In this document: piece by piece, positions 1 to 16,801 of the stretch
How the letters are laid out: each line of letters begins with the position of its first letter
Numbering within the stretch: position 1 is the stretch's first letter
Source: a virus
Taxonomy: Duplodnaviria; Heunggongvirae; Uroviricota; Caudoviricetes
Length of the DNA: 16,801 nt
Direction: 5' to 3' (one strand)
Virus record (IMG/VR): IMGVR_UViG_2531839178_000016
Program-made: the position numbers and the translations under genes
The notes under the pieces: model-generated
Database searches by the model: none
What the model was told of the DNA's origin: nothing
What the model saw: only the letters and a program-made list of their open reading frames with translations

Positions 1-1206
<1,206 letters not shown>

Positions 1207-1419
1207 ATTTTGATATTTTCCAGCACCTCCGCCTTGGAGCTACCGGAGCAGTTGCGCGGGTCATCCGCACCATACAGAGGCGCTGGCATAATGGGAGCCT
1301 TATTTTCAGTAATCAGAAAGGAGGGTAATCGTTCTGGCTGTAACCATAATCATCTGCATGATTCTGGCTTACGTTTTTGCTGCGATTGTCTTTGTCTTTG
1401 AGAGTGGAAACCATATTTG

Positions 1420-1899
1420 CTACAGTTTCTGGTTTCTTTCCTTCAGTTTTTCTTTCAGTGTCTGCCCTGTTTCTGCAATGAATGGAATGCGGATTTCCAT
1501 CTGGTAACTGTCTGCGCCAGTCTTTCTGTTTGTGGTTAATACTTTCTGGAGGACGAGTCCGATTTTCTTTCCGTGAAACTCAGGTGCAACATATTTACTG
1601 ACGGAAACCATATGTTGCGTTAACTGCCCAATTCCTGTGCATCCCATCATGGCGTGAATAATGCTCGCCCCAAATTTATTTTCAGTGCCGTCATTCTTCT
1701 GAACACAAACACTGAGATATTGGATTTTCCGTCCGTCGTCGGATTCTCCAGAAAACTCAATGAATCGGGCACCTTTTTCTGATTGCTTGAGTTCTGCTTC
1801 GGTGATGTTAATGATATGCGCACCCGTTTCGGTAATAAAACCACCTTGTCCGGCGGTCAGTGCTGATTCTTCGTTATAAGTAAAAATCACTTCATCCAT
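1420..1899 (-). CDS. hypothetical phage protein (159 aa), last gene of the exo operon before the IS911 junction
   Basis: ORF start overlaps the exo stop (TAATG) on the same strand. No recognisable family from sequence alone. Confidence 0.5.
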   Translation of the reverse strand: MDEVIFTYNEESALTAGQGGFITETGAHIINITEAELKQSEKGARFIEFSGESDDGRKIQYLSVCVQKNDGTENKFGASIIHAMMGCTGIGQLTQHMVSVSKYVAPEFHGKKIGLVLQKVLTTNRKTGADSYQMEIRIPFIAETGQTLKEKLKERNQKL

Positions 1900-2588
1900 T
1901 AGTTATTAACCCCCCATTGTTCTCCAAATACAAAACCAATTTCCGCCAGTGCTTCGTCCATTTTGTCGATGAACTCCGGCACCATCTCATCAAAACTCGT
2001 CATGTACTTTTCATCCCGCTCGACCACGACATAATGCAGGCCTTCACGCTTCATGCGTGGGTCGTAGTTGGCGAAGTACCAGGCGTCCTTGTCTGTAACC
2101 CACATGCTGAATTGCACCTGGGCCATGTAAGCAGGCTTGATAGCGTCAAAGCCGCCAAGCCGGAACTTCATGAAGTCGCGGGAAGTGAAGGGGCATTTAA
2201 GCTCAAGGCCGTTACCGTCGCTGCATAAACCGTCGGGAGAGCAGGCGGTGCGCATGCTTTCGTCACGAAAAATTATTGGCGTTTCCGAGACGGTAACATC
2301 CGCGATAAATTCGAAGATGGCACGGGCATCATCTTCGTATTGCTTTCCCCATGCGAGCGACTTAGCGTTAACTTCCGGTGCCACGCCGGTACAAACTTCA
2401 GCCAGCAGGGTGTGGAAGTATGAGATTTTTGTATCAGGCCATTTGCTGCCGGAACGTGGCTTTGCTATCACATTGTGAACTTCTGAAGCAGTGATAACAC
2501 CGAGTCTCAGCTTGTGCCATCCATCATCGCCCTGGTCGAGGCTGGTAATATCCACGCCAGTTCGCTGGAGAATAATTTCTGGTGTCAT
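1899..2588 (-). CDS. exo: lambda-type exonuclease (Red-alpha / YqaJ family)
   Basis: 229-aa protein co-linear with recalled lambda Exo (MTP.IILQRTG..., [86 protein letters not shown]). Start overlaps the recT stop (ATGA). Confidence 0.9.
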
Positions 2589-3190
2589 GACACGGCCTCG
2601 CTGCTATTTTCCGTGGTGGCGTGAATTTTCGCTTCCGCCGTGGCCTTGTTTCTGGCAGCTTTCTTTTTGACAAAATCAAGCGTTTTGACAGCTTCTTCCT
2701 GACTGAGATATTCATGTGATGCAATCGTGCGACGGAATGTTTTGGAACATAAGGGAAGCAGGTCATCCCATGTCTTGTTAATTTCGGTGATTGCCTGAGT
2801 GATCTCATTGATAATCTCATCTGATGCGGGAGTGACGTCACGCTCAGGGATGTGATCAGCATTCAGGATGATACCTTCACCGGCCTGAGTGTTCAGGTAG
2901 TCGATAGCTGTATCCAGGCGATCGCGACGGGGCCAGTATTTGCTGGCGCGCTTAACAATGGCTTTTCTGGCCATTTCATCGGGGAAACTATCCCACGGGC
3001 TACTTCCTCCGTTATTTCCGGCTTTGCTGCACGCCCTGATGACCTCGATTTCCCTGTTGCTCATCTCTTCGGTCAGATAGTCGCCTTCGGATGTTTTTAC
3101 GACACAATAACCGCCAATGCGTGCGCCCCTGTCTACGAATGGGTTGTATTTGTGCGTGGGGGCGCAGTCAATACCGTTGGACTCGTAAAT
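2585..3190 (-). pseudogene. recT: recT/bet-type single-strand annealing protein, C-terminal two-thirds (5-prime end removed by IS600 insertion at 3190/3191)
   Basis: The reading frame is open from the IS600 boundary: IYESNGIDCAPTHKYNPFVDRGARIGGYCVVKTSEGDYLTEEMSNREIEVIRACSKAGNNGGSSPWDSFPDEMARKAIVKRASKYWP..., which parallels E. coli RecT (...VTHVYAVARLKDGGTQFEVMTRKQIELVRSLSKAGNNGPW...MAKKTAIRRLFKYLP). The N-terminal part is at 11944..12291. Confidence 0.8.
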
Positions 3191-3254
3191 TGAGGTAGCC
3201 TGAGTTTAACGGACACTCCTTCCTGAAATAGAATGGCATCAGAAGGAGCTAATA

Positions 3255-3517
3255 ATGAGCAGAAAAACCCAACGTTACTCTAAAGAGTTCAAAGCCGAAG
3301 CTGTCAGAACGGTTCTTGAAAATCAACTTTCGATCAGTGAAGGCGCTTCCCGATTATCCCTTCCTGAAGGCACTTTAGGACAATGGGTTACCGCCGCCAG
3401 AAAAGGACTCGGTACTCCTGGTTCCCGCACGGTGGCTGAACTGGAATCTGAAATTCTGCAACTGCGTAAGGCGTTAAATGAAGCTCGCCTTGAGCGAGAT
3501 ATATTAAAAAAAGCAAC
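3255..3517 (+). pseudogene. IS600 orfA, interrupted by IS30 after ...ERDILKKAT
   Basis: MSRKTQRYSKEFKAEAVRTVLENQLSISEGASRLSLPEGTLGQWV... is the IS600 OrfA sequence. The frame reads into the IS30 terminal repeat at 3518. The remaining orfA codons (AYFAQESLKNTR*) resume after IS30 at 4741. Confidence 0.85.
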
Positions 3518-4738
3518 TGTAGATTCAATTGGTCAACGCAACAGTTATGTGAAAACATGGGGTCGCGGAGGTTTTTTGAATGAGACGAACATTTACAGCA
3601 GAGGAAAAAGCCTCTGTTTTTGAACTATGGAAGAACGGAACAGGCTTCAGTGAAATAGCGAATATCCTGGGTTCAAAACCCGGAACGATCTTCACTATGT
3701 TAAGGGATACTGGCGGCATAAAACCCCATGAGCGTAAGCGGGCTGTAGCTCACCTGACACTGTCTGAGCGCGAGGAGATACGAGCTGGTTTGTCAGCCAA
3801 AATGAGCATTCGTGCGATAGCTACTGCGCTGAATCGCAGTCCTTCGACGATCTCACGTGAAGTTCAGCGTAATCGGGGCAGACGCTATTACAAAGCTGTT
3901 GATGCTAATAACCGAGCCAACAGAATGGCGAAAAGGCCAAAACCGTGCTTACTGGATCAAAATTTACCATTGCGAAAGCTTGTTCTGGAAAAGCTGGAGA
4001 TGAAATGGTCTCCAGAGCAAATATCAGGATGGTTAAGGCGAACAAAACCACGTCAAAAAACGCTGCGAATATCACCTGAGACAATTTATAAAACGCTGTA
4101 CTTTCGTAGCCGTGAAGCGCTACACCACCTGAATATACAGCATCTGCGACGGTCGCATAGCCTTCGCCATGGCAGGCGTCATACCCGCAAAGGCGAAAGA
4201 GGTACGATTAACATAGTGAACGGAACACCAATTCACGAACGTTCCCGAAATATCGATAACAGACGCTCTCTGGGGCATTGGGAGGGCGATTTAGTCTCAG
4301 GTACAAAAAACTCTCATATAGCCACACTTGTAGACCGAAAATCACGTTATACGATCATCCTTAGACTCAGGGGCAAAGATTCTGTCTCAGTAAATCAGGC
4401 TCTTACCGACAAATTCCTGAGTTTACCGTCAGAACTCAGAAAATCACTGACATGGGACAGAGGAATGGAACTGGCCAGACATCTAGAATTTACTGTCAGC
4501 ACCGGCGTTAAAGTTTACTTCTGCGATCCTCAGAGTCCTTGGCAGCGGGGAACAAATGAGAACACAAATGGGCTAATTCGGCAGTACTTTCCTAAAAAGA
4601 CATGTCTTGCCCAATATACTCAACATGAACTAGATCTGGTTGCTGCTCAGCTAAACAACAGACCGAGAAAGACACTGAAGTTCAAAACACCGAAAGAGAT
4701 AATTGAAAGGGGTGTTGCATTGACAGATTGAATCTACA
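3518..4738 (+). mobile_element. IS30 (complete, 1221 bp) nested in IS600; flanked by 2-bp duplication AC
   Basis: Terminal repeats TGTAGATTCAATTGGTCAACGC (3518) and GCATTGACAGATTGAATCTACA (ends 4738). AC is present on both flanks (3516..3517 and 4739..4740). Confidence 0.95.
3580..4731 (+). CDS. insI: IS30 transposase (383 aa)
   Basis: Full-length ORF with N-terminal HTH and C-terminal DDE-type catalytic domain, bounded by IS30 inverted repeats. Identical translation to the copy at 13238..14389. Confidence 0.95.
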   Translation: MRRTFTAEEKASVFELWKNGTGFSEIANILGSKPGTIFTMLRDTGGIKPHERKRAVAHLTLSEREEIRAGLSAKMSIRAIATALNRSPSTISREVQRNRGRRYYKAVDANNRANRMAKRPKPCLLDQNLPLRKLVLEKLEMKWSPEQISGWLRRTKPRQKTLRISPETIYKTLYFRSREALHHLNIQHLRRSHSLRHGRRHTRKGERGTINIVNGTPIHERSRNIDNRRSLGHWEGDLVSGTKNSHIATLVDRKSRYTIILRLRGKDSVSVNQALTDKFLSLPSELRKSLTWDRGMELARHLEFTVSTGVKVYFCDPQSPWQRGTNENTNGLIRQYFPKKTCLAQYTQHELDLVAAQLNNRPRKTLKFKTPKEIIERGVALTD

Positions 4739-4815
4739 ACAGCGTATTTTGCACAGGAGTCGCTGAAAAATACGCGTTAATCGAACAATGGCGACAACAA
4801 TTTCCCATTGAAGCG

Positions 4816-5634
4816 ATGTGTCAGGTATTTGGTGTATCCAGGAGCGGTTATTACAACTGGGTACAGCATGAACCCTCAGACAGAAAACAAAGTGATGAGC
4901 GGCTAAAACTGGAGATTAAGGTGGCACATATCCGCACTCGCGAAACATATGGAACCCGGCGGCTCCAGACGGAGCTGGCAGAGAATGGCATCATCGTTGG
5001 TCGTGACCGACTGGCACGTCTTCGTAAGGAGCTAAGGCTACGCTGTAAGCAGAAACGCAAGTTCAGAGCGACTACGAACCCGAACCACAATCTGCCAGTT
5101 GCGCCAAATCTGCTGAACCAGACGTTCGCTCCTACAGCACCAAATCAGGTCTGGGTGGCGGACCTGACGTATGTTGCCACACAGGAGGGATGGTTGTACC
5201 TCGCTGGCATCAAAGATGTTTATACGTGCGAAATTGTCGGCTACGCCATGGGAGAGCGCATGACAAAAGAGCTGACAGGTAAAGCCCTGTTTATGGCGCT
5301 CAGGAGCCAGCGCCCACCTGCCGGGCTAATCCACCACTCTGATCGAGGTTCACAGTACTGCGCATACGATTACCGGGTCATACAGGAGCAGTTTGGTCTG
5401 AAAACATCAATGTCGCGTAAAGGTAACTGTTACGACAACGCTCCGATGGAAAGCTTCTGGGGAACGCTGAAAAATGAGAGCCTGAGCCACTATCGTTTTA
5501 ATAACCGGGATGAAGCCATCTCAGTAATACGGGAATACATTGAGATTTTCTACAATCGTCAGCGTCGTCACTCTCGTCTGGGGAATATCTCCCCGGCAGC
5601 CTTCAGGGAAAAATATCATCAGATGGCTGCTTAA
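4816..5634 (+). CDS. IS600 transposase OrfB frame (DDE integrase); the OrfAB fusion is prevented by the IS30 insertion
   Basis: 272-aa ORF with IS3-family motifs (WVADLTYV, HSDRGSQYCA, GNCYDNAPMESFW). Matches recalled IS600 OrfB. Confidence 0.85.
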   Translation: MCQVFGVSRSGYYNWVQHEPSDRKQSDERLKLEIKVAHIRTRETYGTRRLQTELAENGIIVGRDRLARLRKELRLRCKQKRKFRATTNPNHNLPVAPNLLNQTFAPTAPNQVWVADLTYVATQEGWLYLAGIKDVYTCEIVGYAMGERMTKELTGKALFMALRSQRPPAGLIHHSDRGSQYCAYDYRVIQEQFGLKTSMSRKGNCYDNAPMESFWGTLKNESLSHYRFNNRDEAISVIREYIEIFYNRQRRHSRLGNISPAAFREKYHQMAA

Positions 5635-7136
5635 AAAAAGAACAAATGGTAGTGTCCGCTATTGCCAGTACACCTCATTGACTTGATGAAATTGTGCACT
5701 TCAACCGAGGTTTGCAGCGGCGCGTTACTGAAGCCTTTAGGCCACACCCCGAACTTCTCTTTGTAGGTATGAGCGCACCATCCGTCACTCAGTGGCTTAC
5801 CTGTCGCGTTGCGGTAATTCTGATAGCCCTTGATCTCACTCCACCACCGCTGTTTTTCCTCACGGCTGTATTCGCGTTTCCCTTTGTTTACGCGAGAGAG
5901 TTTTCGATCGCGGTCTGTTGCCACATCATCGCCACCAAGAGGACGAAACCCACATTTGGGACACATGTGTACACCAGCAGGCTTCATGAAGTGGCATTTG
6001 GGGCATTCTCTGGGAAGTTTTTCAGCTTTAACCTCGCCACCGCCAGCAGACGCTTTCATTCCGTCATTTTTGCCCGGCAGTTCGTCATACTCGATATCCT
6101 CGGGGAAACCCAGCCGATGAACCGTGCCAGAATGGTCGAAAATCAACGCACGTTGTTTACCTGGGGCTGTACGTAACGCTCTACCTATGCACTGCAACCA
6201 ACGGATTTCTGATTTTGTCGGACGGGCATAGATCAGGCAGCGAACATCGCTGTCAAATCCCGCAACCAGTACGCCGACGTTGACAATTATTTTGGTCACG
6301 CCCTCTTCAAAACGGCGAATGATGTCCTGTCGTTCATCATGGAGGGTATCTGCCGTCATCACCTCTGCGCCAATACCGGCCTGTAAAAACTCACGGGTAA
6401 CAAAATTCGCATGCGCAACATTCACACAGAAGCAGATCGTCGGCAAATCCTCACCATTCTCAAGCCAGTTGCGAACGATATCGCCAACCAGATCCGAACT
6501 CCCCATGATGGATGCGAGCTGCTCCTCGTTGTAATCCCGTCCAAATACGGTGTTACTGGTTTTTACGCCAGCCAGATCAGGCATTGAGGGGGCAAAAAAC
6601 TCATAATCGCTCAGATCACCACGCTGAATAAGTTCACGAATCGTTGTAGGCTTGATCAGGCATTCGTAGTACTTCCCCATCCAGGCTGCGAACGGGGTAC
6701 CGGAAAGTCCAAGAACCCTGATGTCTCTGTCCCGGATAACCTCAAGTAACGCACGACGCTTCATGTGTGCTTCATCGATGATCAGCAGATCGATGTTGTT
6801 AGGAAACTCACGACGGATCAGCGTGTCGGCACTGGCAATCTGAATCAGTCGTGACGGGTCATAGTTAGGGTGATCACGCCATACAAAACTGATTTCTTCC
6901 CACGGCAAACCGTATTCGGTGAAACGTTCCGCTGTCTGGTTCAGCAGGATGGTGTACGGACAGACAAACATCACTCGCATACCACGTTCAACCATTCCGG
7001 CGGTGACGAATGCTGCAAGACCAGTTTTGCCAGAGCCAGTGGGTGCATACATCAGGTACGTGCGATGCTGTTTCCACTGGTGCCGCAGCTGGTTTAAACC
7101 GCGCTCCTGAGCAAAGTTTGGGATTATTTTCAGCAT
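5631..7136 (-). CDS. SF2 DEAH-box helicase (ResIII-like core plus C-terminal zinc ribbon); native 3-prime end replaced by IS600 sequence from 5677 downward
   Basis: Motif I APTGSGKT, motif II LLIIDEAH, motif III SGTPF, motif VI QCIGRALR, then CPKCHF...CPKCGF zinc ribbon. The last about 15 codons (MRCTGNSGHYHLFFF) lie in the IS600 right end. Start overlaps the stop of the upstream 128-aa gene (ATGCTGA). Confidence 0.85.
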   Translation of the reverse strand: MLKIIPNFAQERGLNQLRHQWKQHRTYLMYAPTGSGKTGLAAFVTAGMVERGMRVMFVCPYTILLNQTAERFTEYGLPWEEISFVWRDHPNYDPSRLIQIASADTLIRREFPNNIDLLIIDEAHMKRRALLEVIRDRDIRVLGLSGTPFAAWMGKYYECLIKPTTIRELIQRGDLSDYEFFAPSMPDLAGVKTSNTVFGRDYNEEQLASIMGSSDLVGDIVRNWLENGEDLPTICFCVNVAHANFVTREFLQAGIGAEVMTADTLHDERQDIIRRFEEGVTKIIVNVGVLVAGFDSDVRCLIYARPTKSEIRWLQCIGRALRTAPGKQRALIFDHSGTVHRLGFPEDIEYDELPGKNDGMKASAGGGEVKAEKLPRECPKCHFMKPAGVHMCPKCGFRPLGGDDVATDRDRKLSRVNKGKREYSREEKQRWWSEIKGYQNYRNATGKPLSDGWCAHTYKEKFGVWPKGFSNAPLQTSVEVHNFIKSMRCTGNSGHYHLFFF

Positions 7137-7516
7137 GACGCCCCCTTGCTACGTGATTTACCCGTTGCCGGGATCACGTCGATCTCATCGCTAACGTATT
7201 GATCCGGATTACGTGAACAGCGCAGAAGCACGATACCAGGAATGCCGTATAGCTTGAGTCTGCGCAGTTTCAGTATTGAACGTGCCCGTGGTGACGCTCT
7301 GTCCACCTCGATCGCGCACCGTTCACCAGATGGGGCAACGACCATGATATCGACGAATCCGCGCTTACCGTTGCCCATATCAACCAGATAATTACGTTCG
7401 ATCGCCAGTCCGGCATCACGCAATTTGGCAGCCAGCACATAATCAAACGTGACCTTGTCTTTTCCGGTGTAGAATTTGTTTCCGAGCAGGCTGATAACCA
7501 CATGTTTGATGAACAT
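7130..7516 (-). CDS. hypothetical protein (128 aa), translationally coupled to the helicase; possible nuclease-like fold (very tentative)
   Basis: ORF with ATG start and coupled stop/start overlap with the helicase. Contains D...E.D spacing (GFVDIMVV...AIEVD) reminiscent of, but not diagnostic for, PD-(D/E)xK nucleases. Confidence 0.5.
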   Translation of the reverse strand: MFIKHVVISLLGNKFYTGKDKVTFDYVLAAKLRDAGLAIERNYLVDMGNGKRGFVDIMVVAPSGERCAIEVDRASPRARSILKLRRLKLYGIPGIVLLRCSRNPDQYVSDEIDVIPATGKSRSKGASC

Positions 7517-7697
7517 GGTACTATTTCCACCGTAATGGTTAGTGTAATAACAATTTCTCCAAAAACCATCTCACCCTATACAGTGATCTACCTAACCTAT
7601 GGAGCTGCCTTCCTCTGGTAGTGCCCTTACAGGCACGGATGTTACAGATCTGCCCCCTTACCCCCTTCTTAGTAAAATTTCAAGCGCAATGGTTTCA

Positions 7698-7714
7698 TGT
7701 GAAATCATTTCACA
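7698..7714. repeat. perfect 17-bp palindrome TGTGAAATCATTTCACA (candidate operator or protein-binding site)
   Basis: Read directly from sequence. Lies in the 220-bp intergenic region between the 93-aa gene and the 128-aa/helicase genes. Confidence 0.6.
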
Positions 7715-7736
7715 AAAATAATCACCTTGATGAGAT

Positions 7737-8018
7737 CTATTCCTTCCGTATCGCTACTGGCGAAAGCATCCAGCCACGGCTGGCTCTCGCGTACTTCTGG
7801 ACATACACCCGTAACCGGGTGTTGGCGCTCCGTCTTGCCCTGTTGCCCTTCCTGAACGATACAGGCTCCTTGTCCCACTCTTCCTGGTACACTCTCGCGT
7901 ACTCTGCTGCAATTTTTACCCTGGTGGTCGGGTCTAGCTGTAACAATTGCTCCTGTATCCAGTCCCGATCAGCATCACAGTACTGATCGGGCATAACCGT
8001 TTTGATTTGCCTGTTCAC
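7737..8018 (-). CDS. hypothetical protein (93 aa) in the cII-equivalent position; GTG start
   Basis: GTG start preceded by GGAGG at 5-nt spacing, 22 bp downstream of the cro-like stop on the same strand. Charged helical-looking sequence, no recognisable family. Confidence 0.5.
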   Translation of the reverse strand: MNRQIKTVMPDQYCDADRDWIQEQLLQLDPTTRVKIAAEYARVYQEEWDKEPVSFRKGNRARRSANTRLRVYVQKYARASRGWMLSPVAIRKE

Positions 8019-8040
8019 TCACACCTCCGATGGAGGGTTA

Positions 8041-8280
8041 TCAGGCTGTTTGCCTTACATGAAGCGGAATACCATCTTCCATGTTTAGGTAGTCATGCGG
8101 GTTTAGTTCATGGGGAGTTACATTCCAGTCTGTAGCTTTTGCCCATTCAATGGCTTTCCGCCCCTGAGGCATGTATCTCCCTGTAATAACCCCACTGACA
8201 AATCCCTGAGAAACTCCAACAATCGCCGCAAAATCGGCTTGTCTGATAGAGCTTTGTCTCAAGTACTCGTCAAGAGTCAT
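8041..8280 (-). CDS. cro: Cro-like small HTH regulator (79 aa)
   Basis: Divergent from cI across a 105-bp region. Size and HTH-like segment (QADFAAIVGVSQGFVSGVITGRYMP) fit Cro/YdaS-type proteins. GGGAGG RBS 6 nt before ATG. Confidence 0.65.
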   Translation of the reverse strand: MTLDEYLRQSSIRQADFAAIVGVSQGFVSGVITGRYMPQGRKAIEWAKATDWNVTPHELNPHDYLNMEDGIPLHVRQTA

Positions 8281-8385
8281 AGAGATCCTCCCATTTCAAT
8301 TTTCCGATATTAGCTTACCTGATTTAAATGTCAATAGGCTAGCTATTTGATAAATATTTGTGTTGCTAATAAAATCGGAGGCACT
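8281..8385. promoter_or_regulatory. cI/cro divergent control region (PR- and PRM-like promoters; operator sites not resolved)
   Basis: Minus strand: -35 TTGACA (8329..8334), 16-bp spacer, -10 TAATAT (8307..8312), driving cro. Plus strand: -35 TTGATA (8347..8352), 17-bp spacer, -10 TAAAAT (8370..8375), giving a nearly leaderless cI transcript. Predicted start sites are about 82 bp apart. Confidence 0.6.
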
Positions 8386-9105
8386 ATGACGAAGAAAATT
8401 ACAATTACTGACAAAGACATCCAGAACGCTGAACGACTGCGCAAAATCTGGGATGAAAAACGGAAACAGCTATCCCTAAGCCAGGAAAAAGCCGCAGATA
8501 TCCTCGGCTTCAAAACGCAGGGGGCTGTTAGTCAGTTATTGAACGCAAAAATTGCGTTAAATACTGAAAATACCCTTAAGTTTGCGGCTTTATTACAGGT
8601 TCCTGCGGAAGAAATTAATCCAGATCTGAGTGATTTGTTACGCAGTATTCGTACCCACACACCGGGAAACAGGCGTAACCTGTTCGAGAAATATTACGAA
8701 TATCCGTTACTCTCCTGCGTACAGGCTGGAGCTTTCTCAATGGATGATTTTTCGTACACCGCAAAGGATGCGATTAAGTGGATCTCCACCACCACAAAAG
8801 CCAGTGACAGGTCGTTCTGGCTGGAGGTCAAGGGGCATTCAATGACCGCGCCGCAGGGTGGTAAACCCAGTTTCCCCGAAGGGATGCTGATACTCGTTGA
8901 CCCTGAGCGGGAGATTGAGGATGGCGATTTTTGCGTGGCCCGAATGAATGGCGATGAATTCACCTTCAAACGATTCATTCGTGAGAGCGGTAAAGCGTAC
9001 CTGGAGCCACTCAACCCACGATTCGACATGATTGAGTGTAACGAAAACTGCCAGTTTGTCGGAAAGGTCATAAAGTCGCAGTGGAATGATGAGACTTTTG
9101 ATTGA
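8386..9105 (+). CDS. cI: CI-type prophage repressor (HTH plus LexA-like S24 autopeptidase domain), 239 aa
   Basis: Co-linear with recalled lambda CI: Ala-Gly cleavage site (CVQAGAFS), catalytic Ser (GHSMTAP) and Lys (FTFKRF), [33 protein letters not shown] at 8386 preceded by GGAG. Confidence 0.9.
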
Positions 9106-9226
9106 ACTCACAGGATGATATCAATAACCTTGCAGGGAGGCTATTTTATTTCCTTTTTCAGCGAAAAATCTCCGAGAACCCTCGCCCAATGCGGGCGGGG
9201 AGCAGTCGCAATCAAGTGAGCCATAA

Positions 9227-9400
9227 ATGAACAAAGACAAATCCTTGACACAACAAGTGGAAGAAATACTTAGCAAGCAAAAAGTTAGCGAGCAAGGAAA
9301 AATGATTCAATCATTAAAGAACATGGGCTTGATCAACAAGCCTGTTTTTACTTTGGCTTATGGACCAGATATTACAACCTGCCAAATGCACCAATAACAA
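9227..9400 (+). CDS. candidate small ORF (58 aa) downstream of cI, ending at the terminator
   Basis: ATG-initiated open frame MNKDKSLTQQVEEILSKQKVSEQGKMIQSLKNMGLINKPVFTLAYGPDITTCQMHQ. Weak RBS. Below the length cutoff of the supplied ORF track. Confidence 0.35.
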
Positions 9401-9426
9401 AACCCGGCCTTGGTGCCGGGTTTTGT
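9399..9426. terminator. bidirectional intrinsic terminator between convergent cI and hicB
   Basis: AAAACCCGGCCTTGGTGCCGGGTTTT: 8-bp GC-rich stem, 6-nt loop, A-run upstream and T-run downstream. Confidence 0.7.
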
Positions 9427-9511
9427 TTGCCTCCTGCTCGCCCCACCATTTACCAGTGCGCCGTAAATTCCCCATTCTTCGGCGGTGAGGATGTCAAAGA
9501 CGAAGGGAACA

Positions 9512-9856
9512 TTAAGCCCCTGTGTGATGGTTGACTTCTTTTTCCAGCGCCTTATTAACAAAGGCGTTCAGTGATAAATCTTCTTCCATCGCCATTTCAG
9601 CGACCCGACGATGCAGTTCTGGATCAAGTCTGACGTTAAACACACCTTTAAACGGGGTATCAGGCTCCTTTCCATCCTCCACACAAGACTGTAAATACAG
9701 CTCAACCGATGTCTTAAACTCCTGTTCCAGTTCAGCTAATGTAGAAGCCTCATAAGTTACCAGGTCTCGAATAAACGCCAGTTTTCCGTACAGGATATTA
9801 TTTTCAAAATCTGGTTCTACTGTACCTAAATATCCTTTATATTTTAGATGATTCAT
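9512..9856 (-). CDS. hicB: HicB-family antitoxin (114 aa)
   Basis: N-terminal HicB fold motifs (YKGYLGTVE...FYGK...IRDLVTYEASTLAELEQEF) and C-terminal ribbon-helix-helix-like tail (FNVRLDPELHRRVAEMAMEEDLSLNAFVNKALE). Start overlaps the hicA stop (ATGA). Confidence 0.8.
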   Translation of the reverse strand: MNHLKYKGYLGTVEPDFENNILYGKLAFIRDLVTYEASTLAELEQEFKTSVELYLQSCVEDGKEPDTPFKGVFNVRLDPELHRRVAEMAMEEDLSLNAFVNKALEKEVNHHTGA

Positions 9857-10107
9857 AATACCCCAGCCTCTTTCAGATTCTGTTTAATCGCTTTCAGCGT
9901 TCCACCTTTAATATAACTTTCTGGATGTGGGCGATGCATTAATATGGTGTGGTTGATTTCAGCATTGAAAAACCGCACTCTTGAGCCCTGCATTTCCTTT
10001 TTGACATATCCCAGAGAGGAAAACAAAACGACCAACTCATCCCATTCAAACGTTTTTTTACTGTTTAAAAACTTTTCCAGTAGCTTATCTGCTTTCCCCA
10101 TACCCAC
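9853..10107 (-). CDS. hicA: HicA-family toxin (mRNA interferase), about 82-84 aa; start at GTG 10107 or ATG 10101
   Basis: C-terminal HicA signature (GSRVRFFNAEINHTILMHRPHPESYIKGGTLKAIKQNLKEAGVL). Toxin-first order with 4-bp overlap onto hicB. Confidence 0.8.
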   Translation of the reverse strand: MGMGKADKLLEKFLNSKKTFEWDELVVLFSSLGYVKKEMQGSRVRFFNAEINHTILMHRPHPESYIKGGTLKAIKQNLKEAGVL

Positions 10108-10136
10108 ATAATCTCATCTTCGCTACATTGCAACTA

Positions 10137-10165
10137 ATTATAGTTACAGGCGATGTTTTTGTCAA
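10137..10165 (-). promoter_or_regulatory. consensus sigma70 promoter for hicAB (-35 TTGACA, 17-bp spacer, -10 TATAAT)
   Basis: Minus strand reads TTGACAAAAACATCGCCTGTAACTATAAT about 30 bp upstream of the hicA start. Confidence 0.65.
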
Positions 10166-10256
10166 AAGCCACCAAGCCCGCTGGGTTCTCTTTGACTGTT
10201 CACTGCTTTTCTTAGTGTTATCAGGGGGTTCCCTCACACCAAATCTAACACAGAGT

Positions 10257-10283
10257 AACCGGCCTCAGCGCCGGTTTTTCTTT
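10257..10283 (+). terminator. orphan intrinsic terminator-like hairpin (plus strand)
   Basis: AACCGGC-CTCAGC-GCCGGTT followed by TTTCTTT. No obvious upstream plus-strand gene. Confidence 0.45.
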
Positions 10284-10730
10284 GCGCATCCTCCATAACT
10301 CACCACCTGCATTATCCTCGCTTATATTTTTTACATAAATAAATTAATCTAAAAATCAATCACATAGATTAAAATTAAATTATTAGTCTTACTATTAACT
10401 GCGATCAGTTGCGCTTATTATATTTTACCCAAGCCAGAAACATCGCGCCCTGACACAGGGCTACATAAATCAGTCGTACGGCGCGACTTAACCCGCCGCA
10501 AAATGCTCTTTAACAATCTGGAGCTTTACAGCGTCAATGACCTGTTTAGACCCCTACACGTAAACGTGCTGTATCATCGGGTGCGATCCGGTCGATGAGA
10601 GAGTATCCCCGCGCGAGAGCGAGAACGGCGTGAGAACGGGCAACACTGGCAGGAAGTTGGCGCTGACCAATACAGGGAATGTTTTGGGGTGCAGGCGGCA
10701 CCGCCAAAGCATTTCCGAGAAAGGACGATA

Positions 10731-10759
10731 TTGACTGCGTGTGATGTCGGGGCTATATT
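10731..10759 (+). promoter_or_regulatory. strong sigma70-type promoter upstream of rha (-35 TTGACT, 17-bp spacer, -10 TATATT)
   Basis: TTGACTGCGTGTGATGTCGGGGCTATATT read directly from the plus strand. Confidence 0.6.
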
Positions 10760-10819
10760 TGGCGAACACCTCATAAAACGGGTGCCGGGATTAGCACCCC
10801 GAAAGTTACTCGAGCGCAT

Positions 10820-10842
10820 AACCGCGCTGAAGCGGTTTTTTT
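10820..10842 (+). terminator. intrinsic terminator inside the rha leader, about 75 nt downstream of the predicted start site
   Basis: AACCGC-GCTGAA-GCGGTT followed by TTTTTTT. Flanked by an outer inverted repeat CGCATA...TATGCG. Confidence 0.6.
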
Positions 10843-11008
10843 ATGCGTAATGCACAGCCACATTCAAATTATGGTGAGGCGTGCGGGGCAGCCGCAAGGC
10901 TGGCCGGGTTCTCGAGTGACCGGTAGTGCTAACCCTGTGCGTCTCACCACCCATGAGATTAGCACCTCTGGTGGTGAGTTAATTAACTTATCACTTGAGG
11001 ATGTCATT

Positions 11009-11647
11009 ATGGCTACTACCCTTTCTCACCCTGACGTAACCATCGAAAATGGTCGCGCCGTCACTACTTCTATTTCGATTGCTGAGTTTTTTGGCAAGCA
11101 GCATCACCATGTTGTTCAGAAAATAGAATCCCTCGAATGCTCTGAGCAATTCTTAACCCGCAACTTTTCGCGGGTTAAATTCGAACACCGAGGCAATACC
11201 TATAACGCCTACCAAATCACCAAAAACGGCTTCGTTTTTCTGGTGATGGGCTTCACCGGCAAAAAAGCAGCTGCATTCAAGGAAGCCTACATTGCTGAAT
11301 TCGATCGCATGGAAAAACAACTATGGGAACAGAAACAACTGGCCCTGTCTTCTCCTGCGATGAATATCAATTTCCCTTTATCGTGGTTTTCAGAGCATCA
11401 CCCCTATGCCACGATGAACTATGTTGATAGAAATACATTGCAGCTTGATACCTCCGTCTTATTCGACATGCCAAGCCCTGCAATGCGCATATTTAATGAA
11501 TTACGTCGTAACGGCTATAACGTCGATGCGGCTGTCGCCGAATTTAACGCCTTCAAGCATCTGACGGAAGAAATGCGCCGTAAATTGCTGGATATTTCCT
11601 GCACATCGGAAAAGTCTTCCCGCTTTGGTTTCAACGTTAATCTTTAA
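11009..11647 (+). CDS. rha: Rha-family phage regulatory protein (212 aa)
   Basis: N-terminal Rha-type region (VTTSISIAEFFGKQHHHVVQKIESLECSEQFLTRNF...YQITKNGFVFLVMGFTGKKAAAFKEAYIAEFDRME). Start ATG at 11009 chosen for GAGG RBS at 8-nt spacing; the longer ORF from 10850 overlaps the structured leader. Confidence 0.75.
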   Translation: MATTLSHPDVTIENGRAVTTSISIAEFFGKQHHHVVQKIESLECSEQFLTRNFSRVKFEHRGNTYNAYQITKNGFVFLVMGFTGKKAAAFKEAYIAEFDRMEKQLWEQKQLALSSPAMNINFPLSWFSEHHPYATMNYVDRNTLQLDTSVLFDMPSPAMRIFNELRRNGYNVDAAVAEFNAFKHLTEEMRRKLLDISCTSEKSSRFGFNVNL

Positions 11648-11655
11648 TTAACCCC

Positions 11656-11678
11656 ATCCCCGATCACATATCGGGGAT
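11656..11678. repeat. 23-bp hairpin palindrome ATCCCCGAT-CACAT-ATCGGGGAT just after rha (weak terminator or binding site)
   Basis: 9-bp perfect stem, 5-nt loop, AT-rich flanks on both sides. The downstream T-run is imperfect. Confidence 0.4.
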
Positions 11679-11717
11679 TAAATTAAATATCTGGATTAAT
11701 TAACCGGAGGATTTGTC

Positions 11718-11783
11718 ATGCTCAAACCTCACTACGGAACCGCATTAGTTTCTCGCGAGGACGTTAAACCCCATTGCTTATGA
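11718..11783 (+). CDS. candidate micro-ORF (21 aa) with strong RBS
   Basis: GGAGG 7 nt upstream of ATG. Stop overlaps the start of the next ORF (ATGA). Confidence 0.3.
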   Translation: MLKPHYGTALVSREDVKPHCL

Positions 11784-11926
11784 GCAGCCTTTTTTTACCC
11801 AAAGAAGCCCAACTGGCACTCACTGGCGAAAAAGCTGAAGAGGCGTACAACGATTATATCTCAGCGATCGCCTATGCTCGGGCGGAAGAAGAATGGGAGA
11901 GAAAATTCTCCCCCTGTCCTTTCTGA
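11780..11926 (+). CDS. candidate small ORF (48 aa) immediately upstream of recT
   Basis: MSSLFLPKEAQLALTGEKAEEAYNDYISAIAYARAEEEWERKFSPCPF. Coupled to the preceding micro-ORF. Occupies the position of gam/kil/cIII-type small genes. Confidence 0.35.
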   Translation: MSSLFLPKEAQLALTGEKAEEAYNDYISAIAYARAEEEWERKFSPCPF

Positions 11927-11943
11927 TTTTCAGGACCAAAAAA

Positions 11944-12291
11944 ATGTTCGATATCGTTGAATTTGTTAAGCAGCAGGAGCGCTTTTTCTGCAAGGCATTA
12001 ACTGAACCGACGCTGACATGGGCGAAGGAAAGTCAGTTTGCAATTCAGCAATTCCAGAAAAATGCCTTTCTGGCTGACACAGCACGGGCAAATCTGCCCA
12101 GCGCACAGAACGCTATCATCAATGTTGCCGCCATCGGCATAACCCTGAACCCGGCCAGCAAGCTGGCGTATCTGGTCCCACGAAAAAAGGCTGTATGCCT
12201 GGATATCAGTTATATGGGGCTTCTGCATCTGGCACAGGTCACAGGAGCCATTCAGTGGGGGCAATGCAAACTTGTTTACGAGAAGGACATT
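11944..12291 (+). pseudogene. recT: recT/bet-type single-strand annealing protein, N-terminal third (3-prime part removed by IS600 at 12291/12292)
   Basis: ...NAIINVAAIGITLNPASKLAYLVPRKKAVCLDISYMGLLHLAQVTGAIQWGQCKLVYEKDI parallels the RecT N-terminal region (SAIVQCSQLGLEPGS...AYLLPFG...GYRGMIDLARRSGQI...VVREGDE). The frame runs into the IS600 end. An alternative start at 11893 is possible. Confidence 0.75.
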
Positions 12292-12334
12292 TGAGGTGTA
12301 CTGGCAATAGCGGACACTACCATTTGTTCTTTTT

Positions 12335-13153
12335 TTAAGCAGCCATCTGATGATATTTTTCCCTGAAGGCTGCCGGGGAGATATTCCCCAGACGAGAGTG
12401 ACGACGCTGACGATTGTAGAAAATCTCAATGTATTCCCGTATTACTGAGATGGCTTCATCCCGGTTATTAAAACGATAGTGGCTCAGGCTCTCATTTTTC
12501 AGCGTTCCCCAGAAGCTTTCCATCGGAGCGTTGTCGTAACAGTTACCTTTACGCGACATTGATGTTTTCAGACCAAACTGCTCCTGTATGACCCGGTAAT
12601 CGTATGCGCAGTACTGTGAACCTCGATCAGAGTGGTGGATTAGCCCGGCAGGTGGGCGCTGGCTCCTGAGCGCCATAAACAGGGCTTTACCTGTCAGCTC
12701 TTTTGTCATGCGCTCTCCCATGGCGTAGCCGACAATTTCGCACGTATAAACATCTTTGATGCCAGCGAGGTACAACCATCCCTCCTGTGTGGCAACATAC
12801 GTCAGGTCCGCCACCCAGACCTGATTTGGTGCTGTAGGAGCGAACGTCTGGTTCAGCAGATTTGGCGCAACTGGCAGATTGTGGTTCGGGTTCGTAGTCG
12901 CTCTGAACTTGCGTTTCTGCTTACAGCGTAGCCTTAGCTCCTTACGAAGACGTGCCAGTCGGTCACGACCAACGATGATGCCATTCTCTGCCAGCTCCGT
13001 CTGGAGCCGCCGGGTTCCATATGTTTCGCGAGTGCGGATATGTGCCACCTTAATCTCCAGTTTTAGCCGCTCATCACTTTGTTTTCTGTCTGAGGGTTCA
13101 TGCTGTACCCAGTTGTAATAACCGCTCCTGGATACACCAAATACCTGACACAT
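12335..13153 (-). CDS. IS600 transposase OrfB frame
   Basis: Translation identical to 4816..5634. Confidence 0.85.
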   Translation of the reverse strand: MCQVFGVSRSGYYNWVQHEPSDRKQSDERLKLEIKVAHIRTRETYGTRRLQTELAENGIIVGRDRLARLRKELRLRCKQKRKFRATTNPNHNLPVAPNLLNQTFAPTAPNQVWVADLTYVATQEGWLYLAGIKDVYTCEIVGYAMGERMTKELTGKALFMALRSQRPPAGLIHHSDRGSQYCAYDYRVIQEQFGLKTSMSRKGNCYDNAPMESFWGTLKNESLSHYRFNNRDEAISVIREYIEIFYNRQRRHSRLGNISPAAFREKYHQMAA

Positions 13154-13230
13154 CGCTTCAATGGGAAATTGTTGTCGCCATTGTTCGATTAACGCGTATT
13201 TTTCAGCGACTCCTGTGCAAAATACGCTGT

Positions 13231-14451
13231 TGTAGATTCAATCTGTCAATGCAACACCCCTTTCAATTATCTCTTTCGGTGTTTTGAACTTCAGTGTCTT
13301 TCTCGGTCTGTTGTTTAGCTGAGCAGCAACCAGATCTAGTTCATGTTGAGTATATTGGGCAAGACATGTCTTTTTAGGAAAGTACTGCCGAATTAGCCCA
13401 TTTGTGTTCTCATTTGTTCCCCGCTGCCAAGGACTCTGAGGATCGCAGAAGTAAACTTTAACGCCGGTGCTGACAGTAAATTCTAGATGTCTGGCCAGTT
13501 CCATTCCTCTGTCCCATGTCAGTGATTTTCTGAGTTCTGACGGTAAACTCAGGAATTTGTCGGTAAGAGCCTGATTTACTGAGACAGAATCTTTGCCCCT
13601 GAGTCTAAGGATGATCGTATAACGTGATTTTCGGTCTACAAGTGTGGCTATATGAGAGTTTTTTGTACCTGAGACTAAATCGCCCTCCCAATGCCCCAGA
13701 GAGCGTCTGTTATCGATATTTCGGGAACGTTCGTGAATTGGTGTTCCGTTCACTATGTTAATCGTACCTCTTTCGCCTTTGCGGGTATGACGCCTGCCAT
13801 GGCGAAGGCTATGCGACCGTCGCAGATGCTGTATATTCAGGTGGTGTAGCGCTTCACGGCTACGAAAGTACAGCGTTTTATAAATTGTCTCAGGTGATAT
13901 TCGCAGCGTTTTTTGACGTGGTTTTGTTCGCCTTAACCATCCTGATATTTGCTCTGGAGACCATTTCATCTCCAGCTTTTCCAGAACAAGCTTTCGCAAT
14001 GGTAAATTTTGATCCAGTAAGCACGGTTTCGGCCTTTTCGCCATTCTGTTGGCTCGGTTATTAGCATCAACAGCTTTGTAATAGCGTCTGCCCCGATTAC
14101 GCTGAACTTCACGTGAGATCGTCGAAGGACTGCGATTCAGCGCAGTAGCTATCGCACGAATGCTCATTTTGGCTGACAAACCAGCTCGTATCTCCTCGCG
14201 CTCAGACAGTGTCAGGTGAGCTACAGCCCGCTTACGCTCATGGGGTTTTATGCCGCCAGTATCCCTTAACATAGTGAAGATCGTTCCGGGTTTTGAACCC
14301 AGGATATTCGCTATTTCACTGAAGCCTGTTCCGTTCTTCCATAGTTCAAAAACAGAGGCTTTTTCCTCTGCTGTAAATGTTCGTCTCATTCAAAAAACCT
14401 CCGCGACCCCATGTTTTCACATAACTGTTGCGTTGACCAATTGAATCTACA
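13231..14451 (-). mobile_element. IS30 (complete, 1221 bp) nested in IS600 copy 2
   Basis: Same terminal repeats as 3518..4738. Same right-hand junction sequence (ACAGCGTATT) as copy 1. Confidence 0.95.
13238..14389 (-). CDS. insI: IS30 transposase (383 aa)
   Basis: Translation identical to 3580..4731. Confidence 0.95.
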   Translation of the reverse strand: MRRTFTAEEKASVFELWKNGTGFSEIANILGSKPGTIFTMLRDTGGIKPHERKRAVAHLTLSEREEIRAGLSAKMSIRAIATALNRSPSTISREVQRNRGRRYYKAVDANNRANRMAKRPKPCLLDQNLPLRKLVLEKLEMKWSPEQISGWLRRTKPRQKTLRISPETIYKTLYFRSREALHHLNIQHLRRSHSLRHGRRHTRKGERGTINIVNGTPIHERSRNIDNRRSLGHWEGDLVSGTKNSHIATLVDRKSRYTIILRLRGKDSVSVNQALTDKFLSLPSELRKSLTWDRGMELARHLEFTVSTGVKVYFCDPQSPWQRGTNENTNGLIRQYFPKKTCLAQYTQHELDLVAAQLNNRPRKTLKFKTPKEIIERGVALTD

Positions 14452-14659
14452 GTTGCAGAATTTCAGATTCCAGTTCAGCCACCGTGCGGGAACCAGGAGT
14501 ACCGAGTCCTTTTCTGGCGGCGGTAACCCATTGTCCTAAAGTGCCTTCAGGAAGGGATAATCGGGAAGCGCCTTCACTGATCGAAAGTTGATTTTCAAGA
14601 ACCGTTCTGACAGCTTCGGCTTTGAACTCTTTAGAGTAACGTTGGGTTTTTCTGCTCAT
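14452..14659 (-). pseudogene. IS600 orfA fragment, shortened by a 55-bp deletion next to the IS30 IRL
   Basis: OrfA reads MSRKTQ...ELESEILQL and then meets IS30. Copy 1 has a further 18 codons (RKALNEARLERDILKKAT) before IS30. Confidence 0.8.
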
Positions 14660-14859
14660 TATTAGCTCCTTCTGATGCCATTCTATTTCAGGAAGGAGTG
14701 TCCGTTAAACTCAGGCTACCTCAAAGGACCGAACAAACGAAACAGCAATGAGACCGTTGCGAAAAGCGACAATAGACAAATTCCCTGAATATATCGACCC
14801 GCGCCTGCGTAATTACCGCTCACGCTATGGCGCTATCAGTAATGACTGAGGAATTTACC

Positions 14860-15621
14860 ATGAGAGGACTTGCATACAATCCCGGCATTCTTCCGGCAGA
14901 AATGATTATTCGCCAACGCGTAAAGCCAATGCCATCGAGAGAGGAATTGCTTAAGAGAAATTCTTTTCCGTCAGTGAATCAAAAACAAATATCTGAATGC
15001 TATGTGGCGCAAAGGAGGCAAACAGTGAGCGAAATTGACTATCAGGCACTGCGTGAAAAGGCAGAGAAAGCAACGTGGGGTGTGTGGTCGCTCGAATATG
15101 GAGAGGAGAAACTTGATGCTGATGATGCGCTAATTCACCGTGAAGTTGTTGGATATCTTCCTATTTGCAGAATTGAAGGAGCGCATCCTGAAAGCGGTTT
15201 CGATGAAGATTTCCAAATGGAACAGCAGGCCAATGCTGAATTCATCGCCGCAGCCAATCCGGCTACTGTGCTGACACTGCTGAGCGAGCTGGAAACAGCA
15301 AAAAAGCGCATAGCAGAACTGGAAGCCAAACCTGTAAGCCAGACTTACAAGTTGAATGAGATGTCGGGCAACTCTCCGGTAATTCCGGATGGTTGGATAA
15401 GCTGTAGTGATCGAATGCCTGAAAAGGGCCAGAACGTACTTATTTCGGTGAATTTCGATAGCTCTCTGGTTGAACCGCTAATATGCTCCGCACGCTATAC
15501 CGGAGGTACATTCCGGCGTGGAGATGTAACGGTTAAGCCAGGTAATGGTATTGAACAGGCAACCCACTGGATAGACTGGCCCCCTGAATCTCCAGACAAC
15601 CAGTATCACTTAAATAAGTGA
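14860..15621 (+). CDS. Ead/Ea22-like phage protein with C-terminal DUF551-like domain; native C-terminus replaced by IS2-derived codons
   Basis: Ea22-like motifs ([40 protein letters not shown]) then a DUF551-like segment ([20 protein letters not shown]...ATHW). IS2 begins at 15573, so the last 16 codons are IS-derived. GAGGA RBS before ATG 14860; alternative start at 14827. Confidence 0.6.
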
Positions 15622-15762
15622 TAGTCTTAATACTAGTTTTTAGACTAGTCATTGGAGTACAGATGATTGATGTCTTAGGGCCGGAGAAACGCAGACGGCG
15701 TACCACACAGGAAAAGATCGCAATTGTTCAGCAGAGCTTTGAACCGGGGATGACGGTCTCCC
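15573..15762 (+). mobile_element. IS2 left end (190 bp), interrupted by an IS629-like element
   Basis: TAGACTGGCCCCCTGAATCTCCAGACAACC... matches the recalled IS2 left terminal region. Followed by the insC start [34 protein letters not shown]. Confidence 0.85.
15663..15762 (+). pseudogene. insC: IS2 orfA (InsC) N-terminal fragment, 33 codons
   Basis: Matches the recalled IS2 InsC N-terminus and then diverges at 15763, where the IS629 terminal repeat TGAACCGCCCCGGGTTTCCTGG begins. Confidence 0.85.
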
Positions 15763-15804
15763 TGAACCGCCCCGGGTTTCCTGGAGAGTGTTTTATCTGT
15801 GAAC

Positions 15805-16687
<883 letters not shown>

Positions 16688-16691
<4 letters not shown>

Positions 16692-16801
16692 TTTTTCCAG
16701 AGGCGGTCGAACTCCGCCTTCGCAAAATAAGCGGAAGCCTGGCGAAGGATATCGTTACTGCGGCGCAGTTCACGATTTTCACGCTCCAGCTCTTTCAGAC
16801 G
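16688..16801 (-). CDS. IS629 orfA C-terminal part (partial at window edge)
   Basis: Minus-strand translation ...[37 protein letters not shown] with the A-run frameshift motif (GGAAAAAATGATG) at the orfA/orfB overlap. Confidence 0.8.

Follow-up and report, generated by a model that had tools for sequence, protein, structure and literature searches.

The window that we analysed is a stretch of 16,801 nucleotides that makes up the entire 16.8-kb contig AKNA01000038.1 of a draft assembly. It is very probably, as part of the overall account developed below, what is left, after scrambling by IS, of the early region of a Stx-phage-like lambdoid prophage from a Shigella dysenteriae-type lineage (Table 1). 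Two inverted IS composites enclose an immunity and replication segment, supported by Pfam matches, that is collinear with positions 1145..8363 of prophage L019 of another strain at 99.6-99.8% identity and is also collinear with prophage L002. To the left lie the 3' part of recT, exo (of which a 99.2%-identical copy carries a RefSeq annotation), and a 159-aa ORF whose region is collinear with L001 11955..12542 and L002 15170..15757. The 5' end of abc2 follows and abuts a partial IS911, 99.5% identical to an annotated IS911 of E. coli ECONIH1. The IS30 end within this IS911 is flipped relative to the canonical IS911::IS30 arrangement, as its end sequences indicate (repeat families D1 and I2). 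To the right, an ORF that is fused in this contig corresponds to separate 55-aa and 198-aa genes elsewhere (gene calls, L015 and L016), and an IS629/IS1203-like element with the terminus TGAACCGCCCCGG at 15763 is 93.6% identical to an annotated IS3-family element of L002 and occurs as well in L019, where the recT site is empty. The right flank runs on through ORF6N genes, xis, int and ipaH, which is the native end of the prophage.

Table 1. Features of the window, in order of position
Feature	Coordinates	Strand	Remarks
IS30 5' end	1..291	-	inside IS911; cut by contig end; 99.3% identical to IS30 of L003
IS911 3' part (orfB')	292..1207	+	right end ...GACCACTTCA at 1207
abc2 (anti-RecBCD), nt 1-82	1208..1289	-	adjoins IS911 right end; 86% identical to abc2 of L004
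159-aa ORF	1420..1899	-	shorter than its homologue, the 195-aa gene that follows exo in intact phages
exo (YqaJ / lambda exonuclease family)	1899..2588	-	Pfam PF09588, 7e-28
recT 3' part, codons 117-316	2585..3190	-	3188..3190 AAT, one target-duplication copy
IS600::IS30 composite, copy 1 (2487 bp)	3191..5677	+	IS600 5' part 3191..3517; IS30 3518..4738; IS600 3' part 4739..5677
Immunity/replication segment between the composites	5678..12291		helicase', 128-aa and 93-aa genes, cro, cI, hicBA, rha, gamL remnant, recT-N
DEAD/DEAH-box replication helicase, cut by IS600	5678..7136	-	Pfam ResIII, Helicase_C, DEAD
cro	8041..8280	-	
cI	8347..9105	+	
hicBA	9512..10107	-	
rha	10850..11647	+	
recT 5' part, codons 1-116	11944..12291	+	12289..12291 ATT (AAT in IS orientation), second target-duplication copy
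IS600::IS30 composite, copy 2 (2432 bp)	12292..14723	-	IS600 3' part 12292..13230; IS30 13231..14451; IS600 5' part 14452..14723
abc2, nt 172-297, codons 58-98	14724..14849	+	adjoins IS600 left end; AAG at 14724..14726 (CTT in IS orientation), target triplet
DUF2737 + Ead/Ea22 + DUF551 ORF	14827..15621	+	Pfam
IS629/IS1203-like IS3-family element	15763..16801	-	orfB frameshifted; reaches contig end

The first-pass annotation had called the two large repeats IS600, and their ends and identity agree: they carry terminal TG...CA inverted repeats (TGAGGTAGCC... and ...GTACACCTCA), copy 1 beginning with TGAGGTAGCC at 3191 and ending with CACCTCA at 5677, and they are 99.7% identical to a RefSeq-annotated IS600. 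Neither is a plain IS600, however, since each holds a complete IS30 of 1221 bp with a 383-aa ORF, the ends TGTAGATTCAATTGGTCAACGCAACA and TGTTGCATTGACAGATTGAATCTACA, and an AC duplication on both sides (3516..3517 and 4739..4740 in copy 1); a copy identical to it at 99.4-99.7% is annotated as IS30 by RefSeq. The IS30 sits 6 nt after an A7G motif, between the orfA (HTH_Tnp_1) and orfB (rve) parts of IS600, which are thus separated in both copies; an intact orfA/orfB is found in neither, and both composites are therefore non-autonomous. Without IS30 and its 2-bp duplication, the IS600 measures 1264 bp, and a plain IS600 in L017, also with a 3-bp duplication, presents the uninterrupted sequence. 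Over its full length, copy 1 is 99.7% identical to an annotated IS600/IS30 composite of E. coli ECONIH1. The two copies form inverted repeats of ~2.4 kb that differ by one SNP (G at 14030 in copy 2, A at 3939 in copy 1) and by 55 bp lost from the IS600 5' part of copy 2 between two GCAACTG repeats, and are otherwise >99.9% identical.

The recT gene is in two pieces, each at an IS end, and every coordinate and sequence that had been reported for them proved correct. Joining 11944..12291 to the reverse complement of 2585..3187 yields an in-frame ORF of 951 nt and 316 aa (...VYEKDI-YESNGIDCAPTHKY...), the same length as the intact recT genes of L001 and L002 (951 nt). The co-linearity with the RecT family that had been proposed across the junction is borne out by one unbroken match of the joined protein to Pfam RecT (PF03837; E=1.7e-24, 86.9 bits, cut-off 24), which covers residues 31-204 of 316 and contains the IS junction at residue 116/117. 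In L001, L002 and L019, recT is contiguous; aligned to these relatives (96.8-99.2%, 98-98.7% and 99.8% identity, respectively), the pieces adjoin at the DNA level, overlapping by the 3-bp duplication and one chance base only. Such a fit is far beyond chance. The uninterrupted site, ...GGACATTTACGAG..., is present in L019 at 99.8% identity, with the triplet in single copy. A single insertion placed the 2.5-kb IS600::IS30 composite between recT codons 116 and 117 and duplicated ATT (AAT in IS orientation); the AAT at both flanks and the empty site of L019 uphold the earlier reading of a 3-bp target duplication from one insertion.

The other ends of the composites lie in two different genes. In IS orientation, the flanks read AAT|IS|TTG for copy 1 and CTT|IS|AAT for copy 2, so the recT pair matches and the TTG/CTT pair does not. 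The TTG belongs to the helicase gene, which adjoins the IS600 right end after codon 486: 486 of 506 codons are phage-derived, and the last 15 codons of the 5631..7136 ORF are IS-derived, while in L019 the helicase is intact (506 aa) with a primase downstream. The CTT belongs to abc2, whose 3' part is 100% identical to L015 9701..9877, a locus with an empty IS600 site, and 91.6% identical to abc2 of L004. This gene had IS911 at nt 82 already, with AAA at 1208..1210 as the target duplication; joined to L015 9612..9826, positions 1208..1289 give a full 98-aa Abc2 once one AAA is removed. The window lacks the 89 nt of abc2 that separate the IS911 site from the IS600 site. In the same draft assembly, a further contig, L020, holds the junction of abc2-C with IS600 in another context, so that the strain may carry this junction more than once.

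Comparison with L019 reveals which part of the prophage has moved. Positions 5675..12292 and 14965..16480 both align plus/plus, which leaves 1593..3190 as the one part that is inverted and displaced. Compared with an intact relative, the sequence missing between recT-N and abc2-C is exactly the block recT-C–exo–orf195–abc2-N–IS911::IS30 (1..3190). That block is now found, in inverted orientation, beyond the immunity and replication segment. Its ends are recT codon 117 and abc2 nt 82 (with IS911), and the neighbours left behind end at codon 116 and nt 172. The earlier statement that the history of the second junction pair is unresolved can thus be amended: the TTG and CTT flanks were read correctly, and a third breakpoint, in abc2, accounts for the lack of a clean duplication. 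The pair is unmatched because the copies are recombinants.

We consider it highly probable, jointly with the account as a whole, that three IS600 sites (in the helicase gene, recT and abc2) and two exchanges are needed to reach the present order. Two reciprocal exchanges between IS600::IS30 copies at these sites would have produced the present order. Three histories are equally short: (a) inversion of 5678..12291 and then a larger inversion; (b) these two inversions in reverse order; and (c) a deletion that releases the block as a circle with an IS, which reintegrates into the helicase copy. The orientations of the three IS copies deduced from the flanks fit all three. The exchanges most likely represent RecA-dependent homologous recombination of the 2.4-kb repeats, although transposase action would be inseparable from it in sequence. 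A third hybrid copy is predicted (helicase 3' end|IS600|abc2 nt 83-171), and neither of its junctions was found among the compared loci; in complete genomes, what adjoins the IS911 left end is instead another prophage, of the wrbA-rut type. The account therefore calls for one further event or more, and an event at the IS911 end probably joined the left side to that prophage afterwards. The compared strains include neither an IS-bearing recT whose halves are still contiguous nor a helicase gene with a simple insertion of IS600, and a single orientation is seen in the window and three Mb-scale assemblies. The consequence is a defective prophage with recT, abc2 and the helicase inactivated and the PL operon cut.

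How the block travelled admits alternatives. Excision and recapture, with no inversion at all, is a minority possibility: recombination between direct repeats, the recT and abc2 copies, would release a circle from recT-C to abc2 with one IS, which then enters the helicase copy. Because the recT and abc2 copies are deduced to be direct and the helicase copy opposite, this path gives exactly the observed J1 to J4 junctions, and the flanks of copy 2 (recT-N, abc2-C) are those expected of the deletion product. A non-replicating circle would need immediate recapture, whereas successive inversions give a stable chromosome at each step. We regard as unlikely a transposase-driven origin, in which intramolecular transposition from an IS600 (or IS30) end made one or both joints and duplicated the element. 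The joints do fall exactly at IS600 ends, and the IS30 copies behave in the manner of transposase action, with exact in-place flips between strains and the 55-bp deletion beside an IS30 end. The flank pattern, however, is identical to that of homologous recombination and hence offers nothing specific in its favour, and the disrupted orfAB of the composites would require transposase in trans. IS3-family elements move by copy-out/paste-in through circles, of which replicative inversions are not a normal product.

Slightly less likely still is the single exchange that the first-pass annotation had advanced, between the recT copy and an inverted helicase copy, inverting 5678..12291 and leaving the mismatch of the other pair as an unrelated detail. 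Much of its groundwork stands: L001, L002 and L019 show the canonical order, in which rha, gam, recT, exo and cI share one strand and cro, the 93-aa and 128-aa genes and the helicase share the opposite one, and later separation of the recT halves by recombination involving inverted IS copies is supported. The recT flanks, taken alone (AAT/AAT, contiguous in L019), fit one exchange between two inverted copies, as do the recT join and the >99.9% identity of those copies, and two of the three shortest histories formally include this inversion. One exchange is nevertheless insufficient, since it cannot reconcile TTG in the helicase gene with CTT in abc2, two genes that are ~9 kb apart ancestrally. 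Undoing the inversion places the truncated helicase beside the abc2 3' part (helicase'|IS|abc2-C), with abc2-C misplaced and in the wrong orientation; abc2-N sits at the far end of the recT-C block; and the supposedly inverted segment and the right flank are those that align collinearly with L019. As a complete account, the single inversion is contradicted by the abc2 mapping and the L019 collinearity. Least credible is an assembly artefact. In its favour, short reads cannot orient a segment between 2.4-kb inverted repeats, the window is one whole draft contig, further draft assemblies are interrupted at these IS copies with a 7.3-kb contig as a result, and an extra base in an IS30 end and the competing contig L020 betray consensus problems in this assembly. 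Against it, three other strains have an identical layout at ~99.9% identity on contigs that measure 5.04 Mb, 5.10 Mb and 2.72 Mb, and since the J1–copy 1–J2–segment–J3 arrangement is common to three Mb-scale assemblies (CP027027.1, PSSP01000001.1 and UYIS01000022.1), it is not an artefact.

A separate observation concerns the nested IS30 copies. Strains that are otherwise collinear differ in the two outer IS30 copies, which occur exactly flipped within the host IS (IS911 or IS600) and always run parallel to one another. The flipped junction types are not producible by homologous exchange inside IS30. It is conceivable, if doubtful, that the nested copies are still active and undergo transposase-driven inversion in place or renewed insertion at a hot spot that lies a few bases 3' of the frameshift motif of the IS3 family. 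If so, the region would be a natural case in which one IS flips recurrently and in a coordinated way within another, and the 2.4-kb repeats around the immunity segment would alternate between fully inverted and partly direct homology.

Returning to the two-exchange history, the scrambling of recT is a case of ordinary prophage decay driven by IS in a Shigella dysenteriae-type lineage, of a kind already known; genome scrambling by IS copies is commonplace in Shigella. Beyond annotation the split recT carries little weight and implies no new mechanism or gene function. The annotation of this contig should treat recT, abc2 and the helicase as pseudogene fragments, disrupted by IS and belonging to one prophage, rather than as separate genes, and should name the "IS600" copies IS600::IS30 composites. 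With its empty-site controls, the case illustrates cleanly the multi-step recombination by which a small number of IS copies scramble a Shigella prophage; where one of two target duplications matches and the other does not, a multi-breakpoint history is indicated and not a simple inversion. We found no description of this particular rearrangement in the literature searched.

Several known systems resemble parts of this locus. IS26-type translocatable units excise and reintegrate an IS-flanked segment; as in the window, a segment between direct IS repeats moves beside another copy and the donor keeps a single IS, but the driver here would be homologous recombination of IS3-family composites and not the IS26 transposase, and this is one of three equally short paths. 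The fec-adjacent IS600'-IS30-IS911' cluster of E. coli K-12 and ECONIH1 has IS30 at the same positions in IS600 and IS911 as the window, with the same AC duplication; it is a single chromosomal locus, whereas the Shigella lineage carries the composite at several sites, two of them within one prophage. The recombination module of Stx2 phage PA8 (E. coli WG5::PA8) shares the order rha, small ORFs, gamL, recT (951 nt), exo and 195-aa gene, with 97-99% DNA identity in recT and exo; unlike in the RecT/exonuclease/GamL module of PA8, recT in the window is split and exo lies apart from the promoter side, and abc2, which PA8 lacks, follows the module. The closest parallel is with chromosomal rearrangements of Shigella, where inversions mediated by IS600 and other IS are documented and where, between S. 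flexneri 5b and 2a, one inversion is attributed to IS600 and one region was inverted and then re-inverted (PMC1550401). There too, inverted high-copy IS bracket the segment, joints fall at IS ends, target duplications are swapped between copies, and several events are nested (PMC1550401). The window differs from these inversions in its small scale, 2-15 kb within one prophage remnant, and in that its recombining units are IS600::IS30 composites.

The splitting of recT by an IS element, with its two halves lying apart, is confirmed, and the history that the first-pass annotation proposed for it is partly supported. When 11944..12291 is joined to the reverse complement of 2585..3187, the result is an in-frame ORF of 951 nt (316 aa), and Pfam RecT matches it as a single stretch (residues 31-204, E=1.7e-24) that runs unbroken across the junction at residue 116/117, as anticipated from the two pieces. 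Two intact relatives, the lysogen of Stx2 phage PA8 (L001) and an E. coli prophage that shares the window's cI/hicAB region (L002), have a contiguous recT, annotated as 951 nt, and in both of them window 1359..3190 and 11771..12292 adjoin, with no overlap other than the duplicated triplet and one chance base. A third relative, L019 (QWSH01000121.1), has the prophage of the window at 99.6-99.8% identity, downstream IS629-like insertion included, with an empty site that reads ...GAGAAGGACATTTACGAGTCC... and holds one ATT only; against it, the window's joints read ...GGACATT running into the IS and the IS running into ATTTACGAG.... Because recT is contiguous in the intact relatives and the empty site has a single ATT, one insertion into recT with a 3-bp target duplication, as first proposed, is established. 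The junction of recT-C with IS600 has no exact match in species-representative genome contigs, which do not include this lineage. The recT of L019 itself (8015..8965) has its own frameshift about two-thirds along the gene, so the recombination module was already decaying.

The window is the entire contig AKNA01000038.1 of a draft assembly, reversed, and an inverted segment between 2.4-kb repeats would be suspect in a draft assembly alone. An identical layout (recT-C on the minus strand, composite, truncated helicase on the minus strand, and, further on, recT-N on the plus strand followed by the IS) is present at ~99.9% identity in three Mb-scale contigs, CP027027.1 (5.04 Mb), PSSP01000001.1 (5.10 Mb) and UYIS01000022.1 (2.72 Mb), and the arrangement is therefore not an assembly artefact, the possibility that the first-pass annotation had held against itself. 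Among carriers of the recT-N junction, the opposite orientation was not seen. AAMJ02000007.1 carries the identical helicase junction, and since AAMJ00000000 is S. dysenteriae 1012, serotype 4, the lineage is a Shigella dysenteriae-type clade. Another contig of the same draft assembly, L020 (AKNA01000035.1), repeats window 14450..16005 at 9427..10981 with 1 mismatch and 1 gap; this second abc2-C/DUF2737/Ead/IS629 flank has another IS30 arrangement, in which a flipped IS30 connects it to a further IS600 5' part and to the rha region of a different phage. It reflects either a second copy in the genome or a mixed culture.

Features of the prophage in the window, with strand and extent
Feature	Coordinates	Strand	Remarks
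IS911 fragment with nested IS30	1..291 with 292..1207		
abc2-N	1208..1289	-	nt 1-82
recT-C	2585..3190	-	codons 117-316
Copy 1	3191..5677	+	2487 bp = 1264 (IS600) + 1221 (IS30) + 2 (duplication)
IS30 in copy 1	3518..4738		2-bp duplication AC on both sides
Truncated helicase	5678..7136	-	
hicA/hicB	9512..10107	-	toxin-antitoxin pair
recT-N	11944..12291	+	codons 1-116
Copy 2	12292..14723	-	2432 bp
IS30 in copy 2	13231..14451		
abc2-C	14724..14849	+	nt 172-297
DUF2737-Ead/DUF551 fused ORF	14827..15621	+	264 aa
Interrupted fragment	15664..15762		
IS629/IS1203-like element	15763..16801		orfB frameshifted

The two long inverted repeats of the window both start with TGAGGTAGCC and end with GTACACCTCA. 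They match, at 99.7% identity over the full length, an E. coli ECONIH1 element annotated in RefSeq as IS600 with IS30 inserted in it, and each is therefore an IS600::IS30 composite, not the plain IS600 for which it was first taken; plain IS600 also occurs in relatives, for example in L017. IS30 entered IS600 six bases past the A7G frameshift motif. Copy 2 is without 55 bp of IS600 adjoining the IS30 left end (14452..14456 against 3463..3517 in copy 1), a loss that falls between two GCAACTG repeats (3458 and 3513 in copy 1), and the copies also differ at one SNP. The orthologue of copy 2 in PSSP01000001.1 does not have the 55-bp loss, but its IS30 is flipped. In IS orientation, copy 1 is flanked by AAT and TTG and copy 2 by CTT and AAT, the same triplets as read originally. 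With its orfAB disrupted and its IS600 ends complete, the composite is found at several sites in the lineage, and we consider it probably mobilised in trans.

The second pair of junctions places a third gene among the targets. The IS600 right end of copy 1 cuts the helicase after codon 486 of 506, whereas in L019 the helicase is intact and is followed by a DUF7146 primase. The IS600 left end of copy 2 adjoins not the remainder of the helicase but the 3' part of abc2, an anti-RecBCD gene, followed by DUF2737/Ead/DUF551; a continuation of the helicase or primase from 14724 onward was rejected, there being no similarity to L001 from 22474 onward or to L002 upstream of 5998. The 5' part of abc2 lies directly downstream of exo and a 159-aa ORF and adjoins the IS911 right end, and in the related locus L015 abc2 resumes at nt 80 after the IS911 left end and runs uninterrupted through the IS600 site. 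Window abc2-N joined to the L015 sequence, with one AAA removed, gives a 297-nt, 98-aa Abc2 collinear with that of a comparison locus (L004); abc2 was therefore struck twice, by IS911 at nt 82 (duplication AAA) and IS600 at nt 172-174 (AAG; CTT in IS orientation). The TTG/CTT pair, whose history had been left unsettled, is explained by this third breakpoint. Just beyond it, DUF2737 and Ead/DUF551 form one ORF that elsewhere is separate overlapping 55- and 198-aa genes, a fusion likely caused by an indel of 1 bp or by a sequencing error in the draft; a record look-up returned none for the fused ORF, and the 198-aa Ead product does have records.

Compared with L019, window 5675..12292 and 14965..16480 keep the same orientation and 1593..3190 is inverted. 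The right flank represents the native end of the prophage: in the complete genomes it runs on through ORF6N genes, xis, int and ipaH. What is absent between recT-N and abc2-C corresponds exactly to the block recT-C–exo–orf–abc2-N–IS911::IS30 (window 1..3190), which now lies in inverted orientation past the helicase end of the immunity/replication segment (5678..12291). With helicase-3'/helicase', recT-N/recT-C and abc2-mid/abc2-C taken as ancestral adjacencies, the observed ones are two double-cut-and-join steps away, by three equally short orders: 5678..12291 may have been inverted and then a larger block; the larger block may have been inverted first and 5678..12291 second; or the block may have been excised as a circle between directly repeated recT and abc2 copies and reintegrated at the helicase copy. 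All three agree with the IS orientations deduced from the four junctions. The single inversion of 5678..12291 originally proposed thus stands as a step in two of the three orders but is insufficient as the full history, for which two steps are needed.

All three orders would predict a third recombinant IS600, with the helicase 3' end joined to abc2 nt 83-171. Neither the predicted joint of the helicase 3' end with the IS600 left end (GGCATAGGCAATGATCTTTG to TGAGGTAGCC) nor that of the IS600 right end with abc2 nt 171-83 (TACACCTCA to CTTCTCCTGTTTTAGCGCGAG) is present in the loci examined. What adjoins the IS911 left end in the complete genomes is another phage-like element, of the wrbA-rut type of E. 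coli; at least one further IS911-associated event must therefore have occurred, and the block in the window has an inter-locus joint on its left side. This element (L006, in PSSP01000001.1, 18402..21506; also L031) holds a truncated gene annotated as 'transposase', an HNH endonuclease and small ORFs, and in E. coli relatives sits between wrbA and ymdF/rut. A third IS600 5' part beyond the left IS30 of the complete genomes was considered and rejected, as a scan for IS600 ends finds none there; the 122/116-aa HTH ORF in that position is IS911 orfA.

We infer that RecA-dependent homologous recombination most likely drove the steps, acting on IS600::IS30 copies with >99.9% identity to one another. 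Transposase-driven intramolecular events are the rival explanation, and they would leave the same flanks. The prophage has lost recT, abc2 and the helicase C-terminus, and its PL operon is cut.

In IS600 and IS911 alike, IS30 occupies a homologous position just 3' of an A-rich -1 frameshift motif, and the 2-bp duplication is AC in both. Its orientation varies among otherwise collinear strains (related loci L005, L006, L007, L008 and L020 against the window), and the flips are exact in either host, leaving the ends clean and the AC in place; the outer pair of IS30 copies always run parallel to one another, with ~15 kb between them collinear. Homologous exchange between IS30 copies was rejected as the cause, because exchange would preserve each repeat-flank junction. 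A nested double inversion via the flanking half-IS911 repeats would fit L005 and L008, and not obviously L006 and the window. The IS30 terminal repeat at 265..291 has an extra G (GACCAGATTG against GACCAATTG in L007 and L008); it was rejected as a left/right hybrid, since L007 and L008 show a clean flipped end and the G occurs only here, and a consensus error from mixed left- and right-end reads is more likely.

Other changes surround these events. A 598-bp deletion at window 11771, private with respect to L019 and the complete genomes, takes out kilR, a gene of 93 aa and the start of gamL (its 5' part). The hicA/hicB pair looks intact and lies between cI and rha, in L002 too. The IS629/IS1203-like element interrupts a fragment that presumably represents the start of an IS66-family orfA, and its presence in empty-site L019 dates it before the IS600 events. 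In S. dysenteriae 1012 (L007, 4795..5548), an IS1 joins a truncated rha to the ORF6N genes near int, in place of the rha 3' part, recT-N and copy 2 through the Ead region.

Shigella genomes are a textbook case of inversion and translocation mediated by IS elements; one documented inversion is ascribed to IS600, and in another instance an inverted region was later re-inverted (PMC1550401). The scramble described here does not depart from these known kinds. The junction between the IS600 5' part and IS30 is found in 1276 of 5426 complete E. coli genomes, among them K-12, in which it adjoins fec together with an IS911 fragment. What the window holds is a defective prophage scrambled by IS elements in several steps, an ordinary case and already known in kind.

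Follow-up and report, generated by a model that had tools for sequence, protein, structure and literature searches.

IS30 produces 2-bp target duplications and inserts at hot spots, and neighbouring DNA is deleted or inverted by its joined-end junctions (PMC9333248). In E. coli K-12, IS911 is interrupted by IS30A (PMC9333248). A nested composite of IS600 and IS30 is likewise not new and represents ordinary insertion-sequence biology. IS600 is one of five insertion sequences expanded in all Shigella species (PMC7373316), so that its transposase should be available in trans to copies that no longer encode it. Here, we analysed a 16.8-kb stretch of viral (Caudoviricetes) DNA, hereafter the window, which is the complete contig AKNA01000038.1 of an old draft assembly and has repeats at its ends (Table 1). 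Accession prefixes and IpaH-type genes nearby suggest that it belongs to a Shigella-type genome. The window carries two inverted IS600 copies, each with IS30 inside. In our best explanation of the whole, to which we assign a probability of roughly 0.7, these are non-autonomous nested elements, one IS600 had inserted in the prophage gene recT, the region was rearranged by recombination between IS600 copies, and copy 2 suffered a slippage deletion.

Structure of the nested elements

Both IS600 copies contain a complete IS30 bordered by AC on both sides, with the right junction TCTACA joined to ACAGCGTATT common to copies 1 and 2; direct reading of the sequence thereby agrees with the earlier note. 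The insertion point lies after IS600 nt 327 in both copies, where intact IS600 has a single AC. Removal of IS30 and one AC restores a 1264-bp IS600 with TG...CA ends, running from TGAGGTAGCC... to ...GTACACCTCA and matching an intact Shigella IS600 (L044) at 100% identity. The reconstructed element has the frame layout of the IS3 family, with orfA at nt 65-367 (100 aa) in frame 1, the A7G motif at nt 316-323, and the orfB frame, open over nt 304-1218, in the -1 frame. In addition, the right junction of copy 1 is a 100% match to a RefSeq sequence annotated as 'IS3-like element IS600 family' plus 'IS30'. The inserted element has the approximately 1221-bp length, the 26-bp imperfect terminal inverted repeats and the 2-bp target duplication of IS30, differs from a K-12 copy (L001) at 2 of 1221 nt, and encodes a single DDE transposase well above the bit-score cut-off of 80 for the IS30-family model NF033563. 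The earlier view that IS30 disrupts orfA needs refinement, since IS30 lies 4 nt past the A7G motif and splits orfA from orfB. With IS30 between the two genes, the IS600 transposase OrfAB is predicted not to be made, while the IS600 ends are intact; the window composites are non-autonomous nested elements.

Alignment of copy 1 with the reverse complement of copy 2 revealed the same IS30 site, one SNP, and a 55-bp gap in orfA next to the IS30 left end, as the earlier note had placed it. In a direct model test, copy 1 without 3465-3519 equalled the reverse complement of copy 2 but for a single base, A at 3939 versus G at 14030 in element orientation (IS30 nt 422); over 2.4 kb at 99.96% identity, chance is no issue. 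The inverted repeat arms pair 3513-5677 with 12292-14456 (2165 nt) and 3190-3464 with 14450-14724 (275 nt), and they overlap by 7 nt in copy 2, which places the absence of the 55 bp in this copy. Either allele at IS30 nt 422 recurs in other strains, and the difference is therefore taken as a real polymorphism.

Table 1. Features of the window (positions in nt; strand as reported)
Feature	Position	Strand	Remarks
Third IS30, left-end part	1-291	-	cut by contig end; in IS911/ISEc52-like element
IS911/ISEc52-like IS3-family fragment flanking third IS30	292-1203	+	orfB ORF 360-1199
Prophage segment	1330-3190	-	recT 3' part (2585-3064), exonuclease (1899-2588), 159-aa ORF; inverted relative to inner segment
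AAT, half of IS600 3-bp target duplication in prophage recT	3188-3190	+	left-end side
Composite copy 1, IS600 (1264 bp) with IS30	3191-5677	+	2487 bp overall; repeats, direct model test
IS600 nt 1-327 of copy 1	3191-3517	+	left end TGAGGTAGCC...; orfA' PF01527
orfA' of copy 1	3255-3623	+	122 aa, runs on into IS30; PF01527
GCAACTG, upstream repeat	3458-3464	+	left end point of deletion
A7G slippery motif AAAAAAAG	3506-3513	+	IS600 orfA/orfB -1 frameshift; IS30 4 nt downstream
GCAACTG, downstream repeat	3513-3519	+	GCAAC of IS600 plus TG, first two bases of IS30
AC dinucleotides bordering copy 1 IS30	3516-3517 and 4739-4740	+	
IS30 of copy 1	3518-4738	+	1221 bp; ends TGTAGATTCAATTGGTCAACGCAACA and TGTTGCATTGACAGATTGAATCTACA
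IS30 transposase ORF	3580-4731	+	383 aa; NF033563 276 bits, PF13936, PF00665
IS600 nt 328-1264 of copy 1	4741-5677	+	right end ...GTACACCTCA
orfB ORF of copy 1	4816-5634	+	NF033516, 335 bits
Inner segment between composites	5678-12291		6614 bp
Helicase ORF in inner segment	7136-5631	-	3' end replaced by IS600
Further genes of inner segment	within 5678-12291		cro/cI-like, hicAB, rha, kil/gam-like
recT 5' part in inner segment	11893-12291		
AAT (ATT on + strand), other half of recT target duplication	12289-12291	-	beside copy 2 right end
Composite copy 2	12292-14723	-	2432 bp; copy 1 without 55 bp of orfA beside IS30 left end
IS30 of copy 2	13231-14451	-	1221 bp
Truncated orfA' of copy 2	14447-14659	-	70 aa; stop TAG provided by IS30 end
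IS600 nt 1-272 of copy 2	14452-14723	-	
Flank of copy 2 left end	14724-15761	+	Ea22/DUF551-type early-left prophage genes, oriented as inner segment
Further IS3-family element	15762-16801	-	at contig end
Candidate secondary IS30 target GCAACTGCG			proposed for transposase-made deletion

Spread of the composite and origin of its two copies

The earlier note had suggested a survey of other genomes for the same junction, and more than 1000 of 5426 complete E. coli genomes carry the IS600/IS30 junctions (the right one in 1071, the left one in 1276, K-12 included), which are also carried by plasmids and lie at more than one chromosomal locus, several in all. Complete composites flanked by perfect 3-bp duplications were found at several other prophage sites (GAC in L026, GTA in L049, TAT in L055 and TCC in L057); composites from different sites differ by just 2-4 bases and retain intact IS600 ends. 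Intact IS600 copies are flanked by the duplications GTC, CAG, TTT, ATG and GGG and encode an OrfB identical to that of the window. The composite is old, widespread in E. coli and Shigella, and present in multiple copies in some genomes, and the 3-bp duplications around composites at other sites make it plausible that the whole composite could transpose in trans with OrfAB from other IS600 copies. These duplications are also compatible with IS30 arriving after IS600 insertion.

From the shared junction, the earlier note had concluded that the composite existed before it was duplicated. The identity of the junctions holds, but the conclusion is not secure, because IS30 is found at this very dinucleotide in either orientation, sits at the matching position of an IS911-like element, and is present or absent in one orthologous IS600 insertion, so that independent hot-spot insertion or gene conversion would produce an identical pattern. 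IS30 in the opposite orientation at the identical AC of IS600 was seen in 327 E. coli genomes and, at the window's very IS600 copy, in the sister strain L016. In an IS911-like element, IS30 lies at the equivalent site just past the A6G motif with AC flanks in 1029 genomes, as does the window's third IS30, whose terminal repeat has one extra base. Moreover, an IS600 insertion with the duplication TTT and 300-nt flanks that match at 100% is intact in CP026836.1, whereas two other genomes have IS30 inside it, and the IS600 backbone of the window equals that of the intact Shigella element, while it differs from E. coli composites at nt 169, 217 and 667. These observations favour the separate entry of IS30 into two resident IS600 copies at a nucleotide-precise hot spot, or its spread by gene conversion, to which we give somewhat less than even odds. 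Against it, an IMG/VR prophage scan found the canonical orientation in 13 of 14 IS30/IS600 right junctions from 13 loci, some on the same contig; at least six of these junctions lie in contigs with one IMG genome identifier, a pattern with a chance of about 0.03 if there were no orientation preference. Furthermore, the close similarity, intact IS600 ends and 3-bp duplications of composites at different sites are expected if the unit transposes, and both window copies share a rare IS600 allele together with IS30 C47.

The composite may have spread by three routes, namely movement as a unit by the IS600 transposase of other copies, re-use of the hot spot by IS30 in resident IS600 copies, or gene conversion between IS600 copies. 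A broader proposal, decidedly doubtful in our judgement, is that a few bases past the A6G motif of IS3-family elements (IS600 and an IS911-like element) lies a nucleotide-precise hot spot for IS30, used in either orientation, with ongoing IS30-driven remodelling there. If true, IS30 would repeatedly uncouple orfA from orfB, yielding non-autonomous, OrfA-only, still mobilisable elements, and the orientation difference in L016 and the recurrent 55-bp deletion would be footprints of IS30 remodelling and not of passive recombination. Nested junctions that are identical do not prove common descent if the inner element inserts at a precise hot spot.

Rearrangement of the prophage

Comparison with three IS-free prophages revealed that window positions 11771-12292 continue there directly into the reverse complement of 3190-1330, through GAAGGAC-ATT-TACGAG with a single ATT. 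Joining the left flank of copy 1 to the inner flank of copy 2 and removing one AAT yields the exact IS-free sequence, and the 3-bp duplication AAT is obtained only on pairing the copy 1 left flank with the copy 2 right flank. A split recT target site thus spans both composites, and since the two flanks are halves of one target, the region has already been rearranged by IS600-IS600 recombination. The inverted repeat had been proposed earlier as a substrate for inversion of the early region, a role that this past rearrangement corroborates. Reading split target duplications against IS-free relatives is a simple way to recover such events. The same four IS600 flanks are present in related assemblies, including the megabase-scale CP027027.1, PSSP01000001.1 and UYIS01000022.1.

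The other IS600 flank pair (ctt / ttg) shows no duplication and is not contiguous in relatives; the history therefore needs extra IS copies outside the window, whose partner junctions were not found. Two insertions followed by one event were ruled out as the whole history by the mismatch of these flanks. In the favoured scenario, an IS600 copy that may or may not have carried IS30 by then would have inserted in recT and duplicated AAT, and homologous recombination between it and one or two further IS600 copies, if not more, would have rearranged the early region. The recT halves now point apart, one bordering copy 1 on its outer side and the other bordering copy 2 on its inner side. Of the other IS600 sites, one is proposed at the 3' end of the helicase gene and one upstream of the DUF2737/Ea22 genes. 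We infer the order and number of the recombination events.

Ongoing flipping was not seen, as all related assemblies, including the three of megabase scale, show one orientation, and a gene and profile search found no site-specific invertase gene in or beside the segment; a programmed phase-variation switch was rejected on these two grounds. The prophage is already disabled, with recT split, the helicase truncated and the early-left operon scrambled, and the composites within it imply no new biological function. The practical consequence foreseen in the earlier note was observed: short-read assemblies break at the composites, contigs L022-L024 holding just the inner 6.6 kb, and 2.4-kb inverted repeats of this kind fragment short-read assemblies of Shigella prophages.

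Origin of the 55-bp deletion

The 7-bp repeat GCAACTG reported at the deletion ends was confirmed, at the positions given in Table 1 and not at 3465-3471 and 3514-3520. Copy 2 keeps a single GCAACTG at 14450-14456, as slippage predicts, and a 7-bp match at both deletion ends would be expected by chance only about 6e-5 times. The left-end-type deleted junction was found in none of the 5426 E. coli genomes, where the undeleted form is universal, and the deletion is accordingly secondary. Slippage between the 7-bp repeats is the best explanation of the deletion: once IS30 insertion had itself created the second repeat, a slipped-strand event independent of RecA, between repeats 55 bp apart, would have removed 55 bp from copy 2.

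In an unrelated sample, the other IS30 end adjoins this IS600 break point, at the opposite-orientation composite locus of O104:H4, which indicates recurrence. The use of one break point with each of the two IS30 ends, in contexts unrelated to each other, would also fit a deletion made by the IS30 transposase, in which an active joined-ends junction beside the resident IS30 would have struck GCA[AC]TGCG, a secondary target 55 bp upstream, and removed the DNA in between. Adjacent deletions and inversions are known products of such junctions (PMC9333248), GCA-AC-xGCGTA is common to the break point and the primary insertion site (GCAAC-T-GCGTA versus GCAAC-A-GCGTA), and the IS30 of copy 2 is the spot most variable between sister strains, which show it inverted, duplicated in part or attached to IS911-like flanks. 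We nevertheless regard a transposase-made deletion as unlikely, for the exact 7-bp repeat is predicted by slippage and is not needed by transposase action, IS30 at the secondary site with its own right junction occurs in none of the 5426 genomes, and the secondary site resembles the hot spot at only 13 of 22 nt, tied with another IS600 position. Slippage and IS30-driven adjacent deletion predict an identical junction. In L016, the corresponding IS600 copy is undeleted and carries IS30 in the opposite orientation, a state for which simple slippage and homologous recombination do not account.

That a draft assembly unable to span the 2.4-kb repeat produced the deletion or the SNP, or placed them wrongly in copy 2, is very improbable. 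The window is a draft contig that ends in repeats, the deletion at copy 2 is absent from every other assembly of the lineage, and the odd one-base 'hybrid' terminal repeat at the third IS30 end is obtainable by mixed consensus. However, the deleted junction lies 274 nt from unique flank, within single-read reach, an assembler would not join reads on a 7-bp overlap, an independent read set (L005) contains a related deleted junction, and both alleles at IS30 nt 422 are seen in other strains. The copy assignment of the deletion and the SNP rests on the assembler.

Comparison with known systems

The IS911/IS30A arrangement in the 6-min region of K-12 (PMC9333248) and the window's third IS30 both nest IS30 in an IS3-family element. 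The host of the third IS30 is IS911/ISEc52-like, with the insertion past the A6G motif and AC flanks, and its likeness to the K-12 arrangement lies at the level of the nested elements; the K-12 host element differs from the IS600 of the window. As in the IS-mediated inversions and rearrangements of Shigella genomes and prophages, where homologous recombination between inverted IS600 copies swaps flanks and the halves of a duplication land on different copies, the recT duplication is divided here. Unlike a simple two-copy inversion, the window has a single duplication pair where two are expected, and no sign of ongoing switching.

In slipped-strand deletion, one repeat and the intervening DNA are lost, as in copy 2; what differs from the ordinary case is that one repeat is a hybrid of host element and IS30 and exists only after IS30 insertion. 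IS30 adjacent deletion, a mechanism documented for IS30, likewise leaves a deletion abutting an intact IS30 end, but microhomology is not a feature of it, and neither a joined-end junction nor a tandem IS30 is present in the window. Many strains have a complete composite in the E. coli fec/KpLE2-type island, and K-12 a truncated one; this composite has the same IS30 position, orientation and junctions as the window composites, with 99-100% identity over 240-nt junction probes. It differs in its IS600 allele (nt 169, 217 and 667), in IS30 nt 47 and in its genomic site, whereas the window holds two inverted copies, one of them with the 55-bp deletion.

Two inverted composites differ by 55 bp and one base

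A repeat search of the window recovered two pairs of inverted-repeat arms, one of 2165 nt (3513-5677/12292-14456) and one of 275 nt (3190-3464/14450-14724), which overlap by 7 nt in copy 2 and stand 48 nt apart in copy 1, so that copy 2 lacks 55 bp. In a direct sequence test, copy 1 without 3465-3519 was the reverse complement of copy 2 save for one base, A at 3939 versus G at 14030 (IS30 nt 422), both alleles of which recur in other strains. Arm alignment and junction reading thus bear out the nested, inverted IS600::IS30 pair described in an earlier note, with its shared right junction (TCTACA/ACAGCGTATT) and AC duplication, and the copy-versus-copy test confirms the loss of 55 bp of IS600 beside the IS30 left end in copy 2. 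The GCAACTG repeat that was said to bound this deletion is also present, at 3458-3464 and 3513-3519 of copy 1 rather than at 3465..3471 and 3514..3520, and its downstream unit joins GCAAC, which belongs to IS600, to TG, the pair of bases with which IS30 begins. The two-copy observation is real and, bar these small coordinate errors, accurately described.

Removing IS30 and one AC yielded a 1264-bp element with TG...CA ends and 100% identity to the intact IS600 of CP026836.1 (locus L044), while IS30 differs from a K-12 copy at 2 of 1221 positions. Open reading frames of the window matched NF033563 (IS30, 276 bits) and NF033516 (IS3 family, 335 bits), with consistent Pfam assignments. Both IS600 ends are intact; IS30 follows nt 327, 4 nt past the A7G slippery motif, and hence OrfAB cannot be made. 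Altogether, at least five IS copies, of four kinds, contribute sequence to the window, including an IS3-family element at the contig end (15762-16801; ~94% identity to an IS3-family copy in prophage L002). Between the composites, the immunity region of the prophage contains a hicA/hicB toxin-antitoxin pair (9512-10107, minus strand).

Features of the two composites and of the reconstructed IS600 (window coordinates unless marked as element nt)
Feature	Position	Size or frame	Detail
IS30, copy 1	3518-4738	1221 bp	junctions read from sequence
IS30, copy 2	13231-14451	1221 bp	junctions read from sequence
AC flanking IS30	3516-17 and 4739-40		both sides
orfA, reconstructed IS600	element nt 65-367		
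A7G slippery motif, IS600	element nt 316-323		
orfB, IS600		-1 frame	
Copy 1 flanks			left aat, right ttg (element orientation)
Copy 2 flanks			left ctt, right aat (element orientation)

The IS30 site in IS600 is a re-used hot spot

The identical junctions had been taken to mean that a pre-formed composite was duplicated, an inference against which stand the orientation of IS30, its presence in an IS911-like element, an IS600 insertion seen with and without it, and the IS600 backbone allele. IS30 sits at this AC dinucleotide but faces the other way in 327 E. coli genomes, O104:H4 with its porin-hchA locus being one of them, and the IS600 copy equivalent to copy 2 shows the same reversal in a sister strain, PSSP01000001.1. 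Homologous recombination within IS30 was excluded as the source of this orientation, as the left end always retains its flank; the variant thus calls for an insertion of its own, for gene conversion or for the action of transposase. An IS911/ISEc52-like element carries IS30 at the equivalent position (...AAAAAAGGCTAC/IS30/ACCGCG...), a junction present in 1029 genomes and represented in the window by a third, partial IS30 at 1-291. Furthermore, a single IS600 insertion, recognized by its TTT duplication and 300-nt flanks of 100% identity, is intact in CP026836.1 and a composite in two other genomes, which shows that IS30 was gained or lost there in situ. Finally, the IS600 backbone of the window equals an intact Shigella copy and is unlike the E. 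coli composites at nt 169, 217 and 667. These findings demonstrate that the site is a re-used hot spot and undercut the argument for duplication.

Either unit transposition in trans or the in-situ route may account for the two copies of the window, and three observations favour the former. Target duplications flank composites at several sites, perfect 3-bp ones being GTA, TAT and TCC at three viral-contig loci and GAC in E. coli M217. Composites at different sites are nearly identical, the full 2487-bp examples among the viral-contig loci lying just 2-4 bases from copy 1. Orientation is almost uniform among prophage contigs, where 13 right junctions out of 14 are canonical, at least six of them in contigs of one IMG genome identifier. 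Since IS600 has expanded in all Shigella species (PMC7373316), transposase would be available for the composite.

Several variants were seen beside these. The same dinucleotide of the same IS600 copy holds IS30 in opposite orientations among close strains (2086-3306 of L016, the PSSP01000001.1 locus, versus 13231-14451 of the window), and orientation or flank variants also occur in L015, L017, L018, L020 and L021. The IS911-like element likewise holds IS30 in either orientation among close strains. Hybrids also occur in which the left flank is IS911-like and the right flank is from IS600. The K-12 IS30 beside fecE (L001) is bordered by IS600 orfA' at its left end and by an inverted IS911-like orfA' fragment at its right end, a hybrid layout such as would result if IS30 copies in two different host elements recombined. 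The IS600 with the TTT duplication adjoins prophage late-regulation genes, intact in L042 and with IS30 in L045 and L052. The third IS30 of the window ends in a 27-nt terminal repeat (265-291, TGTAGATTCAATCTGGTCAACGCAACA) that can be read as the left-end repeat plus one C, or as right-end-type outer and left-end-type inner bases; it was found in no other assembly and may reflect either a genuine recombinant or indel or a consensus of mixed reads where the contig stops.

The 55-bp deletion is derived, rare and probably recurrent

Among E. coli genomes, the top matches to the deleted left-end junction were all in two pieces over 295 nt, with no one-piece match, and exact scans of genome, metagenome and viral contig collections found no instance of it. 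Since the undeleted form is general and these scans were empty, the deletion is derived and rare. The 70-aa truncated OrfA' sequence is indexed in 208 blocks; among the 10 places shown, 9 have it as an incomplete gene that runs off a contig end 273-275 nt into IS600, and such contig-end places were left out of the tally of deleted junctions. Draft contigs from different chromosomal loci (L006-L014), selected for a partial product equal or close to the 70-aa sequence, end exactly at GCAACTG(C) in IS600, where deleted copies may have given rise to a fork. The window itself is an old draft contig in which single reads cannot have crossed the 2.4-kb composites; the deleted junction of copy 2 lies just 274 nt from unique DNA.

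The deletion end points coincide with the 7-bp direct repeat, a microhomology expected at a random deletion with a chance of ~6e-5, and a repeat at both ends is what slippage would predict. In an independent read set (Logan SRR11949396, L005), IS600 is broken at the same base and joined to the other IS30 end; both its flank and its IS600 allele match the O104:H4 locus, whose composite has the opposite orientation. Both IS30 ends start with TG, so the same GCAACTG repeat arises in both composite orientations. The deletion has probably recurred.

It is possible that an adjacent deletion driven by the IS30 transposase removed the 55 bp. The break point and the primary target both read GCAAC-x-GCGTA, joined-end IS30 junctions are known to yield deletions and inversions (PMC9333248), and the copy 2 IS30 varies more between sister strains than any other point: L016 has it flipped, L015 and L018 carry a partial duplication of it, and in L020 it is joined to an IS911-like flank. 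However, transposase action does not require microhomology, and a test of GCA[AC]TGCG as a secondary hot spot showed that IS30 is never inserted there in E. coli. The IS600 sequence around the break point (3452-3471, AATTCTGCAACTGCGTA) resembles the right junction (4728-4750, GAATCTACAACAGCGTA), and because of this likeness a 46-nt probe for the hypothetical insertion cross-matched intact IS600. A separate 18-bp deletion (AAAAAAGCAACAGCGTAT, nt ~317-334), bounded by TATT repeats, has cost an IS600 of CP026836.1 (L041) both its frameshift motif and its IS30 target; either departure of IS30 or simple slippage may have left it.

The prophage was rearranged through the IS600 copies

In the IS-free prophages L002, L003 and L004, window 11771-12292 joins the reverse complement of 3190-1330 directly, within recT. 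When the window flanks are joined and one AAT is dropped, the L002 and L004 sequence is restored exactly (GAAGGAC-ATT-TACGAGTCC), so that the copy 1 left-end and copy 2 right-end junctions represent a single recT insertion. Recombination within the IS parted them later, and past rearrangement of the prophage via these copies is thereby proved; the proposal that the inverted repeat serves as a substrate for rearrangement holds, the recT halves being split between copies 1 and 2.

The copy 1 right end abuts a helicase gene short of ~20 codons, and the copy 2 left end abuts the region upstream of the DUF2737/Ea22 genes. Two insertions followed by one inversion were ruled out, as the ctt and ttg flanks mismatch and are not contiguous in relatives. 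Without a common duplication or adjacency, these junctions call for a minimum of one further IS600 site and one further event. Three IS600 copies and two successive inversions would give the observed order, as would excision of a circle followed by re-integration; both three-copy models would place a third IS600 copy and the partner junctions outside the window.

All related assemblies share the same IS600 flanks and arrangement, which makes the rearrangement ancestral to the lineage, and no sign of continuing switching of the segment was seen among them. The anticipated trouble with short-read assemblies was also observed, contigs L022-L024 breaking exactly at IS600 ends. The helicase frame (5631-7136, minus strand) has lost ~20 native codons and now takes its stop codon from within the IS600 right end. 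The exact 501-aa helicase::IS600 fusion (ORF 7136-5631) occurs in 13 contigs, including AKNA01000038.1, the window itself, and is a lineage marker.

Distribution and comparison with known elements

Among complete E. coli genomes, coverage of the window does not exceed 37%. Related records (CP027027.1, PSSP01000001.1, UYIS01000022.1, AAMJ02000007.1, AFFZ01000056.1 and AMJQ01000062.1), with IpaH-type neighbours, are, by accession prefix, probably from Shigella dysenteriae/boydii-type genomes.

With 240-nt probes spanning each junction, the IS30 right end/IS600 junction was found in 1071 of 5426 complete E. coli genomes, in chromosomes as well as plasmids and often with 100% identity, and the IS600/IS30 left-end junction in 1276, including K-12 MG1655 beside the fec operon. 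The fec island, the wzi-galF region and large plasmids are the usual settings. The viral-contig scan placed the right junction in 13 prophage stretches, and its pattern had no match among species-representative genomes.

Compared with the lambda IS30 hot-spot region, the site in IS600 has only a general A-rich/GC core/T-rich resemblance. An IS911 interrupted by IS30A is already described in K-12 (PMC9333248), which, together with the wide spread of the composite, means that the structure is not new. Nothing indicates a new mechanism; the composite is a widespread, annotated structure of a well-known kind.

Follow-up and report, generated by a model that had tools for sequence, protein, structure and literature searches.

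The replication module considered here has already been described as a whole, as the Eru1 replication region of lambdoid phages of the Stx/Oslovirus type, named in 2021 (Llarena et al. 2021, PMC8044961; the Eru1 literature also includes PMC8951638). Its carriers include TL-2011c, P13374/O104:H4-type phages and Lyz12581Vzw (PMC8044961), and I found the module in at least 151 phage records. The published description covers the helicase, the primase and NinB only, with their role assigned by position, and it provides an operational rule: more than 80% coverage of eru1A-C, with an eru1A homologue that is more than 80% identical (PMC8044961). Such phages yield 1e7-8e8 PFU/ml (PMC8044961 / PMC8951638) and their lysogens are reported to be much less stable than those of lambda-type Stx phages (PMC8044961); the mode of replication therefore bears on toxin output. 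Both the O104:H4 (2011) and the O103:H25 (2006) outbreak strains carried Stx phages of the Eru1 type. The present analysis goes beyond the published trio in pointing to a third universal protein (called p93 below) and a conserved non-coding element as the likely origin, and it provides evidence that a small gene of nuclease fold rides along as an optional extra.

The rightward early operon of intact relatives consists of cro, p93, a conserved non-coding element of ~200-440 bp, an optional slot gene, Eru1A (an SF2 helicase), Eru1B (a Zn-ribbon/Toprim primase), NinB, NinG and Q. The window (the whole 16.8-kb stretch of DNA that was analysed) is what remains of a decayed prophage, and its replication module is dead. 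I put at about 80% the probability that the region considered below comes from the promoter-proximal end of a replication module of the Eru1 type, belonging to a lambdoid Stx-phage-like (Sepvirinae/Oslovirus-like) prophage and made non-functional by the insertion of IS600::IS30 and later rearrangement. Its features, in the order of transcription, are as follows.

8334-8307: PR-like promoter, TTGACA-16-TAATAT
8041-8280, minus strand: cro-like HTH repressor, first gene of the rightward early operon (Pfam HTH_3, phrog_35)
7737-8018, minus strand: p93, the 93-aa reading frame, a small basic protein with three predicted helices (phrog_852, E=5e-43)
7698-7714: perfect 8+8 palindrome TGTGAAAT-n-ATTTCACA, 22 nt beyond the stop of p93
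7653-7665, minus strand: G-tract GGGGGTAAGGGGG, signature of the type-A element, on the coding (non-template) strand
7574-7604, minus strand: conserved block CTCCATAGGTTAGGTAGATCACTGTATAGGG, at a fixed distance of ~50 nt downstream of the G-tract and holding a GATC site
7518-7540, minus strand: imperfect direct repeat of 23 nt (AACCATTRCG..T.GAAAT..TAC), downstream copy; its upstream partner is at 7672-7694
7130-7516, minus strand: 128-aa reading frame, a protein of predicted PD-(D/E)xK nuclease fold, the stand-alone form of the phrog_1347 domain
5678-7136, minus strand: Eru1A SF2 DEAH helicase, codons 1-486 only (Pfam ResIII, Helicase_C, DEAD; phrog_16)
5631-7136, minus strand: "501-aa" reading frame, which runs through IS600 sequence to 5631
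3190-5677, plus strand: composite of IS600 interrupted by IS30 (inverted repeats of 2165 and 275 nt, 100% identity)

A preliminary description of this DNA had recognized both small reading frames and had proposed that a replication module not of the O/P type occupies the cII-O-P position. That proposal is upheld by the near-identity of its helicase to Eru1A: over residues 1-486 of 506, the protein is 97.5% identical to gp30 of TL-2011c (97.5-98.8% over the helicases of TL-2011c, Lyz12581Vzw and E2855). The eru1B (Toprim primase) and eru1C (DUF1367) genes that should follow directly downstream are missing, about half of eru1A-C is left, and what the window holds is an incomplete remnant of the Eru1 unit. 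The proteins of the module include no lambda-type O or P, and no match to Phage_rep_O, DnaB or DnaC was found among them in Pfam or PHROGs, just as had been claimed for O-type initiators and DnaB/DnaC-type proteins. That the helicase might be a routine accessory gene, with a canonical replication module elsewhere, is not borne out by the intact relative TL-2011c, whose whole genome contains no replication genes other than the Eru1 set; nor are there O or P genes in the genomes of intact relatives. The components had also been called uncharacterised. This fails for the module but stands for the two small proteins, which are not discussed in the literature searched. Neither has a match in Pfam (E<=0.1), NCBIfam or PADLOC, their PHROGs matches are to families of 'unknown function', and the profile searches assigned neither to a family of known replication initiators.

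The helicase consists of a RadD/XPB-like core, a CxxC...CxxC zinc ribbon and a C-terminal domain. The GSGKT, DEAH, SGTP and QxxGRxxR motifs and the four cysteines (C378/C381/C392/C395) are invariant across relatives, so that the full SF2 motif set and zinc ribbon noted earlier are indeed present. The nearest solved structures are those of RadD (E=9e-17), XPB and UvsW. The protein is not an orthologue of RadD (YejH), scoring 88 bits (E=4e-25) against the NCBIfam model, as compared to a cut-off of 720 bits.

The helicase is not, as first supposed, a complete protein of 501 aa. The last 15 codons of the reading frame are the terminal inverted repeat of IS600, ending at 5677, and homologues without the break have 506 aa. 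Both insertion sequences are named in the RefSeq annotation of identical DNA. An identical inverted copy of IS600::IS30 lies at 12292-14724, and analysis of the IS junctions found a 3-bp AAT target duplication in recT. The same cut at residue 486 occurs in two other IMG/VR contigs (L142 and L143). A simple insertion into the helicase gene was considered and rejected: beyond the second IS copy, where the partner flank would be expected (from 14725 on), there is an Ead/Ea22-DUF551 gene and no target duplication to match, and the 3' end of the helicase and the primase must therefore have been lost or moved by further rearrangement. Intact relatives have the Zn-ribbon/Toprim primase and NinB immediately 3' of the helicase, and nothing anywhere in the window is similar to the relatives' primase (L001 11677-13146). 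The reported lack of a primase is thus correct for the window, but it results from the IS truncation, which removed the downstream part of the module, and is not a trait of the module itself. With its helicase truncated and its primase gone, this copy is unfit for functional cloning. The 2886 E. coli genomes matched by the query do not measure the prevalence of the module, since the number is inflated by 78 nt of IS600 within the query.

The preliminary description had treated the three genes as one unit, and their co-occurrence separates them. p93 lies upstream of the helicase in all 74 of the viral contigs with enough upstream DNA, and in 27 of 28 species-level loci helicase and primase come after it. 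The 128-aa gene is present in 4 of the 28 loci and 27 of the 74 contigs. The conserved trio therefore consists of p93, helicase and primase, with the 128-aa gene outside it.

Between p93 and the 128-aa gene is a spacer of exactly 220 bp (7517-7736), the length originally given. Its perfect palindrome is also real and is unique in the window (0.04 chance matches expected), but it was rejected as a conserved operator or origin element because even the closest relatives do not conserve it. At the same position, other genera have covarying hairpins with a conserved TTAAAGGT loop; such hairpins are not found in the window. The conserved non-coding element is the core of the spacer, GGGGGTAAGGGGG followed by CCATAGGTTAGGTAGATC. 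The pattern G5+-N2-3-G5+ occurs in 28 of 33 p93-helicase spacers, on the coding strand every time, as compared to no matches on either strand in 723 kb of flanking sequence. The G-tract is conserved over a range that takes in E. coli, Serratia, Yersinia and Pectobacterium; Gilliamella loci have a degenerate form, and RepL-type loci lack it. The motif of the block, whose columns are invariant or near-invariant across 14 diverse loci, is found in 23 of the 33 spacers and not at all in the background. G-tract and block are bracketed by the copies of the direct repeat (78% identity, 154-nt spacing), a pair whose significance is uncertain with two copies only; in other lineages GTACTAG-N-TAGTAC palindromes bracket the same core. 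No conserved RNA structure was found over the core (RNAalifold -1.5 kcal/mol, no covariation), no sensible Rfam match at E<=1 that would indicate a nut/put-like element or sRNA in the spacer, and no intrinsic terminator there. A minority of lineages have an iteron array and a RepL-like winged-helix protein in place of the G-tract/block element, and since this cassette occupies the same position, the element is a candidate replication origin.

The stop of the 128-aa gene overlaps the ATG of the helicase gene by 7 nt (ATGCTGA), which bears out the translational coupling proposed for this pair. The coupling does not extend to p93, whose stop is 220 bp upstream of the 128-aa gene. The slot that separates the non-coding element from the helicase need not contain the 128-aa gene, which is dispensable for the unit. 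Where it is missing, the slot is empty (180-440 bp) or holds HNH or RepL-like genes, a presence/absence polymorphism at a fixed site of the kind expected of homing endonuclease genes.

The predicted structure of the 128-aa protein contains the alpha-beta-beta-beta-alpha-beta restriction-endonuclease-like core that defines the PD-(D/E)xK superfamily. The D...E.D spacing that had been called weakly nuclease-like proves real and conserved (D56...E70-x-D72), with its residues on strands 2 and 3 of the model. E70 and D72 are invariant, and 5 of 20 diverse family members have Asn in place of D56, so that nuclease activity is not assured. In terms of the catalytic D...(D/E)-x-K arrangement, Asp occupies the position of Lys; BamHI has a D...ExE arrangement, which D56/E70/D72 resembles. 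A word-indexed homologue search returned near-identical E. coli sequences only, and exhaustive phmmer was needed to find relatives fused to O proteins. In those the protein matches only the inserted middle domain, an in-frame insert in O-like initiators that sit beside DnaB-type helicases. The 128-aa protein is not itself a lambda O-type initiator, since it is without the N-terminal Phage_rep_O winged-helix domain (Pfam E<=0.1). It may be an add-on nuclease or DNA-binding module on replication-initiation genes, either selfish and like a homing endonuclease or an accessory of initiation.

The first of these possibilities, that the protein is a free-standing selfish homing-type endonuclease in the gap between origin and helicase, with no part in replication and spreading by cutting 'empty' alleles that are then repaired by copying, is a serious candidate, though I would give it somewhat less than even odds. 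It accounts for a gene that comes and goes between otherwise conserved flanks, and for two slot alleles only 37% identical inside flanks that are at least 97% identical, the divergence spilling into adjacent DNA as expected of co-conversion tracts. The slot is also home to I-HmuI-like endonucleases (HNH/NUMOD4), including one with the same 7-nt overlap with the helicase ATG; one locus (L098) has a further HNH-AP2 gene between helicase and primase, and in P0104 the 128-aa domain is fused to HNH. The fold with its conserved acidic triad fits as well, as does the fact that O-like initiators exist both with the domain, as a discrete insert, and without it. In-frame insertion of a domain without an intein is, however, unusual for homing endonucleases, and the replacement of D56 by Asn in some members also speaks against one. 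Furthermore, the gene is found invariably within or next to genes of replication initiation, and other lineages have a RepL-like initiator in the slot; this could mean a function in replication.

Just such a function is posited if the 128-aa protein is an accessory of initiation, an origin- or structure-specific DNA-binding or nicking factor that works with the helicase, the two alleles setting origin specificity. This I consider possible and hold tentatively. Translational coupling to the helicase is what one would expect of such a partner, and the presence of the domain inside O-like origin-binding initiators directly upstream of DnaB-type helicases amounts to a Rosetta-stone fusion. The protein is positionally equivalent to RepL-like initiators, and in the model its invariant R77, S80 and K83 fall on a helix, suggesting contacts with DNA. 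It cannot be essential, because about two-thirds of type-A modules do without the gene, their non-coding element unchanged, and the coupling is not universal, with gaps of 2-121 nt in other loci. The closest analogy for an accessory of this sort is the archaeal pair of XPB helicase and Bax1 nuclease. The match to Bax1 is one among many generic PD-(D/E)xK matches.

p93 begins with GTG at 8018, preceded by a GGAGG Shine-Dalgarno sequence at 8028-8024. Conservation within the family starts at Met9, and an alternative ATG at 7994 would give 85 aa, which may be the true product. Its 43 homologues, from Enterobacterales, share the invariant EPVSFR..NRAR..ANTRLR, and AF2 predicts three helices (pLDDT 77). 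Pairwise identities of p93 correlate with those of helicase (r=0.92) and primase (r=0.91), and over the trio the correlations are r=0.91-0.94 (3240 pairs). Strict co-occurrence and parallel divergence mark p93 as a core third component of the helicase-primase module, with a putative function in it. Its place in the cII position, its small size and basic character, and the lack of a recognisable CII in Eru1 phages (PMC8044961 / PMC8951638) might instead suggest a regulator of lysis and lysogeny, a CII analogue placed after cro and without a part in replication. I think this distinctly unlikely. p93 stays with helicase and primase in contexts of at least three different cI/cro types, in Yersinia another ORF intervenes between it and cro, and its divergence tracks that of helicase and primase. 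As a candidate CII it was rejected for want of sequence or profile similarity (hhalign probability 0.1% against a lambda CII sequence).

That nuclease and helicase serve not replication but anti-phage defence or exclusion, as an embedded system (a moron) akin to the accessory system once suggested, is very improbable: a small nuclease with an SF2 helicase is a common defence architecture, and the helicase weakly matches PbeA, type IV REase, DpdF and Cas3 models, but these PADLOC 2.0 matches are generic and partial, confined to the SF2 core, the two small proteins have none, the nuclease gene is optional, and the helicase, which with the primase makes up the only replication-type genes in TL-2011c, is always preceded by p93 and followed by primase in the O/P position and co-evolves with both.

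The reading of the region as an Eru1-type replication module permits a conditional outline of its action. Replication would start at the non-coding element, and initiation may use an R-loop generated by transcription. Two observations suggest this: runs of G are found on the non-template strand shortly after PR, and no dedicated origin-binding protein is encoded in type-A modules. The proposal is based on base composition and position only. The RadD/XPB/UvsW-like helicase and the primase would act on the R-loop, and host Pol III would extend. SF2 helicases of this type are usually repair or remodelling enzymes rather than replicative ones, and host DnaB may therefore still be needed. p93 would be a partner (adaptor or loader) of the helicase-primase pair and not an origin binder, since its divergence tracks theirs and is no greater than theirs between the two origin types.

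A bolder reading joins these elements, and I regard it as unlikely to hold in full. The G-tract and block would be a phage origin of a new type, independent of any origin-binding protein and interchangeable with the iteron/RepL-like cassette. It would fire from an R-loop driven by PR, or from a hybrid stabilised by a G-quadruplex, and this structure would be processed by the RadD/UvsW-like SF2 helicase, p93 as adaptor and the Toprim primase. The 128-aa protein would represent an undescribed small PD-(D/E)xK family that specifically colonises replication-initiation genes, in some cases free-standing and in others inserted in frame in O proteins.

Compared to Eru1 phages, the window shares the position after cI/cro, a p93 reading frame ~98% identical, the spacer core and the lack of O/P genes. 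It differs in being cut at helicase codon 486, without eru1B (primase) and eru1C (NinB). Relative to TL-2011c, it has another type of Cro (96% identical to that of the E2855 prophage) and the E2855-type 128-aa slot allele, only 37% identical to the 125-aa allele of TL-2011c. With lambda O/P and with Eru2/Eru3 (an O-like initiator and a DnaB-type helicase) it has in common the genomic slot, early transcription from PR and the 128-aa domain, found there inside some O-like initiators. Unlike them, it has no Phage_rep_O domain, in-gene iterons or P/DnaB/DnaC-type protein; its helicase is of SF2 rather than the hexameric DnaB type, and the primase of the module is phage-encoded.

The R-loop origins of ColE1, T7, T4 and mitochondria offer an analogy, in that the element would share with them non-template G-runs just downstream of a strong early promoter, the lack of a dedicated origin-binding protein (in type-A modules) and a UvsW/RadD-like SF2 helicase, although there is no sequence similarity. 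Like the PD-(D/E)xK nucleases AF1548, NucS, BamHI and the Bax1 nuclease domain, the 128-aa protein has the core fold in its predicted structure, with acidic residues on strands 2 and 3. It departs from them in the change of the canonical Lys to Asp, in its small size (~125 aa), in lying outside Pfam and NCBIfam, and in an invariant R77/S80/K83 helix that is the signature of no defined family. Finally, it resembles free-standing homing endonucleases (I-HmuI/NUMOD4-HNH, T4 seg/mob) in its patchy distribution between conserved essential genes, in a slot that also holds genuine HNH/NUMOD4 genes, and in the divergence of the neighbouring DNA, whereas its PD-(D/E)xK fold is rare in homing enzymes and it occurs also as an in-frame domain of initiators.

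The replication-position genes of the window belong to the EHEC phage replication unit 1 (Eru1) region, which has already been described, and the copy found here, within a lambdoid prophage remnant that carries many insertion sequences, is dead. Downstream of cI and a PR-like promoter, the minus strand carries in order cro, a 93-aa ORF (whose product I will call p93), a 220-bp spacer, a 128-aa ORF and a helicase ORF, the ATG of the last sharing 7 nt with the 128-aa stop.

Features of the window
8347-9105, plus strand: cI, LexA-like
8334-8307, minus strand: PR-like promoter
8041-8280, minus strand: cro
7737-8018, minus strand: 93-aa ORF (p93), phrog_852, of unknown function in PHROGs
7130-7516, minus strand: 128-aa ORF, phrog_1347, of unknown function in PHROGs
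5631-7136, minus strand: helicase ORF, ResIII/DEAD and Helicase_C (Pfam), phrog_16 (PHROGs)
3190-5677: composite IS600::IS30 element, ending exactly at 5677
12292-14724: second IS600::IS30 copy, inverted and identical to the first
14827-15621, plus strand: 264-aa ORF uniting DUF2737, Ead/Ea22 and DUF551, abutting the second IS600 copy at its outer end

Pfam finds no domain in the 93-aa or 128-aa protein. Next to cI lies a HicA toxin/HicB antitoxin pair (9512-10107, minus strand), a place taken in relatives by a BsuBI/PstI-type restriction-modification pair and a SocA/Panacea pair. Further on, an Ash/Rha-domain ORF (10850-11647, within a plus-strand region 10766-11647), with Rfam matches to isrK (10766-10842) and C4 antisense RNA (10867-10954) at its start, resembles the antisense-controlled antirepressor region of P1/P7, here inside a lambdoid prophage.

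A megablast search with positions 5600-8350 matched 151 phage records at 95-99% identity, nearly all of them Stx-converting phages, together with Shigella phage Ss-VASD, and many E. coli prophages match as well. The annotated relatives compared (the E. coli E2855 prophage and phages Lyz12581Vzw and TL-2011c) share the order cI, cro, a small hypothetical gene, a 125-128-aa hypothetical gene, a DEAD/DEAH helicase (506 aa), a primase (323 aa; Zn_Ribbon_Prim/DUF7146/Toprim_3), NinB (DUF1367), NinG, NinH and Q. Eru1 was defined by Llarena et al. 2021 as eru1A (helicase), eru1B (Toprim protein) and eru1C (DUF1367) (PMC8044961), and phages of the O103:H25 and O104:H4 outbreaks have it (PMC8044961; PMC8951638). 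The module as a whole is therefore a known one. The family does not appear to keep a canonical replication module elsewhere, since the whole 60.5-kb genome of TL-2011c holds no further initiator, helicase or primase gene and Eru1 phages yield 1e7-8e8 PFU/ml (PMC8044961).

The helicase of the window is 97.5-98.8% identical to intact proteins over residues 1-486 and has no similarity to them beyond, the last 15 codons of the ORF being IS600 terminal sequence. The same truncation is found in two IMG/VR contigs (L142 and L143). A 3-bp AAT target duplication accompanies the two separated pieces of recT (2066-3190 and 11771-12292). IS600 therefore went into recT, and recombination between the two copies of the element afterwards turned round the segment 5678-12291. 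Beyond the second copy, on its outer side, comes the Ead/Ea22-DUF551 gene in place of the 3' end of the helicase gene, and nothing like primase or NinB is present anywhere in the window, so both have been lost or moved. The preliminary description was largely accurate, except that the 501-aa helicase it described is truncated at residue 486 by the element ending at 5677, the primase is missing through an insertion sequence, and the 93-aa gene, set apart from the 128-aa ORF by the spacer, is not translationally coupled. About 990 complete E. coli genomes contain the IS600::IS30 composite as one unit. The window also has a third, partial IS30 copy (1-278), an IS3-family element (15805-16733, minus strand) with transposase ORFs and an ALIL frameshifting pseudoknot (16617-16733), and another IS3-family transposase ORF at 360-1199.

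An invariant motif, EPVSFR..NRAR..ANTRLR, marks the p93 family, whose members come from E. coli, Salmonella, Serratia, Yersinia, Kosakonia and further genera. Its conservation starts at Met9-Pro10, which makes an 85-aa product (RefSeq-style, from the ATG at 7994) plausible, although the Shine-Dalgarno sequence of the GTG at 8018 is far superior. In Salmonella, Yersinia and Kosakonia, p93 is followed by the SF2 helicase and primase despite differing cI/cro types. A species-level census found 30 genomes with p93, and of the 28 loci whose downstream DNA was long enough to count, 27 have helicase and primase; conversely, p93 is present in all 74 IMG/VR contigs found through the helicase that have at least 1.3 kb of DNA upstream of it. 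Across 81 distinct modules, p93, helicase and primase have correlated pairwise identities (r = 0.91-0.94). These comparisons indicate that p93 is a universal third component of the helicase-primase module and belongs to its core. Its predicted fold is three helices (AF2, pLDDT 77), and fold and sequence searches were uninformative; an identification as CII was rejected for lack of any likeness. Two Kosakonia loci (L010/L011; 8247-9217 and 10739-12258) have the primase in two ORFs, with the helicase also split in L011, and a Ser/Thr kinase and PP2C phosphatase pair after the antiterminator.

In most lineages, p93 and the gene that follows it are separated by DNA with a shared G-rich tract (GGGGAAGAGGGAAAGGGGGGTAAGGGGGG in most genera, GGGGGTAAGGGGG at 7653-7665 in the window), followed about 50 nt downstream by a block, CCATAGGTTA(A/G)GTAGATC (7574-7604). 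In other lineages the two are often flanked by GTACTAG-N-TAGTAC palindromes; in the window a 23-nt imperfect direct repeat flanks them instead. Of 33 spacers, 28 have the tract, in every case on the coding strand, and 23 have the block, with no instance of either in the flanks (723 kb searched for the tract). As RNA, the element neither has a conserved fold nor matches Rfam, so it is the DNA sequence that is conserved. Modules without it (L165, L147, L183, L193 and L092) have in the p93-helicase spacer an alternative cassette of iteron-like, lineage-specific palindromic repeats (e.g., TCCCACAGTATGGGA twice, or CGGAACAGTTTGTTCC repeats), TTAAAAATCAAT.GTTA motifs and a RepL-like winged-helix protein (144-178 aa; PF05732, above gathering threshold). 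The main argument for regarding the spacer as a candidate origin is that two cassettes can replace each other in the same place, one of them resembling a classical iteron-plus-initiator origin. Replication might start from an R-loop at the tract, an idea suggested by runs of G a short way beyond PR on the non-template strand, by the lack of a dedicated binding protein in modules with the tract and block, and by the helicase's nearest solved relatives, RadD, XPB and UvsW. That p93 diverges no more between the cassette types than do helicase and primase argues that it partners these proteins, not origin DNA. Spacers of loci L097-L115 have, in the first 80 nt or so after p93, one or two short hairpins absent from the window, with covarying stems (CGGG/CCCG, CAGGC/GCCTG, CTGAC/GTCAG) around a conserved loop, TTAAAGGT or TTGAAGGT; might these be a boxB-like RNA or a single-strand DNA signal?

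The 128-aa protein is an optional rider with a predicted nuclease fold. Its gene is found in only 4 of the 28 species-level loci and 27 of the 74 viral contigs (these mostly near-identical E. coli phages), the place between spacer element and helicase gene being otherwise empty or taken by HNH/NUMOD4 I-HmuI-like endonucleases or RepL-like genes. The window has exactly the E2855 allele, which is only 37% identical to that of TL-2011c, within flanks at least 97% identical. An exhaustive phmmer search gave 74 relatives, either stand-alone (about 120 aa) or internal to proteins of 300-490 aa. Several of the latter have Phage_rep_O at the N-terminus and are O-like initiators, and in one relative the domain is fused to HNH. 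The 130-aa insert is missing from other closely related O proteins, and both forms adjoin DnaB-type helicases. E70, D72, R77, S80 and K83 are invariant, and position 56 is mostly Asp (Asn in 5 of 20 diverse members). All of this suits a selfish nuclease of the homing type as well as it does a dispensable accessory of initiation. Two IMG/VR O-like initiators with near-identical termini (L012, 5001-6485; L025, 5001-6077) differ by such a cassette, one having the PD-(D/E)xK domain of about 130 aa and a diverged segment of about 90 aa after it. Elsewhere (L098, 8325-8822, and L110), an HNH_3 and AP2-domain endonuclease gene between helicase and primase marks a second insertion point for homing-type genes. 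An embedded accessory system serving defence, as once suggested, is unlikely, because PADLOC models match neither p93 nor the 128-aa protein and only the generic SF2 core of the helicase, which has obligate partners in primase and p93.

The authors of Eru1 assigned its function from position only and did not discuss the two small ORFs (PMC8044961), and a full-text literature search found no later work on it. What is added here to the known system is a comparative picture: p93 as a third component common to the modules; a conserved candidate origin in the spacer, with a RepL/iteron cassette as its alternative; and what the models indicate is a small, undescribed PD-(D/E)xK domain that rides on replication-initiation genes.

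Follow-up and report, generated by a model that had tools for sequence, protein, structure and literature searches.

In the origins of SaPI/PICI-type and other helicase-primase replicons, which lie next to the pri/rep genes, a central segment has iterons to either side, and in the cer/psi systems accessory sequences occupied by host regulators (ArgR or ArcA with PepA) lie near a recombination core. Among Stx phages, "EHEC phage replication unit 1" (Eru1) was defined by Llarena et al. for TL-2011c, P13374 and their relatives; in these phages a helicase, a Toprim primase and a DUF1367 protein replace lambda O and P (PMC8044961). Eru1-type Stx phages are carried by the outbreak strains O104:H4 (2011) and O103:H25 (2006), and their lysogens were reported to be far less stable than those of lambdoid Stx phages, a property attributed to the replication region (PMC8044961). 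The two Eru papers mention neither an origin nor iterons nor the gap described below, and a 93-aa gene that borders this gap is absent from the published eru1 gene list.

The DNA analysed here (the window, 16,801 nucleotides) contains an Eru1A-type helicase gene preceded by a 220-bp gap with a 17-bp perfect palindrome. Our preferred reading, to which we assign a probability of about 0.4, is that the palindrome serves as docking site for a dimeric or tetrameric protein and is the upstream arm of a pair of sites bracketing a conserved core, the whole element being the Eru1 origin or its immediate control region.

Replication genes and state of the prophage

Two sets of sequences were used for comparison. 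The wide set consisted of 80 loci from Enterobacterales, the order across which the helicase family is spread, each with a helicase alignment. The close set was collected with an exact 25-mer from the gap, which occurs in 29 prophage contigs of IMG/VR; after addition of two annotated records and of the window itself, it comprised 23 distinct sequences of two cassette types, and the alignment made from it (A2) contained 22 sequences.

A gene for a LexA-family CI-like repressor (8347-9105) is the only plus-strand gene of the region. On the minus strand follow the genes for a Cro-like HTH protein (8041-8280), a 93-aa protein (7737-8018), a 128-aa protein (7130-7516) and an SF2 DEAD/DEAH helicase of the Eru1A type (5631-7136, or 5678-7136 before an IS junction, cut after residue 486). 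The 93-aa gene lies upstream of the helicase in about 78 of the 80 loci, with homologues of 32-58% identity in the wide set and an invariant motif EPVSFR..NRAR..ANTRLR. Its product is confidently predicted to form a three-helix bundle (pLDDT 81), for which no PDB match and only unnamed viral matches were found, and a profile search against PDB sequences gave no match either; the gene may belong to the replication module without having been recognised as such. The 128-aa gene is an optional insert present in 14/80 loci. Its product has a conserved D...IE.D..SPR.RS motif and only weak, sub-threshold Pfam matches to restriction-endonuclease-like families (MTES_1575, NERD, Mrr_cat); the PDB profile search returned nothing meaningful, and the structure model (pLDDT 43) was too poor for use.

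Aligned to the Stx-type phage Lyz12581Vzw, the window is 97.5% identical over the helicase (5675-7149) and 97.7% identical over the 93-aa gene, cro and cI (7743-9113), with no match over 7150-7742; at the protein level the helicases are 99% and the 128-aa proteins only 37% identical. Given the missing match and the divergent 128-aa protein, the gap and the 128-aa gene form a mosaic cassette, which includes the palindrome.

Identical inverted IS blocks of 2165 nt, encoding an IS30-like 383-aa transposase and an IS3-family 272-aa orfB, lie at 3513-5677 and 12292-14456, and the helicase is cut by a block end at 5677/5678. The primase and DUF1367 genes are missing from the window, and recT is split into 11893-12294 (plus strand) and 2585-3064 (minus strand). 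This arrangement points to a defective prophage that has undergone an inversion or deletion by way of its IS elements. As the helicase is truncated and the primase lost, the prophage is defective here and the site in this copy is probably a relic; the practical importance for the window itself is low because of this disruption.

Further IS fragments were noted at 1-278, 3530-3807, 14162-14439, 3190-3464 and 14450-14724, and an ALIL pseudoknot, a frameshift element of IS3-family transposases, at 16617-16733 (minus strand, 120 bits). Rfam models identified an isrK sRNA (10766-10842, plus strand) and a C4 antisense RNA (10867-10954, plus strand) immediately before and overlapping the start of an antirepressor-like gene with Rha/Ash domains (10850-11647, plus strand); this region is a secondary immunity module of the P1/Gifsy type. 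A HicB-family antitoxin gene (9512-9856, minus strand) lies downstream of cI, with a candidate HicA partner ORF at 9853-10107.

The non-coding element and its core

The palindrome lies, as the earlier note had pointed out, in the sole sizeable gap of the early operon, adjoining the replication genes. This gap (7517-7736, minus strand) consists of a flank site, a G-rich core with GATC and a second flank site, and is the only non-coding stretch of the module, in which the helicase, primase, DUF1367 and NinG genes abut or overlap. Across the 80 loci the order is 93-aa gene, at least 180 nt of non-coding DNA, helicase, with the non-coding stretch always after the 93-aa gene. The element keeps a single orientation within the operon, and additional genes, where there are any, are inserted between it and the helicase. 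An extra ORF in this place in four loci (L083, L099, L100, L107) has an N-terminus (..EKWAPVP..YEVS..GRVR) that reads, by eye, as HNH/NUMOD-type homing endonuclease-like.

Of the 80 helicase loci, 60, drawn from many Enterobacterales genera, have a G5-6/N2-3/G5-6 tract after the 93-aa gene and, with it, a core that contains GATC. The tract was defined as G(4+)-N(1-4)-G(4+) located 11-180 nt past the stop codon of the 93-aa homologue; the core is missing in the other 20 loci. The G-tract of the window, GGGGGTAAGGGGG (7653-7665, minus strand), is the signature of the core, past which come further conserved blocks ending in CATAGGTTA(A/G)GTAGATC, one or more GATC and an A-run. The 25-mer used for the close set, CATAGGTTAGGTAGATCACTGTATA (7577-7601, minus strand; GATC at 7585-7588), belongs to this core and is traceable from Yersinia to Xenorhabdus as CATAGGTTAAGTAGATC. 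A local GC hairpin, GTGCCTGTAAGGGCAC (7621-7636, minus strand), is lineage-specific, with other sequence in its place in relatives. In composition, the core has 31 G and 17 C in 94 nt, and GATC is enriched 2.1-fold in the element.

About 20 helicase loci thus have no G-rich core. Six of these were read (L032, L038, L043, L049, L063, L085) and show paired palindromes such as CGACAGGATCTGTCG / CGACAAGGCTTGTCG between TAAAAATCAATNTGTTA repeats, followed by an extra small gene; in these six the gap is an alternative element in the same place.

The conserved blocks do not form a common RNA structure. RNAalifold gave 0 consensus pairs for 38 diverse cores and a low covariation term for the 22 close sequences, the gap of the window folded no better than its shuffles (z = -0.09), and Rfam had no match in the gap, either at the gathering threshold (window and seven related loci) or at E values up to 5 (7450-7800). 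With neither a consensus structure nor an Rfam match, what is conserved is the primary sequence, a sign of DNA recognition or of an unstructured G-rich transcript. A known RNA family or a structured RNA of the put or nut type was rejected on the same grounds. An intrinsic terminator was also rejected, the palindrome stem being AT-rich (-5.6 kcal/mol) and a T-run being absent after it on both strands; a promoter and terminator scan of 7300-8400 likewise found no terminator in the gap, and no sigma-70-like promoter on either strand of 7517-7736.

Patterns for DnaA and IHF are not enriched in the element (ratios 0.4 and 0), and those for Fis are enriched 2.1-fold, a weak signal from a degenerate pattern. 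An AT-rich unwinding segment was not found, the core being G-rich with only a short conserved A-run, and a search for plasmid homologues of the element found none. An Xer/dif-like core was discarded since a by-eye check showed no XerC arm. A plus-strand 40-aa ORF (7599-7721) and a 16-codon minus-strand ORF were judged, by eye, unlikely to be coding, in view of gaps between the two cassettes in A2 and of ATG loss in relatives.

The palindrome, its partner and the equivalent sites in relatives

The palindrome TGTGAAATCATTTCACA occupies 7698-7714, where its perfect 8-bp arms around a central C were verified; it reads TGTGAAATGATTTCACA on the minus (sense) strand, follows the stop codon of the 93-aa gene (7737-7739) at a distance of 23 nt and constitutes the upstream flank site of the element. 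The earlier note had considered such a repeat unlikely by chance. First-order Markov simulation contradicts this, with 0.47 perfect palindromes (arms 8 bp or longer, spacer 0-1) expected per 16.8 kb, one observed, and a probability of 0.36 for at least one per window. The exact pattern with free centre, TGTGAAATNATTTCACA, is present in 17 IMG/VR contigs, 14 of which are unrelated, mostly AT-rich and without the genes of the window; by our estimate these 14 occurrences are about at chance level. By itself the palindrome is therefore not statistically remarkable, and it is its context that exceeds chance. With spacers of up to 6 allowed, the window contains six perfect inverted repeats whose arms measure 8 bp or more, where 1.8 are expected (P = 0.01); other perfect inverted repeats are TATCACTTAAATAAGTGATA (15604-15623), AACCCGGCCTTGGTGCCGGGTT (9401-9422), TCCCCGATCACATATCGGGGA (11657-11677) and TTCTTCAGGAGTCTGAAGAA (1002-1021).

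Absence from homologous prophages, which the earlier note had named as evidence against a regulatory role, applies to the perfect 17-bp form, kept in only 3/23 distinct homologous sequences, and not to its inner 11 bp, which are retained. The columns of this inner dyad, GAAAT-N-ATTTC (7701-7711, minus strand), are invariant or at least 90% conserved in A2, and the outer bases 7698-7700 and 7712-7714 are variable: the right-arm end TCACA changes to TCGCA, TCTCA, TCATG, TCATA or TCGCG within the window's own cassette type, and the left-arm end TGT to CTA or TCA in the cassette type of Stx2a phages. The inner dyad is thus kept across two diverged cassettes whose surrounding spacer is only about 80% identical. 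It is also kept (ATGAAATAGTTTC) in the Salmonella prophage with the closest helicase (81% identity), which has GAAAT-type sites like those of the window.

On the far side of the core lies a degenerate partner site, GGAGAAATTGTTATTA (7545-7560, minus strand), whose GAAAT-NN-TTAT part (7547-7557) is invariant in A2 in its GAAAT and TTAT columns and conserved equally to the inner dyad; its GAAAT is 154 bp from that of the palindrome. The putative functional unit is best described as the inner 11 bp, acting in concert with this partner site. On the sense strand of the 220-nt gap GAAAY occurs five times (7711, 7696, 7681, 7557, 7527), where 0.53 occurrences are expected and none of 2000 dinucleotide shuffles reaches five. 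The three upstream copies belong to a block, read from the sequence, of three 15-nt units, TGTGAAATGATTTCA / CATGAAACCATTGCG / CTTGAAATTTTACTA (7670-7714, minus strand), with TGAAA starting at 7712, 7697 and 7682. Tandem Repeats Finder reported a period of 15 with 2.5 copies in the homologue E2855; in the window itself the 15-nt periodicity is below threshold and no repeat was reported. In addition, a 23-nt direct repeat with copies either side of the core, AACCATTGCGCTTGAAATTTTAC (7672-7694, minus strand) and AACCATTACGGTGGAAATAGTAC (7518-7540, minus strand, overlapping the ribosome-binding site of the 128-aa gene), is 78% identical between copies and gives p = 0.01 for the window in a flank-similarity test in direct orientation. 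Several copies of a recognition motif are clustered here beside replication genes, as in iteron-type origins.

The same bipartite arrangement, with other motifs, is seen in relatives. The flanks of the core share a motif at p<0.05 in 19/56 loci in direct and 18/56 in inverted orientation, where about 3 are expected by chance, and the motif copies are confined to the element, about 135-175 bp apart, with none in the cI/cro regions. Two common motif types, located at the position of the palindrome, resemble operators of Escherichia coli K-12, for which the trp operator CGAACTAGTTAACTAGTACG and the metJ-metB operator TTTAGATGTCCAGATGTATTGACGTCC were used as comparison sequences. The pattern GTACTAG-N4-CTAGTAC shares its architecture with the trp operator bound by TrpR; the gaps of 32 loci contain 54 matches to it, and the other 523 kb contain one. 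For AGACGTCT-like boxes of 8 bp in tandem, built as the met boxes bound by MetJ, there are 54 matches in 24 loci and nine elsewhere. Relative to the rest of the loci, the density in the gaps is 420-fold higher for the trp-operator-like and 66-fold higher for the met-box-like pattern. The window differs from both, having 0 matches at up to 3 mismatches.

Example flank sites from the L032-L111 set lie at 2770-2787 and 2919-2936 of L046, at 2606-2615 and 2766-2775 of L033, and at 1917-1934 and 2068-2085 of L119, an E. coli prophage with GTACTAGGTTGCTAGTAC-type sites. Trp-operator-like sites extend to an E. coli prophage whose helicase is more distant. As a rule the better dyad of a relative is the upstream one, with a degenerate site downstream. 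So it is in the window, its partner 7545-7560 having the same position as the degenerate downstream trp-operator-like and met-box-like sites. In many cases the downstream site sits right before the ribosome-binding site of the following gene. It is mainly as the positional equivalent of these operator-like sequences that we take the palindrome to be a protein-binding site.

Judged by their sequence, the relatives' sites may be bound by host TrpR or MetJ. No TrpR-like or MetJ-like gene was found within 3 kb upstream of the helicase in two representative loci. A literature search for TrpR and MetJ sites in prophages yielded nothing relevant. The repeat type follows neither the tree of the 93-aa protein nor those of the helicase N- or C-terminal parts, so that co-variation with an initiator was not seen, and three loci (L050, L088, L109) have different motif types on the two sides of the core.

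For the GAAAT type, to which the window's own site belongs, the nearest known motif is the IclR box, TGGAAATNATTTCCA (PMC8222616, Table 1). The inner 11 bp GAAAT-N-ATTTC of the palindrome are identical to the box, with equal odd spacing; a 10-mer, AAATGATTTC, is common to the palindrome and the K-12 iclR operator TGAAAATGATTTCCA, and GAAATTGTT is common to the downstream partner and the aceB site. On the other hand, the palindrome matches 10/14 specified positions, the four mismatches being at chance level; a box scan did not recover it at up to 3 mismatches, where chance already gives 1.3 matches per window, and adjacent dyads in the window are 15 bp apart instead of 18-22. The window also agrees with the MetR consensus, TGAA-N5-TTCA, although relatives do not conserve the outer T and A.

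Several other binders were set aside. The prophage's own CI and Cro, which the earlier note had listed, are excluded by the cI-cro region (8281-8346), which has a different dyad, TCAATAGGCTAGCTATTTGA, and no copy of GAAAT-N-ATTTC. The 128-aa protein was rejected as an optional component (14/80 loci), and the consensus sequences for ArgR, TyrR, Fur, Lrp, GalR/LacI-type regulators, Cra and NrdR do not fit in spacing or half-sites.

Function and comparison with known systems

The earlier proposal of an operator or a part of an origin is still the most fitting one in general terms. The palindrome is the upstream member of a lineage-specific pair bracketing a widely conserved core, as would suit a protein-binding site, an origin region or both; the regulators proposed for it, CRP and CI/Cro, did not find support. 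From this arrangement we infer the following course. A sequence-specific dimeric or tetrameric DNA-binding protein would dock at the palindrome, which together with the degenerate partner would bracket the G-rich, GATC-bearing core; the spacer thus bracketed, between the 93-aa gene and the helicase/primase genes, would be the origin region of the replicon or its immediate control region. The flank sites would attract a protein by which the core is organised or gated, and the G-run on the non-template strand may help DNA opening as the early transcript passes.

An origin is favoured by the element being the only non-coding stretch of the module, by recognition sites on both sides of its centre, by the 2.1-fold enrichment of GATC and by the non-template G-run under the early transcript. 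Against an origin stand the absence of DnaA and IHF sites, a centre that is not AT-rich and the quarter of the helicase loci that have no core. The docking-site reading as a whole is weakened by the repeat type tracking neither the 93-aa nor the helicase trees, by loci with a different motif type on each side, by the chance frequency of the palindrome alone and by the sub-threshold 15-nt periodicity in the window.

A purely transcriptional gate ahead of the helicase genes is nearly as likely as an origin. The palindrome would then be possible, if somewhat doubtful, as an operator only: a host or phage regulator bound at the two flank sites would gate read-through from pR or an unrecognised promoter in the core and so control helicase, primase and, further downstream, Q. 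The dyad is operator-like, the equivalent sites of relatives resemble operators of the trp repressor and MetJ, the downstream site often immediately precedes a ribosome-binding site and the element always has one orientation in the operon. However, a sigma-70-like promoter was found on neither strand of the gap and none is evident in the conserved core, one site would be enough for a roadblock and a pair about 150 bp apart would not be needed, and it is left unexplained why the G-tract and CATAGGTTAAGTAGATC are so strictly conserved.

Compatible with either function, though rather unlikely in our assessment, is the more specific proposal that in the E. coli/Salmonella lineage the palindrome corresponds to the trp-operator-like and met-box-like sites of other genera and that a host metabolic regulator docks at it, with IclR-like and MetR-like proteins as leads. 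Prophages would in that case bracket their replication-gene entry or origin with operators of a host repressor adopted by each lineage, and phage replication would be coupled to the amino-acid, SAM or carbon status of the host; in Stx phages the Q-dependent toxin output would be coupled to it as well.

We consider it unlikely that the palindrome is functionless, an AT-rich repeat of a decaying prophage that was lengthened by chance and perfected by drift in this sub-lineage. Its chance frequency, its perfect form in only three of the 23 sequences, its unrelated occurrences elsewhere in IMG/VR and the IS-ridden prophage with truncated helicase and missing primase would all agree with such an origin of the full 17 bp; the inner 11 bp, however, are kept across the diverged cassettes and in the Salmonella relative, the motif is enriched in the gap, and the position is that of the operator-like sites of other genera.

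Improbable, too, is an RNA hairpin in the early-transcript spacer, acting on stability, processing, pausing or translation of the 128-aa gene. The site is transcribed within the operon, and of the four right-arm substitutions found in relatives, three (A to G, C to U, A to G) would still pair as G-U when read on the sense strand, but the hairpin is weak (-5.6 kcal/mol, z = -1.85, with 12/200 shuffles folding as well), is followed by neither U-run nor terminator and is left with only 4-5 pairs in the Stx2a-phage cassette, and the gap as a whole has neither better folding than shuffles nor a consensus structure across genera nor an Rfam match. A CRP-cAMP site, as first proposed for the palindrome, is barely credible: both pentamer arms of TGTGA-N6-TCACA are there, but the spacer is 7 instead of 6, the TCACA arm belongs to the non-conserved part and varies in relatives, the scan of 7300-8400 found no promoter nearby, and the homologous gaps show no excess of CRP-type matches (density ratio 1.1).

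The interest of the locus lies less in the palindrome than in its element and in the operator look-alikes of relatives. The gap is a conserved bipartite non-coding element across Enterobacterales, previously undescribed and an obvious candidate for the origin or cis-acting control of Eru1, and supplies defined sequences for mutation. Should the TrpR-like and MetJ-like sites of relatives hold, they would offer a testable link between host metabolism and prophage replication.

Among known systems, cer/psi offers a conceptual likeness only, as an Xer-type core and recombinase are not involved in the element; common to both is that the regulator taken from the host differs between mobile elements while its position, about 150-180 bp away from a conserved core, is equivalent. 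Closer in position is the lambda origin, with dyad-symmetric sites of about 17-19 bp downstream of cro and of a gene in the cII position, crossed by transcription from pR. The lambda iterons differ in being four tandem copies inside the O gene, beside an AT-rich stretch, whereas the sites of the element are non-coding and bracket a G-rich core, and Eru1 phages have no O or P (PMC8044961). From the SaPI/PICI origins the element differs in its centre, which is G-rich with GATC and not AT-rich, in sites that do not co-vary with the helicase, and in having two sites about 150 bp apart instead of dense iteron arrays. With these origins it shares repeated, lineage-specific sites that flank a central segment, a non-coding location adjoining the helicase and primase genes, and specificity modules swapped between lineages.

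Follow-up and report, generated by a model that had tools for sequence, protein, structure and literature searches.

The DNA analysed here, hereafter the window, measures 16,801 nucleotides and shares 97% identity with the immunity region found in Stx2a-converting phages from the genus Oslovirus (Sepvirinae), among them F039 and Lyz12581Vzw. Positions 8281–8385 of the window form a 105-bp noncoding gap with a G+C content of 33%, bounded by the start codons of two divergent genes, a cro-like gene (ATG at 8280, minus strand) and cI (ATG at 8386, plus strand). The genes, and the promoters and operators predicted between them, are as follows:

8280–8041, minus strand: cro-like gene, an open reading frame of 79 aa with a Pfam HTH_3 domain, assigned to PHROG 35 ("transcriptional repressor")
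8287–8292, minus strand: GGGAGG, Shine-Dalgarno sequence of the cro-like gene, read from the sequence, 6 nt 5' of its ATG
8307–8334, minus strand: PR-like promoter, −35 TTGACA (8334–8329), 16-nt spacer, −10 TAATAT (8312–8307), 10 of 12 consensus positions
8308–8324, no strand: predicted OR1-equivalent operator, TATTAGcttacCTGATT, overlapping the PR −10, centred at −16 relative to the predicted PR start
8332–8348, no strand: predicted OR2-equivalent operator, CAATAGgctagCTATTT, sharing 3 bp with the PR −35 and 2 bp with the PRM −35, centred at −42 relative to the predicted PRM start
8347–8375, plus strand: PRM-like promoter, −35 TTGATA (8347–8352), 17-nt spacer, −10 TAAAAT (8370–8375), 10 of 12 consensus positions
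8355–8371, no strand: predicted OR3-equivalent operator, TATTTGtgttgCTAATA, between the PRM −35 and −10, centred at −19 relative to the predicted PRM start
8377–8381, plus strand: Shine-Dalgarno-like GGAGG, 4 nt upstream of the cI start codon, past the −10 but ahead of the predicted start
8386–9105, plus strand: cI repressor gene, 239 aa, HTH_3 and Peptidase_S24 domains

The cI product has the two-domain composition of the lambda CI (LexA-like) type, with Pfam matches to HTH_3 (E = 3e-7) and Peptidase_S24 (E = 2e-28). Its full length aligns with lambda CI at 50% identity, and its best match in the PDB, also full-length, is the intact lambda repressor 3BDN (E = 4e-74). In an alignment to lambda CI the Ala-Gly cleavage site and the catalytic Ser and Lys are kept, within the motifs VQAG(A/M)FS, G(H/N)SMTAP and FTFK(R/K); the roles of these residues are established for lambda CI and LexA. 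Residues E34 and D38, which form the positive-control patch of lambda CI, are present as well. The recognition helix reads QGAVSQ where that of lambda reads QSGVGA, a difference from which the first-pass annotation had predicted that the operators should also differ, as the predicted ones do. On the other side of the gap, the 79-aa HTH_3 protein is a candidate lytic repressor of the YdaS/Cro type, and its helix, SQGFVS, is kept in relatives having the same operators. The open reading frame that follows cro belongs to PHROG 852, of unknown function, and has no Pfam match. A search for the lambda CII box TTGC-N6-TTGC found none, and neither a recognisable cII homologue nor a PRE-like establishment promoter was identified when these were looked for; unlike lambda, the window thus lacks this box and a recognisable cII, as well as rexAB and N, and it carries HicAB cargo between cI and the left operators.

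Promoters were predicted by a scan for the sigma-70-like consensus, with +1 set seven nt after the −10 hexamer and a range of 6–8 nt tried. By this rule the cI transcript would start at 8382 (range 8381–8383) and the cro transcript at approximately 8300 with a leader of 20 nt, the two starts lying 82 bp apart. A divergent pair of equal quality with starts 60–100 bp apart arose in 0.055% of 20,000 dinucleotide-preserving shuffles of the gap (P = 0.00055). Divergent promoters with starts about 82 bp apart, and a cI transcript beginning 3–4 nt before its ATG, had been proposed in the first-pass annotation; as predictions both are borne out, the second in the form of a distance of 3–5 nt over the +1 range tried. 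Applied to lambda as a control, the same +1 rule recovers the known starts, that of PR and, 83 positions away, the A of the cI start codon. The predicted sites therefore have the arrangement of a lambda-type switch, divergent PR and PRM promoters between cro and cI. The PR-like hexamers are kept in relatives, and the pattern TTG-N16/17-TAAA(A/G)T at the PRM-like promoter is kept in four lineages. By the same count that gives the PRM-like promoter 10 of 12 consensus positions, lambda PRM scores 8 of 12; being so near consensus, the promoter of the window may not need activation.

The three predicted operators are 17-bp dyads with the consensus TATTAG-N5-CTAATA, each fitting the core pattern ATTAG-N5-CTAAT with one or two mismatches. 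They are separated by 7 and 6 bp (24 and 23 bp centre to centre), and their centres fall at −19, −42 and −66 relative to the predicted PRM start. Over the whole window, core-pattern matches with up to two mismatches number 8 against 6.1 expected, which is not significant by itself, and the case for the operators is built instead on clustering, local shuffles and conservation; in local shuffles, three matches within the gap have a probability of 0.0006. The first-pass annotation had resolved no convincing 17-bp repeats by eye and missed these sites, recording in their place an imperfect symmetry, TAGCTTACC...GGCTAGCTA. As a functional unit this symmetry is rejected, as its central bases are not conserved in relatives; it consists of the TAG/CTA edges of two adjacent operators together with those bases.

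Set against the annotated lambda record (NC_001416), the layout is the one that had been claimed for it. Lambda OR1, OR2 and OR3 are likewise 17 bp long with gaps of 7 and 6 bp; OR2 shares 3 bp with the PR −35 and 2 bp with the PRM −35 and is centred at −42 of PRM; OR3 sits between the PRM −35 and −10; the centres lie at −19, −42 and −66 of PRM in both phages; and the start sites are 83 bp apart in lambda and, as predicted, 82 in the window. The repressor also resembles lambda CI as a full-length homologue that keeps the cleavage site, the catalytic Ser and Lys and the E34/D38 patch. What differs is the operator sequence, with half-sites of the TATCACCGC type in lambda. Because the lambda-like C-terminal domain is conserved, operator spacing is kept while operator sequence is not. 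Phages 434 and 933W share with the window a tripartite OR between divergent cI and cro and an S24-type repressor, but the 17-bp operators with 24-bp and 23-bp spacing are those of lambda, unlike the arrangement in 434 and 933W; the operators of 434 are 14 bp. The 933W repressor, in addition, binds non-cooperatively (PMC5977221). Within the limited literature covered, where absence is not proof, operator mapping was found for lambda, 434, 933W and BAA2326 and none was found for the immunity type of the window. The operator sequences of the window differ from those of lambda and are apparently undescribed, which would make this an immunity region of new specificity.

Conservation of the sites was followed in relatives whose repressors carry the same recognition helix, TQGAVSQ, and whose N-terminal domains are 78 to 56% identical to that of the window. 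These are a Salmonella contig (L004; N-terminal domain 78% identical), a metagenomic contig from Logan (L005; 65% in a local BLASTP alignment, 56% in an alignment with the N-terminal region of the window repressor) and a prophage of E. coli A34 with a different backbone (L009; CI 65% identical). Such useful intermediates came from a large protein search and from E. coli genomes; tblastn against phages returned copies of the N-terminal domain that were either identical or below 60% identity, and the same domain, used against species-representative genomes, gave one irrelevant match, in Lachnospiraceae. All three relatives carry these three operators, with a spacing of 24 or 25 bp followed by 22 or 23 bp. 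Across the window and these relatives, 31 of the 36 outer operator columns are invariant as against 0 of the 15 central columns (Fisher P = 5e-9), and A at position 2 together with G at position 6 is found in every one of 32 half-sites. The relatives' sites were found with a pattern derived from the window, so that this footprint is not fully independent; two results mitigate this. A weight matrix made from the relatives' sites only ranks the five proposed operators of the window (three in the gap and two on the left, described below) 1 to 5 among approximately 16,800 positions, with a doubtful left site sixth. The other is the control provided by phage P13374, also below. In a Serratia relative the helix is altered (TQSTVSQ), and the inverted repeats of the gap are different ones. 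The metagenomic contig (849–1271, protein P0004) encodes a repressor of 140 aa that has the same N-terminal domain, helix and three operators without Peptidase_S24 and with a different C-terminal tail; its gene adjoins cro and a Phage_CII gene, and the spacing of its −10 TAAAGT, 6 nt from the ATG, is the exact leaderless spacing of lambda.

The first-pass annotation had suggested searching the gap for motifs together with the sequence upstream of rha. The search was productive, yielding two strong sites and one weaker site at a PL-like promoter. The features of this left region are as follows:

10310–10326, no strand: possible third left operator, weaker, CATTATcctcgCTTATA, 71 bp upstream of OL2, sixth-best score
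10381–10397, no strand: predicted OL2-equivalent operator, TATTAGtcttaCTATTA, overlapping the PL-like −35, top-scoring 17-mer of the window with the matrix from relatives only
10395–10424, plus strand: PL-like promoter, TTAACT, 18-nt spacer, TATATT, directed toward isrK, the C4 RNA and rha/ant
10403–10419, no strand: predicted OL1-equivalent operator, GATCAGttgcgCTTATT, between the PL-like −35 and −10, 22 bp centre to centre from OL2
10766–10842: isrK, Rfam match above the gathering score
10867–10954: C4 antisense RNA, Rfam match above the gathering score
11009–11647: rha/ant (Rha/anti-repressor-like gene), just downstream of isrK and the C4 RNA

Three pattern matches thus fall within 108 bp at a promoter-like site approximately 2 kb from OR (P = 0.003 in local shuffles). 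A second set of operators with the same recognition sequence on an early-left promoter is also what lambda has, about 2 kb from OR, and the left cluster with its promoter is the putative OL/PL equivalent of this locus. It differs from lambda OL in its 22-bp spacing and its uncertain third site: a third operator adjoining OL1 and OL2 was sought, and what was found is the weaker site 71 bp upstream, which is also present in F039 and E. coli JNEC-KY204 and was not found in the E. coli A34 prophage. The left arrangement itself recurs in that prophage and in the relatives L001 and L010; in the A34 prophage two left sites 22 bp apart lie on a TTGACA-17-TTTAAT promoter with the operators placed as in the window. 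A 7-bp inverted repeat, TAATCTA...TAGATTA (10346–10372), lies between the doubtful third operator and OL2. Downstream of the PL-like promoter, which would be controlled by CI, the isrK/C4/rha block looks like an antisense control module of the P1 immI type; the block also has a promoter-like site of its own matching 10 of 12 consensus positions (10731–10759).

The interval between cI and the left operators is occupied by cargo genes. In the window these are a HicA/HicB toxin-antitoxin pair (9512–10107, minus strand) preceded by a perfect consensus promoter, TTGACA-17-TATAAT (10137–10165, minus strand), and in relatives the same slot holds a BsuBI-type restriction-modification system or a pair of Panacea-domain genes. 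An extra good operator match lies upstream of the Panacea-domain cargo gene in L010 (ATCAGTTTTGCTAAT, 6944–6958) and in L001 (ATCAGTTTTTCTAAT, 9827–9841), which suggests that CI may also regulate this cargo in those two relatives. The Panacea-domain gene pair and its operator match are absent from the window.

A sister phage with another specificity is available for comparison. The published OR1, OR2 and OR3 of the E. coli O104:H4 Stx2 phage BAA2326 are matched exactly in the cro-cI gap of P13374, and the switch of P13374 is therefore the one studied as BAA2326. Like the window, P13374/BAA2326 has an Oslovirus backbone with helicase/primase replication genes and three OR sites, which in BAA2326 were footprinted by Chakraborty et al. 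2018 (PMC5977221). From about residue 103 onward the C-terminal domains of the P13374 and window repressors are virtually identical, whereas their N-terminal domains are only ~38% identical. The P13374 gap is 71 bp long against 105 bp in the window, and its operators (ATAACTGTGCGTAATG, ATATCTGCGGTGTTGAC, CCTTTGGTTATATGTAAT) lie at equivalent positions but are unrelated in sequence to those of the window. Conversely, the operator pattern of the window has 0 matches in 12 kb of the P13374 locus, against 4.7 expected. Membership of the window in the BAA2326/P13374 immunity group is accordingly rejected, since none of the three BAA2326 operators occurs in its gap and the N-terminal domain is so divergent. 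The sense primer of the published BAA2326 qPCR matches the window exactly at 9022–9045, but just the C-terminal half of cI is common to the two. On the left, the homology between P13374 and the window starts at the edge of OL1 (window position 10418). This homology break, with the different N-terminal domain and operators, indicates that the window and P13374 are heteroimmune, and the co-variation indicates that N-terminal domain, OR and OL were exchanged as one module, the classical signature of an immunity region. At the position in P13374 equivalent to OL1 of the window (5989–6005), between the −35 and −10 positions of its counterpart to the PL-like promoter, lies AATCACCGCAAGTTATA, a 14/17 match to lambda OR3. 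A second dyad, GCACC...GGTAT, lies about 24 bp upstream of it at about 5965–5982. In the 2018 study no OL was readily identifiable in BAA2326 (PMC5977221); the AATCACCGCAAGTTATA site may be that OL.

Taken together, the gap is very probably the right-operator switch of a lambdoid Sepvirinae/Oslovirus prophage of the Stx type, scrambled by insertion sequences, which follows the plan of lambda with a different DNA-binding specificity and with predicted binding and start sites. What is directly observed is the architecture, how it is conserved and how it co-varies with the N-terminal domain of CI; binding, cooperativity, activation and start sites are what we infer, the mechanism by comparison with lambda and with the BAA2326 repressor, a close relative. 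That repressor binds three OR sites, cooperatively at OR1 and OR2, activates PRM from OR2 and represses it at OR3 (PMC5977221). By the same analogy, CI dimers of the window would recognise the TATTAG-N5-CTAATA dyads and, bound at 8308–8324 and cooperatively through the lambda-like C-terminal domain at 8332–8348, would block the PR-like promoter. The centrally bound dimer, at −42, would touch RNA polymerase at the PRM-like promoter through the acidic patch of E34 and D38, and at higher CI levels 8355–8371 would be filled and PRM shut off. Cooperativity, activation from OR2 and repression at OR3 are thus predictions drawn from the C-terminal domain, the E34/D38 patch, the operator at −42 and the behaviour of BAA2326. 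The same CI would close the PL-like promoter some 2 kb away through 10381–10419, with looping between OR and OL possible, and in the lytic direction these operators would also be the target of the cro-like protein. Transcription from PRM would start 3–5 nt before the ATG and give a message lacking the GGAGG, and only transcripts from further upstream, such as establishment transcripts, would be translated through it.

The setting of this switch is heavily rearranged. The immunity region is flanked, at 3190–5677 and 12292–14724, by a composite insertion sequence present in two inverted copies that are 100% identical, each an IS3-family element with an inserted IS30-family element. The recT gene is split into parts at 11893–12294 (plus strand) and 3064–2585 (minus strand): its N-terminal part adjoins the inner end of the right copy, while the C-terminal part and exo are found beyond the left copy, on the other strand. 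Considered with the gene order of F039 and P13374, the split recT indicates an IS-mediated inversion of approximately 5678–12291. The 3' end of the helicase gene is cut by an insertion sequence, and further debris at 1–278, 360–1199 and 15805–16733 includes a third IS30 end (identical to 14162–14439) and another IS3-family orfB; an IS3-family element carries an ALIL frameshift pseudoknot (16617–16733). Among complete E. coli genomes compared with window positions 5500–12450, none matched end to end, the best match having 91% coverage and 93.5% identity. It is possible, though on balance somewhat unlikely, that the architecture survives in a dead remnant, in which inversion and truncation have uncoupled the switch from the lytic programme and the sites are relics without current selection. 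The flanking identical composites, the split recT and the cut helicase gene speak for this, but cI, cro, all operators and both promoters are intact and are 97–99.6% identical to their versions in inducible Stx2a phages and in E. coli prophages, and a resident CI would still give immunity and regulate the left operon. The question also concerns the present use of the feature, not its identity. In a rearranged and maybe defective prophage, the right-operator switch may now serve immunity alone.

How the cI message begins bears on a second alternative. In the window 10 nt separate the −10 from the cI ATG (CGGAGGCACT), and the predicted 5' UTR is 3–5 nt; the corresponding −10 to ATG distances are 9 nt in the Salmonella relative, 8 nt in the E. 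coli A34 prophage, and 6 nt in the metagenomic contig and in lambda, where no GGAGG intervenes as it does in the window. The family thus spans the range from true leaderless geometry to a short leader. The Shine-Dalgarno sequence reads GGAGG in both the window and F039, is shortened to GAGG in the Salmonella relative, and is absent from the A34 prophage and the metagenomic contig. Since GGAGG lies upstream of the predicted +1, it would be absent from the PRM transcript and usable just by transcripts starting further upstream, perhaps in the manner of lambda PRE transcripts. Of the first-pass description of cI as nearly leaderless, the short predicted leader stands and strict leaderlessness, with a start at the A of the ATG and a 6-nt spacing, does not; the predicted message is leaderless-like only.

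It is unlikely, in our judgement, that the switch is lambda-like but its cI message leadered, transcribed from a start further upstream or from another promoter, with ribosomes recruited in the ordinary way through GGAGG at 8377–8381, as happens in 434 and 933W. A Shine-Dalgarno sequence is indeed well placed in the window, F039 and the Salmonella relative, and the cI mRNAs of 434 and 933W carry one (PMC5977221). The consensus scan also found a weak plus-strand promoter-like site inside cro (8195–8223, 9 of 12 positions) that could give leadered transcripts. Yet the scan detected no other −10 with a usable −35 upstream in the gap, TTG-N16/17-TAAA(A/G)T is kept in all four lineages, the A34 prophage and the metagenomic contig combine the lack of a Shine-Dalgarno sequence with spacings of 8 or 6 nt that leave no room for a leader, and the cI mRNA of BAA2326, whose repressor has the same C-terminal domain, is without a Shine-Dalgarno sequence (PMC5977221). 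As GGAGG is conserved, some cI translation is probably Shine-Dalgarno-led, and if polymerase were to start unusually far upstream, the cI message would not be leaderless-like.

That the dyads are chance symmetries of the gap, with CI binding elsewhere or through another motif, is extremely improbable: gap and motif are both AT-rich, the loose pattern is not enriched over the whole window and weak symmetry does not prevent binding by repressors of this group, as the BAA2326 operators show, but against this stand the local-composition shuffles of the gap and of the left cluster, the contrast between invariant outer and variable central columns, the relatives-only matrix that recovers exactly the proposed sites, the lack of any match in the heteroimmune P13374 and a spacing and promoter overlap equal to those of lambda.

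The lambda-plan switch read here belongs to an ordinary lambdoid immunity region and is conceptually no departure from the lambda paradigm. Its immunity type is found in 23 records of sequenced Stx2a-converting phages, and 17 of 5,426 complete E. coli genomes carry it as well, a number of which bear the serogroup label O145, O103 or O111. We suggest tentatively that the Shine-Dalgarno sequence has been placed inside the PRM discriminator, such that the maintenance message, with its leader of 3–5 nt, would be poorly translated in a leaderless-like manner and just establishment or read-through transcripts would carry the ribosome-binding site; the series of 6-, 8-, 9- and 10-nt spacings could then set repressor levels and the "hair-trigger" inducibility of Stx2a prophages in O145, O103, O111 and O26 strains. 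In Stx phages the repressor-operator switch controls the release of Shiga toxin (PMC5977221). With the operators, promoters and left operator set stated to the base, the locus offers targets for footprinting and for a "hair-trigger" comparison with BAA2326 and 933W. It is also a clean natural case of modular exchange, in which the N-terminal domain, OR and OL have been swapped while the C-terminal domain and the operator spacing have stayed constant.

What the first reader, a model, noticed from the sequence alone, without database searches (positions are those of the whole stretch)
9400..10170. hicAB toxin-antitoxin module in the immunity region, in the rexAB-equivalent position next to cI
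A toxin-first hicA-hicB pair with 4-bp overlap and its own perfect consensus sigma70 promoter lies convergent to cI and shares a bidirectional terminator with it. It is markedly more AT-rich than the flanking phage DNA, as expected for a moron. This slot in lambdoid phages typically holds lysogen-expressed exclusion or abortive-infection functions (rexAB in lambda), so this hicAB is a candidate prophage-encoded anti-phage or stabilisation module.
Basis: partly seen in the sequence, partly recalled or inferred. Interest (0 to 1): 0.55.

Follow-up and report, generated by a model that had tools for sequence, protein, structure and literature searches.

The report
HicAB toxin-antitoxin cassette beside prophage repressor
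This is an ordinary, already annotated HicA/HicB toxin-antitoxin gene pair inserted as a self-contained cassette next to the repressor gene of a decayed Shiga-toxin-type prophage; it is nearly identical to a pair tested on IncX4 resistance plasmids, and its benefit to the prophage is unproven.

Summary
hicA (9853..10101, minus strand) and hicB (9512..9856, minus strand) overlap by 4 bp. They pass Pfam thresholds and their models match solved HicA and HicB structures. They are driven by the only perfect TTGACA-17-TATAAT in the window. One correction: a 56-aa ORF (9227..9397) lies between cI and the shared bidirectional hairpin (9396..9427).

The pair is not new. The exact proteins are in NCBI as HicA/HicB of E. 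coli and Shigella. HicA is 96% and HicB 95% identical to the IncX4-plasmid "overlapping" HicAB subfamily, whose toxin and antidote activities are published. The architecture matches the founding Haemophilus influenzae hic locus. Lambda-immunity phages mEp234 and HK106 already carry hicAB in place of rexAB.

What I add:
- The cassette (about 9496..10167) is bracketed by two diverged copies of the immunity-operon terminator.
- A palindrome over the -10 is a likely HicB operator.
- Both genes are under strong purifying selection (dN/dS about 0.05).
- This HicA clade has an invariant Arg where studied HicA RNases have their catalytic His.
- The host prophage is IS-disrupted and rearranged.

An anti-phage or stabilising role remains untested, and published precedents for HicAB are negative.

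Verdict: already known, low interest.

The parts
9853..10101 (-). hicA, toxin gene (82 aa from ATG 10101; an in-frame GTG at 10107 would add 2 codons)
   Evidence: PF07927 at 45 bits against a cut-off of 27. AF2 model pLDDT 90; best PDB matches are HicA structures 1whz and 6g26_E/F at prob 1.00. 79/82 identical to IncX4 HicA and 59% to H. influenzae HicA. The exact sequence is on at least 1000 contigs named HicA.
9512..9856 (-). hicB, antitoxin gene (114 aa), start overlapping the hicA stop by 4 bp
   Evidence: PF05534 at 71 bits against a cut-off of 21. AF2 model pLDDT 85; best PDB matches are B. pseudomallei HicB 6g26_A/B and TTHA0281. The C-terminal region matches Arc-like and CopG ribbon-helix-helix proteins. 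109/115 identical to IncX4 HicB and 61% to H. influenzae HicB.
10137..10165 (-). PhicA: -35 TTGACA (10160-10165), 17-bp spacer, -10 TATAAT (10137-10142)
   Evidence: 12 of 12 matches. Unique in the window, with 0 of 200 shuffles matching. Both hexamers are invariant between the prophage and IncX4 copies, while the spacer varies.
10129..10148 (.). Candidate HicB operator: palindrome TGCAACT-AATTAT-AGTTACA overlapping the -10 hexamer and the predicted transcription start
   Evidence: Found. Unique in the window even with 2 mismatches allowed, with 0 of 200 shuffles matching. Invariant in all five aligned copies, including the IncX4 plasmid. The same half-site, TGCAACT...AGTTGCA, sits at the same distance upstream of the 35%-identical hicA of phage mEp234. 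HicB binding itself is inferred.
9504..9521 (-). Small hairpin at the hicB stop codon; marks the end of the segment shared with plasmids
   Evidence: Terminator-like hit. Homology with IncX4 plasmids ends at 9496-9503. The IncX4 copy has a better hairpin plus T-tract at this point.
9396..9427 (.). T1, bidirectional intrinsic terminator shared by ORF56 (and probably the cI transcript) and hicAB
   Evidence: 13-bp stem at -23.2 and -24.5 kcal/mol, z -4.0 and -4.5, with U-tracts on both strands.
10257..10285 (+). T2, a second + strand terminator upstream of PhicA; a diverged copy of T1
   Evidence: Terminator hit and fold. 22/27 identical to T1, above all 500 shuffles. Both T1 and T2 align to the single terminator that follows ORF56 in hicAB-less prophages L029-L031.
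9227..9397 (+). 56-aa ORF of unknown function between cI and T1; not part of the toxin-antitoxin pair
   Evidence: phrog_28875 at E 1e-30. The exact sequence is on at least 1000 contigs. It also occurs without hicAB, directly after an SDH-family protease gene.
8386..9105 (+). cI-type repressor (HTH plus S24 peptidase), neighbour of the cassette
   Evidence: Peptidase_S24 at E 1.8e-28 and HTH_3. Annotated as a LexA family protein in relatives.

Best explanation
**What it is.** A functional, self-regulated type II HicAB toxin-antitoxin cassette. It belongs to the overlapping-ORF subfamily known from IncX4 plasmids and to the type of the founding H. influenzae hic locus. It was inserted as a moron at the terminator of the immunity operon of an Eru1-type lambdoid (Stx-phage-like) prophage.

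**Proposed mechanism.**
1. One strong sigma-70 promoter transcribes hicA then hicB leftward, towards cI.
2. The ATGA overlap couples translation of HicB to that of HicA.
3. HicB binds HicA through its N-terminal partial RNase-H-like domain.
4. Through its C-terminal ribbon-helix-helix domain, HicB binds the palindrome over the -10 and represses the promoter. Expression in the lysogen is therefore low and balanced.
5. If HicB supply stops, free HicA arrests growth. This could follow loss of the DNA segment or a general shut-off of host gene expression. By family precedent the arrest would come from mRNA cleavage.
6. T1 stops hicAB transcripts from running antisense into ORF56 and cI.

**Shown here:** gene identity, folds, promoter, palindrome, terminators, insertion scars, purifying selection.

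**Taken from papers:** toxicity and neutralisation, tested on the IncX4 subfamily pair.

**Inferred:** operator binding, RNase chemistry, trigger, benefit.

**Biological role, my estimates:** selfish retention or competition of its carrier element about 0.4; abortive-infection defence about 0.2-0.25; no measurable benefit (hitch-hiker) about 0.35.
For: - Family and fold.
- Near-identity to the IncX4 pair: 96% and 95% amino-acid identity, about 90.7% nucleotide identity over 9503-10167. The plasmids are typed IncX4. 792 plasmid records match, none at 95% or more.
- Published toxicity of HicA and full neutralisation by HicB for the IncX4 plasmid p14EC007a. The subfamily is defined by overlapping ORFs and no internal terminator (PMC11878559).
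- Purifying selection between prophage and plasmid alleles: dN/dS 0.06 for hicA and 0.045 for hicB, at dS about 0.25.
- Promoter and palindrome conservation.
- Same 82-aa plus 114-aa, 4-bp-overlap layout in H. influenzae.
- Moron evidence: absent at this site in L029-31, where a single terminator stands in its place; T1 and T2 are duplicates of that terminator; low GC.
- Both ORFs and cI are intact although the surrounding prophage is broken.
Against: - No expression, toxicity or binding data exist for this allele.
- The residue that studied HicA RNases need for activity is an invariant Arg (R41) here (B. pseudomallei H24, E. coli H23, Y. pestis H28). RNA cleavage therefore cannot simply be carried over from those enzymes.
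- The prophage allele has a weaker Shine-Dalgarno sequence and an out-of-frame ATG just upstream of hicA compared with the IncX4 allele. HicA output may be very low.
- Role-related precedents are negative or weak: only slight plasmid-competition benefit for the IncX4 pair, a maintenance role discarded for pJIE143, and no stability or defence effect for P. putida prophage HicAB2 (PMC11878559, PMC11594946, PMC12894663).
- No PADLOC defence model matches.
Confidence: 0.85

Rival explanations
1. Lysogen-expressed abortive-infection defence. An infecting phage shuts off host transcription or translation or otherwise frees HicA. HicA then halts translation and aborts the infection. This would be functionally analogous to RexAB in the same slot.
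For: - The slot between cI and the leftward early promoter holds variable cargo in relatives, including another toxin-antitoxin-type pair with a Panacea domain inserted right next to PhicA in L003.
- There is general precedent that toxin-antitoxin modules can defend against phages, and a bioinformatic proposal for HicA specifically (PMC10865869).
- A strong constitutive-type promoter is independent of phage regulation.
Against: - No HicAB has been shown to defend. The IncI2 HicAB, P. putida prophage HicAB2 and the Adephagia pair all tested negative on phage panels (PMC11878559, PMC12894663, PMC11594946).
- No PADLOC match.
- The same cassette is far more common on conjugative plasmids (568 plasmid against 41 chromosomal places in E. 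coli; 780 of 792 plasmid records conjugative). That fits a mobile-element-centred role at least as well.
Confidence: 0.2
2. Inactive relic. The pair is carried passively in a decaying prophage and no longer works.
For: - The prophage is defective. The helicase 3' end is cut by an IS, recT is split and its halves lie on opposite strands, and 598 bp of the kil/gam region are missing.
- The hicA ribosome-binding site looks weak.
Against: - Both ORFs are full length and identical to copies in intact relatives on hundreds to thousands of contigs.
- dN/dS is about 0.05.
- The promoter and palindrome are intact.
Confidence: 0.05
3. Regulatory coupling with the lysis-lysogeny switch. Convergent transcription from the strong PhicA towards ORF56 and cI modulates repressor level or induction. 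Alternatively, read-through of the repressor transcript across T1 acts as antisense to hicBA.
For: - The geometry fits. PhicA fires towards cI, and a second + strand terminator (T2) lies beyond hicA, as if read-through past T1 occurs.
Against: - T1 is a strong bidirectional hairpin.
- T2 is more simply explained as a duplicated insertion scar.
- The same cassette works on plasmids with no cI nearby.
- mEp234 has hicAB co-directional with cI.
Confidence: 0.05

Closest known systems
HicAB of IncX4 plasmids (pJIE143, p14EC007a; the 'overlapping ORF' subfamily of Lin et al. 2025, PMC11878559)
   Same: 96% (HicA) and 95% (HicB) amino-acid identity. Same 4-bp overlap, same -35 and -10 hexamers and same palindrome, and no internal terminator. 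Toxin and antidote activities are published for this subfamily.
   Different: About 9% nucleotide divergence, almost all synonymous. No plasmid copy reaches 95% identity. The carrier is a prophage immunity region, not a plasmid. The flanks differ, including the terminator used. The leader before hicA has 7 extra nucleotides and a weaker Shine-Dalgarno sequence.
Founding hicAB locus of Haemophilus influenzae
   Same: 82-aa HicA plus 114-aa HicB with a 4-bp overlap, and the GSRVRF and H-K/R-P-H-P motifs. 59% (HicA) and 61% (HicB) identity.
   Different: Chromosomal, beside the pilus gene cluster according to PMC11594946, and not in a phage. The promoter region is only partly similar.
hicAB of lambda-immunity phages mEp234, HK106 and mEp506 (GenBank EF120460, EF120461)
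   Same: hicA-hicB lies between cI and the immunity terminator and OL, which is the rexAB position. The HicA clade is the same, with no His after the GS motif and an HEPHP motif. The operator half-site TGCAACT is the same.
   Different: Only 35% HicA identity. The pair is co-directional with cI, inside the immunity operon, and followed by a third ORF. Here the pair is convergent with cI and bracketed by duplicated terminators.
Lambda rexAB
   Same: Same map interval, between cI and the leftward operator and promoter. Presumably expressed in the lysogen.
   Different: No sequence or fold relation. Not co-transcribed with cI. RexAB is a sensor plus membrane ion channel, whereas this is an RNase-type toxin plus a DNA-binding antidote.
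Burkholderia pseudomallei HicAB (PDB 6g26, 4c26), the ribbon-helix-helix class
   Same: Best structural matches for both proteins. The antitoxin has the same two-domain plan.
   Different: About 20% identity. B. pseudomallei HicA needs His24, which aligns with Arg41 here. This HicA has an extra N-terminal helix.
Pseudomonas putida prophage P1 HicAB2 (PMC12894663)
   Same: A prophage-borne HicAB that is a working toxin-antitoxin pair.
   Different: A different host and lineage. It was tested and found not to affect prophage stability or phage defence.

Membership tests
HicA toxin family (PF07927 / COG1724) | Profile match above the curated threshold | tested here: met
   45 bits against a cut-off of 27, E 1.2e-11, covering residues 22-83 and the whole 58-position profile.
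HicA toxin family (PF07927 / COG1724) | Double-stranded-RNA-binding-domain-like fold (helix, three strands, helix) | tested here: met
   AF2 pLDDT 90. Core elements are H20-29, E32-36, E41-46, E51-56 and H66-79. Foldseek's best matches are 1whz and 6g26_E/F at prob 1.00, with target-normalised TM 0.64-0.72.
HicA toxin family (PF07927 / COG1724) | hicA immediately upstream of hicB in one operon | tested here: met
   4-bp overlap. The founding H. influenzae locus has the same layout.
HicA toxin family (PF07927 / COG1724) | Catalytic His after the Gly-Ser motif (B. pseudomallei H24, E. coli H23, Y. pestis H28). This is a feature of the experimentally studied members, not of the founder. | tested here: not met
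   Arg41 occupies this position. It is invariant in close relatives and present in 129 of 146 distant representatives, with His in only 1. It aligns with residue 24 of B. pseudomallei HicA. E. coli HicA reads GSNH. H. influenzae HicA also reads GSR. Family membership therefore stands, but the catalytic mechanism cannot be copied across.
HicA toxin family (PF07927 / COG1724) | Growth inhibition when expressed alone, reversed by HicB; RNA cleavage | not testable with these tools
   Toxicity and rescue are reported for the IncX4 plasmid p14EC007a pair (PMC11878559). I did not confirm that its sequence equals the IncX4 copy I compared. RNase activity has not been shown for this clade in any paper I read.
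HicB antitoxin, ribbon-helix-helix class (PF05534; Class 4 of Gerdes 2024) | Profile match above the curated threshold | tested here: met
   71 bits against a cut-off of 21, E 7.4e-20. phrog_9151 'HicB-like antitoxin' at E 1.5e-50.
HicB antitoxin, ribbon-helix-helix class (PF05534; Class 4 of Gerdes 2024) | N-terminal partial RNase-H-like domain | tested here: met
   The model has strands at 4-37 and then helix 40-60. Best PDB matches are B. pseudomallei HicB (6g26_A/B, 6g1n, 6g1c) and TTHA0281 (2dsy) at prob 0.87-1.00.
HicB antitoxin, ribbon-helix-helix class (PF05534; Class 4 of Gerdes 2024) | C-terminal ribbon-helix-helix DNA-binding domain | tested here: met
   Residues 72-112 match Arc-like repressor PHROGs (E 1e-4) and a CopG-family PDB chain (E 0.05). 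The conserved FNVR segment is followed by helices 79-91 and 96-112. The evidence is moderate. The ribbon strand forms only in a dimer and is not seen in the monomer model.
HicB antitoxin, ribbon-helix-helix class (PF05534; Class 4 of Gerdes 2024) | Palindromic operator in its own promoter | tested here: inconclusive
   A palindrome at 10129-10148 overlaps the -10. It is unique in the window, invariant across alleles, and its half-site is shared with mEp234. Binding is not testable here.
Overlapping-ORF HicAB subfamily of IncX4 plasmids (Lin et al. 2025) | Overlapping toxin and antitoxin ORFs, no internal terminator, high similarity to the pJIE143-type pair | tested here: met
   4-bp overlap. 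No terminator-like site between the genes. 96% and 95% identity to the pair on typed IncX4 plasmids.
Lambda RexAB-type exclusion system | Located between cI and the immunity terminator or leftward operator | tested here: met
   The gene order is cro(-), cI(+), ORF56, T1, hicBA, T2, AT-rich region, then the early-left genes (Rha, recT). I could not define the operators themselves.
Lambda RexAB-type exclusion system | Co-transcribed with cI; RexA/RexB homology | tested here: not met
   Opposite strand with its own promoter. Only HicA and HicB families match, and there is no PADLOC hit.
Moron (independent transcription unit inserted between phage genes) | Own promoter and terminator, absent from the same site in related phages, deviant base composition | tested here: met
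   Promoter. Hairpins on both sides. The site is empty in L029-31, where a single terminator stands in its place. GC is 40% against 48%.

The most novel reading that the evidence does not exclude
The HicA clade that includes this protein, the IncX4 pair, phage mEp234 HicA and the founding H. influenzae HicA has replaced the catalytic His of all biochemically studied HicA RNases with an invariant Arg (R41). It has also gained an invariant His (H56) that should lie across from R41 on the neighbouring strand of the same hairpin. This clade may therefore use a re-built active site, possibly with a different RNA target or even a non-nucleolytic mode of toxicity. Placed beside cI under a strong autoregulated promoter, it could serve the prophage as a lysogen-expressed abortive-infection or addiction device. 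That would explain why it stays intact while the prophage around it decays.
Probability: 0.15. Interest if true: 0.45.

Novelty: already known. Interest (0 to 1): 0.17.

Why it matters
It matters little beyond housekeeping. It shows that one 670-bp HicAB cassette circulates between conjugative resistance plasmids (IncX4, some IncI2) and the immunity regions of Stx-type prophages of E. coli and Shigella, staying under strong purifying selection. It also gives a clean example of a moron inserted at an immunity-operon terminator.

Two points could interest toxin-antitoxin specialists:
- The founder-type HicA clade lacks the His on which current mechanistic descriptions rest.
- The likely HicB operator half-site (TGCAACT) is conserved across 35%-identical systems.

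If a phage-exclusion or prophage-retention phenotype were found, it would be the first demonstrated biological role for a HicAB pair.

Tried and rejected
- **Sequence search against solved structures.** HicA alone found nothing. A profile gave only a marginal HicA hit at E 0.3. Fold comparison was needed.
- **NCBIfam** has no model for this HicA.
- **PADLOC** gave no hit for HicA, HicB, ORF56, cI or Rha.
- **Repressor operators.** I looked for operators shared between the cro-cI intergenic region and the region right of hicA, to pin down OL and PL. No convincing shared 14-mers appeared. The 'between cI and PL' statement therefore rests on gene order and on relatives.
- **pJIE143 (JN194214)** is not in the plasmid collection. 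Identity to the tested plasmids is therefore inferred from typed IncX4 plasmids that carry the same RefSeq proteins.
- **H. influenzae HicB by exact look-up** was not on record. I reached the locus through a genome scan instead.
- **Profile comparison with E. coli K-12 HicA** aligned only the C-terminal half.
- **First cluster look-up** for HicA and HicB failed because I trimmed the wrong end of the minus-strand genes. The repeat was correct.
- **Degnan et al. 2007** (PubMed id recalled from memory, not verified), which I believe describes the mEp234 and HK106 immunity regions, is not held. I rely on the GenBank annotation.
- **ORF56 as a third component of the system** was considered and rejected. 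It occurs without hicAB, and hicAB occurs without it.
Full report
**What is there.** On the minus strand, an 82-aa ORF (9853..10101 from ATG; an in-frame GTG lies at 10107) is followed by a 114-aa ORF (9512..9856). The start of the second overlaps the stop of the first by 4 bp. The first passes Pfam's HicA_toxin threshold (45 bits against 27). The second passes Pfam's HicB threshold (71 bits against 21). Both match phage protein families labelled toxin and HicB-like antitoxin.

AlphaFold models are confident (pLDDT 90 and 85). Their best matches among solved structures are HicA proteins (1whz; 6g26 chains E/F) and HicB proteins (6g26 chains A/B; 2dsy), at Foldseek probability 1.00. The C-terminal 40 residues of HicB resemble Arc/CopG ribbon-helix-helix repressors.

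Upstream sits TTGACA-17-TATAAT (10165..10137). It is the only perfect consensus promoter in the window and was never seen in 200 shuffles.

A 13-bp hairpin at 9396-9427, with U-tracts in both directions, folds at about -23 to -24.5 kcal/mol on either strand. The cassette is 40.0% GC against 48.3% for the window, which puts it in the lowest 1% of equal-sized windows.

Three corrections apply. A 56-aa ORF (9227..9397, phrog_28875) lies between cI (8386..9105) and the hairpin. The hairpin is about 85 nt past the hicB stop, where a weaker hairpin also sits. The hicA start is probably ATG 10101, as RefSeq annotates it.

**How known it is.** The exact HicA sequence is on at least 1000 contigs and the exact HicB on 163. 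NCBI names them HicA/HicB family toxin/antitoxin of E. coli, Shigella boydii and S. dysenteriae.

In complete E. coli genomes, eight chromosomes carry the whole 9100-10350 stretch at 97-99% identity, in prophages. Hundreds of 30-kb plasmids carry the segment 9496-10167 at about 90.7%. Those plasmids are IncX4, and a few IncI2 plasmids carry it too. In the plasmid collection 792 records match, 780 of them conjugative, and none reaches 95% identity.

At the protein level the prophage and IncX4 copies are 79/82 and 109/115 identical. The nucleotide differences are almost all synonymous, with dN/dS 0.06 and 0.045 at dS about 0.25. Both genes are therefore under strong purifying selection in both kinds of carrier.

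Lin et al. 2025 (PMC11878559) define this as the overlapping-ORF HicAB subfamily, which is predominant on IncX4 plasmids. For the plasmid p14EC007a they show that HicA is toxic and HicB fully neutralises it. They also report that the pair gives only a slight advantage in plasmid competition. [quoted passage not shown]

The architecture is also that of the founding hic locus. H. influenzae encodes an 82-aa HicA and a 114-aa HicB with the same 4-bp overlap, 59% and 61% identical to the window's proteins.

**The slot.** cro (8041..8280) is on the minus strand and cI on the plus strand. The early-left genes (Rha-type regulator 10850..11647, then recT) follow on the plus strand. hicAB therefore lies between cI and the start of the leftward early operon, which is the interval rexAB occupies in lambda.

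In relatives this interval varies:
- ORF56 plus hicAB (strain 48).
- A small membrane protein, an SDH-family protease, ORF56 and hicAB.
- A membrane protein, hicAB and a Panacea-domain pair inserted just upstream of PhicA.
- SDH protease plus ORF56 with no hicAB.

In that last group, ORF56 is followed by a single terminator. That terminator aligns with both the hairpin left of hicB (T1) and a second plus-strand terminator right of the hicA promoter (T2, 10257-10285). T1 and T2 are 22/27 identical, above all 500 shuffles. The simplest reading is that a roughly 0.8-kb insert carrying the cassette landed at the immunity-operon terminator, which is now duplicated on both sides. Together with its own promoter, its terminators and its lower GC, this meets the usual definition of a moron.

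The wiring differs from rexAB. The pair is on the opposite strand from cI, has its own promoter and has no relation to RexA or RexB.

The idea itself has prior art. The deposited immunity regions of the lambda-immunity phages mEp234 and HK106 annotate hicA-hicB plus one more ORF between cI and Timm, where lambda has rexAB. There the pair is co-directional with cI and only 35% identical.

**Regulation.** A palindrome, TGCAACT-AATTAT-AGTTACA (10129-10148), overlaps the -10 hexamer and the predicted start point. It is unique in the window even with two mismatches allowed. It is invariant in all prophage and plasmid copies, while the promoter spacer and the flanks vary. Phage mEp234 has TGCAACT-AGATTTC-AGTTGCA at the same distance upstream of its distantly related hicA. 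H. influenzae has GTAACTATA at its -10.

By analogy with studied HicB proteins, which repress their own promoters through palindromic operators (PMC10865869), this is very likely the HicB operator. Binding is inferred, not shown.

The prophage allele differs from the IncX4 allele just before hicA. It has seven extra nucleotides that create an out-of-frame ATG at 10109 and leave a weaker Shine-Dalgarno sequence. hicB has a better Shine-Dalgarno sequence. This would favour the antidote over the toxin.

**An unexpected detail.** In every biochemically studied HicA, a His right after a Gly-Ser motif is required for toxicity or RNase activity. The known cases are B. pseudomallei H24, Y. pestis H28, S. 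pneumoniae H36 and E. coli H23 (PMC11594946).

Here that position is Arg41. It is invariant among close relatives and aligns with residue 24 of the B. pseudomallei protein. E. coli HicA reads GSNH.

A profile search of 1.84 billion representative proteins found 1526 relatives at E up to 0.001. Of the 146 best that could be aligned, 129 have Arg and only one has His at this position. His56 and His59, in an H-R/K-P-H-P motif, are nearly invariant (140 and 142 of 146). H. influenzae HicA (GSRVRF...HKPHP) and mEp234 HicA (GSGRK...HEPHP) share this pattern.

In the model, residues 41-46 and 51-56 are adjacent strands of a hairpin. Residues 41 and 56 should therefore face each other. That is an inference, because I could not read the coordinates.

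The founder-type clade therefore seems to have a differently built active site. None of the papers I read comments on this. It does not affect family membership, since the founder itself has the pattern. It does mean that the 'mRNA interferase' label is an extrapolation for this clade.

**Surroundings.** The prophage is of the Eru1 type, with a DEAD-box helicase next to cro, and it is defective here.

Two perfect 2165-nt inverted repeats (3513-5677 and 12292-14456), plus 275-nt arms, flank the 6.6-kb immunity segment. Each is an IS3-family element with an IS30 inside it. One copy cuts off the helicase 3' end. The other splits recT. The recT N-terminal part ends at 12292 on the plus strand and its C-terminal part starts at 3190 on the minus strand, so the segment has been inverted relative to the recT-exo flank on its left.

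About 598 bp are missing at 11771 compared with all relatives. In strain 48 that stretch holds a cell-division-inhibitor gene, a hypothetical gene and the start of gamL. The IS load and the Shigella-only exact HicB suggest a Shigella genome. cI, ORF56, hicA and hicB remain intact and identical to copies in intact relatives.

Right of the cassette, Rfam finds an isrK-like RNA (10766-10842) and a C4-type antisense RNA (10867-10954), in front of and overlapping the Rha-type ORF. This is a known kind of antirepressor control region.

**What it most likely does.** I am confident (about 0.85) that this is a working, self-repressed HicAB toxin-antitoxin cassette. Its benefit is open.
- Retention or competition of its carrier element is my first choice, at about 0.4. 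It fits the spread on conjugative plasmids and the survival of the intact cassette in a decaying prophage. The measured effects for the plasmid pair are small, however.
- Abortive-infection defence (about 0.2-0.25) fits the slot and its neighbours. It has no experimental precedent for any HicAB, and published tests on three other pairs were negative (PMC11878559, PMC12894663, PMC11594946).
- A neutral hitch-hiker (about 0.35) cannot be excluded.

**Verdict.** The finding is real and correctly named, but it is already known. The proteins are annotated, the subfamily has been tested, and the rex-slot placement of hicAB has been recorded for other lambdoid phages. Interest is low.

Noticed in passing
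window 9227-9397 (+): A 56-aa ORF (phrog_28875, function unknown; weak, sub-threshold resemblance to the ArgR N-terminal domain) lies between cI and the shared terminator. It is not part of the toxin-antitoxin pair. In other prophages it directly follows an SDH-family Clp-fold protease gene and occurs without hicAB.
   Followed up: partly
window 9396-9430 and 10257-10285; L029 about 2683-2709: The two terminators on either side of hicAB are diverged copies (22/27) of the single terminator found after ORF56 in hicAB-less prophages. This looks like an insertion scar at the immunity-operon terminator.
   Followed up: yes
window 9853-10101 (HicA residues 39-43 and 56-60): This HicA clade, which includes the founding H. 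influenzae HicA and phage mEp234 HicA, has an invariant Arg where studied HicA RNases have their essential His. It also carries a near-invariant H-R/K-P-H-P motif. Among 146 distant representatives, 129 have Arg and 1 has His.
   Followed up: partly
window 10766-10842 (+) and 10867-10954 (+): Rfam matches above the gathering score to the isrK Hfq-binding RNA (61.6 bits) and the C4 antisense RNA (78.6 bits). They lie just upstream of and overlapping the 5' part of the Rha/Ash-type ORF 10850-11647, forming an immI-like antirepressor control region. The first roughly 55 codons of that ORF may therefore be RNA gene rather than coding sequence.
   Followed up: no
window 3190-5677 and 12292-14724: Two identical composite insertion elements, each an IS3-family element with an IS30 inside (2165-nt perfect inverted repeat plus 275-nt arms), flank the 6.6-kb immunity segment. 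recT is split, with its halves at 12292 (+) and 3190 (-), so the segment has been inverted. The helicase 3' end is cut off at 5678.
   Followed up: partly
window 11771: About 598 bp present in all relatives are missing here. In E. coli strain 48 they cover a cell-division-inhibitor (Kil-like) gene, a hypothetical gene and the start of gamL.
   Followed up: partly
window 10101-10130 (-): Compared with the IncX4 allele, the prophage allele has 7 extra nucleotides before the hicA start. These create an out-of-frame ATG at 10109 (a 14-codon ORF) and leave a weaker Shine-Dalgarno sequence.
   Followed up: no
window 9155-9202: A 48-bp stretch between cI and ORF56 is 96% identical to a site in the P1-like phage RCS47. 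It can form a modest hairpin (z -1.8). Its meaning is unknown.
   Followed up: no
L003 5872-6722 (E. coli JNEC-KY204), equivalent to window about 10196-10211: In one relative, a Panacea-domain protein gene and a second ORF are inserted immediately upstream of the hicA promoter. Two toxin-antitoxin-type pairs therefore sit side by side in the same slot.
   Followed up: no
window 16617-16733 (-): An ALIL pseudoknot (Rfam, 120 bits), the frameshift signal of an IS3-family element. This is another insertion sequence at the right end of the window.
   Followed up: no
window 8347-8375 (+): A promoter-like site (TTGATA-17-TAAAAT) ends 11 nt before the cI ATG, inside its Shine-Dalgarno region. It would give a nearly leaderless cI transcript, as PRM does in lambda.
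   Followed up: no

Follow-up and report, generated by a model that had tools for sequence, protein, structure and literature searches.

The immunity operon immI of phages P1 and P7 is laid out, in the accounts of Citron and Schuster (1990) given by PMC2864571 and PMC12197685 and in the annotation of record NC_005856, as promoters P51a/b followed by a1-b1, c4, a2-b2, icd, and ant1/2. The a and b sequences set specificity and are the basis of P1/P7 heteroimmunity (PMC12197685). The P1 record annotates C4 as a trans-acting repressor and describes a2/b2 as the sites of "repression of icd ant translation."

The second described system is the isrK-orf45(STnc1160)-anrP-isrJ locus of the Salmonella prophage Gifsy-1 (Hershko-Shalev et al. 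2016, PMC4825925). A member of the isrK family is expected to bind Hfq and to occur both as a short terminated RNA and as a read-through mRNA isoform. In Gifsy-1, partial read-through of the terminator was shown, the read-through mRNA was translationally silent, and IsrK provided in trans raised anrP translation more than 100-fold, the translational effect being 139-fold and that on a transcriptional fusion 8-fold; compensatory mutations established the a1:a' pairs G28:C162 and G31:C159 (PMC4825925). That study related the locus to seqA/CI of satellite phage P4 and left the P1 c4 work uncited. As summarized there, P4 immunity comprises seqA, CI RNA, and seqC, and pairing of the CI RNA with seqA and seqC leads to premature transcription termination. 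By the same summary, P4 resembles the locus described here in that an RNA processed from an untranslated leader pairs with complements both upstream and downstream on one transcript, and it differs in that transcription ends prematurely instead of an SD sequence being occluded.

The isrK locus of Gifsy-1 and the c4 immunity operon of P1/P7 amount to a single module. We describe a further example upstream of rha in the window, the whole 16.8-kb stretch of phage DNA analyzed here; it is therefore not a new kind of system but one already described in P1/P7 and Gifsy-1. The region is probably an RNA control module of the P1 immI type for a gene of the antirepressor class, built like the isrK locus of Gifsy-1.

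Organization of the leader upstream of rha

The leader consists of a promoter, IsrK, the C4 antisense RNA, and a2/b2, followed by rha (Table 1). An earlier reading, made from the sequence alone, had proposed that this was not a simple promoter-gene arrangement, which is correct. The near-consensus promoter that it had described is present. By itself such a match is not significant, as the window contains 13 promoter-like sites where 19.8 would be expected, but 18 divergent homologues with differing spacers all keep TTGA in the -35 element and TATAnT as the -10 element. The isrK match begins 7 nt after the -10 element, and no further promoter-like site was found on the + strand between 10760 and 11009. 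The promoter is the counterpart of PisrK in Gifsy-1 and of P1c4 in P1. LexA control of it was considered and rejected, there being no CTGT-N8-ACAG site anywhere near the promoter. Upstream of it there is no inverted repeat fit to be an operator.

Table 1. Features of the isrK-C4-rha region, with positions in the window
Feature	Position	Strand	Description
Sigma-70 promoter	10731..10759	+	-35 TTGACT 10731-10736, 17-nt spacer, -10 TATATT 10754-10759; 10/12 match
IsrK small RNA	10766..10842	+	Rfam RF01394, 61.6 bits vs gathering score 50; full length, 1-77 of 77
a1 target/decoy site	10791..10797	+	TTAGCAC; in hairpin 2 loop of IsrK; pairs with C4 a'
b1 target/decoy site	10806..10814	+	TTACTCGAG; single-stranded linker of IsrK; complementary to b' loop
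Intrinsic terminator of IsrK	10820..10842	+	AACCGCGCTGAAGCGGTT at 10820-10837; stem AACCGC/GCGGTT; seven T at 10836-10842
C4 antisense RNA gene	10867..10954	+	Rfam RF01695, 78.6 bits vs gathering score 45; model 1-87 of 87
Open frame, 46 codons	10871..11008	+	AUG in C4 5' strand; counterpart of Gifsy-1 orf45; fused in frame to rha, no stop
b' element	10908..10919	+	GUUCUCGAGUGA; 12-nt loop of C4 hairpin 2; part pairing with b1 is CTCGAGTGA, from 10911
a' element	10926..10932	+	GUGCUAA (DNA GTGCTAA); single-stranded, between C4 hairpin 2 and basal stem
a2 target site	10959..10965	+	TTAGCAC; rha leader; 7/7 Watson-Crick with a'
Copy of C4 basal-stem 5' strand	10970..10978	+	GGTGGTGAG; pairs with C4 3' strand 10943-10951, or forms local hairpin
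b2 target site	10991..11002	+	TCACTTGAGGAT; covers rha SD GAGGA 10997-11001
rha	11009..11647	+	ATG at 11009; Pfam Phage_pRha PF09669, E = 3.8e-26; regulated gene

The terminated RNA of about 75 nt that had been proposed to run from near 10766 to 10842 is IsrK, and the canonical terminator with its 7-T tail lies at its 3' end as reported. IsrK folds into hairpin 1 (10767-71/10780-84), hairpin 2 (10786-89/10798-801), and the terminator. In an alignment (A1) of 18 distinct homologous leaders, which served as the comparative set throughout, these three elements were 100%, 100%, and 95.4% paired, with 3, 1, and 2 pairs, respectively, changed on both sides; the T run of the terminator was invariant. 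A different hairpin, GGGTGC (10780-10785)-N8-GCACCC (10794-10799), had been put forward and does exist in the sequence, but as a conserved fold of IsrK it was rejected: it was 77.8% paired, no better than shuffles (119/500), unlike the Rfam two-hairpin fold, which was fully paired with covariation. The middle part of IsrK is complementary to the downstream C4 (orf45/STnc1160) RNA, corresponding to helix b-I of Hershko-Shalev et al. (2016). A second Rfam family, c4-a1b1 (RF03163), scored below its threshold at 10753-10805 (17.5 versus 46.7 bits, E = 0.06), whereas Gifsy-1 (48.1) and P1 (51.0) do exceed it; a feature of that family, a1 and b1 sequences complementary to the adjoining C4 RNA, is nevertheless present.

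The C4 match lies 24 nt from that of isrK. In C4, a basal stem of 17 bp encloses two hairpins; the minimum free energy (MFE) structure (-46.9 kcal/mol, z = -4.15) is equal to the Rfam consensus. Its stems were 100, 98.9, and 100% paired among the 18 homologues, and 12 of the 27 pairs were changed on both sides. In P1, RNase P processes a precursor to yield a C4 of about 77 nt. Taking the ends annotated in the P1 record as a guide, we predict the mature C4 of the window at about 10873-10951. RNA folding, which had been suggested as a check, gave for the whole 265-nt leader a z of -5.72 relative to shuffles, and its MFE structure pairs IsrK a1/b1 with C4 b'/a'. From the terminator to rha the leader measures 166 nt; the earlier reading had given 160 nt.

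Complementary elements and their covariation

Three TTAGCAC cores in alternating orientation had been noted at 10794, 10927, and 10956; they exist, at 10791, 10926, and 10959. The motif occurs three times on both strands of the window versus 1.9 expected, and all three copies fall within 175 nt. They are the a1, a', and a2 elements of the c4 (immI) scheme of phage P1. The a' element forms 7/7 Watson-Crick pairs with both a1 and a2, and b1 forms 9/9 pairs, including one G-U, with 10911-10919 of the b' loop. Six of the 7 a1:a' pairs covary, with 97.6% of cells paired, as do 8 of the 9 b1:b' pairs, with 91.9% of cells paired. In total, 14 of these 16 pairs covary; 97.9% of cells were paired overall versus 40 to 45% when the partners were slid, and 0 of 500 shuffles reached this value.

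Column-wise counts on A1 for a':a2 and b':b2 were depressed (52 to 91%) because the register of a2/b2 shifts between lineages. These two complementarities were examined instead by a search in each sequence and by an energy matrix of cognate versus non-cognate partners. A perfect cognate a2 was found in 17 of 18 homologues (7/7, or 6/6 in L060c, in which a' is one nucleotide shorter). In the window, b':b2 comprises 12/12 pairs (9 Watson-Crick and 3 G-U) spanning the SD, and in the 16 homologues with a loop of 12 nt, a cognate b2 of 11 to 12 pairs lies over the SD or directly next to it. As expected of a C4 RNA, a'/b' are complementary to a2/b2 in a co-transcribed target mRNA at its ribosome-binding site, and with a1:a' and b1:b' four complementarities link the parts of one transcript.

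The a' element has 9 sequence variants, and each variant goes with an a1 and an a2 that match it. With 9 b-types these make up 13 specificity classes in as many a/b combinations, some of them hybrid (e.g., L039 and L001), and one contig (L060) carries three cassettes in tandem that differ in a/b specificity. Across the 13 classes, IsrK duplexes had a mean energy of -26.3 kcal/mol for cognate and -13.8 kcal/mol for non-cognate partners, and a2+b2 duplexes had means of -22.4 and -10.2 kcal/mol; the difference was about 12 kcal/mol in both comparisons.

The copy of the C4 basal-stem 5' strand between a2 and b2 offers competing structures. A local hairpin with 10970-10978 would bring a2 and b2 together and is present in the MFE structure, but it is weakly conserved (66% paired in A1); the alternative helix 10943-51/10970-78 reaches 90.7% pairing and has good support for covariation at two pairs. 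The competing GGTGAG/CTCACC pairings and the repeated TTAGCAC that had caught the attention of the first reading do look functional and covary in homologues. The elements it listed exist, CTGGTGGTGAG exactly where placed (10968-10978), GGTGAGGCG at 10873-10881 rather than 10884-10892, and CGTCTCACCACCC at 10940-10952 rather than 10938-10950. The C4 antisense RNA and the second set of elements, b1/b'/b2, including the cover of the SD by b2, did not figure in it. The observation is thus confirmed as real, with small coordinate errors, and its interpretation is partly supported.

Likeness to P1, Gifsy-1, and related loci

The layout is common to P1 and Gifsy-1. P1 shares the order of promoter, a1/b1 hairpin leader, T-rich hairpin, C4, a2, small hairpin, and b2 at the SD of the first gene, and in both systems a' is single-stranded and b' lies in the loop of hairpin 2. 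RF01695 scores 68.8 bits on the P1 C4, and isrK recognizes the leader of P1 at E = 4.5e-6. A BLAST search of C4 against phage records did not reach P1. P1 differs in having the small icd between b2 and ant; in the window, no separate small icd-like gene was found between C4/b2 and the regulator gene, so that the target operon lacks the icd-then-ant order and b2 masks the SD of rha itself. The regulated proteins also differ, Ant in P1 and a Rha-type protein here. Finally, P1 is a plasmid prophage with C1 operators, whereas the module here sits in a lambdoid prophage whose repressor, encoded at 8347-9105, is a LexA-like CI protein; no C1-type operator was identified at the promoter of the module.

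In Gifsy-1, isrK (79.3 bits) and C4 (orf45/STnc1160, 69 bits) are spaced as they are here, a1/a'/a2 read TTGGCGT/ACGCCAA/TTGGCGT, b2 lies directly beside the antirepressor gene's SD, and an open frame starts from the AUGGUG of C4. The "structure A" of Gifsy-1, in which IsrK pairs in cis with the C4 loops, is also the MFE structure of the leader in the window. The Gifsy-1 locus differs in adjoining antQ in the late region and in its reading frame: the TGA of orf45 overlaps the ATG of anrP in another frame (translational coupling), whereas here the frame runs into rha.

Besides the Pfam match, Rha matches a transcriptional-regulator PHROG and several anti-repressor PHROGs, which AnrP of Gifsy-1 also matches; BLASTP detected no similarity of Rha to P1 Ant1 or to AnrP. 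These matches suggest that the product of rha is a regulator of the Rha family and of antirepressor type, which may act as an antirepressor. The module lies between a hicAB cassette and recombination genes. The rha-recT-exo operon that had been assumed is not intact: IS copies interrupt recT, whose 3' part is found, like exo, on the opposite strand at a distance of about 9 kb.

In related loci, sRNA-Xcc1 (RF02221) takes the place of C4 before other Rha/antirepressor genes. These loci are likewise built of a promoter, a short leader that ends in a terminator, and an RNA of about 87 nt ahead of the SD, and a loop 7- to 8-mer is exactly complementary to leader and SD sites and covaries between loci. 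sRNA-Xcc1 belongs to another Rfam family outside clan CL00128, has another fold, and is absent from the window.

Proposed control of rha

We propose that transcription from the promoter would start near 10766 and that most transcripts would end at the terminator, yielding the 77-nt IsrK, while some read-through would produce an RNA carrying C4, the a2/b2 leader, and rha. RNase P would probably cut C4 from this precursor at about 10872/10873, as in P1. The a' and b' elements of C4 would then pair with a2 and b2, hiding the SD so that Rha is not made, and the untranslated message would probably also be exposed to Rho. IsrK, whose a1/b1 are copies of the C4 targets, would compete for C4, both in cis, while part of the precursor (the silent "structure A"), and in trans, in its short terminated form, and the IsrK:C4 balance would therefore decide whether Rha is made. 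The direction of the IsrK effect proposed here is that of the Gifsy-1 experiments. Given the C4 gene and the position of b2 over the SD, the best-supported control point would be the initiation of rha translation, blocked by the antisense RNA and relieved by the decoy, and not attenuation at 10842.

The sequence-only reading had favored such an attenuation or antitermination switch, in which a decision at the 10842 terminator, made by leader hairpins or by an RNA or protein factor, would govern entry into rha. A canonical, conserved terminator does stand 77 nt from the start, there are competing, covarying helices, the P4 CI RNA causes premature termination according to the summary in PMC4825925, and a transcriptional fusion in Gifsy-1 rose 8-fold with IsrK in trans. 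However, the upstream hairpin of that reading is not conserved, and no anti-terminator helix competing with the terminator stem was found. The competing helix 10943-51/10970-78 lies 3' of the terminator and so cannot act as an anti-terminator. There was also no match to a riboswitch or other cis-regulatory family in 10600-11100 at E <= 10. The conserved complementarity aims at the SD and not at the terminator, and the translational effect in Gifsy-1 (139-fold) far exceeds the transcriptional one. We consider control by attenuation very unlikely.

A second alternative follows the proposal made for Gifsy-1, namely, a purely cis conformational switch in which IsrK remodels the silent mRNA so that ribosomes load at the AUG at 10871 and reach rha, C4 being no trans repressor. 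With the frame fused to rha, this would here mean direct read-through into rha and not coupling. In Gifsy-1, start and stop mutations in orf45 lower IsrK-dependent activation of anrP, IsrK promotes 30S binding at the orf45 ribosome-binding site, and constitutive STnc1160 did not antagonize IsrK. The AUGGUG start, at which orf45 also begins, is invariant in 18/18 homologues, and the rha frame has 18 stops versus 62 and 54 in the other two frames. In 13/18 homologues the frame that starts at 10871 stays open and in register with rha, but this is not universal: L001, L013, L060c, L062, L054, and Gifsy-1 have it interrupted or in another phase. Such a switch also leaves unexplained why a2/b2 are exact cognate complements that track a'/b' through 13 classes, and why b2 sits on the rha SD, and by annotation of its record the C4 of P1 is a proven trans-acting repressor. 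As the whole explanation a cis switch thus appears rather unlikely, but it is largely compatible with antisense control by C4, the two not being exclusive.

The leader might also be simply coding, giving a long Ash-Rha protein that begins upstream and leaving the RNA structures incidental. The rha frame is indeed open from at least 10760, Pfam Phage_ASH matches the conceptual translation (E = 1.3e-15), PGAP annotates a 298-aa Rha spanning the region in an E. coli genome, each of the three L060 cassettes is one open frame (283 to 286 aa), and the profile of PHROG 995 is longer at its N terminus by about 104 positions. Against this, compensatory double changes keep the RNA pairs and alter the amino acids, a conserved promoter and a seven-T terminator would lie inside the supposed gene, several homologues carry stops or frameshifts, the first in-frame start codon in the window comes only at 10850, and stable IsrK and STnc1160 RNAs have been seen experimentally in Salmonella. 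On the compensatory changes, the stops, and the internal promoter and terminator, coding of the whole leader was rejected as the main explanation, and we regard it as extremely improbable. No protein record was found for a 265-aa long form of Rha. The corrected gene model starts rha at 11009; the longer annotated frames (298 aa in the E. coli RefSeq genome) swallow two non-coding RNAs.

Some observations speak against the model of C4 repression relieved by IsrK. In Gifsy-1, constitutive STnc1160 did not counteract IsrK and growth arrest was even stronger, which sits badly with a simple picture in which C4 represses and IsrK titrates. In the P1 record, a1/b1 have no more than a "putative" role, and the subthreshold c4-a1b1 score, the lack of an icd-like gene, and the dissimilarity of Rha to Ant1/AnrP also count against it.

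A broader interpretation can be offered tentatively. IsrK-type RNAs may generally be the "putative" a1b1 of c4 immunity, that is, a co-transcribed anti-antisense decoy, and the freely recombining a/b elements could form a combinatorial RNA "address code" that insulates the antirepressor circuits of co-resident lambdoid prophages. The open frame that begins within the C4 5' strand may be translated, in which case cleavage by RNase P and ribosome loading could be competing fates of one precursor. In P1, the RNase P cleavage falls within the AUG of the C4 5' strand.

With these results, an unexplained structured leader has become two named RNA genes and a defined target. The window's 1.3-kb isrK-C4-rha region was matched in 686 of 5426 complete E. 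coli genomes, in 134 of them over at least 80% of its length, the best match being only about 91%. Its two short address elements vary and recombine, which would explain how each of several prophages in one cell can have a private antirepressor switch.

Two RNA genes in the leader of rha

When the window was scanned against Rfam at curated thresholds, two adjacent RNA genes, isrK and the C4 antisense RNA, were found on the plus strand. The isrK match begins 7 nt past the -10 hexamer and its end coincides with that of the terminator, so the short terminated transcript (~75 nt) proposed in the sequence-only reading is a member of a described family. That reading had also noted the segments GGTGAGGCG and CGTCTCACC, which are the two strands of the 17-bp basal stem of C4, although the C4 gene itself was not recognized.

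Every element listed in the sequence-only reading was found in the window, with some positions corrected. GGTGAGGCG starts at 10873 rather than 10884, CGTCTCACCACCC starts at 10940 rather than 10938, and the TTAGCAC cores, also misquoted, start at 10791, 10959 and, as complement, 10926. These three copies are the only ones in all 16.8 kb and lie within 175 nt, and the 265-nt leader folds with a z of -5.7 relative to shuffles; both the clustering and the folding are beyond chance. The promoter match alone is nothing unusual for the window, where 13 promoter-like sites were observed versus 19.8 expected.

Using P1 nomenclature, taken from the annotated P1 record, the three cores are a1, a' and a2. 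A second complementary set, b1, b' and b2, had been missed; b2 pairs with all 12 bases of the b' loop. When the entire leader is folded at minimum energy, a1/b1 of IsrK are paired in cis with a'/b' of C4.

Features of the window, and positions of sRNA-Xcc1 in comparison loci carrying Rha/antirepressor relatives
Feature	Position	Strand	Remarks
Promoter	-35 TTGACT 10731-10736; -10 TATATT 10754-10759	+	17-nt spacer; 10/12 match
isrK (RF01394)	10766-10842	+	61.6 bits (gathering score 50), full length
Hairpin GGGTGC/GCACCC	10780-10785 and 10794-10799	+
a1 TTAGCAC	10791-10797	+	loop of IsrK hairpin 2
b1 TTACTCGAG	10806-10814	+	within IsrK
Terminator AACCGCGCTGAAGCGGTT	10820-10837	+	seven T running to 10842
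C4 (RF01695)	10867-10954	+	78.6 bits (gathering score 45), full length
b'	10908-10919	+	12-nt loop of C4 hairpin 2
a' GTGCTAA	10926-10932	+	single-stranded stretch of C4
a2 TTAGCAC	10959-10965	+
b2 TCACTTGAGGAT	10991-11002	+	covers rha Shine-Dalgarno sequence
Shine-Dalgarno GAGGA	10997-11001	+	upstream of rha
rha ATG	11009	+
YqaJ exonuclease gene	1899-2588	-	with recT 3' part
recT 3' part	2585-3064	-	beyond other IS copy, ~9 kb away
IS copies	3190-5677 and 12292-14724		inverted orientation; recT halves abut them
CI-like repressor	8347-9105		HTH + S24 peptidase
hicAB (hicA/hicB)	9512-10107	-	toxin-antitoxin; just upstream of isrK promoter, opposite strand
hicAB promoter TTGACA-17-TATAAT	10137-10165	-	only perfect 12/12 sigma-70 consensus in window
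recT 5' part	11893-12294	+	downstream of rha
ALIL pseudoknot (RF01497)	16617-16733	-	120 bits; frameshift site of another IS3-family element, window right end
sRNA-Xcc1 (RF02221)	L059 1039-1127; L063; L064; L051; L052; L074 (two copies); L054 1691-1774; L027/L028 ~1980-2065

The host prophage

The module resides in a decayed lambdoid prophage. The leader had been thought to control entry into a rha-recT-exo operon; this operon is broken in the window, since recT is split and its 3' part lies with the exonuclease gene on the opposite strand, beyond the other IS copy. The recT 5' part runs up to an inverted IS repeat whose two 2165-nt arms (12292-14456 and 3513-5677) are 100% complementary, and each IS copy is nested, with an IS30-type 383-aa transposase between IS3-family orfA/orfB. 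The break apparently arose when the 6.6 kb separating the two copies became inverted. In an E. coli relative, the slot of hicAB is occupied by a restriction-modification pair instead.

Covariation of the a and b elements

Relatives of Rha in IMG/VR yielded a comparison set of 79 loci. Almost all close and medium relatives had isrK and C4 upstream of the gene with order and spacing kept. In an alignment of 18 distinct leaders, the a1:a' helix was 97.6% paired with 6/7 pairs changed on both sides, and the b1:b' helix was 91.9% paired with 8/9 pairs so changed. The C4 stems were 99-100% paired with 12 covarying pairs, and pairing of the terminator was maintained via two covarying pairs. Over all cells, 97.9% were paired compared with 40-45% when the partners were slid by 1-3 columns, and 0/500 shuffles reached 97.9%. 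The covariation is therefore strong.

Column counts for a2 and b2 were depressed because their register differs among lineages, and a per-sequence search was used for a clearer picture. This revealed a perfect cognate a2 in 17/18 leaders and, in the 16 leaders with a 12-nt loop, a cognate b2 able to form 11-12 pairs at the Shine-Dalgarno sequence. The leaders comprised nine a-types and nine b-types in 13 combinations. Cognate and non-cognate pairs were separated by the predicted energies of their duplexes: for C4 with IsrK, cognate pairs averaged -26.3 versus -13.8 kcal/mol for non-cognate pairs, and for C4 with a2 plus b2 the averages were -22.4 versus -10.2 kcal/mol. The evidence that C4 contacts both IsrK and the rha leader comes most strongly from this three-way covariation.

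Two comparison leaders have a mosaic make-up. In L039, b elements like those of the window are joined to a elements of the type of another locus, L036. L001 (957-1215) has a' GTAGCAA and a2 TAGCTAC, yet its a1 is still TTAGCAC, so at the a site its IsrK and C4 no longer match. In L060 (1-2721; contig IMGVR_UViG_2806310672_000003), three tandem cassettes of ~850 nt each contain a promoter, isrK, C4 and a rha-like gene, with a different a/b specificity in each; each cassette is also open throughout, as one frame of 283-286 aa.

The same alignment bears on the attenuation/antitermination switch that had been suggested for the leader. An alternative helix, between the C4 3' strand (10943-51) and 10970-78, is conserved (90.7% paired, two solid covarying pairs). 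A classical attenuator is unlikely because this helix sits downstream of the terminator, the upstream GGGTGC/GCACCC hairpin is unconserved, and the region has zero matches to cis-regulatory families in Rfam.

The leader could also be read as coding sequence. Its frame is open from at least 10760, and over the 18 leaders the rha frame contains 18 stops, whereas the two remaining frames have 62 and 54. Translated conceptually, IsrK, C4 and a2 (10760-11008) give a match to the Pfam family Phage_ASH (PF10554; E = 1.3e-15), PGAP annotates a 298-aa 'Rha' over both RNA genes in E. coli NZ_CP027445.1 (570899-571795; L082 3340-4236), and the PHROG 995 profile has ~104 extra N-terminal positions. This reading is contradicted by the compensatory RNA changes, by the promoter and terminator inside the supposed gene, and by stops in several homologues. 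The Phage_ASH/long-Rha family is either a translated non-coding locus or a frame that is really used. In L050, the 7-nt unit CACCAAT is repeated ~10 times between a2 and b2 (~1110-1200). The repeat stretches the interval between the C4 AUG (~1000) and the rha ATG (1201) to ~201 nt, compared with 138 nt in related leaders, and with nine added units (63 nt) the two codons remain in frame.

Relation to P1 and Gifsy-1 and control of Rha

This RNA control module is one that had been described before. The observation made from the sequence was confirmed, and its interpretation was partly right. The P1 RefSeq record gives the order promoters P2c4/P1c4, a1, b1, 77-nt C4 RNA, a2, b2, icd and ant1/ant2, and assigns a2/b2 to 'repression of icd ant translation'. 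The P1 sequence shares its hairpins with the window; b1 is followed by a T-rich hairpin, and b2 immediately precedes the Shine-Dalgarno sequence of icd. The P1 region scored 68.8 bits for C4, 51.0 for c4-a1b1 and 35.1 for isrK (E = 4.5e-6), and the antQ-anrP interval of the Salmonella prophage Gifsy-1 scored 79.3 for isrK, 69.0 for C4 and 48.1 for c4-a1b1. In contrast, the window IsrK reached 17.5 bits on the c4-a1b1 model, below threshold.

In Gifsy-1, the IsrK terminator is partially read through, the long mRNA is translationally silent, anrP translation rises >100-fold with IsrK in trans, and a stable processed RNA, STnc1160, derives from the read-through transcript (Hershko-Shalev et al., PMC4825925). 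The pairs G28:C162 and G31:C159 reported there fall in a1 (TTGGCGT) and a' (ACGCCAA); a2 is TTGGCGT. That paper draws its parallel with P4 seqA/CI, without citing the studies of P1 c4. The motifs catalogued by Weinberg et al. 2010 include c4 antisense RNA as well as c4-a1b1, and a 2025 review still has IsrK and c4 as separate entries.

Unlike P1, the window has no icd, and b2 masks the Shine-Dalgarno sequence of the regulator gene itself; unlike Gifsy-1, its orf45-like frame continues in phase into rha instead of ending at the gene start. The regulator carries a Phage_pRha domain and has no BLASTP similarity to P1 Ant1 or Gifsy-1 AnrP, and anti-repressor PHROG matches are common to Rha and AnrP. 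These differences are variations within a known kind.

The best-supported account is that C4 represses and IsrK competes. The promoter would fire from the putative start site, the majority of transcripts would end as IsrK, and read-through transcripts would carry C4, a2/b2 and rha. C4 would be released from this precursor, probably by RNase P, by analogy with P1, where C4 is released by that enzyme; the annotated P1 C4 5' end falls inside the AUG with which the C4 stem begins. Pairing of C4 with a2 and b2 would hide the Shine-Dalgarno sequence and block synthesis of Rha, a putative antirepressor, with Rho-dependent polarity likely to follow. IsrK, having the same two targets, would compete for C4 in cis or in trans, and the IsrK/C4 balance would set Rha output. 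What the analysis itself demonstrates is which elements pair, that they covary, and that the layout is common to the window, P1 and Gifsy-1; the remaining steps, including the direction in which IsrK acts, are inferred. The failure of constitutive STnc1160 to antagonize IsrK in Gifsy-1 (PMC4825925) does not fit a simple titration picture. The cis-switch with an upstream open frame proposed by the Gifsy-1 authors is compatible with the sequence, as every leader has the AUGGUG start and in 13/18 leaders the frame is uninterrupted and in phase with rha, but it leaves the tracking of a'/b' by a2/b2 unexplained.

In other Rha/antirepressor relatives, sRNA-Xcc1 occupies the place of C4, with a layout of the same logic: promoter, short terminated leader, ~87-nt RNA and Shine-Dalgarno sequence. 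Its loop 7-8-mer (CTTGTAAG, CTTTGAAG, CTTGCTG, CTTTGCA or CTACTTG) has exact complements in the leader and at the Shine-Dalgarno sequence and covaries between loci. sRNA-Xcc1 appears to be an analogue of C4 that does not belong to Rfam clan CL00128.

What is still of interest is chiefly the combinatorial specificity code and the open frame that runs through the RNAs.
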